Shown here one piece after another: positions 1-64,000 of a stretch of DNA of 64,000 nucleotides; position 1 is the stretch's first letter, and each line of letters opens with the position of its first letter. The DNA comes from Blasia pusilla (taxonomy: Eukaryota), in NCBI GenBank assembly GCA_050084515.1, contig CM114271.1, positions 43,400,001 to 43,464,000 on the forward strand. The letters run 5' to 3'. The notes under the pieces were generated by a model, which was given only the letters and a program-made list of their open reading frames with translations, searched no databases and was not told the DNA's origin. The translations under genes were made by a program, and so were the position numbers.

Positions 1-3000
1 TCCTTAACCAGATCACCTCCTGAGCAGCAAGAGAAAGCGCCATGTACTCTGCCTCAGTTGTAGAGAGTGCAACCGTTCTTTGTTTCTTACTGCACCAGCT
101 GATCACCCCTCCACTTAACAAGAAGACATATCCACTTGTTGATCTTCTTTCATCAGTATCATCTCCCCAACTTGCATCTGAGAACCCTTCCAAGATTGGT
201 CCATTTTCTTGATGCCTGTATTCCAAGTATGTTCTTGTTGTGCCACGCAAATATCTGAGTACTCTCTTCAGACATTTCCAATGTTCTATTGTAGGTTTGC
301 TGGTGTACCTGGCTAAGACACCAACTGGGTATGCTAAGTCTGCTCTGGTACAGACCATAGCAAACATCAATGACCCTACAGCACTTTGATATAGTGCTTG
401 CAAATTGTCAACCTTTTCAGTTGAAATTCCCATATCTCTGCTGAGTTTGCAGCCAGGATCTAGGGGTGTTGATACAGGCTTACAATCTTGCATGTTGTAC
501 CTGATCAAGATACTCTCTATATACTTTTCTTGACTCAATCGAATCCAGCTCTCTTCCCGATTTCTCTCAATCTGAATCCCCAATAGCCACTTTGCTGGAC
601 CCAGATCAACCATCTCAAAGTTGCAACAGAGGTCTTTCTTCACTCTCTTTACAGTGTCTAAGCTCCCTCCTAGCATCAGAAGATCATCAACATACAATGC
701 TATGTACATAGTGGAGTCTAAGGAGTACACTCCTTGATCTGCATTGCTACGTTGGAATCCTTTCCTGATCAGGTAAGCATCCATCTTCTCATACCAGCAT
801 CTAGGTGCTTGCTTTAGGCCATAAAGGGCTTTCTTCAAGAGACACACCTTGCCTGGATGAGTATATCCATCTGGTACCTCCATGTAGATCTCCTCTTTGA
901 GTTCTCCATTTAAGAATGCAGTCTTCACATCCATCTGTTCCACCTCCCAATTTTGTTGAGCTGCTAATGCCAAGAGAACTCTAATGGATCCATACCTTGC
1001 AACAGGAGCAAAGGTCTCCTGATAGTCTAAACCAGCCTCCTGATTGAAGCCTTTTGCAACCAGACGTGCCTTGTACTTCAAGATCTCATTCTTTGGTCCC
1101 CTTTTTATTCTGAAGACCCATTTGCAACCAATGGTCTTTCTACCAGGTGGCAAATCTACAAACTCCCATGTCTCATTTTTCTCTAATGAGACCTTTTCTT
1201 CTGCCACAGCCTGCTCCCACTGTTTCGAATCATTCCTGCTCATAGCCTCACTCAAAGAGTTGGGCTCTACAACTCCTTCTTCAATAGAATGAGCTTCGTT
1301 TATCCCCAACCTTTCTACAGGTTTGGAAATTCTTCCAGATCTCCTTTGCTCTGAGATCTCCTTGATCACTCCCTCTGTGGACTCATGTGCCTCTATAACT
1401 TGCTTGGCTGCACTTCTCCTTTGGTACACCTTCATAGGCTGATCATTTTCAACATGATCTTCCTCTCTTACACCTTGGGTGCAAGTATCTAATCCTCCAC
1501 TACATTCTGCAAGTGTATCCTTTGATACTTCCTCCTTATCAGCATCTTGATGTGAGTTTGACACTACAGGGATGTTTACAGGAGTGACAACAGAAGTGAT
1601 AACTGGCACCACTCTGGTGACCATTGACTCTTTGAGCTCAGAGTCTTTCCAAAAACTCTTCTCATCAAAAGTCACATCATTGCTTCGAATTGCCTTGCAG
1701 GTTCTAGGATTATACAACATGTATCCTTTCAGCCCTTCTTCATACCCAACAAATATGTACTTGTCAGCCTTTGCATCTAGTTTCCTCCTTTGTGTATCAG
1801 GGGTGAGGGCATAGCCAACACAACCAAACACTTTCAATCTAGAAATGTCAGGTTTCTTACCAGACCAGCACTCTTCTGGAGTTACATTCTTCAAGGCCGC
1901 TGTGGGACTGATGTTCCTCAGATAATTCGCTGTCATGATAGCTGCTCCCCAGAATTCTTGACCAAGCTTGGCATGTTGCAACATGCTCAAGGCTTTCTCT
2001 TGCAAGGTTCTATTCAACCTTTCAGCTACTCCATTTTGGTGGGGGCTGTCACGTGCCGTAACATCTTTTAATATCCCCTTGGCTGAGAGATATGCTTGAA
2101 AGTCTTTACTTGCATATTCTCCTCCTCCATCAGACCTAAGTCTCTTCACTCTTCGTTCAACTTGCCTCTCTGTCATGTTGACAAAGATAACAAATTTCTC
2201 TAGAACTTGAGCCTTGCTGCTTATCAGGTACACAAAGCTCTTTCTACTCTTGTCGTCCACAAATGACACAAAATAGCGTGCTCCTCCTAGTGACTTTACA
2301 GGCATTGGTCCACACACATCAGAGTGAATCAAGTCCAATAATCTTTCAGACCTGTTAAGTGACCTTCTGGGAGCGGGTGACTTGTGAGCTTTCCCTTGCA
2401 CACAAGCCTCACAGAACTCAAGCTTCTGTGACTTCTCAATCTCCACACCACATGACATTCCTTGCAGAGCTCGAATGCTGTGTTCCGATAGGTGCCCCAA
2501 TCTGCAATGCCACAGATTCAGCAAGCTCCTATTCTCAGTGAGATTTACCTGCTCCTCTGGATCACATTCCAGCAGTTTGAACAAATTTCCTTGTACCACT
2601 CCTCGGCACAAGACTTTCCCATTTCTTCAAGTGTGCAAGTCTGGTTTGAGTTCCAGAAGTGCACATCAATTCCTGCCTCCAATAATTTCTTAACTGACAA
2701 CAGATTTTTTATGTAATCTGCAACATATAACACTCCATGCAGCTGCCATTTCATCAATTTGCTTTCATCAGCACTGAAGAAAATAGAAACTGAGCCAACC
2801 CCTCCCACAGGACTTAACAATCCAGAAGCACTTCTCACGTGATGATTACTTGCTGGTTTTAGGTCTGAGAACAACTCCTCTTGATAACAGACATGTGATG
2901 TTGCACCGGAGTCCACCCACCATCCACTGCTCCTCTTGAGATCTTTCTCACACGAGGCCATCATGAAAGAACAGCAACTTTCATCAGATGTGTATTCAGT

Positions 3001-3893
3001 AGTCATCACTCCAGCAACCTTTGCCTTATCCTTCTCCCTGTAGGAGGTACTTTGCTTCTCCATCAACTTCTCTTGATTCTTGACTGCAGATCCACTCCTT
3101 TTAACTTTCTCTCCCCTTTTCAACTCTTTGGACAATTTGTAGCAAGATGTCCCTTCTCTGCACAAATGTAACAAGTTCTGGTCTCTTTCCACTTCCTATC
3201 CCTGTTGAGCATGACTGTTTCTTCCACAATCACCTCTCGCTTCTGATCATATCTCAGGAGCTTGTTGGTCACAGATTCCCATGTAAGCAAATCTGCCTCC
3301 CAGGTTTCAAAGATTGTAACCATTGTATCAAATCGAGGAGGTAAGGAGGATAGCAACAGGGTTACCTTCCATATAGGAATCAGTTCCTGTCCAACTGCTT
3401 TCACTTGTGCAAAAGTTGACTCCATTTTGGCAATGTGAGCTGCAACTCTATCTGTGTCAGCCATCCTTGTCGAGCTCAATGTCTTCCATCTTTGCATAGC
3501 TAGAGTCAAAGCTGACTCCTTGTTCAAACTCTTCAGCTTGGACCAGATCTCCCAAGCATTGCTTATACCATCCACCAACTCCCTCATAGAGGAGTTCAGG
3601 GTCTGTTTGAGTAAGATAGCTGCCAACTGATTTTGCTGTCTCCAAGCGAAGTTTACCACAAGCTCTTCTAGATTGTGAGGTTTCATCTCAACATACACCC
3701 ACAACCCTTTCAGCATTAGAATGTCCATCATGGTTCTGGACCATTCTCTATAGTTCCCACCATCTAACTTCTCTACACTGCTGAAATCACTAAGGAGAAA
3801 GGTTTGGGGTGGGCCCATAACCTGAGAATATGATTGACCAGCAGAAGTATCTCCTTGTACAAAGTCAGAGCTAGCATCAGCTAGACCATCCAT
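1..3893 (-). pseudogene. copia gag-pol polyprotein, copy 1 (Gag-PR-INT-RT-RNaseH), two 1-bp frameshifts, 3' end outside the window
   Basis: ORFs 3120-3893 and 2545-3192 match copy 2. There are 1-bp deletions near 3125 and 2625 relative to copy 2. The INT-RT junction is in frame here (VYQRRSAAKQVIEAHES). Confidence 0.9.
3810..3822 (-). other. primer-binding site GGTTATGGGCCCA (half-molecule tRNA-iMet type), copy 1
   Basis: The minus strand reads ...TATTCTCA|GGTTATGGGCCCA. This matches the anticodon-arm initiator-Met PBS known from Drosophila copia and yeast Ty5 and directly follows the LTR-terminal CA. Confidence 0.85.
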
Positions 3894-4505
3894 GATTTCA
3901 GCTTGTACACAATCAGCAAATCAGTTCCTATCTCTATTGCCAAATCAGAGCCCTACCATGATGTGACTCTTCTTACTATCTAAGAGATACTAAGAAGGAT
4001 TCTACTCAGCCACACCTTGCACTCACACTACAGGTCCTCACATGTCACCAGCTCAGAGATCAGACATGGCTCACCATTGAGCACAAACAATCTCCATCAG
4101 CATACTAGACAAAACAACCTGCCTTCCAGTGAGGCTCTAGCAAGCACAGCAATTAGTCTCAATCTCCTCTTCCTATTCTCTGATCACTCTGCAGCAGGAC
4201 CAAGAGCCTCAGGAGTCCTCACCAAAACTGTGCATGCTGTAGAATTGGCTTCTGCTCTCTAAACAGAGACATTATATACATCAGGGTGAGCACTTCTGGC
4301 CCTTAGATCTTCTTGAACAGATCCATACCCTAAATAACAGATGGTGGCTAACCCTAACTCGAGAATTGCCCTAATTCAAGGCTACCCTAAAAAGATAGAG
4401 GAACACTAAGTTATCTCTAGCTAACTAAAATAGTATCCAACTAAGTTAGTATTTGACTAACTACTTTTAGGGCATGACTAAACTAGATATTAACTAATTT
4501 CAACA
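3823..4505 (-). repeat. shared central LTR of the copia tandem (683 bp, TG...CA)
   Basis: The minus strand starts TGTTGAAAT right after PPT AGAGGGAG (4506-4513) and ends TTCTCA before the PBS. It is a direct repeat of 8617-9299. Confidence 0.92.
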
Positions 4506-4512
4506 CTCCCTC

Positions 4513-7500
4513 TTAATGAGAGTTTAGAGTAATGCCCATCATACATATACACTTTCTATGTTTGTCCTGTGACAGAGGTTTGGTCAGGACATCAGCTGCC
4601 ATATTCTCTGTTGGACAGTAAACCAAGGAGATTTCTCTTCCTATCATTTCTCTTACAAAGTGATGTTTGATGTCAATGTGTTTTGTTCTAGGATGATGAA
4701 CAGGATTTTTGCTTAATGCAATACTTCCTTTGTTGTCAACCTGTAGGGATGTAGGAGTCATCTGTTCATATCCAAGATCATTCAATAAGCTCCTTAACCA
4801 GATCACCTCCTGAGCAGCAAGAGAAAGCGCCATGTACTCTGCCTCAGTTGTAGAGAGTGCAACCGTTCTTTGTTTCTTACTGCACCAGCTGATCACCCCT
4901 CCACTTAACAAGAAGACATATCCACTTGTTGATCTTCTTTCATCAGTATCATCTCCCCAACTTGCATCTGAGAACCCTTCCAAGATTGGTCCATTTTCTT
5001 GATGCCTGTATTCCAAGTATGTTCTTGTTGTGCCACGCAAATATCTGAGTACTCTCTTCAGACATTTCCAATGTTCTATTGTAGGTTTGCTGGTGTACCT
5101 GGCTAAGACACCAACTGGGTATGCTAAGTCTGCTCTGGTACAGACCATAGCAAACATCAATGACCCTACAGCACTTTGATATAGTGCTTGCAAATTGTCA
5201 ACCTTTTCAGTTGAAATTCCCATATCTCTGCTGAGTTTGCAGCCAGGATCTAGGGGTGTTGATACAGGCTTACAATCTTGCATGTTGTACCTGATCAAGA
5301 TACTCTCTATATACTTTTCTTGACTCAATCGAATCCAGCTCTCTTCCCGATTTCTCTCAATCTGAATCCCCAATAGCCACTTTGCTGGACCCAGATCAAC
5401 CATCTCAAAGTTGCAACAGAGGTCTTTCTTCACTCTCTTTACAGTGTCTAAGCTCCCTCCTAGCATCAGAAGATCATCAACATACAATGCTATGTACATA
5501 GTGGAGTCTAAGGAGTACACTCCTTGATCTGCATTGCTACGTTGGAATCCTTTCCTGATCAGGTAAGCATCCATCTTCTCATACCAGCATCTAGGTGCTT
5601 GCTTTAGGCCATAAAGGGCTTTCTTCAAGAGACACACCTTGCCTGGATGAGTATATCCATCTGGTACCTCCATGTAGATCTCCTCTTTGAGTTCTCCATT
5701 TAAGAATGCAGTCTTCACATCCATCTGTTCCACCTCCCAGTTTTGTTGAGCTGCTAATGCCAAGAGAACTCTAATGGATCCATACCTTGCAACAAGAGCA
5801 AAGGTCTCCTGATAGTCTAAACCAGCCTCCTGATTGAAGCCTTTTGCAACCAGACGTGCCTTGTACTTCAAGATCTCATTCTTTAGTCCCCTTTTTATTC
5901 TAAAGACCCATTTGCAACCAATGGTCTTTCTACCAGGTGGCAAATCTACAAACTTCCATGTCTCATTTTTCTCTAATGAGACCATTTCTTCTGCCACAGC
6001 CTGCTCCCACTGTTTTGAATCATTCCTGCTCATAGCCTCACTCAAAGAGTTGGGCTCTATAACTCCTTCTTCAATAGCATGAGCTTCATTTATCCCCAAC
6101 CTTTCTACAGGTTTGGAAATTTTTCTAGATCTTCTTTGCTCTAAGATCTCCTTGATCACTCCCTCTGTGGACTCATGTGCCTCTATAACTTGCTTGGCTG
6201 CACTTCTCCTTTGTACACCTTCATAGGCTGATCATTTTCAACATGATCTTCCTCTCTTACACCTTGGGTGTAAGTATCTAATCCTCCACTACATTCTGCA
6301 AGTGTATCCTTTGCTACTTCCTCCTTATCAGCATCTTGATGTGAGTTTGACACTACAGGGATGTTTACAGGAGTGACAACAGAAGTGATAACTGGCACCA
6401 CTCTGGTGACCATTGACTCTTTGAGCTCAGAGTCTTTCCAAAAACTCTTCTCATCAAAAGTCACATCATTGCTTCGAATTGCCTTGCAGGTTCTAGGATT
6501 ATACAACATGTATCCTTTCAGCCCTTCTTCATACCCAACAAATATGTACTTGTCAGCCTTTGCATCTAGTTTCCTCCTTTGTGTATCAGGGGTGAGGGCA
6601 TAGCCAACACAACCAAACACTTTCAATCTAGAAATGTCAGGTTTCTTACCAGACCAGCACTCTTCTGGAGTTACATTCTTCAAGGCCGCTGTGGGACTGA
6701 TGTTCCTCAGATAATTCGCTGTCATGATAGCTGCTCCCCAGAATTCTTGACCAAGCTTGGCATGTTGCAACATGCTCAAGGCTTTCTCTTGCAAGGTTCT
6801 ATTCAACCTTTCAGCTACTCCATTTTGGTGGGGGCTGTCACGTGCCGTAACATCTTTTAATATCCCCTTGGCTGAGAGATATGCTTGAAAGTCTTTACTT
6901 GCATATTCTCCTCCTCCATCAGACCTAAGTCTCTTCACTCTTCGTTCAACTTGCCTCTCTGTCATGTTGACAAAGATAACAAATTTCTCTAGAACTTGAG
7001 CCTTGCTGCTTATCAGGTACACAAAGCTCTTTCTACTCTTGTCGTCCACAAATGACACAAAATAGCGTGCTCCTCCTAGTGACTTTACAGGCATTGGTCC
7101 ACACACATCAGAGTGAATCAAGTCCAATAATCTTTCAGACCTGTTAAGTGACCTTCTGGGAGCGGGTGACTTGTGAGCTTTCCCTTGCACACAAGCCTCA
7201 CAGAACTCAAGCTTCTGTGACTTCTCAATCTCCACACCACATGACATTCCTTGCAGAGCTCGAATGCTGTGTTCCGATAGGTGCCCCAATCTGCAATGCC
7301 ACAGATTCAGCAAGCTCCTATTCTCAGTGAGATTTACCTGCTCCTCTGGATCACATTCCAGCAGTTTGAACAAATTTCCTTGTACCACTCCTCGGCACAA
7401 GACTTTCCCATTTCTTTCAAGTGTGCAAGTCTGGTTTGAGTTCCAGAAGTGCACATCAATTCCTGCCTCCAATAATTTCTTAACTGACAACAGATTTTTT

Positions 7501-8687
7501 ATGTAATCTGCAACATATAACACTCCATGCAGCTGCCATTTCATCAATTTGCTTTCATCAGCACTGAAGAAAATAGAAACTGAGCCAACCCCTCCCACAG
7601 GACTTAACAATCCAGAAGCACTTCTCACGTGATGATTACTTGCTGGTTTTAGGTCTGAGAACAACTCCTCTTGATAACAGACATGTGATGTTGCACCGGA
7701 GTCCACCCACCATCCACTGCTCCTCTTGAGATCTTTCTCACACGAGGCCATCATGAAAGAACAGCAACTTTCATCAGATGTGTATTCAGTAGTCATCACT
7801 CCAGCAACCTTTGCCTTATCCTTCTCCCTGTAGGAGGTACTTTGCTTCTCCATCAACTTCTCTTGATTCTTGACTGCAGATCCACTCCTTTTAACTTTCT
7901 CTCCCCTTTTCAACTTCTTTGGACAATTGCGAGCAAGATGTCCCTTCTCTGCACAAATGTAACAAGTTCTGGTCTCTTTCCACTTCCTATCCCTGTTGAG
8001 CATGACTGTTTCTTCCACAATCACCTCTCGCTTCTGATCATATCTCAGGAGCTTGTTGGTCACAGATTCCCATGTAAGCAAATCTGCCTCCCAGGTTTCA
8101 AAGATTGTAACCATTGTATCAAATCGAGGAGGAGGTAAGGAGGATAGCAACAGGGTTACCTTCCATATAGGAATCAGTTCCTGTCCAACTGCTTTCACTT
8201 GTGCAAAAGTTGACTCCATTTTGGCAATGTGAGCTGCAACTCTATCTGTGTCAGCCATCCTTGTCGAGCTCAATGTCTTCCATCTTTGCATAGCTAGAGT
8301 CAAAGCTGACTCCTTGTTCAAACTCTTCAGCTTGGACCAGATCTCCCAAGCATTGCTTATACCATCCACCAACTCCCTCATAGAGGAGTTCAGGGTCTGT
8401 TTGAGTAAGATAGCTGCCAACTGATTTTGCTGTCTCCAAGCGAAGTTTACCACAAGCTCTTCTAGATTGTGAGGTTTCATCTCAACATACACCCACAACC
8501 CTTTCAGCATTAGAATGTCCATCATGGTTCTGGACCATTCTCTATAGTTCCCACCATCTAACTTCTCTACACTGCTGAAATCACTAAGGAGAAAGGTTTG
8601 GGGTGGGCCCATAACCTGAGAATATGATTGACCAGCAGAAGTATCTCCTTGTACAAAGTCAGAGCTAGCATCAGCTAGACCATCCAT
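4513..8687 (-). pseudogene. copia gag-pol polyprotein, copy 2, one frameshift near 6213 between INT and RT
   Basis: ORF 6183-8687 has Gag, CCHC, DSGAT, the HHCC motif (LWHCRLGH..CEAC) and the DDE core. ORF 4513-6159 has KARLVAKG, QMDVKTAFLNG, YVDD and RNaseH DASW..STTEAEY. Copy 1 has the extra G that joins the two frames. Confidence 0.92.
8604..8616 (-). other. primer-binding site GGTTATGGGCCCA, copy 2
   Basis: Identical to 3810-3822 and adjacent to the LTR end at 8617. Confidence 0.85.
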
Positions 8688-9299
8688 GATTTCAGCTTGT
8701 ACACAATCAGCAAATCAGTTCCTATCTCTATTGCCAAATCAGAGCCCTACCATGATGTGACTCTTCTTACTATCTAAGAGATACTAAGAAGGATTCTACT
8801 CAGCCACACCTTGCACTCACACTACAGGTCCTCACATGTCACCAGCTCAGAGATCAGACATGGCTCACCATTGAGCACAAACAATCTCCATCAGCATACT
8901 AGACAAAACAACCTGCCTTCCAGTGAGGCTCTAGCAAGCACAGCAATTAGTCTCAATCTCCTCTTCCTATTCTCTGATCACTCTGCAGCAGGACCAAGAG
9001 CCTCAGGAGTCCTCACCAAAACTGTGCATGCTGTAGAATTGGCTTCTGCTCTCTAAACAGAGACATTATATACATCAGGGTGAGCACTTCTGGCCCTTAG
9101 ATCTTCTTGAACAGATCCATACCCTAAATAACAGATGGTGGCTAACCCTAACTCGAGAATTGCCCTAATTCAAGGCTACCCTAAAAAGATAGAGGAACAC
9201 TAAGTTATCTCTAGCTAACTAAAATAGTATCCAACTAAGTTAGTATCTGACTAACTACTTTTAGAGCATGACTAAACTAGATATTAACCAATTTCAACA
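8617..9299 (-). repeat. 5' LTR of copia copy 2 (683 bp)
   Basis: Direct repeat of 3823-4505. I saw three substitutions, all near the 9299 end. The boundary TTCAACA|TGATC interrupts another copia RT. Confidence 0.92.
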
Positions 9300-10919
9300 T
9301 GATCTAGGAGCTGCCAAAGTTCTCTTAGGAATCAATATAGTACGAGATGGCTTGGCTGGTACCATCACAATTCATCAAGATACTTTCACAAAGAGTATCT
9401 TAGCGAAGTTTGGATTGAGTGACTGTAAACGTGTTTCCACTCCTATGGAACCAAGACTAAAACTCTCCAAGTCCATATGTGCTAAATCTAAGAAAGAGAT
9501 TGAAGATATGTCTATGGTTCCTTATCAAAGTGCTGTAGGGAGCTTGCTTTATCTTGCTGTTTGCACCAGACCAGACATATCATTTACAGTAGGAGTCCTT
9601 TGCAAGTACATGCATAACCCAGGACCAGAACACTGGAAAGCAGTGAAAAGATTGTTACGCTACCTCAAGGGAACTCCAACAATGGGAATCACATATAGCT
9701 CAGGAACCTCCACCATATTATATGGGTTCACAGATTCAGATTATGCTGCTGATGACCAGACCGCAAGATCAACCTCAGGATATATCTTCATATTGTGCAA
9801 TGGTGCTGTGAGTTGGAGCAGTAAACTTCACCAGACTGTTGCTTGTTCCTCAACAGAGGCAGAGTACATTGGCATTGCTCATGCAGGGAAGGAATTGTTG
9901 TGGCTTCGATACTTTCTCAACAGTATCAGGTTTCCATGTGAAGGACCTGCAGTTCTCTATGGAGATAACCAAGGAAGTATTGCACTATGCAATAATCCCA
10001 TTCATCATGCGAGAACTAAACATATCAATGTTCGTCACCACTTCATTAGAGATCTGATGGGGATTGAAATTGACCTAAGGTTCATTGGGACTGAGGATAT
10101 GGCAGCTGATTTCCTCACCAAATCATTGTCATCTATCAAGCATACAAAATGCTTGAGCAAGATTGGCATGACTAATTTTCGCTGAGTGGGAGTGTTAGGA
10201 TTTCACATAAAATTGTCTGCTGTTTTCTTCCAATTTTTTAACTATGGTTAGTTCTGCAAACTAGGGTTGGAATTTTATCATAGTTACAAGCCTCAGTTAG
10301 TTTACTAGTTACCTCTTTAACTATTCTTGTGAGTTTTGGTTATGTTTAATTGTGCACATGGTGTGCTGGCCTGTTGTGCTGTCCTGCTCATAATGTGCTG
10401 GCCTATTCCTGGTGTGCTTCCCTGCTCCTGTTGTGCTGGCCCTTCAACCTTGCCTTACCATGCAGTGGTCCTTTCTGCTGGTCTCTTGTAGGAAACTATT
10501 TAACTCCCCCTCTCTTCCCTTCTTCTTTGATTCACTTCTACTCTTGCTGTGGGTTTTGAGATTAGCTCCTACATATGTGAAACTCTGCTGGTGCCTTGAT
10601 CAACCAAGAAGGAATGTGCATTGGTGTGGAGAATGCTCCAAGTATCAATCTAGCACAAACTCCTGCATCTTGGTTTCAACCACCTCTCTTCAGGACTTGT
10701 GTATTCTAATAAGGTGTTGCTTTTCAAGCACCCAGTTCTCAATAGAAGTTGTAGACCAGTTCTACATGCAATCCATTTCAGTTTTTCTTTTTTCAGGTTT
10801 GTAAGTGATTACCCTCATGTACATGGTTTAGTGGAAGATCCTGTCGGGATCTACTATCTTTCTATCATTTTAAAGTTTTAAAAGTAGATCTGAGAGGAAG
10901 TAGAATTCTGATTTCAACA
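9300..10919 (+). mobile_element. 3' part of an older Ty1/copia element (family A) interrupted by the family B tandem: RT C-terminus, RNaseH, PPT, 3' LTR
   Basis: DLGAAKVLLGINI..YQSAVGSLLYL..DSDYA..SSTEAEY..ADFLTK in 9300-10185. PPT GAGTGGGAG at 10184-10192. LTR TGTTAGG...TTTCAACA at 10193-10919. Confidence 0.9.
10193..10919 (+). repeat. 3' LTR of copia family A (727 bp)
   Basis: TG...CA ends after a PPT, internal TGTGCTGGCC repeats, and homology in inverted orientation to 11590-12360. Confidence 0.85.
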
Positions 10920-11559
10920 TAATGATGGGGATAAATCCTCTAGTCACTATTTGTTCTCTTGCACAAAATTCACAACATACAGAATACCAGAATAATACAA
11001 GAATTGTTCAACACATTCAGCAGCCTAGTTTCAATGCCCAAAGCTGCACTGGTAAGTAATGTGTATTGGGGATCCCAATTGGGTAAAGTAGAGGGTGTTG
11101 TAAAGAGCTTTCTGGTTGACACTTGGAATCTCCGCACCAACACTCTGTATGGTCAGCACTCACACTATATGAGAGTGTCTCTCTCCTCTCATTTGGTGCC
11201 TTCTTCACTTGCTCCTCTCTCTACACCCATCCAGTCTCAAGCACCATCCAGGGCACGGGGTCTACAGTCGCAAGGCTATGACAAGCACCACTTAAAGACT
11301 ACAGTCTCTGAGTTGGTCAACACTTTGTACACTCACCACTCACACTGTATGAGAGTGTCTCCTTCCTATCATATGGTACCTTCTTCACTCTTCCTCTCTC
11401 TCTAGACTTATCCCAGTCTCTAGCACCGTCCAACCAGTGTGTGGGATCGATGGTCCCTAGGCTACCACAGGCACTACTTAGTAAGTTGTCTCTGAAGGGG
11501 TCCCATAGGCCTCTGGGCTTCCCGGGGACTAGAAATCTAACTCAACTCAACTCTCTCTC
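10920..11559 (+). mobile_element. 3' end of a non-LTR retrotransposon (same family as LINE 45184-50028), cut by copia A
   Basis: Translates DGDKSSSHYLFSCTKF...KVEGVVKSFLVDTW, homologous to ORF 45053-45823. It has a ~180-bp internal duplication (11155/11335), a GTCCC..GGGAC stem-loop, and an (AACTC)n/(TC)n tail. Confidence 0.8.
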
Positions 11560-11589
11560 ATTGTCTGTAAATAAAGTGTAGTTGCATTT

Positions 11590-12360
11590 TGTTGAAATCA
11601 GAATTCTACTCAGATTTCACTTTTAAAACTTTAAAATCATAGAAAAATAGCAGATCCAAACAGGATCTTCCACTAAACCATGTACATGAGGGTAATCACT
11701 TACAAACCTGAAAGAGCAAATCTAAAATGGATTGCATGCAGAGCTAGCCTGCAACTTTTATTGAGAACTGGGTGTTGATAGAGCAAAACCCTATTAGAAT
11801 ACGCAGGACCTGAAAAGAGGTGGTTGAAACCAAGATGTTGGAGTATGTGACCAATTGGTTCTTGGAGCATCCTCCACAACAATGCACATCTCCTTCTTAG
11901 TTGATCAAGCCACCAGCAGGGTTTCAGGTACGAAGGAGCTAATCTCAAGACACTGCCTTCCAGGGCAGGAGTAGAAGTGAATCAAAGAAGTAGGAAAGAG
12001 TGTGTTATATAGTTTCCTAGAAGGGGCCAGCAGAAGGGAAGGTGGAAGGGTCAGCACAACAGGACCAGGCCAGCACACCAGGCATAGGCCAGTACACTAT
12101 GAGCAAGGCAGCACACCATGCATAGGCCAGCACACTATGAGCAAGGCAGCACATCAGGCCAACACACCCTGAGCACAATTAACATAACCAGAACTAACAA
12201 GAAGAGTTAAGAAATAACTAGTAACCTAACTGAAGTGAGCGACTTGTAACTATGGTAGGATTCCAACCATGGTTTGTAGAACTAACCACAGTATAAACTA
12301 AATGAAAAACGATGGGGGAAAGATTTTGAACAGCAGACAATTTTATATGAAATTCTAACA
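11590..12360 (-). repeat. solo LTR related to copia family A, inverted relative to 10193-10919
   Basis: Starts TGTTGAAATCAGAATTCTACT, the reverse complement of the 10919 end, and ends ATTCTAACA. CATTT occurs on both sides, a probable TSD overlapping the terminal CA. Confidence 0.85.
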
Positions 12361-12721
12361 TTTAGCTCCACAGCAACATCCTATATGGTCATTACAGCCC
12401 CTACTAGTACTCGATTCCGAGTGCAGAGGCTGCAGAATGCAAGTTATTCTGCAAGCAACTGCTCAACCGTTGGATGTAAATAGAGATGTGAGTTGGATGT
12501 GAATAGAAATGTGAGCCGTAATAAAAACATTTGGACTCACTCATTTACTCTCGTTTCTACAAGCCGTGTTACTTCCCCGTGTTAATGCTTTCTGTGCCTC
12601 CCTGTGTTACTACCCTTCCATGCTGTGTTAGCCTTTCTCCCGCAGTGTCAGTGCTTCTCCGAGCACTAACACGACATAGTTTTTAACATGCTGTGTTAAA
12701 AAATACGAAGAGGGCATGCCC

Positions 12722-12905
12722 TGGTTTTGGTTTAAAAAACCCAAAACTGGTTACTCACACTATATGAGAGAGTCTCCCTCCACATATGGTACCTTCTTCA
12801 CTTCTTCCTCTCTACACCCATCCTACTCTCTTCAACCATTCAACCAGGGCACGAGGATTATGATCACAAGGATACCACATGCCCTGACTATGAGTACAGT
12901 CTGAG
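12722..12905 (+). mobile_element. short fragment of the same LINE family (3' repeat unit preceded by a GGTTTTGG...CCAAAAC hairpin)
   Basis: ACTCACACTATATGAGAG..CATATGGTACCTTCTTCAC matches 11158, 11338 and the reverse complement of 45247-45295. Confidence 0.65.
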
Positions 12906-13424
12906 CAATGTGTAGTGTAGTCCTTTCTTTTCCATTTGATTGTTACAAGCAGGCTGCTTCTCATGTGCTGAGCTATTACTGTGTATCCTTTATTTTATAT
13001 GGCATTGTTTGATTGACTTGAAAAGCAGACTAATTTTATTATAGATAAGAGATCAGGTTTTAAAAAAAAAATTATCACAGTACTTGAACACACAACCCCC
13101 ATTTGACCTGCACAAGCACGACGCCAACTTATTTTTGGATGCCGTCAAGGCCATCTCATTATGGTCATCTCCATGAAATGTAAGTCTCCTAAATCTCAGG
13201 AGGTGGTTCATCGTGATCCATTGTAATGCTTTAGGATTAAGCTCCTATCACGCAATCGTTTGTTTCTTTTTTTGCTAGTTCCTTAGTGTGCAGGTACTGA
13301 GAAGGTATTTTATTCATTCCTCTTTAGGCCAGAAAAGAAAGAAGACACATTTTGATCTAGAAGTGAAATAAATCCCCGGATTGCTGGGTATGCTTGTCCC
13401 ATCATCACGTTCCTTTTCATGCAG

Positions 13425-16400
13425 GGCTTCAGTGACGAATTTTCCAAAAATCCCAAGCAATGGATGAATGTATATGAGAGTCCTCAGCCATACAGAGCAC
13501 CATTCCCAGCCAAGTGGGATAAGCTCAGCAGTTTCCAAAAGCTTCTTGTGGTCCGAGTGTTGCGCCCAGAAAAGATTGTGGAAAGTGTGAATGAATTTGT
13601 CTCTGCATCAATGGGTCAGAAATACATGGATCCACCGCAGTTTGACTTGTCTCTGGCTTATCCAGACTCCAGCAACACCATTCCTTTGGTTTTTGTTCTG
13701 TCTGCTGGATCGGATCCCATGGCAAGCCTACTTAAATTTGCTGAAGGCCTGAAACAAAATGTACATCTCTCAAAACCCCCTGCTGTCTGCATTTTGCAAC
13801 CAAAAGTGCATCTTCAGATTGATCTACCTGCACTGTCGGTCACACAAATTTGAAGACTTAGCAATCCTTAGACCTATAAAGTTAGTTGTATTTGTCAGGA
13901 CAGCTCTAGGATGGTTGTAACAGTATCTTTCAAGCTAGCTATAGTACGATCACAAGGAACTAACAGAGTTGAGGACCATCCAATGGCCAATGACATTCAC
14001 AGGTGAACACAGTTTCTTTGGGTCAAGGACAAGGACCCAAAGCAGCTGATATGATAGAGAAGGGAGCACGGGTTGGTGACTGGGTTGTCCTGCAGAATTG
14101 TCACTTGGCCGCTTCATGGATGCAGCATTTGGAAAGGATTACAGAAAATATAAACCCTGACCATGCCAATGTTGCATTCCGCCTGTGGCTCACCAGTTAT
14201 CCTTCAGATCAGTTTCCAGTTTCCATTTTGCAGAACAGCGTGAAGATGACCAATGAATCTCCGAAAGGCTTGAGAGCCAACATGTTGCTGGTAATCTTCT
14301 TGCATTAACCAAATGGTCAATTCGAATGAGAATGTTATCCTTGCTTCTTTGCCTTGTCTTAGACCCAAGGCCATTGAGACGCTGTGGTTCTCTATTTGCC
14401 ATGAAAGTTTCATGTGACAGTTTGTCTGCTCCTGTCACCCGGCGCCTTAAATTTTGCTCGCATGACAGGAGGAGTAGCCCAGACATTAGTTAACATCATT
14501 TTGAATGTCCTCAGACAAAAACTTCTCAAGTTTGTGACATATTTCTGATCCAATGAGCTCGCTAATTAAATGAGTAGGCACTCATCGAGCTCCTCAATTG
14601 ATGGTGAGTTTCTGTGCAGAGCTTCCAAAGTTATCCACTTAGTGACCCAAAATTCTGGGGTATGGTAACTGGAGACAGGGCCATGGTCTGGAGGAAGATG
14701 GTCTTTGGATTGGCTTTCTTCCATGCATCTGTCCAAGAGCGCCTGAAGTATGGACCGCTAGGATGGAATATTCCTTATCAATTCAGTGATCCGGACATAA
14801 AAATCAGTATGCGTCAGCTTCAATCTTTCCTCATGGAGTATCCAGACAGTATCCAATTCAAGGTCTGATTTGTTGTACCATTCTTCTCTCCCCTCTATCA
14901 TCAGGATCTGTGCGAGTTGCATACTCAACTTTAGAGTTCCCATGTAAGAACATGCTGACGAGTGGCCTTGTCACTGTCCAGGCTCTAGTGTATTTAACAG
15001 GTGAGTGCAACTATGGCGGAAAAGTCACCGACGCGCATGATCGCAGAACCCTGATGAGTATTTTGAATGTGTTCTATTGCCCTGCAATTCTTGACGACGA
15101 ATATCGGTTTTCGCCCTCAGGGCTGTACTATGCACCACCACACAGTAAATACCAAGACTACATTGACTTCATCAAGGAGTTTCCTCTTCAGGCTAAGCCT
15201 GAATGCTTTGGGCTGCATGAAAATGCTGATGTCACCAAAGACCAGCAAGAAAGCAACCTGTTGCTCCGTTCTGTTCAGGCCACTATGGTAATCTACTCTC
15301 CTCGCTAGAACCTTCATCGGCGTGTGGTTTGTCGAGTCGAACACCTGGAACAGTTAATTTCTCGAGACTTCACTATCTTCTTTGAATGTCATTTATGTTG
15401 CTTCACCTGGCATGCGTTTGTGGTGCGAGTACAGTACTTCTAAGTTCCATCTCATGGACGATAAATCAGTTCTTCCTCGTTGTATCTTTTGAAAGTTCTG
15501 TCTAGACCACAATTTCTGACCGAAGAAGAAAGTTATTCATTTGAATCGAGTTCTTAATTACTCATGCCTTGGTTTGTTGCGGTCACAAGGGTGCTTTAAC
15601 TTTTCTTTCATTACTACACACATCGTGTGCCTTGTTTGCTACTAAAGTTCGACCCATTGGATATCTAGGATCCTCTAACCACCCAAGCGAACCTCCGATG
15701 TCTCTGTACTGGTTGATTTGAAGGAGAATATGTTCACTTTGATTGCAGAGCAATACAGCTTCCTCTGGAGGCCGCAGCAGAGAGGACGTGATTTTAGAAA
15801 TCGCCGCTGACATAGCTGCAAAACTTCCGCCGCAATTTGATGTGGAGATGGCTCGTTTTATATATCCAGTTAGTTATGGAGAGAGCATGAATTCTGTTCT
15901 TCACCAGGAAATGATTCGATATAACAAGCTGACTGAAGTTCGTTTTCCTCTCCAACCATTCTCGTTTTCAATAGCAGCTCCTATGACAACATCAGATTGG
16001 ACTTCCCTAAACTCTTCCACCGCCTTGGCCCTGGATGCCAACACTTTCACGTCCAGTAGTAACCAGGTTCAGCACTGTGGTCTTTATAGTTGGACACCTA
16101 GAACAACCAGCTTCTTTGGACAAAGCTGTATTCCTGTGGCTGTTATTTGTCTGGTCTGTCATGGCATTTGTCGATTCTGGAAGCTCTATAACTTCAAGTC
16201 CCATGGCCGCCCTCGTAGTTCCCCGTGAACAACACATCGGTAATCGGTTCACCCATTCATTCATTCACTCTCCTTGTAGATAAAATCGAGTGTTTTTTTC
16301 TGCCATCCTAAACCTGTCACCCACGGTCTTCCTCCTGTGCAGTGACATGAGAATCTCTGCAACTGTCTGGATCTTTCTTTCCAATCGGAGCGCTCTTCCA

Positions 16401-17279
16401 TGACTTCCAGCCACCATACTCCCTCATCGTACTTCTATGTCAGATCCCGTCCTATCCTGCATCGTTTCGGGTGCTGCTGAGTAGCTCTTGCACCATAACG
16501 CCAGTGCAAGTAGTAGTTCTAGTCCAACGATGCATGTGCTCCATCCCTATAAGATTGAACGACCCAGTTACGCATCATATCATGTCTCGCAGGTGATTCG
16601 AAACAGTCTGGTCGTGGTTCAGAAGACCTTGAAAGGATTGATCGTCATGTCAGCAGAGATTGAGAAACTGACACAGAGTATATATTTGGGGGGGATGCCC
16701 GGCATGTGGGCCCCGTTCTCATACCCGACCATGAAACCACTTCTGAGCTATGCTGCCGATCTATTCGAGCGTTTGGCGATGCTTCGAGACTGGATGGCCA
16801 ACGGGGCGCCACCCAAGTTCTGGATCAGTGGGTTCTTCTTCACCCACGCATTTTTGACAGGAGTGCTGCAGAATTATGCTCGGAAGTACCACATTCCCAT
16901 CGAGACGGTGGGTTGGAATTTCAAGTGCATGCCCAAGGACGGAAACTATAACAACAAACCAGAGGACGGATGCTACGTCTACGGAATGTTCGTGGAAGGC
17001 GCACGATGGGACGAGAATGAGATGATGCTGGCCGAGTCTAAGCCCAAGGTCCTCTACTCGCCTGCTCCACTCATCTGGTTGCAGCCTTGTGTCATCGCAG
17101 ACAAGAAGAAATTCCCGTGCTACTCTTGCCCCTTATACCGGACTTCTGAGAGGCGGGGCGTGTTGGCCACAACCGGCCATTCCTCCAACTTCGTCATCAA
17201 CATCGACTTGCCCACCGACAAGCCCCAGGATCACTGGATTCGTCGTGGCGTAGCAATGCTGCTCACTCTCAGCGACTGA
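13425..17279 (+). CDS. axonemal dynein heavy chain, inner-arm (DNAH3/7/12-like) type; last six exons encoding AAA6, lid and C-terminal domain (682 aa); 5' exons lie outside the window
   Basis: Exons 13425-13760, 14003-14290, 14620-14862, 14982-15287, 15749-15937 and 16593-17279, all with GT-AG phase-0 introns and an open frame. Motifs: [81 protein letters not shown]. Confidence 0.95.
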
Positions 17280-17779
17280 TTATTCGGCTGACCTGCAGCC
17301 TGTTTTGCGTAGCACAGCTTCCGGCTCTCGAACCCTCCTATATGTGAGCTGTTTTTCACGAGACAGGATCTGCTGACTGACTTAATGAGCGGCGAAGGTT
17401 CCTCTCGGCCACCTACCGAGCTCCTCCCATTCTCAACTGCACACTAATAAGCTGCATAGGAGGTCACATGGACGAAATATACACTTTATGAGAAACTGGG
17501 ATGGAAAACTGGGAGGGGGGGCATAGAGAGCCACAAAACCCGCGGGCTGAAACCGGCCCGGACACATGGAAGAATGATTCTGTAAACGCATTCTGATTTA
17601 AATAATTTTTATGAATATGTTTTGAGACCCTGTCCACAAGAAATACCTCATTTCTTGACCAGTCAAATAATAAACGATTAGGTTTACTCCTAAACCTCGG
17701 ATCTCCCCACAGTCGATTTAGGATTACAACCTATGTGGAAGTACATCCACCTTTAGATGCATATTTAATGAATTCCCAA

Positions 17780-17998
17780 TATGTGGCTAACGTATCATTA
17801 TTAATCCACGCCCCACCATTTCGGGGCCCATGGTAGGTTTACTCCCTGTATTAATGTCCAGGATACTTAGTCTCTTGAACAAGACATCGATGCGTATGCG
17901 GTTAACGTATCAGCATCAGTCCACGCCCCACCGTTTCCGGGGCCACAGTAGTTCTTTCTATTCCGTGTATTAATGTACTGGATACTGAGTCTTCCTGA
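17780..17998. repeat. two diverged ~115-bp tandem copies
   Basis: TATGYGG.TAACGTATCA..A..A.TCCACGCCCCACC.TTTC.GGG..TGTATTAATGT...GGATACT at 17780 and 17895. Confidence 0.7.
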
Positions 17999-18544
17999 GA
18001 CTAAGGCATAACGAAGAAAGACCTAAACTACAACAAAGACTACTCTCTTTGTTGTAGTGTTTAGGTGAAGAACACCCATACGAACCAAGTTCTTCGCGAA
18101 TCGCGTGGATTTCGCCATGACCACGATGGCCTTTCTTTCAACACGCACACGTGCTGTCCATGGAATTTTCATGGTGTGGACAGTGGAGCACTGACTCCGG
18201 GCCGCCATAGTTGGCGAGCGTCGAGCGACTGTGATTGTGAGCCCCACGTGAACAGGATCGCGTGCGTCGCATGCGGACAGTACCCCTGCACGCAGACCAT
18301 GGCCCCGCTCCGTGTTTCAGGTCCTTCTGCGACTCCACGTTCGGAGAGAGCTTTCGACTGGTAGTCTGATTGGCCGGAGAATACTCCAAATAATGAGAGG
18401 AGCCCTGAACTGGATTGATTTCGTGCGCGACTTGTACTGAATTCACTCTCGAAGGACCCGCTCCACTTGAAGGTAAGTATAGCAAACAGAGAGCAAAGGT
18501 GAAAACATGTTCATAAACTCAAGTATGCTCCGAGTGGTCATAAG

Positions 18545-18662
18545 TTCATGTCTGCCGTGTGGCCACGTTGATCATGCATTCAAGTCTGCCGTGTGAACGC
18601 TTTGATCGTACATTCAAGTCCGCCGTGTGGCGACTTTGATCATACATTCAAGTTTGCCGTGT
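18545..18662. repeat. 34-bp minisatellite, about 3.5 copies
   Basis: TTCAAGTCTGCCGTGT-like units start at 18545, 18579, 18613 and 18647. Confidence 0.8.
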
Positions 18663-19985
18663 TTGCTCTACGTTTGTTGGATTTACTTCAGCTCCCTCAG
18701 ATTCTTACGCTGGCACCTCGAGGGCTTTAAATCTGCTTGTACGAAACTTCCAACTTTTTCAGCAGCGTTTGATTAAGAAGATTTTCGTGTGCTAGTCGAC
18801 AATATTAGGACCGTTTAGGTTTCACTTATGCCTAAAGTTGTTATGACTTGATCAGTTTCAGATAGTACAGGCTCTCAAGCGAAACTGAAATTTGGTTATC
18901 CCGCAGCAGCTATGAAGAGCACGAAACTGAGATTCCGTGCTCTTCATAGCTGTGGAAAATTCTATACCCCATGCCAGTACGCAAACGAACCTTCTTCAGA
19001 CTGCGAAACAAGGCGGGGAATCGTCGCACACGCCAACAGTCTGAAGCAGTCCAGTGATTACCAAAAAAATTACCCGACGAATGGGTTGCCGTCCTCTCAT
19101 ACATCTATCTTCGACTCCGTCCTCACAAAGAATAGAAAATCGGTAGTCTGAATGCAGATCTGCAACGAAGTCACGACACAAAAAGAAGAACCAAGACTGG
19201 ACTTCACGTGTAAACCGTCTCACGATGGATAGAGCAGACAGAGCTGGGCGCGTGCAAGCAATGCATTCAGAAACGAAGAGCGAAAGACTCAACTCGGCAC
19301 CAAGACGATGAAGATCTCTTAGAATAAATCATGAGTTCTCGTAAACGTCACAGATCAACGTTCGGAACTCCTAAAAGTTCAACACAGATCTTACAGTTTC
19401 GAACCCTTGAAATGAGGACCTGGCATGGGTGGGTGGTGGCCACATTAGTGAGCCACTTCCTGATCGAGTTCACCGGTTCCAACGTTGAACGAAAAATTTC
19501 ACTGTACATATTTCTCTGCCTGCTGAACGCTTTTGTCTTTTAAAATTTGGGTGTTGTAATATACGCAAAAGTTACTCAATGGAATGGGAGATCTGGCTGG
19601 CCACCCTTGTGCAGGGTCTTTCATCACATTGGTGTATGTGCGGGCATTACCTTATGCACATTGTGAGTAGGCCAACAATGGAAATTCGATCTAAAATAAA
19701 ATTTAACATGATGGCCAGAGCATGCTCTTATAGACCGGACACAAATCTGGCTCGGGAATAAATCATATCGATCAATCCAAGTCGCAAGTGGTCATGGAAT
19801 AACGAATGGAGGCGTGCGACGCAAAGGGAACGCCCCATTTCCATCAATAACTGAACTCTTATCTGATAAGACTCCATTTGCTCTGATCCTAACCTTCATG
19901 CATAAATCTATATCGATTAATTTTCCTCCAGAGGTCTGGTTGAGCGGGTTCTCACCCTGACAACGTAGGATGCGCGAGGGTGCAT

Positions 19986-21125
19986 TTACAATGGCGTCAG
20001 GTGGTTCAGTTCAGAGAAAGCTCGACCAGGTACTGAACTGCCACGCCAAATCTCCGCGCAACCCTTGCCTTGGCCAAAAGGAGAACCATCGTCACACTTG
20101 CCGAGAATTACGAGAGATTTTCCGTGAGGTCCACCAAATTCAAGGTTCGTTGTAGCTTTGATGGTTGTTAGTTTGATTCTGAGAAGTAGTTCCCCTCCTG
20201 GCGAAAACTTCACAACTTCGCCGCCACCATTTCTTGTGACATAAAGATTTCCCAGTATATCCGTGCGCATACCGTCGATGTCGATGGATTCGGTGTTGTC
20301 GAGCTGCTGGAAGTCGACAAAGAGCGTTTGATTCGAGACATCACCAGTGCTAGGATCGATTGCGTACTTCCAGATCTTGTTAGACACCACGGTGTTGTTT
20401 TTGTTGAAGGCTTCTGAGAGGTAGAGCGTCTTTTCGTCGGGGGAGACCTCGATACCATTTGTTCGGCCCAAGACTGCGAGCCTGTTGACCTTCACTGGTC
20501 CACTGATTTGGGATCCTAAGACGTTGAAGAAGGAAGAAGGCGCCTCGCACATCCAGAGTCCGCCATCTCCCACAACTGTATCTGAAGTGTAGTTCTGCCC
20601 TGACGCGTACACTCTTCCCGCTCTAGTGGCGATAGCCACATCATTTGTCTTCACCATTGTGGCATCGTGGCAAAACACACTGCTGGTCAATTTCCCCCAT
20701 GGTCCACTCTTCTGAATCTGAACAATTTGCTGGCCGTTCACGTCTGCTGCGAGAGCCCTGACCTGAATGCCGTGGCCGCTGTGCCTAGCGTGAAAAGCTG
20801 AAGTCGGGAGGAATCTGAGTCCATTGAATTGAGCTGCATCTGATCGGTCCCTGAAAAAGAGATCCTGATGAAGACGCCCGTATCGGCTCGCTACTCGCCC
20901 CAGTGCAGATACATTTCCATGGAAGTCCGTGGCATATATACTACCAAATTTGTCCACCGATGCGGCTTCAATGAAAGGCCCGTATACGGTCATGTTAATC
21001 GTCAGAAACGGTTTTGCGAATTCGACAGGAACCGCGTTTGCTTCGGCGAACGCACGGCTCCAAGTCGCCGCACAGATTTGAAAGAGAAGGAAGACCAGCA
21101 GATGCTCTTTCACCGTAGGGATCAT
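19986..21125 (-). CDS. secreted SMP-30/gluconolactonase/LRE-family six-bladed beta-propeller protein, 379 aa, single exon
   Basis: Intact ORF with a hydrophobic N-terminal signal peptide. Motifs IEAASVD, NGLRF, TNDVAI, NGIEVSPDEKTLYLSE, DGMRTDILGNLYV and TNLEFGGP are typical of the family. Confidence 0.9.
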   Translation of the reverse strand: MIPTVKEHLLVFLLFQICAATWSRAFAEANAVPVEFAKPFLTINMTVYGPFIEAASVDKFGSIYATDFHGNVSALGRVASRYGRLHQDLFFRDRSDAAQFNGLRFLPTSAFHARHSGHGIQVRALAADVNGQQIVQIQKSGPWGKLTSSVFCHDATMVKTNDVAIATRAGRVYASGQNYTSDTVVGDGGLWMCEAPSSFFNVLGSQISGPVKVNRLAVLGRTNGIEVSPDEKTLYLSEAFNKNNTVVSNKIWKYAIDPSTGDVSNQTLFVDFQQLDNTESIDIDGMRTDILGNLYVTRNGGGEVVKFSPGGELLLRIKLTTIKATTNLEFGGPHGKSLVILGKCDDGSPFGQGKGCAEIWRGSSVPGRAFSELNHLTPL

Positions 21126-24100
21126 GATTTTCGATCGTTGGTACGTTTGAACACAATTCAGATCAACCGAATCTTCGTAGTCTAATGGGAGCTAAGATCG
21201 TCACGCGAAGAAGAAGACGAAAGCAACTATGCACTCAGAGCGCCCCCGGCTACTGGCCGAGATGTGGACAGCCTGCTTCAGATCTAAGTTTTGAGATCCG
21301 CTGGTATGGAGTCGACTGGTTCTGATATCAGAAGCCTGAGCAGTCAGTCGACGCCTGCTCCGGGTCGCGAAAGCATGACTTGACCGATTCCTAGGTTGCT
21401 GGTCCACTTGAGAAAGATGAGCATGACATCCGCAGTAACTGAGATGGAGTGTTGACCTTCGCTCGGTAGTGCGTAGAACACTGGTGGGCTATCTAGCATC
21501 GCTATCTAGAGTACGTTGGCTGGGCACAAATATCCTTGAAAAGTAGAACTTAGTCTTCAGGCTGGGGCTGCTGGCAGTGCTGAACACTCAATTACCCAGT
21601 AGATTGCGCGTGAGACTCAGTAAACATGATATTAACTTTTAGTACTTTACTGTTGGACTCGTCGTTTCCACTCATGAGGAGCGGCTAGCCCGGGGGGAGG
21701 CACAGGATGACCCGGGGTAAACGCCTTGACGGGGGTGCTAAGTGCTGTGCTCTAGTTGGCTGTCCGATGAGCCAACGTGTTAGCGGATGGCCAGGCCTAC
21801 TTAAATCTGGAGCTTCCTCCGGTTGAAGTTTTATTCCAAGTGCGTCGTCTAACCGGCTCGTAGATCTTGAGGTTCTCATGGGAACTGTAGCGCAAGAGAG
21901 TTTCTATGACAATGTTCACCGAGGATCGCGATCTCTCGATCGTCGGGATTTCTTCTCGCCGCTCCTCAGCTGCGTAGAACTTCCAATTCGTATTCCTTGG
22001 TGTCCACCGAGGTACGACGTCGAAGCTGACACGTAAGTTCTGTGACGGTCACTCTTTCTCCGGAAGAGTGACGGTCGGACTCTTTACGGTTTACGGACCC
22101 TAAACCGTAAACGCCCCGGGTTATCGCTAATCGCAGATTCGCAATATCGCTCTGCGGCTCTCCTATCCTGTCGGTGGGTTCTCATTGCATCGCCCGGCCT
22201 CTCTATCGAGAGGCTAGTAATAATAAGATTCATACCGCCGCCTGTGGTGAGGGGAGCAAAGGCGAGGCGTAAGTTACAGTTGATATTATCAATATGTTCC
22301 TCTGCGCTGACTGCACTGCCTCTGCAGCAGCAGCGCAGAGGAATCTAAGCTCACAATCATCCTGCCGTGCACGTGTTGGAGTGTACATGTGCGTTGACGT
22401 AGCTACAATTTGTCTTTTCTCATCAGCCGGAGTTCTCGGAGTGGGGCGACTGAGTTGATGGTGGATGTAGCAGCCTTTCTTATCGAAAACAACTGTATAA
22501 CACTCGGAGTCTAGCATTCCGAAGAATCTAGGTCGAGAAAAGTATTCTAGGGAGGTCGAGACTCGAGACCTTGCTTTCACCCCTCTCTAACACATCGGAG
22601 TCGGCCTGCAAGCTAGCGAGCACGACTGATGCGACTCTACGAAAAACAAATCATCCGTCTCACAACAAGATCTGAAAGCTTCTTTTTTGATCCTCGGCGT
22701 TTTTCTCCCGGAGAGAAACGTGCTGGCAACCCTATGCCAACCAATTGCTCTTGACACTGTTGGAGTCTCTGACTCGGTGGCTTTCTCGCTCGCCATACCC
22801 CCAGCCTTAGTTGCAGTCGGACCCTAAAAACAGTCGCGTGCCGGCCACAGGATCGGCCCCTCGGCGCCGCAACAGAATCCAAGTGCAATACAACTATTTT
22901 TTTTGTTTCGCTAACGGAGCCATTTCCATAGCTGCTCACTTGGTCCGTAGATGGAACCGCTGCATGTCCCGACGTTCACGTAGGGCATGCCAACCACTCT
23001 GGCTTGGAATCGGAAGATGTCACTTTAAGCTTCTGATTACTTGGCATCACTGATTCGAGCCAGATCTGTTCGAAAGCCTCTTCTGATCGGATCTGAAAGA
23101 CAATGAACATCAATGAAAACGCTTGATGAAAACCCATCAGAGATACAAAAGAGGGGGCATAGAGAGCCAAAAACCCGCAGGCCAAATTGCAGGAGTAGTA
23201 GCGAGACACAGTGCCAAATTTGAGCCACAATTACACCACACCTCCGTGGTGGGTCAGCAGAGCGTAAGCAGATTTCGTTCGACGATGGTTCAGATGGTTC
23301 GCCCTTCCTGCTATCGAGGTCATTTGCTAATCAGAGGACATAAGTAATCATATTGTCAGGAGGAGGAGATAAATTTGAACTCTGAGAAGAATACATCTAT
23401 TCATTCATTCTATGTCACATTGTCACATCAAAGAAAACGAAAAAAGGCCTCTTAGACTAGACCAACCGTAAGATGCTTTCTGAGCGTCTTATCTCTAAAT
23501 TAGGAAAATACCCGAAAGCAAATCTCTTAGCGAAACTTATCGTGATTCCCAACTTTCTTCTTGATCTACGTCAACTTTCTACAAAACCGCCATCTTTTCG
23601 GCCTCTGACTGCTGGTTCTCCTGGGAACTCATCGGGAAATAAGGTTACCCAATTTCTACTTCAATAATTGTGTCGAAGACTGGAAACCACAATGCTAGAA
23701 GAATACGAGCTTCTCAGCGTGGTCAACTTTTCAGCGTCCGCGTCACCGGGAAAACTGCCCACGATCGGCGTCATGAGTCTTCATCGAAATTAGATGAAGG
23801 TTTACTTTCCCGATCTGATTCCCGAATGTTAGCCACAGCATAAAGTGATTATTTACGCCCCAAATAAATTTCCCAAATACATGTCTTTCTTTTGCCCTTG
23901 GCCCACATGCACCTTTTCCAAGCAAATTGTCCGTGAGCTATACTCCAAGAAGAAAAGGCGAAGATGCACTTCGATAAAAACGAGTGATGGAAAACCCATC
24001 GGAAGTACAAAAGAGGGGACTCAAAGAGTCAAAACCTGAAGGCCACAACCCTAACCACGAAACTCACCAACAGCAGAGATAATATCAGCAACAACAAGAG

Positions 24101-24238
24101 AGCTATGACTACTACTAAGTGGGCCTCTAGCGCCGGCGTCTCCCAAGAAGCGAGCACATCATAAGATCCACGTGGACACGTGCATTTTATTATATTGATA
24201 ATAAAGTGGATATTTATATAACGCAGACTAGTGGAGTC

Positions 24239-24324
24239 GAGGTAGTTGCTTAAGAGGCCCCCTACCCATTTATTACCCCTATAGCGGCCCCCTACAAACT
24301 ATCATTTCTAAATAGGCCTCTTTA
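24239..24324 (+). repeat. MULE left TIR (86 bp)
   Basis: Near-perfect reverse complement of 38201-38286. Confidence 0.95.
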
Positions 24325-24764
24325 GGATGCCACGTAGGTTGCTGTACAGGTAAGTCCTAAGTGTTCTTGTAATTTGGTGTTGTATGAAGCTGTTTGCAAG
24401 TTATGGGAGCACACCGTAGTCCACGCCTCATGACGCAGTTGAGAAATGTGGTATACTGAGCCAGATTCACCACATGTAAATGCAGAGATCATCTCCTCTC
24501 AGAGTTTTTCCTGAATATTCTCATTATGCACTGTTCATCTGCCTGCTTATTCGAGAATGGATGGTAGAGAACCGTTTAGAGATCTCTTAGAGATATCGCC
24601 CACCAATTTTGCTTCAGTGTTACACCGACACTTCTTCCCCGTGGATGAGAAGGGTATATTCTCCGGTGAAGAGGAGGAACACAGGAAGTGCGTTGCATAT
24701 GGTCGGCGGCCATTCCACTCAGATTCTCAAGCCGCCTTTGAACAGTGGAAAGCAAACACATTCG

Positions 24765-25245
24765 AGAAAGAGCCTAATCTGGAAGGATTTAGCTTGGAAG
24801 AAGGTAAGGATTATTGACTACCACTCGCTCTCTCTCCTCCGTCTACTATCAAGCACTGATGAAGTAGGAGAATGTCTCTAAAGATTTTAGCTGCCAAGGC
24901 GGAAATCTCGGCTGCTATTTTTCACTCAGAGTCATTGAGAAGGAGCCTAATGTGGAAGGATATAGCTTGGAAGAAGGTAAGGATTATTGACTACCACTCG
25001 CTCTCTCTCCTCCGTCTACTATCAAGCATTGATGAAGTAGGAGAATGTCTCTAAAGATTTTAGTCGCCAAGGCGGAAATCCCGACTGCTATTTTTCACTC
25101 AGAGTCATTGAGAAGGAGCCTAATTTGGAGGGATACAACTTGGCAGAAGGTAAGGATTATTGACTAGCACTCGCTCTCTCCTCCGGCTACTACCAAGCAC
25201 TGATGAATGAGGAGAATGTCTTAGCAAATTTTAGCCGCCAAGGCA
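24765..25245 (+). repeat. 173-bp tandem repeat x ~3 (exon end + intron unit) in the transposase 5' region
   Basis: GAGCCTAAT..GAAG|GTAAGG recurs at about 24770, 24943 and 25116. Confidence 0.85.
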
Positions 25246-27069
25246 AAAATGTTGGCTATTTGCAATCATTGACTACTATCTTCGATGTTCTGCAGTCCAG
25301 AGACAGGCCAAACGGATCCGTTTGAATGAAGTCTTCACAAATTTTGATGACTTCGATTTCGCATTGGATTGTTGGTGCTCCTTGAATTCTAGAGCAAAGA
25401 GTTGCCCACGGATGAAGAAATGGTATCGACTTCGCACTTGTAGATATGGTGCTAACATAAAAGGGAAAGGTCCGCCAGAAGAAATGGAGCCAAAGTCCTG
25501 CTCTAGCAAGGAACCTTTTCAAGAAGATGTTGAGAATCCCGTTGGTGAGGAATGGATGAGACACCTGAAATTTCAAGTGGATACCCCTTTAAGAGACATT
25601 ACTGGTCCCATAGACGCAAGGTTTAACAAGCAACGGGGTGTACTTGGTAGTCTTGAATTGGATTGGGCAGAAGGAAATAGCCGCCAACGTTTACCTTCAA
25701 CGTGTGGTGTAACCGCTGGAGCCCCCTTGGCGGCTACGAACATGTTTTTGGTTGGAGTTTCCACATGGCCTCCTAAAGATACGACAAACATGGAGGCCCA
25801 CTTTACAATAACCCCTACAAAGCAGGGTGAACCGAATATGCCAAATGTGACTACAGGTTTATTGTCCCCTTTGGCTCATAGTTGCTCAGCGGCTATTAGC
25901 AATATTGACCAGGCTAGTGGGGAGTCGATGTTAAATGTATGGATGGAAAGGGAAAGCATTCACGACCCCAGAATTCACAAACAATCGGCTGGGATGGGAC
26001 CAGCATGACGTCCACAACATAGTAAGCGACCTAACCAACCCGTTTTCAAAAATACATTCACTGAAGTAGTAGCACCCTTGATAGAGCCCATGCAGAGAAG
26101 AAGAAAGCGCGGTGAAACATCAAACGATAAAACAACACTTGGGATTGCTCGGAATGGTGTATGTGGAGAGTTTTGAGGTACATGTGTGTGCCAAATGACA
26201 AGGTGCGTCCCTCTTGTTAATGGAGAGTAAGATGCCAACGACATAAGAATGGTGGCGGTTACCAGATAACTGTATGCAACCTGAAGCACACATGCCCGGG
26301 ACACATTCACATATGGAGAGGTCCTACTCATAAAGCAAAGTGGTTGGCAATGGTTATGGCAGATAGGGTTGAGAATCAACCCAACATTCCTGTGGGCAGA
26401 CTTGTAAATGTCCTAGCCCAAAATTATAAAAACAAACAACATACTTTCCCGCATGGAGATGCAAGGAAATATGTCGAGATTGGATGAATGGCGGCGAACG
26501 GGCAAGTTTCCACATGATCCCTGCTTTCATTGACTGTGTGAAGGAAGCTGATCCTCTTGCAACGGCTGCATGGGATGTTTGGGACTCACAATCCGCGAGG
26601 TTCAAACGATTATTTATCTGTCCTTCAGCTATGAAATCCGTTATACCTTTTGTGCAGAAGGTAATCGGGTTGGATGCATGTCATACAAAGAACAAGAAAT
26701 ATCCACTCCAGATTTTCATAGCATCAATGTTGGATGGAAACTCGAACACAATAATTGTAACCTATGGTATTTGCCCTCGTGAAAGCAATGAGGATTGGGA
26801 ATGGTTTTGTTCATATTTGAAGAAGGCTATTCCTACCTTCGACGATCCAAATATAGTAATCGTGTCAGATAGGCAGAAGGGTCTATTACATGCTATTCAT
26901 GCATTTTTCCCATATAATATTCATAGCATGTGTGGCCAACACCTGAGAGCAAATGTGAAGTCACGTTATGGAAAATTGGCGGAGGAGTATTTCATCTGCT
27001 GCCTTTATGCAAGGACAAGGCAAAAGTAAGTATCCCCAGGCAAAAGCTTGGCAATATCATCCCCCCTTT

Positions 27070-27425
27070 CTAGCGACTATTTACAGTAGTTCTCATTCTT
27101 AGCATTGAATGTGTAAGTCGTTGGAGCATTCCCTTGGCATCTCAATTACCTTTTCTGGCGGTTATTTACAGTAAGTTTTGTGTTGGCGCCTAATTTGTAA
27201 GTCGGCGGAAGCATCAGTAGGCATATTTTCCTTTAAGTGACGATTATTTTTTACCTTTGTTGGCGGCTATTTACAGTAGGTTCTCTGTTGGCGCTTAATT
27301 TTTTAGTTGGCGGAACCATCAGTTGGGATATTTTCCTTTAAGCGACAATTTTTTTTTACCTTCCTTGGAGGCTATGTACTGTAGGTTCTCTGTTGGCGCT
27401 TAACTTGTAAGTCGGCGGCTATTTT
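27070..27425. repeat. diverged ~105-bp tandem repeat x ~4 in the transposase intron
   Basis: GGCGGYTATTTACAGTA..GTTGGCGC.TAA..TGTAAGTCGGCGG-like units at about 27072, 27157, 27262 and 27367. Confidence 0.7.
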
Positions 27426-30400
27426 CCCCACATATTAAGCAATTTCATACGGATGTACAGGTTTGAATTTTGGCTGTCAGAGATGGAGAGACATCATATT
27501 CAGAAGATAAGCGATGCAGCAGCTTATATTCGAGAAATCGAACCCGAAAAGTTTGCAAGGTGTGCATTTCCATTGCCTCGATATGACAAAGTAACTTCGA
27601 ATTTGGTGGAGGTTATAAATTCTGCGATCAAGCCTATCAGAGAAAGTCCTCCTTTGGGCATTGCACGTGGCATTTGGAATTATATGATGAAGACTTATGC
27701 TGAGAGGAAGTTAGAAGCGTTCCATCCTGACAAATTCAAGACAAAATTGACGACATATGCCTTACTTCGATATCAGTAGAATGAGAATACTTGTCAAGCG
27801 TTCCAAGTCATCGCCTGTGATGAAGCAAATGCGTTGGTTGTGTCAAGAACCTCAAGGCACGAATTTCATGTTCAATTGAGTCCCAAGTGCCAATGCTCTT
27901 GCCTTGAATTTCAAGACACACGTTGGCCTTGCACTCATGTTATGGCGTGGGATGTGTTCACTGGAATGGATTCAGAGCAACTGTTTGATCCAACGTGGAC
28001 AAACAATTTTATCCATCGTGTTTATACAAGTAGCATACCAGTTGTGAAATGTGATGATCTATTACCATCTTGGGAGTGTCGGCCCCCTCCTCCTGTAGTT
28101 TGACGCGGACGACATCGTGTTTTGCGCATTCCAAGCAATGGCCGTGCCAGGTCTCAACGTGATGAGCAGGTTGAGGAGCTTTCTTATCCAATCCACGACT
28201 ACCCAGCAAGTGGAGAGATATACATCAAAGGAGACCATGAACCCACATTACCGAGAAGAGGGCCATACTTATGTGTGGGGGGCCGAAGGTGCACACATAG
28301 TTTAGGAGAAGGCCACAACTGAAAGACGTGTGAAGTTCTGAAAGCAGACATAGCTGCTGGTAGACCAATATGCACCATGAGTCAGACGCAAAGAACTCAC
28401 CGTGGGCTTGGGGCTAATACTACTCCTCTATCGGCGGATAATAGTGTTGTTAATCTTGAGGCTCTTGAGAGCCGTGGCCAAGATGTGAGTGCTCATCAGA
28501 TGTTGGATATATCAGCAACCAATCAACTCTTTGTGGATGTAACCACAACCCATGTGCATGAAGGTGGGGAGGTCGGGAGTAGTGGTGGTGGTTACACAGC
28601 TGAAAGTATTGCTACCCTCGATGCAATTGGTATTGGGCTTGTTAAGGGAGAAGATATTGGCTCCCAATCAGAAGAAGTGGAAGGGAACGAGAGGTGGGCA
28701 GGCAATTCACAAGTGTGCAATAATATTTTCCTTGGCAAGCAGAGAGACAATACTTCAACATTCCCAGGTGTGAAAGAAGTGTATGGCTTATCTGATGAAG
28801 ACATCGAAGAACCCATTGAAAACGTGCACGCTCTATCAATCCCAAGTTTAGACATGAATTGGCATGTAGATACAGATGATGATTGGAGTCCTTTGGAGGA
28901 AGCGTTGTTCATTTCTTTAGCGAAGGAAGCTGCCAAAGAATGTAAGGTGTAGTAGAAGTTTTAGGAGGGGCTGGACATTGTAAGAAGAAAATTTTGGAAT
29001 GAAATCCTTTGTGGTAACTCTTTCATCGCATTCCGTTGGCTAAATTTCACCCTTGGCGCCCATGTAGGCCCTTATTTTTCATGTCGGCGGCTATTCTCAT
29101 CGGCTGAAGAGACGTTGGAATTCCTTAAAGTAAGTGCCAATTGTCAAGAACCATGGTTCCAAACATTATGTGTGCGGTCTATTTTAATATGTACCAAGCA
29201 CAGGGCGTTTAGGGCCCGCATTGAATAGCCGCCGCACCTTCTATCGCACCCTAAGAAGCCGCAGGATAAGAAAGAGGGTATTGGAAATACATTAGTTTCT
29301 ATGGGGAGCTTTTCTTCACTCTTAGTTGCATGAAATAGCCGCACCTCGTAAGCGCAGTCAAATGGAGACACAGGATATAGCTACCAAACTTGAGCGGTGT
29401 GGCTAGTAGGCCCAAGGCAAGGCTAGACGCAGGAAAGGGACTCCCTCTCCGGAGGTTCTGAAGCCTGCCAAGTTAAAATCAAATTGTAGTGAGTTTTTTT
29501 CATTGGATACTTGGCTTAAAGAGCACTTCTTGGTATCGGCAAATAAAAGTGAGTGTTACATAAAGTCCTCGGCTTCTGAAAGCTTCTTCTTGGTACCGGC
29601 TCTTAAAAACTTCTTGGCATCGACTGTTAAAAACAACTTCTTGGTATCGGCGAATAAGCCCAATAGTGTTCTTTGTAGTAAGATTTATTTAACGGTGTTC
29701 AAAGTTGGAGGTAGTTGGGGATTTCTATTTTTTAATGGGTGGAGGTCGCTTTGAGTATGGGCGGGCTTGGTGAAGGAGTAAGCGCCCAACTTAACACTGA
29801 CATAGTGTGAATCTAGCTACTAGGGTATAGGCGAAGGAAGAAACTCCCGAGGTAGGGAGGGGGCGGTCAACTTAAATGGAATCGACAAGACTAGAGTGAG
29901 TAACGGCGAATAAGTTTAGTGACTCCGGCGGAAATATCATGACTGGATATAGTCTTGGAAGTCTCTGAAGAAATTCATCTTCCGTCGAGTAAGTAACTTC
30001 ACAATAGCTTTTCAAGTTAGAATTGGCTCCCCCTGGATAATTATTTTCTTTTTTAAGAACAGAAAGGCTACAAATAAGAATAAGCGTTAGGGTTCTTCCA
30101 AGAAGCAAGACAATAAGCGCCAATTTCATGCGCATGATTTTAGGCCCCGTAACTTCTTGGCGACTAAAATCTGTGTTACTCTGCGCTTATACTACTTCAA
30201 TAACTTTATGGCAAATAAAATCTGCATTTCTTTGCGCTTATACTAGCTCAAAGCTAACGTAGTCGCTTGTTTTTCTGAGAAGTATTTTAGAATTTTTCAA
30301 GTTGTCGCCTACCCATGAGCCGCTCCTAAGTTTAATGTGGGCACCTAAGTCCGAACGGGCGTCAAAGGAAGGCGCAGGACATCCACCTAGCTGTGGCTAA

Positions 30401-31045
30401 GTCTGAGTCTAAGTGGATGTCCAAGTTGTGGCGCTAGAGAAATCTGTCACGAATAGGGATGTAACATTGCGGCTAAGTCTAAGTGGGCGTCCAAGTTGTG
30501 GCGCTAGAGAACTCTGTCACGTTTGCAATTTCTGTGGAGTGGACATTAAGTTTAGGCGATTAGGGAAATGTGTGTTTCCAAGACTGTACTTCGTCGGAGC
30601 GATTTTTTAGGTTTTCCTTGGATACGGCTATTCACGTCAAGGAAATCTAGAGCTTGAATTTCCGAACAGATGCAGCTTGAAATCTCGTGCGGATTCAATG
30701 ACCTGCAGCGATCGCAGGTGCGAGTTAGAGTTTCCGCATTCGGGCCAGAATCAATTCAAGCTGACTGTCAAGTGGATGAGGTGCTTGCGATGAGTGTGTG
30801 CCTAATTTGAGGCCCGCTGAGAGCTGTGAAAGTCTTGACAGGTTTCTACGATTGTATCCGGTTTTATGGTACGCATGGAATCTCCGCCGAGTGTTAGAGA
30901 GATCTTGTGGGAACGATTGCCACCATTTCTTGCATGAATGGGAGTCTTAGACCATCGGAATGGAGATGTGGAACCCGAGAGGTAGCGGTGGCCATGACAC
31001 CTTGTCCCTCCAATCCCCAGATTTGAGGATGTAATCTTTAGGGTT

Positions 31046-31582
31046 TCAGTGCACCGCGGGAAGTTTGTGGTCGTCGTCCGGAAGCTCTGCAGCCAGAACG
31101 AAGGAGCAGAGAGGGAGCTAATCAAAAGACGCGCGGTATGGAGAAGTGAAACCCGAGTAGTATTGGCCGTGGCGAATGATCTTGCAAGTAGCAGACGTGA
31201 GAACATAATCGTGCATTCGATTTGGATCCTCATTCCCAGTTGTCCGTGGTAGTGCTCGGGGGTTGCAGTGCACCGCAATTGGATCTTGATTCCAGATTAT
31301 TAGTGCCAGTGCTTTGGATTTCAGTGCACCGCGGGAAGTTTATCGTTGTCTTCCGAAAGCTCTGCAGCCAGAACGAAGGAGCAGAGAGAGAGCTAATCGA
31401 AAGACGCGTGGTATGGAGAAGTGAAACCCAAGTAGTATCGGCCGTGGCGAATGATCCTGCAATCAGCACACGTGAGAACATAATTGTGAAACTTTTCGAT
31501 TTGGATCCTCATTCCAGTTGTCCGTGGTAGTGCTCAGGGGTTGCAGTGCACCGCGGGAAGTTTGTCTTTGTTGTCCGAAAGC
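31046..31582. repeat. internal MULE repeat, 2.3 copies of a ~220-275-bp unit
   Basis: CAGTGCACCGCGGGAAGTTT at about 31047, 31322 and 31544, with long shared downstream sequence. Confidence 0.85.
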
Positions 31583-31746
31583 TGGACCGCCTGAAAGAGA
31601 GAAATCATTTTGGAAATTTTCACGACGGAAGGTATGAAGTCTCCCTGGACGTTTCACGCGCTTGCTGCGTGCAAATTTTGCAAGTGATTGTTGGAAGCAT
31701 TGCTCGTTTAGAGAAGAACTACTGTTGTGCGAAATTAGGTGCTCGT

Positions 31747-32563
31747 TCAATCCCATTTAGATCCAACCTCCAAGAATTTAAGGAATTTGTTCTTCAATTC
31801 CTCTGCCTCCTTGCAATAGAGAGCTCTGAAAACAAATGCGGAGCGATGAATGATCGGGAAATCTTGGAAATGGTCTACATTGTTACTTGAACTTACCATG
31901 TCTAATCCGTTCATGGAGTAATTCACTAGATCACAGAGGGAAGAGGCAGCTGCTTCAAACCCAACAACGTGGCATGTCGAGTTTGGTACAGGCATTTCAA
32001 AGACTAAAGGAGGAAGAAAGACCAAGATCCACATTCTGATAGTAACTCGAGCTCCTACTCCAATGAATCTATATGTTCTCAAAATGACTTAAGTACATCA
32101 ATATCATAAGAACTGAAGAAGGATTTGCCAGAGTGAGTCTCTCCTGTTTGTGAATCTGAGAGAGGGTCATGCCTGACTCGAGCTATAAGCCAGCTAGTAG
32201 CAGATGTGTCTGTACTGGATGCATAAACAGTGGCACTTTTTCTTCTCCAGCCTTTGCAGGTGTCAACTCTTCCCACAAGAAATCTGATCAGTGCCATCTG
32301 TTCTATTCCTGGTACCATGTAGTACAATCACAACAGCTACAAGAGAAAACACACGTTTTCTGCAATTTCTGGCAGCGGGGTTCATTGTGAAGAAATTTGT
32401 CCCAAAACCTGTACCTGGTGGCCAAGAATATCAACTTGATTATGGCAGGCAATGTCAGGAGCTTTGAGATGACCTCTAATCTTGACCTCTTAATTCTTAT
32501 GAAATCTACACACCGTGTTTGGACGTTGCTATATCGTAAACGACCGAATGTAACTAAATCCAT
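31747..32563 (-). pseudogene. MULE accessory gene of unknown function, frameshifted
   Basis: Three abutting minus-strand ORFs (32303-32563, 32079-32327, 31747-32082). Restoring one T at ~32082 gives ..VLKSFLRTYRFIG... No recognised domain. Confidence 0.4.
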
Positions 32564-32748
32564 AAGCCTCCCAACACACTCATTAACACTCCTCTCACCC
32601 CCTTCACAGTCTGCCTCTATATAGCCACCCAGTGTATATAGCCGCCAACTCTATATAGCCGCCGCGTTTCAGTGAGTCATTGTCTGTTGCATATGTAGGT
32701 GTCATTCTGAAAGTATGTTGTTTGAATATGCACCCAGGAAAAGAAACC

Positions 32749-35700
32749 ATGGCAGAAGAATACCCGCTGTAGGAAGTCCATTACAGAACTGATTTTGCAA
32801 GAATTGAGCAGAATGTAGATGAGGATAAGCTTTTGCTGATGGGAATTCAAGGTATCTGGAATGTATCGTGGGTTGAATGTGACAAGGATATGGTAGTGTA
32901 TTTCTTAAGCATCTTCAACCCAATTACATCAGAGGGATTGGTTAGAAAAAGATATCCAGAAAATTTACACGAGTATGCGTTAGTACTGTCCCCCGAATTG
33001 ATCGCGAAGGCATTCCAATTTTTAAATATTGGCACATATTTGTCAATGGAGAGACAACACACCGAACAAGAGGAGCCAACCCTCTATCAGAAATATCTCA
33101 CAAAAATTGAGAAGACAAGTCATGGGTACAAACACTGCTATCTTGTACCCCAATCCTTTCGTCTTATTTTGACACAGTTAAATCGATGCTTTCACATGAA
33201 AGCCAATCCGGAGTGTGTGCCTGCTAGCATGCTTTCCATGGCATGTCGGGCTTGGGAGGGAAAATCGACTGATTGGGCAACATATGTCTATCGAAAACTT
33301 ATGCTCGACATAAAGGCAGTTCTCCGACCAAGAGTGAAGAAGGAGAAATAGAGAGAGAGCGCAGTGGGAGTGATTTTGACAATTATTTTCAACCATGGAG
33401 ATTTACCTCCGGACTCTGTCACTGTTGCCATGGCTACACTTGTCTCTCCTCCGCTTCAGATTCAAGAGGATGCGGCTGATGGCACCCTTGCTGAATCATC
33501 CCAACATATTGATGGAGGAAAGGTGGTTGGAAGGCCCCGGATAGCTGCGGAAAACAAAGTTGGAAAAGCTAAAGCTAAACAGAAAGCAACTGATGACGAC
33601 AAGAGTGGCCGCCTCTTAATTAAATTGAAGATACCAGAAAGAAGAAGAAGGCCAAAAACAATACCAGAGCCTGATGAAGAAGATAAATCACAAGGTAATT
33701 CCGACTTTGTGGCTCCTCCCCGAAAAGCAAGGAGAAAGATAAAAGCGCACAAAGACGATGATGCGTCGGCGAATGCTGAAAGTCCCTTTGTAAGTTTTTC
33801 CCACCAAAAAATTTTGCATTTAGTTTTTCAGCTTTAGTTTGGTTTTTTTCTTTAGTAATATGACATATGTATTCGGCTTTGCTTGTCTGCATAGGTTTCT
33901 GCAGTTGCGGCGAGTACTAAATTGCCGGAGGTAACCAAAGTGGGCAAGAAAAATCAACCCATTGTAACGTTCTTAACGCTTGCAAATGCTAAAAGTGAAG
34001 GTTGTTAAACATGGCGGTTAATAGATGCTATAGTCTCACAATTCTTTGTTGTGGTTCTGGATGTTATGTGGGACTCCTCCCCCTGTTTGTGTGTATGAAC
34101 CGCGCTCGGTTGTTCAAACATGTATTGGGATTTAGACGGATATTTTCCCTTCGATGTTGAAACCTTTCTTGTGCTTGTGGCGGATATTTTCATTTTCCTT
34201 CCACTTCTTTTCTGCAGGTAGTTGGTTCCCCTTGCTATTGAGACATTGGTTCTGGTTGTGCTTGCGGTTGTGGCGGATGTTTTCCATTTCATATGACTTC
34301 TTGTCTGGAAGTTGATGATTCCTCGACGGTTATACCATATGTACTTTATGTCGGCGGATAAATCCAATCCTGATTTGTACCTTGATGCTGGTTTGAGGTT
34401 AAATTCTTCTTGCTTCTTAATCTCTTATGTACGTTTGAGTTAATTCATATTCAACCTATGTGTAGGACAAAGGAGGACCTTCAAGGCCACGACACGCCAA
34501 ATTGGCTATTAGCCGCCTTGGAATTGCCACTTCGGAAGTGAAGGTGGAACCTTCTGAGCATGTAGAAATCGGTGTGCATCTAAGCGGGCTTTCTTTGAAG
34601 GCAGGGAAGGGATTTGAAAATGAAGCTGCTTCAGGATATGCTAGCGACATAGACAAGAGTCTATCTGGTGAGGATCATTTGGATGGGGGAAAGGAGATTG
34701 GCACACCTGGAGCTGCAATCCATCATGTGCTTCATCAAGTAAGAGAGGAGTTGAAGGCTGATGGGCAGAAAGATTCGGCTGGGAAAAATGGCATACACTT
34801 GGATGGCAATGAGGCACGTGGTGGCTTGTTGAAAGGAGTAAGTTCGTCCAAATCATCACCGTGTGTTCCGCTTTCACCTACACTAGACGATGGTGTTCAA
34901 AGTGGATCCAAGCATGATGTGGACAATTTGGAATGGCCTTCACAAGCGTTTGCAAGTCTTGGGATCTCAGAGTGGAATACACAAAGGTTGGCATGTTCAC
35001 AAGGTTGGGAAATTCCGTTAGAGTCAGATTGGGGAAATAGGGGAGGCTCCCTACATGGGAGAGCTTCAGGTGTGGAGCCACCGGAGAAAGAAAATGCCCC
35101 ATAACCAGAGGCAAGAAAGAAGGTGGCCCCAGCTCCAGAAGTAGAGGTACCAAGCAAACCATCGGTGGAAGTGGCCATGCTACCAATTGCCACCAAGTTC
35201 TCCGTGGACCGAGACTCCCAAAAAATTGAGAGCCACATTATTAATCGAGGTTCTCAAACGACAGATCAGATAACTATGGAAAGGGATGTCCAAACACTTG
35301 ATGTCGTGCTCATCACCCGAGGTTCTCAAACGAGCGAAATGCAATTGGTGACAAGATTGTGCCAAACCGAAATTGTGTTTACTATGGAGCAGCAGATATA
35401 GACAGATCCTTGCAAAGAACCAATACTGATCAGCCGAGATTGTCAATATGAGGTAGTACACGTGGTTAATCGCCATTGCCAAACTAATTTCAACCCTTCT
35501 GTGCAAAATGCATCTGCACAAACTGAAGGGCGTTACTTCTCCTACTATGACCAGCATGGGGAGATTCCTAAACGCAGGGCGCCCGTTCTAAGTGAAGAGT
35601 ACTGGTATTCCGGTGATGGCTTTGAACAAAATCCTGGATATGAATTTAGGTTGATTAGCTTGCGGACAAAGGCGGATTGTCAAGTACCTGGTGAGAAGGA

Positions 35701-36744
35701 GTTCCGCGAGAATCACCCTTGCAACGAACATTCATCAGGAGCGGATGAAGCGGGGAATGTTCCATCTGAGAAGCTACAGAGCATTGCAAGTGGAGGAGAC
35801 GACCCTAGTGCTCTACAAGGAAATGAGATGTCTGCTACAGTTCAATCCAAAGAAGAGCAAAAATTATCATCAAGAGAACAAATGGTAGTGGTTCCTTTAC
35901 TTACACTCCCAAACACGTTAATGCAAAGGCTCTTTAATTATTATCATAAAAGATAATTCAGCTTTCTTACTGTTGCTTATTGTGGCTAACCGCCGAAACA
36001 AACATTTAACCGCCAAGATACTTTCAGAGTTAGCCCTCTATCCGTTTACGTGTCATTGGGAAAGTTTACATACACACAAAACCACTCACACAAAACCACT
36101 CGAATTGTGATGGAATTTATCAACCGCTATAGAGGAATAGGCAAAACTATAAACATTCTCCCTCTAGACTGGCCTTAACCAAATGGAATTCTATGTATAT
36201 CCGCCGTGACAATTCTATCTCTCCAAAACTTTGTTATGTCTCATTTCAATTCCCATCCCATTAGCCACAATAAGATATTGTGGCGTCTAAATATTTTTAC
36301 TCATGTTGGTGTGTTGTTTCACAGGAAGAGAATGTGGACAGGACCGGGCCAGGGTCTCCTTTAGTAGACAGTGAATCAGTTTTTGATGAGAAAATTTTTG
36401 AGTTGTGTAGGTCTTATGTAGGGGTGAAGCCAGAGCACTCCAGGCATCTCCATTGCTGGGAGGACAAAATAGACCGAAAGGAGAAGTCAGCAGCCAGATT
36501 GGACAGGTACTTGGATGTGCTGGAAAAAAGACACATTGGCTTGATATGTGAGAGAGAGGAGCTATATGCTAACTTAGGCTTATCTGGATATGATTATGCA
36601 GCTTTATGGCTTGAAGCATTAGATAGAGTCACTGCCATGAAAGAGATTATAGTTCAAAATTCAAAATTCTTGAGTGAACTCCTGAGTAAGTTAGATATCT
36701 CCACAGATGAAGGAGTCATAGCTCGTCCCTCAAACAGGCTCTAA
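32749..36744 (+). pseudogene. MULE accessory multi-exon gene: PMD/plant-transposon-like N-terminal domain, long low-complexity middle, helical C-terminal exon
   Basis: ATG 32749 is in frame with ORFs 32833-33351 and 33364 across single TAG stops. Motif WEGKSTDWATYVYRKL. Plausible GT-AG introns near 33790, 33930-34465 and 35.9-36.3 kb. Final exon 36324-36744. Confidence 0.55.
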
Positions 36745-37169
36745 AGGAAGTAGACAGATTGCAAAAGCATGCTATGACTCCTCTAGAGTAGAAGCTCAAT
36801 GCAGATGTAGTAGTGACATTGTACACTCATGTGACTCCTTTGAATGAATAAATGTCCAAGTTTTGTTAGTATATGGCATATGAGTGTGGAACAAATATGA
36901 TATTCTTGCATCTCTAAATACCAAAAGTTTGGCATGTTTAAACTTTACAGAGTAGGTGTATATCTATTACCATATAGCCGCCATAACTTTTAGCCGCAAA
37001 AATTTTAACAGGGAAACTACGAAACCATTGTGCTTTATTACAGAAAGGCATGCACATTTACAATCACTAGGTATTAAGGGGACCCATTGGGCGTGGTTCA
37101 ACATCCGCTCCACCACGTAGTGCATCCTTTAAGCACATGATCAATGTACTAGCACCCACTTGGGAGGTA

Positions 37170-37934
37170 CTAACTTGAGTTTGAATCTTGAAGCTGGGTT
37201 TGAATGACGGCCATATTAGCCGCAATGTCTCCAAGATTCTTTTGCAAACCTTCAGCCTTTACTAAAATACTACTGAGGTGTGTAGTGAACTGCTGCTCAA
37301 CGCCATCAGTAAGTCGATGTTCTCTAAGGGAGGTGGTCACATCATCAACAGATCCAGCTCCTACTTTATCCGCCGGCTGAACATCTTGACTAACTTTCAC
37401 CACGAGTAGAAGCGACTTCCGGGTCGGGATGATCTTTCGAGTAGCAGTATGCACAATGCCTTCAAGAGCTCCTGCTCTATGCTCCAAAAGAAACATCCAG
37501 ATACCGCGCGCTTGCATTTGTACGTGAGAGATTTGGTTGTCGATACTCATCTTCTCAAAATCTACAGCAGACATACCCATAAAAGCATCTCCACCTTGCC
37601 AAACTATGAACTTTTGAACATTCTAAGGAATGTATTCAACCACATCATCATTTAAGCCCAAGAAAAACATCCACTTTGTCATTGATCCGTGCTCGCCACA
37701 TACGTGATCAATACAAGCCCGATTGCTGCTTCGTGGCTCGGTCGTCCTATTGCAGTTGCCCATTTCTCTACTTCCTCTAAAGACGCAAGCAGGGTAAGTA
37801 AAACGCCTTGCATCATTGGTTCCAACTTGCACAACAAAATCCTTCATCCATGTAGGAGGGAATGACATATTGGCTACCCTTTCTTGCTCCAATACACTCA
37901 ATTTCGACACGCCCATTCCTTGCCTTGGTAACAT
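37170..37934 (-). pseudogene. MULE accessory gene (~254 codons, one internal stop) with a degenerate C2H2-like Zn finger and C-terminal coiled coil, convergent with the transposase
   Basis: ORFs 37623-37934 and 37170-37580 are in the same frame, separated by one TAG. Motif FT(Y)PAC...CIDHVCGEH. It starts just inside the right TIR. Confidence 0.55.
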
Positions 37935-38200
37935 GCGTGAAAGCCTCTCTGATTCTTCAAAACCTCTCTGATTCTAACTACAATATTGCATCTGCACTTC
38001 TCTGTATTTAGCCGCCGATAGACACCCTTTGAAGTTTTCCCGCCTAAAATTACTATCCCGGCTAAACAAAATGCTTGCAACCACGATCCATAGTTCTTCC
38101 ATGCACACACGCAGCAGTGTACCTGGCGTGGTACCTAAGCGCTACGAGAATATAACAGGCCAAACCGGTGGAAACAATTTCAAATACCGGCACAAGCGGG

Positions 38201-38286
38201 TAAAGAGGCCTATTTAGAAATGATAGTTTGTAGGGGGCCGCTATAGGGGTAGTAAATGGGTAGAGGGCCTCTTAAGCAACTACCTC
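38201..38286 (-). repeat. MULE right TIR (86 bp)
   Basis: Reverse complement of 24239-24324. Confidence 0.95.
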
Positions 38287-38712
38287 TAGTGGAGACGTAG
38301 ATGGGTTGATGATATCATCTAATTAGTTGTGTATGACTAGTGCATATTTGTTTATTTCACATATCTAAATTAATATAATAGAATTAAAACTAACCAAGGA
38401 GATTCTTTTGTCACGGGTGATTTCACTTGTGCAAAGCACAAACATTATATTACTTTTATTGTAAGAAATCCAACAATGGGGGAGTCTTCTCCTTAAGTGA
38501 TTACTTTTTGGATTTTTGATCATACTAGTGACGTGTTGGTATATAGCAAGCACAGCCACATTTAACAAGAGTCCTATGTAAAAAAATTTCCATTAAAATG
38601 GGTCACCCATGAAAAAAATGAAATTTAAGTAGACAATATCATTTTTAGGATGGACAATGGAAAATTCTCCCATTCCATTAGTATATAGATATACTATTAT
38701 TTGTTTTATACA

Positions 38713-39517
38713 TGTGAAGTTATGGATTTTTAGATGAGATTTCTAAAGGCGGGAAAGTCCGGCGGTTAAAAACTAGGCTAGATTTTCGTCGTTGGTATAT
38801 CCAAACCGAAAATCTTCAGGTCAAAGTTTTGGGATGAGAGTATTTTAGGATTGATCTCAGTAAGATGATCTCCAATGTCCCCTACCCCTAAATTAGGAAA
38901 ATTTCCCTAGCACCAACTTTGACCTTATCCATTTGCCACTTTTTCGTAAGTGGTGAACCAATCAGGTCAAATCTTTGTGTCTCATGACATGATTGCTAGC
39001 TTTGCTATAGAGGTACCATTCCTCTTGTCCAAATTTTGCTACAAGAAGGCAAGCAAAGAGCTTGAAAGGATTTTTGGTTGAATCTAGTGAGGACAGTTTA
39101 ACTGATTCGGTCACAAATCCTTTTCCTGCTCCTCAAGTCCTCTTGGGTGCTTTCCTTGAAGGGTAACTCTCTAGATTGGATCAAGATTAGCAATCATGTG
39201 TCATGTGGTTTGATCTTCTAGACTTCTATTCATGGTGCATGAGCCCTTACTTCTTGATTATGGCCTACCCCTCTGTAGGCTATAGAGTCAATTTGATAGG
39301 CATTCTCTAGTGTTTATTTGGCCACTTGTAACTCAACTCATGCGGGCATCGCTCCACAAAATTCTTGCTATAGGCCTCTCTTCATGTGACAACAATGATC
39401 ATGGGCATGTTGCATGGTTGTTTTGACTGCTCAAGTCTCGACTTTGTCTTCAAGATTGCACGGAAACAGACTTATCCATCTATAAGACGGACAAGTCCAA
39501 CAAGCCCACATGAGTTG
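38713..39517 (-). repeat. probable distal part of the gypsy 3' LTR, separated from the rest by the CACTA insertion (left boundary uncertain)
   Basis: Removing the CACTA element and one TTG joins AAGCCCACATGAGTTG to CCCAACGGG. Similar GCCCACRYGAG-like motifs recur at about 59630 and 59775. The left TG boundary (38713 or ~38790) is a guess. Confidence 0.45.
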
Positions 39518-41352
39518 CACTAGAAGAAATCGTTGGTTTTATGACTAGGTTATATGACTCATATGAGTCACACTTTACATACCACGACTTACGATGACTG
39601 ACGACTACTTAAGACACAAATGCCAAGTCATATTTGTCAGGCGACTAGACTAACTAGGATGGTCGGCTTAGGTGGACGCTGGTATATGACTAGGGGGTGT
39701 AGTCATGTGGCTATGATTGACACGTCACTTAGATGACGTGGAATAATGACACGTCTACGTATGACATGGACTAATTGGTGTGACATGTCACCGATGATGT
39801 GGACTATGGAAGACATCTTTTGTAGTCATAAAAATAGTATTTGTTTAGTTGCCACCAATGACTACATTAGTCATGTTTAGTCATGTAAAAGTACACAATA
39901 TCCAATGATAATGTGACATGTGTACGCCATAGGTGAGGAATCCACTTGGCGGGCATCGTCATATCTCTACCAATCATTAAATTTCGGATTTCGTCGTAGC
40001 TAGCAACTCTTGTAGCCATTTCAACTTTTTCCCATATTGTAATGTACTTGTGTAGTCATGTTTAGTCACTCGCCGAGTAGTGACACATGACTAGAGTAGA
40101 AGGCCCTACAACAGGTGTAGACACAACAATATGACCATGGTAGTTGCGGATAGAATACAATGAGTCCTATAGTCATTGCAATAGGACTAAATGAGTCATT
40201 TTATAGTGACTAGATAATAATGAAAGCTCACTGCCCCAAGAATATTGATATGACTGGTAGTGAATGTAGATTTCTATTTTGGAGTTTTTGATAAGTTAAT
40301 TAATGCATGTCAATATTGGAGTTTGTGATGAGTTGCAATTGGATCTGAATTATTGAACCTCTCATGTCCAATTCTGTTTTGAATTGCAACACCAAAACAT
40401 ACACCTAAGCATAAAATACAGTTTTGAAGAATGGCACACAAGTAGCAACATAGTAACTCAACTACAAGGGGATGAAATGAAAAAAGAACAAAATATGAAA
40501 GTTTTGAAAGTAAGATCCGATATCAAAACTAGCACGGTTTCCGATTCTCATATCCAACAAACCAGAAAGAGGTCTTTAGTTATTAAAGTCACCTCAAAAG
40601 AGAAGTCTATGCACCTCAAGTAGTTGGGTGCCAAAATGGAAAACTACTCTACTGAATCACCTTTCTCATGTGCATCTCTCGCCAGAGCATGCTTGATCCA
40701 AGACTATCACCAAATTTTTTTGTGCAGGGTGATCTATCAAATTTGGCATGCTCAGGCTGAAATACTTCATTAAGATCAATACCAACCATGCCAAGTGGGA
40801 TGTGCTTGGCATGAAACTTGTCCCTTCCACTAAAACCTGAGATGACCCTTGACCCAAACACCATCCAACTAACTTCGGCTTTGTAAGTAGTACATGATCT
40901 CCAATTTGCAGCTACAAGAATAAAAAGAACGAGCACTTAGTTAGTATCAGATGGAAATTCTGCTCCCGTGCATGTGCACCATAAATCTGAAAATAATTTG
41001 ATATGAATTACCTATTTGGAAGATCATGTGAAAAGTTGACAAGTCCTAGACGACCATGTGACTCTCCACAAAAAGAAACATCAGTGTTGTCATTTGAAAC
41101 TTGAATAGGAGAGGCCATTGTAGGAGAGAGAATTTACCTTGTTTCTTTTCTTGGATGAATCGGATCTGATTTCACTCTTGTGCTCATTAGCTACATCATA
41201 TTGAAGCCTAGACTTCCGTCTTTTGGCTGGTGATGACTTAGCTTGGTTGTCCATACTCAGGTTTTCTGCACATAATTTTCATAAAATTTTGTAAGATTAA
41301 ATGTATACTTTTTTGTTGATGGATACATAACAATGAGAAAATGAACCATTCA

Positions 41353-42290
41353 TATGTTATGTGCAAATCACGGGGCATAGCAAATCTGGAAGTTATCAAC
41401 TATCATCTGTACATGGAGAACTAATCAGCCTACATAACCTGCACTTTGCCAACCACCATATAATAACCCAAAATCAGAAACTTAGTCTCAACCATGTATA
41501 ACATTGATGTGGTATCAACTAAGAAACTAGATCCTGTAAAATCTGCACGACATGGATCACCGTAACGCTTTTCTAAATCAAAAACTTAGACTAAGGAGAA
41601 GTTTATGAGTCATTCAATAAAATTTCTGGTTTACTCAGACTTGGAACTACATTCTGTAAAAATTGGTCTCAAATTAAGCACCATGATAATTTTGTAAATA
41701 AGAACTCTTATGAACCAAGAGTGGAGCCACAATGAACATACATCTGGACTTAAAGTGCCAAGTGAGTAGCCTAGAAAATGTGGTATTAGACAATCAACAA
41801 ATCATCAATCTAAAGCAACAAACGGTATACTAAATAATCCAGGGGCTACTATAACATAGAAGGGGTGTTATGTGCAAAACACGGGGCCTATCAAATCTGG
41901 AAGTTATCAACTATTATCTGCACTTGGAGAAGTTATCAGCCTACATAACCTGCACTTTGACAACCACCATATAATAAGTCAAAACTAGAAACTTAGTCTC
42001 ATTCATGTAGAACACTGATGTGGTATAAAATAAAAAGTAAAGCTTGTAAAACATGCACTACATGGATCACCGTAACGTTTTTCCAACTCAAAAACAGAGA
42101 CTAAGGAGAAGTTTATGATCCATTCGATCAAAGTTCTGGTGTACTCACACCTGGAACTACAGCCTATAAAAACTAGTCTAAAATAGAGCGCCATGCCAAT
42201 TTTGGAAATCAGATACTCTTACCGAACATGAACATACATCTGGACTTAAAGTGCCAAGCGAATAGTCTAGGAAATCTAATATTAGACAAA
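41353..42290. repeat. ~510-bp tandem duplication inside CACTA
   Basis: TGTTATGTGCAAA.CACGGGGC..CAAATCTGGAAGTTATCAACTA.. at about 41355 and 41866, with homology continuing for about 430 bp. Confidence 0.85.
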
Positions 42291-44333
42291 TAGAAAGTCA
42301 TTTCTTCCAAGTTACCAATATAAACGAAACAATCAAGTTTATTAACTGAAGTTGAGTGAGTTGATCAACCTTGAATTAAAGGAAGTGAGACTACTGAGAC
42401 ATAAGCTTATAACGAAAGTTATCGTTGGGCAGTATGACCTATTGGTATCTGTACAATGAAAGCATGGGTGTTGCTTGGTTCTTCATAACCTTCCCCACAC
42501 AAAAATTTGAGTTCCTTACCGGTCAAGTCACAAGCTCTGGCCATAGTTGCATCTTGAATTGTACAAGCAACTTTCCACTTGCTCTCCTATGTTTCCTAAT
42601 CTAGGAGTCCACTTGCCAAAATAAGATTAATGAGGAGATCTACTGGCAACACACTCTAAATTACTACAATGGTTTTTTTCCATACTTCGAACTAAACTAC
42701 TTGTTATGAGCCTATGATAGACAAGTGCCATCAGACTTGCCAGGTTTTGCAACGTAAGGCCATGACATTATCCACAAATATGAAATATGGGTGTGATTTC
42801 TGAGCATCTACCTTGGAAAGATCAACGGACAGGCTTTGAAATTGAGTTTCCAACACCCATGGGATTCTAATCTTTCCAGTCATCCCAAGCTCTTGATTTG
42901 TATTCTACTGCCTCATGGTCATCATGACTGTCATCGTTCTTATGTTTACCTTCAATGTGCCAAGAATGGTTTGCTGCTTCATATGCCAGTCTCTAGTTTT
43001 GGTTATTCCACTTTTGCATCATCTCCATCTCTACTAAATCATTCTTTTCAATACTCATCGTGGGTAGTCTGCAACAAGAATAATGAACACTCTTCAGAAG
43101 ATGTATATGTGAGAATATTTCACCAACTTGAACATCAATAACAGACTATCTATCAAGGATATTTCTATACTAACCTTAACAGAACAACAAGTCAAAAAAG
43201 GATATTAATTGTCTTCCCATAAAACTTCTGTCTATAAGCAGAGATGGAATGGAAAATTATGGCCTGGTTGGAAGACCTGAGCCACCATCCTTCCCCTTTC
43301 AATTGATAGACTTCCATCGATCACGAAGGCTAGGCCAAATAATAAGGTTGTCGCTGCTATGGGACGGGATTATGATATATCTCTCGTATTACTTCAACTC
43401 TCCCTTCTATGACATCTTGGCCATATACGACAGTTACAAGTGGCTGATCTTGTATGATTATCCTTGCTCTGGATGCTTCCTCTTTATGCCATAACTCTGC
43501 TCTTGATTTTCGTTCATCTAGAATATTTCTAGTGAGAATCTCATGACCTCCCTGCAAACGGAGATGGTAAAAAGCATATACAATAAAAAATAGACCTAGA
43601 AAAATTTATGACATGAAAAAAAATTTGACGAGATTATGGTTTATCTTGCTATCTAATTCTTGAATAGCAACCAGCATATCTTCCTCCTTTTCTAGCATAT
43701 CCAAGAGATCGAAAGCCCGTTGATAAAAACATGTCAGACATACAAGAATGAGGAAGCTGAAAAGAAGAATTTACAAACCTAGAAGGCTGCTACTTTAATA
43801 GATAAGTTTGATAACTATAGGGTTTATAATGGAATGACTCAAGCAGCAGCTAGAAACCACAAATTTACTCAATGATTGGCAGGAAAGAGAGCATGTGAAG
43901 AGATGTAACTTCTAATCAAACTTCTAGGCACCCTGCTCATGTTTTTGACATAATCAAAATTCTCCTCCTCTATAATAGAGAAGGATGGATCATACTCATC
44001 TTGCACAATGAAAAAAAAATCTAGGCAAAGCGAGTCTGCATAGAATAAAGTGAAATCGTGGATCAATAGAAGATGGAACATCAAGTTTTTGGAAGACTGT
44101 AAGTTGGTGGCAAAAATCAACCATGTACACACCAAGGAGGTATAAAACAACCACAAACTGTATTACTTCACAATAAGTTGGAGCGCGGAGTTCAGACCTA
44201 ATTTGAATTGTATTAGTTTAGTTTTTGCAACAGAAGGAAATTCATAAGAAAATATGATAGTTCTATCCCATTATACTTGCCTCGTGTTCTTCCTCTTCAT
44301 CCTCATCTGGTAAATCCTCCTCACCATGCTCTA

Positions 44334-44406
44334 CATAAGTGGTTTTGGGAGTGGCCTGTATGGAGTGTTTAGGGTCCATACAGGCCCTAACGGCGGTCCC
44401 TTCTCT
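44334..44406 (+). mobile_element. 73-bp retroposed insertion (hairpin + TC tail) with TSD CTCTA
   Basis: 12-bp perfect stem GGCCTGTATGGA/TCCATACAGGCC, TC tail, and CTCTA at 44329-44333 and 44407-44411. Removal restores the minus frame SSRRLEHGEEDLPDEDEEEE. Confidence 0.65.
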
Positions 44407-45181
44407 CTCTAATCTTCTGGAGCTTAGTGTATGCTGCCTTCAGCCTTCAGCCTTCTAAACCGAGCCACTTGCATTGAAACCTCACCTGATCTAAGTATTA
44501 GATACTGTTCAAATCTGTGTAACCTTCCGCAAGTGGTCACATATTGCCATGCTAGAAATGGAAGATTGAACAGACATGTTAGGAACACACTACTGGCGTT
44601 ACAACTACTTGAAGGATGTCCACATCCACTTGTACAATAATCTATCATAATGGCAAGAATTGAAAGTTGAAAAAAAGAAGACTTGTCGTCCATTAGTAGG
44701 GATAGCAGTTCTCAAGACTGAAAGAATCATGGGACACTTGACAGATGAATTGCTAAAACAAATAGGATGGAGCATACATCCCTTGAGCAGGTACTCCCAA
44801 TTCAGACTTTCAATCTGTATGACATTTTTATTGATCACTCCAGTGTGCCTCTCAAGGTTGACACTGACGTTAGATAGTGGAGTCTTCTGCCTGTGCAAGA
44901 GAGGGGAATGCAAGGAGTTCTTGCCACGGTTTCCCTTATCACTCCAGGAACTTGTCATAGCTTCCACATCGAACGCGTTCTCTTACTCTTGATCCATTAA
45001 GCCGTCCCTTCCTTCCTCCCCGCCCTCACGACTCGACGTAATTCTAGAAGCATCAGATGTTCCTCCTCACCTGATCCCAGCTAAGAGGGAGGCATTCAAG
45101 TCCAGCAGAAACTCTACCACGATGACAACCTTTTCTTGAAGCATCAAAGACACAATGTTCCCACAATTTTGATTTGATGTT

Positions 45182-45183
<2 letters not shown>

Positions 45184-45248
<65 letters not shown>
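45184..45248. repeat. (GT)n microsatellite, ~32 units
   Basis: Direct reading. Confidence 0.99.
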
Positions 45249-45250
<2 letters not shown>

Positions 45251-45323
45251 GAAGGTACCATATGAGAGGAGGGAGACACTCTCATATAGTGTGAGTGCGG
45301 ACCAAACAACGTGTTTGTGTGTG

Positions 45324-45326
<3 letters not shown>

Positions 45327-45408
<82 letters not shown>
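45327..45408. repeat. (GT)n microsatellite, ~41 units
   Basis: Direct reading. Confidence 0.99.
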
Positions 45409-45409
<1 letters not shown>

Positions 45410-48400
45410 AACCAAGAAACTCTTCACCACACCATCTACTTTACGATTGGGATCCCCAATCAACCAAGACATTACAATAGACATTACCAATGCAAAGACT
45501 TTGGGCAATGAATCAAGGCTACTGAATCTGTTGAAGAATTCTTGTGCTACCCGCTTAGCAATATCAACATATGATCTTGCTCTGTGTGTTGTGAATTTTG
45601 CGCAAGAGACCAAGTAATGACTAGAGGTTTCGTCCCCATCGTCACACAAGGCGCAAGAGTTTAGTTGTGTTCCCATCTTGCTTTTCTTATGGTTCAAGGG
45701 GATTGCCCTCGTCCTGAACTTGAACTTGAGCCGGGTTTCCAAGCAAGGGGTTCCCCGCAAATAGTTCTTCAGTTCTGCCCTCTCGGGATATACCGTCAAA
45801 AGAGAGAGGTCAGACATTTTCATGGCTTCCTCCGTGTTCTGCTATGAGCGTTTGCCCACTTCTTTGGTTATGATATCCACGAATGCTTTCTCATCTTGCT
45901 CCCACGGTTCAGGCCCTGCTGGGAGCTTGGAAGCTTGCACAATCTCTTGAACCTTTTTCGTCCAAGATTTGGCTCGCTTTACGGGTCTTCTTTGGGTCCA
46001 GGTTTTCCCCATCACCTCTTTAGGATAGCGATGGGAGTCCATTGTCTCCAGCTACCTCCGCCATTTCAACTTGGCAATGTCACGTCTATCCTCCAAGGGT
46101 TCCACACCTAGTTCTGATCTCACACCAACTCGCGCTATTCGTGATGAGGTTGACATCATACCCTGAAACGCCTTCAGCTGTATAGCTTCAAGCCTATCCC
46201 TTTGTTTGGTGTTGGCATCCCACACTGCTGCCCCGTATTCCAGCAAGGGATGAAAGGTATGCAAAATGACATAGCGCTTTACTTCTGATGTGATATCCTG
46301 GTAGTGTAGGAATGTGGACAGACCGTTCACCTTCTTGTGGCCTTTCTCAGTAGTCTTCTTAATGTGTGCATCCCACATGAAATCTTCCAAGAATTCTACG
46401 CCTAGATAGGTGTATGTAGCCACACAGGGGATCTCTTGTTCGCCCTAGTACCACTCTTGGTCTTGGTCCTCCTCCTTACCATTGAAAATCATCACACCGC
46501 ACTTCAGTACATTTGCCTCATGCCCCACATGTCACACCATATTTTGGTCAGGGAGATCATCTCTTGGAGTTTCTCTCCTATTTCCTCGAGGCCACCAAAG
46601 TCATTAGCAAACATTAGGGCAATAATAGAGTTGTTGCCCACCCGTATGCCTAGTCCACTATCCTCCATTTCTTCCAATAGGGAATTCACAAAAATGATGA
46701 AGAGAGTGGGGGAGAGCGGGCATCCTTGAGCCACTCCTTGCTTGATGTCGAATGTCCTACTCTTTTGGCCATTCACCAGAACTCTACTCCTTGTGTTCTA
46801 GTACATCTTCTCCACCACCCTCCACATTTTCCCTCTCAGCCCCGCCTTCCACAAGCTATAAGATAGCCCGTCACGCCATACAGTGTCATATGCCTTCTTG
46901 AGGTCCAAGAAGAAGCAGTAGGTGGATTTCCCCTCTTTTTTCCTACCGTGGATAATCTGACTGAAGGTGAAGATGTGATCCACGTATCCTCGGGCTTGCC
47001 GGAAGCCAGCCTGGCCTTCCTTGATGACAGAATTCTCCTCCAGGTACACAGAGATCCTATTGTTGAGTATACGACAAAGGAGCTTCCCGACTACACTCGG
47101 CAATGTAATACCCTTGTAGTTTCCAAGGTCTTCTTGCTCACCCTTCTTGAAGAGGTTCACGATGACTCCCACCCGCCATCTTTGTGGGATGACTTCTGCC
47201 CGCCAGACCAGGTTGAAGAGACTTACTAGAGAACGAGCCATAGTAGCATCGCCATACTTCAACAACTCATTCACAAGCTCATCACCACCGCCTGCTTTGT
47301 GGTTCACAAGTTCTTTGATCGCTGATCCCACCTTATCCTGGGAGATCCAATCGTCATATAGGTTGCCTAGCTCAACCTCATCATCTACCTTCTCCCGTTG
47401 TATCTTAACAAAATCCTCCACCACCCTCTCGAAGTTCTGCTCTTCAAGGGATGTCCGAGCGGGCTTCTTGCCTAACTCCTTGTAATGGTCTTCCAACACA
47501 TGTTGGATCTGTTTAGCCGTGGTCACCATTCCACCTTCTTTTCTCTTCAAGGCCTTTACGTCGTTTTTGTCCCTGGCCTTGTTCAATTTCTGCACTTCCA
47601 TCTAGAACTTTTTCTGATTCTCAGTGAAATTCTCATTGATGGATGAGTATGTCACTTGGTTCAATTTCTTCTTGTGCATGCGCACGAGAAGACGGGTTTC
47701 CTTGCATAGGGCCACATACTCTGCCCACAAGGATGCATCGTCCCTGGCTTTGGCACTTGTTACATACGCTTCACTTTGTTTGGCAATGGCTGCCCTGATT
47801 CCCAAGGACCACCATTTGACGACTCTGCCGCATATTATCAATTTCGTGACAACAGAAATCTCGGCAGCATCTGTCACTCCACGCTCCCACCATGCTAGCA
47901 CCATGTCCACAGTTGTTCTTGTGAACCCAAAGGTCTTGACGGTAGATGCAATGAAAGTATCAAATGCCAAAAGATTTTCTTCCAGCTTGCCAATGTACAC
48001 CTTCTTGTTGCCCTCATCTTGGAAGTCCTCTATCCTCCATTTCTTAATCACTCTCTTCACTGGTTTGGTCAAGCATTTTAGCCTTTGCTGCAACTCTATC
48101 CAAAAATGACTGATCTGATCTTCCAATGTCTGTCGCATCCATTGTGATCTTCCCAGTGCGTGCGTAGAGTTCCTCATCCACAGCTATGTAGTCCACAATG
48201 GAGCTTTCATTCTCCTTGAAGTTGACCCTAGTCCAAGCCGGGGAACCCACCTTATGCCTATCATTCAGTGCCATCAGTTGTAGTTCCCTCAACATCGTGA
48301 TCAGCCGTGTGCCATTGCCATTCACTCTCACATCTCCAAACATCCCGATCTCCGCTTGGGAATCGGTGCCTTGCCCCACCCAGCTATTGAAGTCTCCCAG

Positions 48401-50025
48401 AAAGACTATGTTCCCCTTTGTCTGGAACCCAAGGCAATCAGTTTTTACACTATCAAAATTTGCCTCTGTTATAGCAGCAGATTCACTGTTTGTAGGCATG
48501 TAAATACACCCAATATACATATCCCTCGAGTTGCACTCTGCTCAGACTTTGACCCATATGCTGTGTTCATACTCGAGCCCTATGCTGATGATCTCACACC
48601 TCTCCATCATGAAGTCTCTGATGAAGAACCCGACACCCTTCATACCTCTATTGTTGTCCGCTTGGGTGCTGCACATCTTTCCAAACCATGCATAGTGCGG
48701 TACATGGGGTATCTCCATTAACTTGGTTTCCCAAGTTTCCTGACCATCGCATATATGTATTTGATTTTTCAGCAAAACTTCAGCAACCTCCAGCTGCTTC
48801 ATTGCATGGGTCAGTCCACAAAAGTTCCAGGTACCCAAACGGAGACCTGTCACTAAGTGGGTTGGGGGTCGGCGGGCACGCTTTTGGCGTAGGTGTGGTT
48901 GCTTGCAACATGGAACCTCTTCATGAGCATGCTCGTCATTGCTGGTTCCTTGGAGAGCACTAAAGATATTAGGTGTGTAGATCACCAACAGTTTTGTGGA
49001 GATGGGCCTTTCCTTTAGCTCGAACCACCCTTAACTACCATAGCCCTCCAGTTGTAGGCACGTCTCAATTCTTGAGACACCTGGTTTTTATGGCAAGCCA
49101 AGTATTGGCCTCCTCTGCCCTTGATATATGGACGCCTTGAAGATAGGGTTTAGGGTCTTGAAGATAGGATACATTGACGGCCATTCATCATCCGAGTAAC
49201 TCCAGCAGTAGCCAGGAATTCAAAGCCCAAAGATGCGCACATGATCTTAAATGAGACGAAGTCTATTGTGGGACGTACACCAAAAATGATCATGTGGAAC
49301 CATTGTCTCCTCCTATAGACCAGATTGAACTCTCTACCCACATCCGAACTGCAGGGGGCCTTTGATCATCTCACATAAACATGCCGGTATTCCCCGCCCA
49401 GCTTGGGGATGCTGAGCTTTGGTATGTGCCTTTGATAGGTGAACTGATACTCCTCACAAGCTTGGGAGGATAGAGATATATTGGGCTCAAGGCCACTGAT
49501 TATATGTAGAGGTTTGGCAAACAACTGATTTAGGATCTGGGGAGAATGTTTAAGCTCCCAGACCGAGAGTCTAGACAGGGACTCGCTGTCCTATTTGTAC
49601 GGAGGGGTTGCCTCCAAGCGGCAGGGTGCCCAAAGAGAGCCCGCTTGTTACCCCCAAAGATCATCACTACCTACCAAGGTGAACAGTCGTGGCATTAAGC
49701 TGCAGAGGAGGGCCCGTGAATCCAGCTTCAAAAGAAGGAGAGGTCTCCATTTCTCCAACTAAGTCCACTAGACACTTTACTTGTGGCACAACTGCCACAA
49801 GTCACATGGATTACAGGACACACTAATCCACGCCTACCAACCAGGGGAACGACATCGCAAGCTCACTACAGGTTCCAACTACAGCAATAGGCAACTCGAT
49901 AGAGAGTATTGCTATATAGCTTGCACGCGGTTCACTCATTATAAGCTACCCAGGAGCAGTGCTTTAGAACATGTCGTCCCAACATACCAGGTCTGTCGAG
50001 ACTTGTAGTTTTGGGGTTTAAACCC

Positions 50026-53700
<3,675 letters not shown>

Positions 53701-54939
53701 TCTAGAGAAAACATAGTCGTGTCTATGGAGTCAGAGGGAGGTCAGAGCTTGAGAATCGTCTCAACATCCCTGGCTTTTTCCCGTTCCATGGTTAGGCAGG
53801 ATCGTCCAGGGAGGTGCAGCTCAATTTTGTTGGGAGCTCCTGGTCCCTGAGTAGAGAGAAGGGTATGAAGTAGGGAGACTCTGAAAACGGGGTTGGAATT
53901 TGACATAAAAGTTGGACCATCTCTAAGAAAACTCGAAGTTATGGAGAAGGAGACAAGTCGAGCATGGAAATCGATTTGAAATCTGAGTCAGTCCGTTCTT
54001 TCTTGTGGCGGATAGGGTCGCCCAAGGATGTAGATATAGATTGTGCAAAAATATCCTGACCCATAAGCCCAAATGCGATTTTACCGACTGAAATCTCACA
54101 GAACTGAGAAGAAGAGAGACAAGGAAACAGGTCGAACTACAAAATCGTGTCAAAATCTTGTTCAGTCTGTTTTTTTCCTTTGGTAGACAGGATCGCCCAA
54201 GGCAGTAGAAATCACCTGTGCAAAAATTGGGTAACCCATGAAGACCATTTCGATTTTGCAGTCTGAAATTTGACGAAACTAGTCAAAAAAATAAAAAACG
54301 ACAGAGTGGCTCGGACCGCAAATTGCGGAGCGAACCCTAAGGAAGCAACAAAAAGGGAGCACAGAGACAGAGAGAGAGAGAGAGCAGGTTTTAAATGTAT
54401 ACACTCACCCCATACGATAGAGTTTCTTCCTCGGACGGGTAGTGTTTCTTCCTCGGATGTAGACTCTATCCACGCCTTTGTCATAAAAAGCTCCTCGCAT
54501 TGCACATCATGCTCACAATCTCCCCGCCTTCTACATCAAGCTCAAAGCACCATACACACGTCGAGAATGTACTGAAGCTCCACACTATACGCACTCTCCT
54601 TGGACCGCAAGCTCTCTCAAAACCTTTCCTTATCTTTCTTACACTCGGACCTCTTGTTGGTAGGAAGAAGAGCGGGAATGTGCAAGAGGAGAACAGACCT
54701 TCCAAAACACGAAGGAGCTAAATGAAGCGCCAAGTATGGAATTTGACATGGCAAGTAACCTAGGATTGAACATGCCACATCAACCTAGGGCCCCACCACT
54801 AAGTCACCTAGGATCCATAGAAGGAGAGAATTTCTAGCTAAATACAATAAGGGCCCTTTCACAACAGGAATTGGCAACCATAACTTGTCGGCTTTTCAGC
54901 CTCAACAACTATTCAGCCACATCGACTCAGTTATAAATG

Positions 54940-57900
54940 GAGGTACTCAATACGCATCCTAGCATCTTGTCACATCGTCCATTGAAAAATAGGTCCCCAA
55001 TACTTTCCCCAAATCCTTCGTGGCATACATACATGTCCATGTGTTGAGGTTCAAAGATTCAAATTACCACTCACACCTTGAATTAAAAATCATAAACCCT
55101 AAATAAGGACTTGCATCTTTTGTATTAGCATGGAGGATCAAAGGACAGATCTGAACCGTTCATATTGTGGAAGGATTTAATTGCAAGGTCTGTACCAAGT
55201 TTCAACATCATCGAATGGTTGGAAGAAACGTTAACACCATGTTAACATAAAGCATCCACAAGCATTGGAAAGAATTTTACTCAATGCCCTCTTGCTCCTT
55301 CTTGACACCTCTTTTCCATCCCTCCCCCTGAACCAAGAGTCTAAAAAATAGGAAACGTTTCCCATGAAGGCATCCCAACCCTAGGAACACAAGGAAAAAG
55401 AAAAAACTGCAAGTGACCACTCACACCTTGAGTTAAAAATCATAAGCCCTAAATAAAGACTTGCATTTTTGGTACTAGCATGGATAAGCAAAGTACAGAT
55501 CTGAACCGTTCACATTGTGGAGAGATTTAATTTCAAGAATTATGCCAAGTTTCCACAACATCCAATGGTTAAAACAAAAGTTGATACCATGTTAACATGA
55601 AATTGCCACAAGGACTTTAAAGAATCCTACTCAATGCCTTCTTGCTCTTTCTTGACACCCTCCCCCCTCAACCAGGGGTCTGAAAAACGTGCACCTTTTT
55701 TGAGAGAGGCACTCCAACCCTTGGAACACAGGGCAAAAAAAAAAACTTCAAATGATCATTCCCATCTAGAATTAAAAATTATAAACCCTAAATAAGGTCT
55801 TTCATTTCTGGTATTAGCATGAAGGGCTTAAGGAAAGATTTGAACAATTAAAGATGTGAAGGGAGTTCATTGCAAGGTCTGTGCCAAGTTTCAACACCAT
55901 CCAATGGTTGGAGAAAAAAGTTAACACCATGTTTACATGAAAATGCCATAAGGACTTGAAAGAATCTTACTCAATTCCCATTTCCTCCTTCTTGGCCGAT
56001 CTTTTTCTACCTCCACCCTCAATGAGAGTTCCAAAAATCATTAAAATTTCCCCACGGAGGGAACCCTAACCCGAGAACAAAGAAAAAAAGAAAAAAACTC
56101 CAAATGACCACACACACATATGGATTTAAAAATCATAAACCCTAAAATAGATCTTTCATTTTTTGTTTCATCGTGGGAGGCTAAGTAGAAGATCTGAAGC
56201 GTTGAAGTTATGGAGGAATTTATTTCCTTGGCTTGTGCCATGTTTCAGCACCATCCAATTGTTAGAAGAAGAGTTTGAAGCCATGCTAACATGAAAATGC
56301 CACTAGGACTCGAAAGAATCCTACTTAATGCCCTCTTCCTCCTTCTTGGCCCATCTTTTTCTACCCTCCACTCTCAATGAGAGTTCCAAAAATCATGAAA
56401 CTTGTCCCACAATGGGAATCCTAACCCATGAAAAAATTAAAAAACCCCAAATGACCACATACACATGGATTTAAAAATCATAAACCCTAAAATAGATCTT
56501 TCATTTTTTGTTTCATCATAAAGGCTAAATATAAGATCTGAACCGTTGAAGTTATTGAGGGATTTATGTTCTTGGCTTGTACCACGTTTCAACACCATCC
56601 AATGGTTAGAAGAAGAGTTAAGGCCATGCTAACATGAAAATGCCACTAGGATTCGAAAGAATCCTACTCAATGCCCTCTTCCTCTTTCTTGGCCAATCTT
56701 TTTCTACCCTCCACCCTCAAAGAAGGCTCCCAAAATCATCAAACTTGTCCCACGTTGGAAAATCTAACCCATGAACAAAGAGCAAATTTTTTTTTGCAAA
56801 TGAGCATACTCACATGGATTTAAAAATCATAAACCCTTAAATATGTCTTTGATTTTTAGTTTCATCATGTAGGGCTAAATAGGAGATCTAAACCTTTCAA
56901 GTTTTGAAAGGATTTATTTCCTTGGCTTATACCAAGTTTTAGCACCATCCAATGGTTGGAAGAAGAGTTAAAGCGATGATAACATGACAATGCCACAAGG
57001 ACTCGGAAGAATCCTACTCAATGTCCTCTTCCTCATTCTTGGACCCCTCTTTTTCTACCCTCCACCTTGAAGGAGAGATCTGAAACTCATGACACTCTTC
57101 CTCGGGTGGCACCTCTAACCTAGGAACAAAGGGAAAAAGAAAAAAACTTCAAATGACCACACACACATGGATTTAAAAATTGTAAACCCTAAAACAAGTC
57201 TTTCATTTTTGGCTTCACTACGGGTGCTAACTAGGAGATCAAAACCGTTGAAGTTATGGAGGGATGTAATTTTTTCCTTTGTGCCAAGTTTCAGAACCAT
57301 CCCATGGTTAGACAAATAGTTGAATTCATGCTTACATGATAATGCCAAAAGGACTTGAAAGAATCCTACTCAATGCCCTCTTCCTCCTTTGCCCATCTTT
57401 TTCTACCCTCTACCCTCAAGAAGGGCTCTAAAACTCATGAAACTTATCCCAAGGTGGGAAACCTAAGCCAGGAACAAAGAGAAAAATAAAAACTTTAAAA
57501 GACCACACACCCATTGATTAAAAAATTGTAGACCCTAAAATACGTCTATCATTTTTTCTTTCATCATGGGGGGGGGGCTAACTAGACGATCTGAACCGTT
57601 CAAATTGTGGAGGGATTTATTTTCTTCGCTTGTGCCAAATTTCAGCACCATCTAATGGTTGGAAGAAGAGATAAAGCCGTGATAATATGAAAATGCCACA
57701 AGGACTCAAAAGAATCCTACTAAATGTCCTCTTCCTCCTTCTTGACCCCTCTTTTTCTACATTCCACCTTGAAGGAGGGGTCCAAAAATCACCAAACTTT
57801 TCATTGGATGGCACCTCTAACCTAGGAACAAAGGGAAAAAGAAAAATCTTCAAATGACCACACACACATGGATTTAGAAATCGTAGACCCTACAAAACGT

Positions 57901-59085
57901 CTTTCATTTTTTGTTTCATCATGGAGGCCTAACTAGGAGATCTGAACCATTGAAATTGTGGAAGGATTTATTTTCTTAGCTTGTTCCAAATTTCAGCACC
58001 ATCCAATGGTTGGAAGAAGAGTAAAGGCCATGATAACATAAAAATGCCACAAGGACTCGAAAGAATCCTACTTAATGCCCTCTTCCTCCTTCTTGGCCAT
58101 TTTTTTCTACCCTCCACCCTCAAGGAGAGCTCCAAAAATCATGAAACTTGTCCTTGGATGGCAACCCTAGCACAGGAACAAAGAGCAAAAGAAAAAACAT
58201 CCAAATGACCACACACACATGGATTTAAAAATCATAAACCCTAAATCGGGTCTTTCATTTTTTGTTTCATCATGGGGCGCTAACTAGGAGATCTGAACCG
58301 TTGAAGTGGTGGAGGATTGTAACAAATCAGTTTGTCCTAAGGTTTAGCATCATCCAATGGTCGGACAAAGAGGTAAGGCTTTGCTAACATAAAAATGCCA
58401 AAAGGACTTGAAAGAACCTTACTTAATGTCCTCTTCCTCCTTCTTGACCCCTCTTTTTCTACCCTCCATCCTCAAGGAGGGGTCAAAAGATCATGGAACT
58501 TTTCCCAGGGTGGCATATCTAACCTAGGAATAAAGGGCAAAAGAAAAAACTGCAAGTGACCTCACACGCATGGAATCCTAAACCCTAAAATAAGTCTTTC
58601 ATTTTCGGTTTCATCATGGGGAGGCTAACTAGGACATCTGAACCAATGAAGTTGTGGAGGGATTTATTGCATTGGCTTGTGCCAAGTTTCAGCACCTTCC
58701 AATGGTTGGCGGAAGAGTTAATGCCACGATAACATGAAAATGCCAGAAGGACTCAAAAGAATTCTACTCAATGCCCTCTTCCTCCTTCTTCACTCCTCTT
58801 TTTCTACCCTCCACCATCAACAAGGTGTCCAAAAATCATACACTTTTCCCAGGGTGACACCCATTATCCAAGAACAAAGGGCAAAAGAAAAAACTTCTAA
58901 TGACCACCCACACATGGAATTAAAACTCGTAAACCCTAAAACAAGTCTTTCATTTTTGGTTTCATCATAGATGGCTAAGTAGGAGATCTGAACCGTTGAA
59001 GTTGTGGAGGAATTTAATGCCTTGGCTTGTGCCAAGTTTCAACACCATCCAATGGTTGGAAGAAAAATTAACGCCATGAAAAGAT
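54940..59085. repeat. ~350-bp satellite-like tandem array, ~12 diverged units, subterminal in the CACTA element
   Basis: The anchor (C)ATAAACCCTAAA-like motif recurs at about 55091, 55441, 55780, 56134, 56479, 56828, 57181, 57527, 57882, 58233, 58577 and 58928. CCATCCAATGGTTGG and GAATCCTACTCAATG-like motifs are shared. Confidence 0.95.
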
Positions 59086-59455
59086 AACTACATGAAAATT
59101 GCAAGAATGTTCAAACTTTTTCTAGAGGGGCAACCTACCCAAGGAAGGCAAGGTATATGTGTGTATATATCTATATAAATATATATCAACAAAAATAAAG
59201 AACTCGGTAATATTGGAGCATGAAATCACTTAAACACATTAGTCGTTGTTCATGACTCAGTACTACTAGGCAAATTAAACAAGTGCAACTAGTCTTGACT
59301 AAAGGATATTGATAACTACCTTAGTAATAAACAGATGACTAAGTGAGTTGTGCAAACAGAAATTTGAGGACTAAACCATTTTAGTCATAATTTGAGTAAT
59401 TCTTTCGATGAGTCATTTAAAGCCTAGTCATAAAAACCACACATTTCTTCTAGTG

Positions 59456-60733
59456 TTGCCCAACGGGTTTCTCACCCAAGTTTTCTCGGTACCCGGTCAC
59501 TCACACGGGCTCGAGACATGGGAATGGGTGCGAACAAGGATTAAATAGATGTACGGGCTAAGCGCACTCATCCGGCTTGCATCGAAACCACACATAGCGA
59601 TCACTAAGCCCAAACTCGCCCGCGCAAGGCCCACGCGAGCCTTGCCTAGGCCTATCGTGGACTTGGTGTGGGCTATAGAATGGATGGCAAGAATGGGTGA
59701 CGGATCACTTGATTAGGTGCGGGCTGACCTAGCCCATGTTTGTGGTGTAGGAAGGATGGGTCATGGGAATTCGGGCGCACATGAGCTTGTCCATCCTAGG
59801 GACGTACATCAGTTTGCAAACACAAACTTGATGTGTATATAAACTTGCCTTTAAACTTATTTGATTCTTGACCGCCTCCCTTAATCCGAGCCTGCACTTG
59901 TTCTTGCCTTTCAAGCCCATATGGGCGACTGGGTTCCAAGAAAACCCCAAGCGGGGATTTGTTGGGCATGTTTGTGGATGGAGAAGTTTGTTTCCATACA
60001 ACCTTGTTTGTCATGTGCATGCATATTGCTTCAAAACATACATCGATTTTTTGCACATCGACTATAACTTGAAGTACAAACACACAACATACCATATAAA
60101 CGCATGGCATTCAAACACCACGATGATTGTATTACAAAATATCTACAATAAATCAAACTCACTCGAAAACTCTCACACAAACTCCATCTCTCTCTCTTAT
60201 GTCAAACCAAACCCATTCTCCTAATGATAGGCCAAGGTTGCATAGAAACGAACTTGTTCCCTAAGATGACAAGTCTCTCATCTCTACACATACCACACTC
60301 TAGAAATCTCTCGAAGAGTAGACCATGGTCAAGTTATTCTCCCAAGAGGGATAATCCACTCTCATTGGAAGAGCAAGCAAGCTCAATGCCTCTCAACGCT
60401 TAGCCGATCATATTTTGACACAAATAGATTACCTCTTATCTCTTCCAAAATATCCTCATTTACTCACTTCATATCTTCCAAACTATCCCAACTACCTTAG
60501 CCACCAACCAAGATTACTTTTTTTTTTCTTTTATTAATGCACCAACCCCACTACTTTACTTTACTTTACTAATCCCATGTCTCATTTATTATCTCTTTTT
60601 CTAAAGTTGGGTCCGTATAAAAGAGGTTTGAACATGATTTTTTTTCCTAAGCTAATTTATTTAATACTAATAAAACTCTCTCTTAACTTAATGGGAGAGG
60701 AGTTTACATAGTGGGAAATTTTACTATACGACA
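59456..60733 (-). repeat. gypsy 3' LTR, proximal part
   Basis: On the minus strand, PPT TGGAGGGGATAAA (60734-60746) is immediately followed by TGTCGTATAG at 60733, downstream of the integrase. Confidence 0.7.
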
Positions 60734-63700
60734 TTTATCCCCTCCAAACCTGCACATCGTCTGGTATGTGCCAAAAACATCAAGACTTCTTGCTATCTTA
60801 TTCAGACTTATTTTTGATGTGTCTCTAGATAGATTGATCTGATTTTTCAAAATCAAGAAATCCCTCACATCTACCGAAAATCGTGACAACTTGAGAATTA
60901 TGCCATCTAGCTCTCGTAGTTTATAAGTGGCACTGTAAAAAACAAAAACTATAATATATTGACCAAACCAACGACGTGACATTTTTTTAATGGTACTATG
61001 TTGGTTTTCGAGGCTGTTGTCATGCACCAAGACCCAATCTCCTTCTCTTATAGGCTCCTTCCAAAGTCGATGAGTTTTGTCAAAGCGCTCCTTATTTTTC
61101 AAGCTTGCTTCCTTCATTTTTACTAATGATTGCGCGATATATTCTTGACGCCGCTCTAGCTGTTGCATTCGAAGTGCTAGGAGCTCTTTCCCTCTCGAGC
61201 CCGTCCTCCCATGGCAAACCCATCCAAGTAGGAATATCTTCTTTTGTTGGCATTATTAGCTTTTGATCGACCTTTCATCAACTTTGTAGGCATGAACCCT
61301 GTAACGGTGTTATGAGTGGTTCTATCTGCCCATAAAGAAAATGGAAGGAATCTAGGCTAATCAGTGTAACAATCTCCACACGTCTTTACCAATGCTTGAA
61401 TATTAGCGGATGTCCCCTTCTGCTCTTGCCGTTTGCCTCTGGATTCATGAAGGTTGTTAATCTCAGCTAGATTCCATACCTCTTGAAGAACTCTCGTGCT
61501 TCCTCCGCATTCAACTCACCTCTATCTGCACGGGTTTCTCCGACACTTCCATATGGAGCAACAATGTGTTTTAGAATAAAACGACATATAGGCTCTTTTG
61601 TTTTAGCTCGTAAAGTCCTCCCTTCTACAAAGTTGGACAACTCTTCTCCTGCTAGGACCATGTAATGCATTCCCCAAGGACCTAGTGGCATACCAACTAG
61701 ATCTATAATCCACTAATATGAATAGACAAAGGATACGTGGGTTTAAGTCCATCTCTCACCCTGATTTTTTTATTGAAACTCACATTTAACACATGACACA
61801 ACATATCTCTCAATATCCTTGTACATGCCTTTCCACCAATACCTTATCTTGGTGAAAGTTGCCCAAGTACCTCTATGTTTTGCCCATAAAGAATTGTGGA
61901 AATTCTTTGAGCACTTGCATTTTTGTCCCATTGTCAACCTCTGATGACCCTTTTTTTTGAACATTTTGTAGTTGGGATATTTTTTGGTACAGAAATAGGT
62001 AAAAGTCTTTATGAAGGAAGATTGAAGATTTTGTTGAAGATTGTAAATATGAATAGAGGAAGAGAAATAGTTGGAAGAGTACTTGATAAGGCTAGTCAGT
62101 GAAACTCCATTGAGAAGACAAGGAGATTGGAAGATCAGGGAATTCTTGGAGGAGTGAGAATTGTTGTAAGCGGAGGAAAGGAGAAGGGACAGGGAAGAAG
62201 TAGGAGAGGCGCGGGTACTTCTCAACAAAGACCGCAGTATGGGAAGATGGGGAAAAACTGTTAAATGAAGACTTGTAAAGGACTTCTTCTTTGCAACAGA
62301 AGTTCAAAGGAAGTCTTCGTGCGAAGATTGTGAAGACTACGAAAACTGTAAATAATGAACAGTTGCGGCAGTTTCGGAAGGAGGAAATGAAAGGGCGTCG
62401 GGGTTTAGAAGGAAGTGGACAAGACATCGACCGATTCCACGAAAGTGAAGAGTTAGAGAATCTGAATTGAAGGGGTTAACCGTTAGAAATCTAGAGTAGA
62501 ATAGAAAGAGCTGCCACCTTCTTGAGGTCTCTTTGAGATCTTCGTTGGAACTTTGTTATCCAAGATTCGCAAGAGTCTTTATCTGCACTTGAGAAGAGTC
62601 TTTTCCAAGAGGGAAGAAAATCATTTTGTTCTTTTGTACTAGTGAAGACTCCGTCATTGAAATTAGTGAAATGCCTAGTGAAGAAGGAGTTATTCTTGAC
62701 ATTTCTTATAAAACCTCTCTTTACTCAGGAAACGGTGATCTCTTGGGAACGAACTTAATACTTTGCGATTAAAAGAGTACCTTTTCCTTAAGTTGTACAT
62801 TACACATCCACCATCCTCAAGGGCATTCCATCTCTCCTCTTTGACCTTTTCCAAAGATATCCATCTTATAATAGATAGCCATACGCCTTATGCCGAATCT
62901 CCTTGAAGAACTTGTCTATCCACCCTCCGTCTCTTTGAAGAGTGCTTAAATAGCGCCCAATTTCTTTTAACTTGCCCTCATACAAATTCTCTTTGAAGGC
63001 TAGAACATCCTCTATGCCACTCTGTTCTCGAGATGACACTAGCTTGTCACACATATGCATCATCTTCATCTATCTTTGTTGCCTCCATATCTTTTGCTTG
63101 ACTAAATCTAGCTCTAGACAACATGCTAGCTACTGAGTTCTCTTTCCCAACTATATGCCTCATTTGTGGATTCAAGGACCTTATGTAGGCTATCCAACGT
63201 AACATGGCTATATCTGGAGTTGTACAATTTGCAATCATATCTAACAAAGGTAGACAATCCACCTCAAGCAATACATGAGCTCCATAAGATACTCCTTCTT
63301 AGCTTTCATCACAATCACAACTCCCCAAAGCTCCCTCTTTACTTGAGGATACCTCTTCTGTCGTTCCGTGAGTATACGAGCTCTAAACCTTGTTGCAAAC
63401 CTTCTTCTGTGTGCATCATCTTGCCCAACTACCCACTCGATAGCAATAGGGCTAGTGTCGATTGTGATAATTTTAGGTCTTCCATATTTGTAGCTCACTT
63501 GTTGTAGAACCGGCGGTGACTTCAATGCTTCCTTCAACAACATCGTCGTTGCTCTTTGCTTGTTCTGCCAAGTGAACTTCTTCTTCTTTCTCAACAGCTC
63601 ATACAAAGGATCAGATATATATTCAAAATGCGGAATCCACACTTGAAAAAATACACAAGCTCCTAAAAACCTTCTCATTTACGTGATGTTTTCGCATTCT

Positions 63701-64000
63701 CGTATCCTCCCGATGACATCTACTTTTGTTGGATTTGGTTTTTGACCAAACTCTCCAAAAAGATAACCTACTACCACAATTTGAGGAATCCCAAAGCTTC
63801 ACTTTTCTCCAGAAAGAGTAACATTCATCTCTTCTAATCTTGTTAGGATCATATCCACATCACAAATATGATCAGACACAAATTTTCTACACCCATCTTT
63901 CATAACCCTCTCATATCTATCTTCTATTGCAAATCCTTTTATATGAATATCATCTACAAAAGGGATGGTTTTCTCAAGAATGAACTCTCTCAAGATCTTA
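60734..64000 (-). mobile_element. Ty3/gypsy retrotransposon internal region, decayed pol (RT-RNaseH-INT), 5' part outside the window
   Basis: RT PFVDDI and RRFLGAC; RNaseH DTSP..YPQVKRELWG..DCLP; INT Zn HRG..YWWKGM..CVKC; core RADRGE; GDWVLV..RWFG. Many stops and frameshifts. Confidence 0.9.

Follow-up and report, generated by a model that had tools for sequence, protein, structure and literature searches.

A single Mutator-like element (MULE) with terminal inverted repeats (TIRs) occupies 14,048 bp (positions 24239 to 38286) of the window, the 64,000-nucleotide stretch of DNA analysed here. It is a defective copy, and it is enriched in the motif TARCCGCC, mainly outside its putative coding frames. 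We put at about 50% the probability that this motif array represents cis-acting recognition sites for a sequence-specific DNA-binding protein that is encoded by the element's own family and sets transcription or chromatin state. The evidence base is one element copy in one 64-kb window.

Structure and coding content of the element

The preliminary description of this DNA had proposed a TIR-bearing MULE, and both termini and transposase bear this out. The two TIR arms, long at 86 nt each, are 98% complementary, and they are flanked by 10-bp target-site duplications (TSDs). Typical MULE TSDs measure about 8–11 bp, a range that includes the length found here. The word GGCCCCCTAC occurs twice in each TIR and has no internal copies, making it TIR-specific, while TAGCGGCC, a one-mismatch variant of the internal motif, occurs once in each; neither TIR contains the exact motif. 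The termini and transposase segments are as follows.

24229..24238, no strand, left TSD, 10 bp, TAGTGGAGTC; nine of ten bases equal the right copy
24239..24324, plus strand, left TIR, 86 nt, with two copies of GGCCCCCTAC and one of TAGCGGCC
26221..27025, plus strand, transposase exon or exons with the MULE domain; frame change near 26430-26484
27026..27460, plus strand, transposase intron, GT-AG, in phase and homology-supported; contains a 105-bp tandem repeat
27461..28949, plus strand, transposase 3' exon with SWIM finger, CCHC-like knuckle and acidic tail
38201..38286, minus strand, right TIR, 86 nt, inverted-repeat match to the left TIR
38287..38296, no strand, right TSD, 10 bp, TAGTGGAGAC; one mismatch to the left TSD TAGTGGAGTC

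The MULE domain (PF10551, 26430-27026) scored E = 1.2e-12 and 48.6 bits against a cut-off of 27.6, and the SWIM zinc finger (PF04434, 27780-28100) scored E = 1.1e-6 and 28.5 bits against a cut-off of 19.6, with the finger placed after the catalytic domain, as is required of a MULE. The transposase is 48% identical to a MULE-domain protein of Riccia sorocarpa, and this liverwort protein is the sole relative found. Its 3' exon is interrupted by three in-frame stops (TAG at 27777, TGA at 28101 and TGA at 28320); the stop at 28101 aligns to an Arg of the Riccia homologue, and one of the three falls within the GHN-x-KTC knuckle. Given these stops and the frame change near 26430-26484, attributable to a frameshift or to a short intron, we rejected an intact autonomous MULE. 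Across the transposase and accessory frames the in-frame stops number seven, so this copy is dead.

Four accessory frames lie between the transposase and the right TIR.

32773..33834, plus strand, gene 2, 354 codons; in-frame TAG at 33349, first Met codon at 32839, basic C-terminal half
34466..35953, plus strand, gene 3, 496 codons; in-frame stops at 35102 (TAA) and 35399 (TAG)
36274..36741, plus strand, gene 4, 156 codons
37173..37973, minus strand, gene 5, 267 codons; one in-frame TAG at 37623-37625

They are genuine former coding frames: the element holds 10 stop-free stretches of at least 150 aa, where 200 simulations averaged 0.5, and each long frame carries 1–3 stops vs. 13–36 in the other two frames. 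Gene 3, whose frame encodes a 12-residue peptide repeat (R..Q[T/Y]), lacks an early Met and is therefore probably an internal exon, of which gene 4 may be a further exon. Searches for relatives returned no true homologue of gene 2 among 1.84 billion representatives, none of genes 3 and 5 in a word-indexed protein search, and no match for gene 4, which was covered by Pfam and PDB scans only. As no usable relatives were found for genes 2, 3 and 5, conservation of the accessory frames, and hence their function, is only putative. Among 146 stop-to-stop ORFs of at least 45 aa, Pfam (E ≤ 1) recovered only the MULE and SWIM families, and the transposase SWIM finger is the only DNA-binding domain that Pfam recognises in any ORF. 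The VANC structure 9LNK (VANC21) is cited in PMC13547354; by sequence, the accessory frames matched no PDB chain in a searched set that may not include it. Two single-sequence structure predictions gave no usable fold.

Enrichment and layout of the motif

All 17 TARCCGCC positions that had been listed within the element (either strand) proved exact, and the window contains 19. The other two lie at 38761, as reported, and at 53137, which corrects the earlier count of only one outside copy. The excess over chance that had been claimed holds up: 100 dinucleotide-preserving shuffles of the window gave a mean of 0.80 copies and a maximum of 4, and none reached 19. In an unbiased k-mer ranking of the element against the rest of the 64-kb window, the motif came first (TAGCCGC 17 vs. 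2, ATAGCCGC 10 vs. 0, TAGCCGCC 12 vs. 1). The pentamer CCGCC is preceded by TAG, TAA or TAT at 22 of its 40 occurrences in the element vs. 4 of 34 outside, these four being the TAT cases plus the two outside TARCCGCC copies. The variants with A and T at the third base occur five times each in the element vs. once and twice outside, and the five TATCCGCC variants noted previously are all present. The fuller word, of 9–12 bp, consists of an A/T-rich lead, TA[G/A/T]CCGCC and a following purine; TADCCGCCR occurs 21 times in the element and three times elsewhere in the 64-kb window. The motif is essentially missing from the window's remaining transposons (two Copia, a LINE and a Gypsy fragment). 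About 15 additional one-mismatch copies, above the background rate, could be sites that are weaker or have decayed. The motif contains a CpG.

The 22 sites are listed below; the introns at 25678 and 25729 were placed by eye and are putative.

25232..25239, plus, TAGCCGCC, intact copy in the 173-bp tandem repeat
25678..25685, plus, TAGCCGCC, putative transposase intron
25729..25736, minus, TAGCCGCC, putative transposase intron
26254..26261, minus, TAACCGCC, sole TARCCGCC in the transposase reading frame, 5' of the homologue-aligned stretch
27157..27164, minus, TAACCGCC, transposase intron, 105-bp repeat unit 1
27262..27269, minus, TAGCCGCC, transposase intron, 105-bp repeat unit 2
27414..27421, minus, TAGCCGCC, transposase intron
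28433..28440, minus, TATCCGCC, transposase tail frame
29086..29093, minus, TAGCCGCC, 3' of the transposase frame
29226..29233, plus, TAGCCGCC, exact match
32639..32646, plus, TAGCCGCC, upstream of gene 2, 17-bp repeat
32656..32663, plus, TAGCCGCC, upstream of gene 2, 17-bp repeat
34013..34020, minus, TAACCGCC, exact match
34179..34186, minus, TATCCGCC, T variant
34353..34360, minus, TATCCGCC, T variant
34510..34517, plus, TAGCCGCC, 5' edge of the gene 3 frame
35987..35994, plus, TAACCGCC, exact match
36007..36014, plus, TAACCGCC, exact match
36198..36205, plus, TATCCGCC, T variant
36975..36982, plus, TAGCCGCC, with variant TAGCCGCA 16 bp downstream
37367..37374, plus, TATCCGCC, within the gene 5 frame, opposite strand
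38009..38016, plus, TAGCCGCC, 36 bp past the 5' edge of the gene 5 frame

The array extends from 25232 to 38009, 12.8 kb of the 14-kb element, and its clusters lie in the interior. Putative coding frame makes up 44.6% of the element and holds only two of the 17 TARCCGCC copies (binomial P = 0.0045) and four of the 22 TADCCGCC sites (P = 0.009), in agreement with the earlier remark that many copies are non-coding. The sites are found in intron, in tandem repeats, and in stretches upstream of and between ORFs; three are inside the homology-supported GT-AG transposase intron, within its 105-bp repeat. Their orientation is blocked, with five runs among 22 sites (permutation P = 0.0015; P = 0.0085 for the 19 sites left when tandem copies are collapsed): a minus-strand block runs from 29086 back to 25729, in and just 3' of the plus-strand transposase unit, the sites at 34013-34353 are all minus, and those from 34510 to 38009 are all plus, genes 2–4 reading plus. 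Spacing is also tight, as 10 of 21 inter-site gaps do not exceed 200 bp (P = 0.015) and local density peaks at three sites per 300 bp and four per 500 bp.

Tandem repeats of the element are listed below; the 173-bp, 105-bp and 17-bp repeats carry the motif.

24759..25244, plus strand, 173-bp repeat, 2.8 copies, one motif position per unit
27146-27418, 105-bp repeat, 2.6 copies, inside the transposase intron
31017..31600, plus strand, repeat of about 275 bp, three units, lying in the central stretch without motif sites
32615..32663, plus strand, 17-bp repeat CTCTATATAGCCGCCAA, 2.9 copies, 110–158 bp upstream of the gene 2 frame

Successive units of the 173-bp repeat read TAGCTGCC at 24888, TAGTCGCC at 25061 and intact TAGCCGCC at 25232. 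CpG-decayed copies had been described in the tandem repeats, and this is accurate for TAGCTGCC at 24888 and TAGCCACC at 32622; TAGTCGCC at 25061 and TAGCCTCC at 27367 carry other substitutions. The motif-free middle spans 29234-32638, a gap of 3.4 kb. The 17-bp repeat resembles a TATA box. In non-coding sequence 50–150 bp around the sites, CpG observed/expected is 0.57–0.62, not above the 0.68–0.71 of the element's other non-coding sequence, and so this copy has no footprint of long-term hypomethylation at the sites.

A proposed family-encoded binding protein and its known counterparts

According to the reading that we favor, the roughly 22 copies of the word in non-coding parts would be docking sites for a protein encoded by intact copies of this MULE family, which would locate family copies through the array and then set their transcription or chromatin state. 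The candidate binder would be an orphan accessory protein of the family or the transposase. We lean slightly toward the accessory protein, because the TIRs, the expected target of a transposase, carry another word twice and only a one-mismatch form of the motif; the absence of the exact motif from them is also a point against the favored reading. Both the transposase and a host factor are serious alternative candidates for the binder.

A close comparison is with VANC21, which binds arrays of YAGTATTAY in non-coding, tandem-repeated parts of VANDAL21 (available text of PMC5735166). Both elements belong to the Mutator superfamily, encode a transposase plus extra genes, and hold a short word that is enriched in the element and rare elsewhere; furthermore, the layout given for VANC21 targets in that text (non-coding bias, carriage by tandem repeats, dense same-orientation arrays) is matched here. 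The likeness is one of sequence layout only, and the motif here includes a CpG and lies in a defective copy. The preliminary description had suggested a VANC-like anti-silencing system, and the cis half of that proposal is supported (a dense, element-specific, non-coding motif in same-orientation runs, with extra frames nearby). The trans half is not supported, in that VANC domains, usable relatives and CpG protection were not found and the frames contain stops. Membership of the VANDAL/VANC family was rejected: the VANC domains DUF1985 and DUF287 are absent from the 146 ORFs (E ≤ 1) and from read-through frames (E ≤ 10), and whereas VANDAL TIRs are absent or degenerate according to the available part of PMC6446971, those found here are long and 98% matched. 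VANC is described as dicot-specific in PMC13547354, whereas the only transposase relative of this element is from a liverwort. We hypothesize only that the element may work like VANC.

Other transposon-encoded factors are precedents too. According to preprint 10.64898/2026.08.24.746577, Spm1 TnpA and the AtMu1c transposase each recognize clusters of their cognate motif and thereby activate the copies of their own element. Spm TnpA is alike in being a transposon-encoded factor with a CpG-containing 10-bp word, CCVTCGCAAA, whose targets are defined by motif density rather than single sites (same preprint text). However, TnpA sites and their effect are limited to the termini of Spm/CACTA elements, and the sites here spread over 12.8 kb of an element of another superfamily. 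Since they span 25232-38009 with interior clusters, a TnpA-type subterminal array was rejected; Pfam scans of ORFs and read-through frames gave no TnpA-like match. AtMu1c is, like our element, a TIR-bearing MULE, and its transposase needs no partner to bind cognate copies, reduce their methylation and switch them on (same preprint text), which makes the transposase here a legitimate candidate binder. In contrast to the present element, with GGCCCCCTAC and TAGCGGCC but no exact motif in its TIRs, AtMu1c binding peaks at the TIRs, and AtMu1 has no accessory genes compared to at least three extra frames here. Pack-MULEs also have extra reading frames between MULE TIRs, but the element here keeps its own transposase gene; a Pack-MULE was rejected, as the searched frames have no host-type protein similarity (protein searches for genes 2, 3 and 5, Pfam for all).

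Other explanations of the array

LTR retrotransposons carry host enhancer motifs, and the sites might likewise be host transcription-factor sites, most likely a GCC-box for AP2/ERF proteins, that make the element's genes answer a host signal such as stress. We consider this unlikely, though it deserves weight. Five sites (25232, 32639, 32656, 36198 and 38009) are no more than about 150 bp from the 5' edge of a reading frame, and the GCC-box AGCCGCC, as written in PMC9748296, has 13 copies within the element vs. one elsewhere; 13 of the 22 sites contain it. The invariant TA and free third base of the motif nevertheless differ from the GCC-box core: the TA located two bases upstream hardly varies, and 12 of the 16 GCCGCC hexamers are TAGCCGCC. 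The first G of GCCGCC is required for ERF binding, but it is A or T in 10 of the 22 sites, and these variants are themselves enriched. Moreover, the sites also fill intron and 3' regions rather than promoter-like positions alone, and no copy is near either of the window's two host genes, which with n = 2 genes is a weak objection. Pfam scans found no AP2 domain encoded in the element.

A rather improbable explanation is that the word has no binding function and is a relic of sequence history, for instance of a short module that was duplicated within the element long ago and has decayed past recognition, or else reflects a peculiarity of mutation or base composition in this family. Tandem duplication does supply part of the count, the common A/T-rich lead and following purine might be all that is left of a longer ancestral unit, and the CpG test gave no protection footprint. 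However, masking of the extra tandem-repeat units removed only three of the 17 TARCCGCC sites and left 18 of 21 TADCCGCCR, so local tandem duplication, which had been named as a possible refutation, does not account for the enrichment. The 14 non-tandem copies compare with 0.3–2.9 expected from Markov models of order 0–4 trained on the element itself, and blastn at word size 11 detected no dispersed repeat or similarity around the sites that could have spread the motif. Coding-frame avoidance and the orientation blocks are likewise non-random, and eight positions are kept while the flanks are not, the pattern expected of selection on the word itself.

Least probable is a role in transcription or RNA processing, as a core promoter (in the TATATAGCCGCC form), splicing or polyadenylation signal: although CTCTATATAGCCGCCAA, 5' of gene 2, has the appearance of the motif joined to a TATA box, and ATA or AAA precedes several sites, site orientation is inconsistent with the direction of the reading frames (minus blocks over plus-strand genes), and most sites are distant from frame boundaries.

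A decayed Mutator-like element with accessory reading frames

The element, a 14-kb Mutator-like element (MULE) at 24239-38286, ends in terminal inverted repeat (TIR) arms of 86 nt (24239-24324 and 38201-38286), which are 98% complementary and are bordered by a 10-bp duplication (TAGTGGAGTC and TAGTGGAGAC). We scanned the 146 stop-to-stop open reading frames (ORFs) of at least 45 aa in the element against Pfam, and two ORFs only reached the cut-offs, one with a MULE match (26430-27026), overlapped by the Transposase_mut and ZSWIM RNaseH-like models, and one with a SWIM match (27780-28100). All four features of Mutator superfamily membership (MULE domain, SWIM domain, TIRs and target-site duplication) are therefore present. 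A word-indexed protein search with the transposase, covering longer lengths only, yielded one match among 109 candidates; this sole relative, 48% identical, comes from the liverwort Riccia sorocarpa and has a MULE domain. Alignment of the Riccia protein by tblastn recovered two coding blocks split by a 435-nt in-phase GT-AG intron (27026-27460), which holds a 105-bp tandem repeat with three intact copies of the TARCCGCC motif (R, purine). Gene models beyond this homology-supported part of the transposase were drawn from reading frames only. On visual inspection, the N-terminal part of the transposase resembles the DNA-binding zinc finger that MuDR-type transposases usually carry; Pfam gave no confirmation of a zinc finger there.

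This copy of the element is dead. Besides the transposase, it carries the accessory long reading frames that we call genes 2-5, most of which are interrupted by stops.

Reading frames of the element and their in-frame stops (window positions)
Transposase 3′ exon: TAG at 27777, TGA at 28101 and TGA at 28320
32773-33834, plus strand: gene 2, 354 codons, one TAG
34466-35953, plus strand: gene 3, 496 codons, one TAA and one TAG
36274-36741, plus strand: gene 4, 156 codons
37173-37973, minus strand: gene 5, 267 codons, one TAG

All seven in-frame stops are a single C-to-T step from CAG, CGA or CAA, and because they are of three kinds, each one such step away, they point to decay. An unusual genetic code was considered and rejected, since the stops mix TAG, TGA and TAA and the TGA at 28101 aligns to an Arg of the Riccia protein. 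The stop at 28320 falls within the GHN-x-KTC knuckle, and the transposase frame also shifts register near 26430-26484, where there is a frameshift or else a short intron. The long frames are real former genes all the same: the element has 10 stop-free stretches of at least 150 aa, where 200 simulated sequences average 0.5, and the alternative two frames of each region contain 13-36 stops. No Met codon occurs early in gene 3 or gene 4, and the two may belong, as exons, to a single larger gene.

Enrichment and layout of the TARCCGCC word

On both strands of the 64-kb window TARCCGCC occurs 19 times, with 17 copies in the element and 2 outside (38761 and 53137), whereas 100 dinucleotide-preserving shuffles of the window gave a mean of 0.80 and a largest count of 4. 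The preliminary description had placed the 17 copies of the element exactly and had noticed one outside copy, at 38761; that at 53137 is added here. When all 6-, 7- and 8-mers were ranked, blind to this motif, for over-representation in the element relative to the remaining 50 kb, the top words (element vs. outside) were TAGCCGC (17 vs. 2), ATAGCCG (11 vs. 0), ATAGCCGC (10 vs. 0), TAGCCGCC (12 vs. 1) and AGCCGCC (13 vs. 1). The motif observation is confirmed, and the two Copia elements, the LINE and the Gypsy fragment of the window are essentially without the motif. Literature searches for the literal motif gave no lead among the matches listed, which concerned methods, cloning and unrelated topics.

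The CCGCC pentamer is found 40 times in the element and 34 times outside. In the element, 22 of the 40 copies follow TAG (12), TAA (5) or TAT (5) and no copy follows TAC, while TA[G/A/T] precedes only 4 of the 34 outside. A purine lies directly 3′ of 21 of the 22 TADCCGCC sites (D, G/A/T), and the three bases 5′ of TA are mostly A or T, so that the fuller word consists of an A/T-rich lead, TA[G/A/T]CCGCC and a purine. This fuller word has 21 copies in the element and 3 outside; Markov models of order 0-4 with the element itself as training sequence give an expectation of 0.3-2.9. In addition, 19 copies of TAGCCGCC with one mismatch lie in the element, where about 4 are predicted from the outside rate, which suggests that about 15 of them are weaker or decayed sites. 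Five TATCCGCC sites reported earlier are all real, with the position 34180 corrected to 34179; of the tandem-repeat variants described as CpG-decayed, those at 24888 and 32622 are so, and those at 25061 and 27367 carry other substitutions.

The sites tend to avoid putative coding sequence. The long frames, taken as coding, make up 44.6% of the element and include 2 of the 17 TARCCGCC sites (binomial P = 0.0045) and 4 of the 22 TADCCGCC sites (P = 0.009). In the 5′ region, sites lie in the last unit of a 173-bp repeat, 5′ of the first transposase reading frame; others follow in a putative first transposase intron (placed by eye), in the homology-supported intron and 3′ of the transposase frame. 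A cluster formed by a 17-bp triple repeat, CTCTATATAGCCGCCAA, lies 110-158 bp upstream of gene 2, and further sites are found between genes 2, 3, 4 and 5, with one 36 bp past the 5′ edge of gene 5. Orientation changes in blocks along the element (2 plus, 7 minus, 3 plus, 3 minus and 7 plus), so that the 22 sites form 5 runs (permutation P = 0.0015; P = 0.0085 for the 19 sites without tandem duplicates). Gaps of at most 200 bp account for 10 of 21 (P = 0.015), and a stretch of 3.4 kb mid-element is site-free. The exact word was not found in the TIRs, which carry a one-mismatch variant of the motif, TAGCGGCC, and another repeated word, GGCCCCCTAC, present twice in each arm and nowhere internally. 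CpG observed/expected at distances of up to 50-150 bp from the sites is 0.57-0.62 vs. 0.68-0.71 in other non-coding sequence, and no protection in the form of a CpG-retention footprint was seen near the sites of this copy.

A second enriched word, TAAGCGC (8 in the element vs. 1 outside; 27291-30234 and 38136), is one base apart from TAACCGC; its copies occupy the tandem repeats of 105 bp and 51 bp as well as the stretch free of the main motif. Outside the element, the TAACCGCC copy at 38761 lies 475 bp beyond the right TIR, in a flank without blastn similarity to the element, and the copy at 53137 lies about 370 bp past the upstream (5′) end of the frames at 51133-52764.

A candidate recognition site and its possible readers

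In the best-supported reading, to which we assign a probability of about one half on the strength of one defective copy in one window, the word serves in cis as the site recognised by a sequence-specific protein. Intact family members would supply the protein, and copies bearing an array of sites would be bound by it. Because the TIR word differs from the motif, an accessory protein is slightly favoured as the binder, ahead of the transposase. The CpG ratio that is not raised near sites, the lack of a recognisable DNA-binding domain outside the transposase and the accessory frames without known relatives count against recognition by such a protein or do not help it.

Alternatively, the sites could be bound by a host factor of the GCC-box type, as 13 of them contain AGCCGCC, the sequence described as the GCC-box (PMC9748296). 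We consider a host reader of this kind unlikely. The intronic positions, the TA that hardly varies and the free third base (the first G is missing in 10 of 22 sites) are a poor fit to an ERF site. It is very unlikely that the word has no function and reflects sequence history only. Tandem duplication as the sole explanation was checked by masking surplus repeat units, which left 14 of 17 TARCCGCC and 18 of 21 TADCCGCCR copies, and the motif stands; blastn of the element against the window returned tandem repeats and TIRs as the sole matches, so there is no dispersed repeat able to spread sites. The 14 non-tandem copies, their dissimilar flanks and the non-random layout each weaken an origin by history. 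A promoter or RNA-processing signal is highly improbable: a TATA-like form lies upstream of gene 2 and hints at such a role, but the orientation of the sites does not track reading-frame direction.

For a protein reader of the recognition site, the accessory frames, none of which could be given a name, offer leads only. Read through with X, genes 2-5 had no Pfam match even at E <= 10 and nothing significant by sequence among PDB chains; gene 4 had no match in Pfam or PDB sequences, and genes 3 and 5 none in a word-indexed search at near lengths. AlphaFold2 single-sequence models of the gene 2 N-terminus and of gene 5 were unusable, with a mean pLDDT of 33.6 and 35.7, respectively. Gene 3 encodes a 12-residue peptide repeat, R..Q[T/Y], with fixed Arg and Gln at six regex-matched positions (residues 260, 272, 284, 296, 323 and 335; window 35240-35500), and its self-identity is 19 at lag 12 vs. 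mostly 3-8 at other lags, with low DNA identity (~32%) at a 36-nt lag. This repeat recalls the tandem peptide motifs described for VANC, the VANDAL-encoded anti-silencing proteins that bind short motifs (PMC5735166). Gene 2 has a basic tail.

An exhaustive phmmer search with the N-terminal 192 aa of gene 2 across 1.84 billion representatives matched three proteins, all satellite-like tandem-repeat translations over a short stretch, which we rejected as spurious. In the motif-free middle of the element, a ~275-bp tandem repeat (30998-31887, plus strand) has an open frame in each of its three units, encoding similar peptides (…HRGKF.VV.RKLCSQNEGAERELI.RR.VWRSET…) without a Pfam match, and may represent an accessory gene built of repeated exons.

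In the cited sources, VANC21 acts on arrays of YAGTATTAY in parts of VANDAL21 that are non-coding and tandemly repeated (PMC5735166), Spm1 TnpA acts on clustered CCVTCGCAAA at termini, and the AtMu1c transposase acts on its own TIRs; TnpA and the AtMu1c transposase activated cognate copies and lowered methylation (preprint 10.64898/2026.08.24.746577). The layout reported here, element-wide, non-coding, repeat-amplified and orientation-blocked, is closest to the VANC case, and the cis side of the VANDAL/VANC-like system proposed in the preliminary description is supported. The defining features of VANDAL/VANC are missing: the element has no VANC homologue, and its TIRs are neither absent nor degenerate. 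The VANC domains, DUF1985 and DUF287 (PMC5735166, Fig. 5 legend), were absent from the 146 ORFs and the read-through frames by Pfam scan. VANC, for which the VANC21 structure has been solved, is described as dicot-specific (PMC13547354). The element also departs from the TnpA-type and Pack-MULE descriptions in a tested feature of each, and, whereas the AtMu1c transposase acts at TIRs, the TIRs here have only the one-mismatch variant. It is apparently a motif-array MULE without VANC in a non-seed plant; no bryophyte system of the kind appeared in titles and abstracts among the matches listed for anti-silencing by Mutator-like transposases in Marchantia, a thin basis for inferring absence. In the cited work, experimental self-recognition by plant DNA transposons is limited to Arabidopsis (VANC, TnpA and the AtMu1c transposase), and maize TnpA was earlier implicated in sequence-specific self-recognition.

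A more specific reading is that a non-seed-plant family of TIR-bearing MULEs evolved its own anti-silencing or self-activation module apart from VANC, with an orphan accessory protein as reader, and we regard this as distinctly unlikely. An orphan protein without a known fold would then read TA[G/A/T]CCGCC-R arrays, which are spread across introns, promoters and tandem repeats, and this protein would keep family copies transcribable; the best candidate binders would be the products of gene 3, with its 12-residue repeats, or gene 2, with its basic tail. The lead comes from one defective copy, and its trans-acting half is hypothetical. The same cis layout without a VANC homologue, alongside a liverwort-related transposase, would point to convergent evolution, and would offer a new short CpG-containing target word with candidate orphan binders for sequence-directed chromatin control.

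Neighbourhood of the element

Rfam and tRNA scans of the window were empty. The sequence around the element contains the following features.

Features outside the element (window positions)
2-8714, minus strand: two adjoining head-to-tail sets of Copia-type gag, integrase and RT frames
13356-17276, plus strand: 3′ exons of an axonemal-type dynein heavy-chain gene (AAA lid and C-terminal domains)
19989-21191, minus strand: single 401-codon frame with an SMP-30/gluconolactonase/LRE-like domain
45056-49030, minus strand: LINE-type frames (endonuclease, RVT_1, zf-RVT), in several pieces
51133-52764, minus strand: a 400-codon frame, then a 143-codon frame, without a Pfam match
61773-63678, minus strand: fragment of a Gypsy-type integrase zinc finger and RNase H, near the window end

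The axonemal-type dynein gene, taken with the liverwort relative of the transposase, agrees with the non-seed-plant source assumed in the preliminary description. The 401-codon frame, roughly 3 kb away from the MULE, is likely to be a host gene without introns. CpG observed/expected is 0.15 over 1-8000, an extreme depletion, vs. 0.65 in the MULE, and it is near normal (0.92) in the 16-24 kb interval, which includes the last dynein exons. Words of the (CA)n microsatellite, CACACACA, occur 77 times outside the element vs. once inside.
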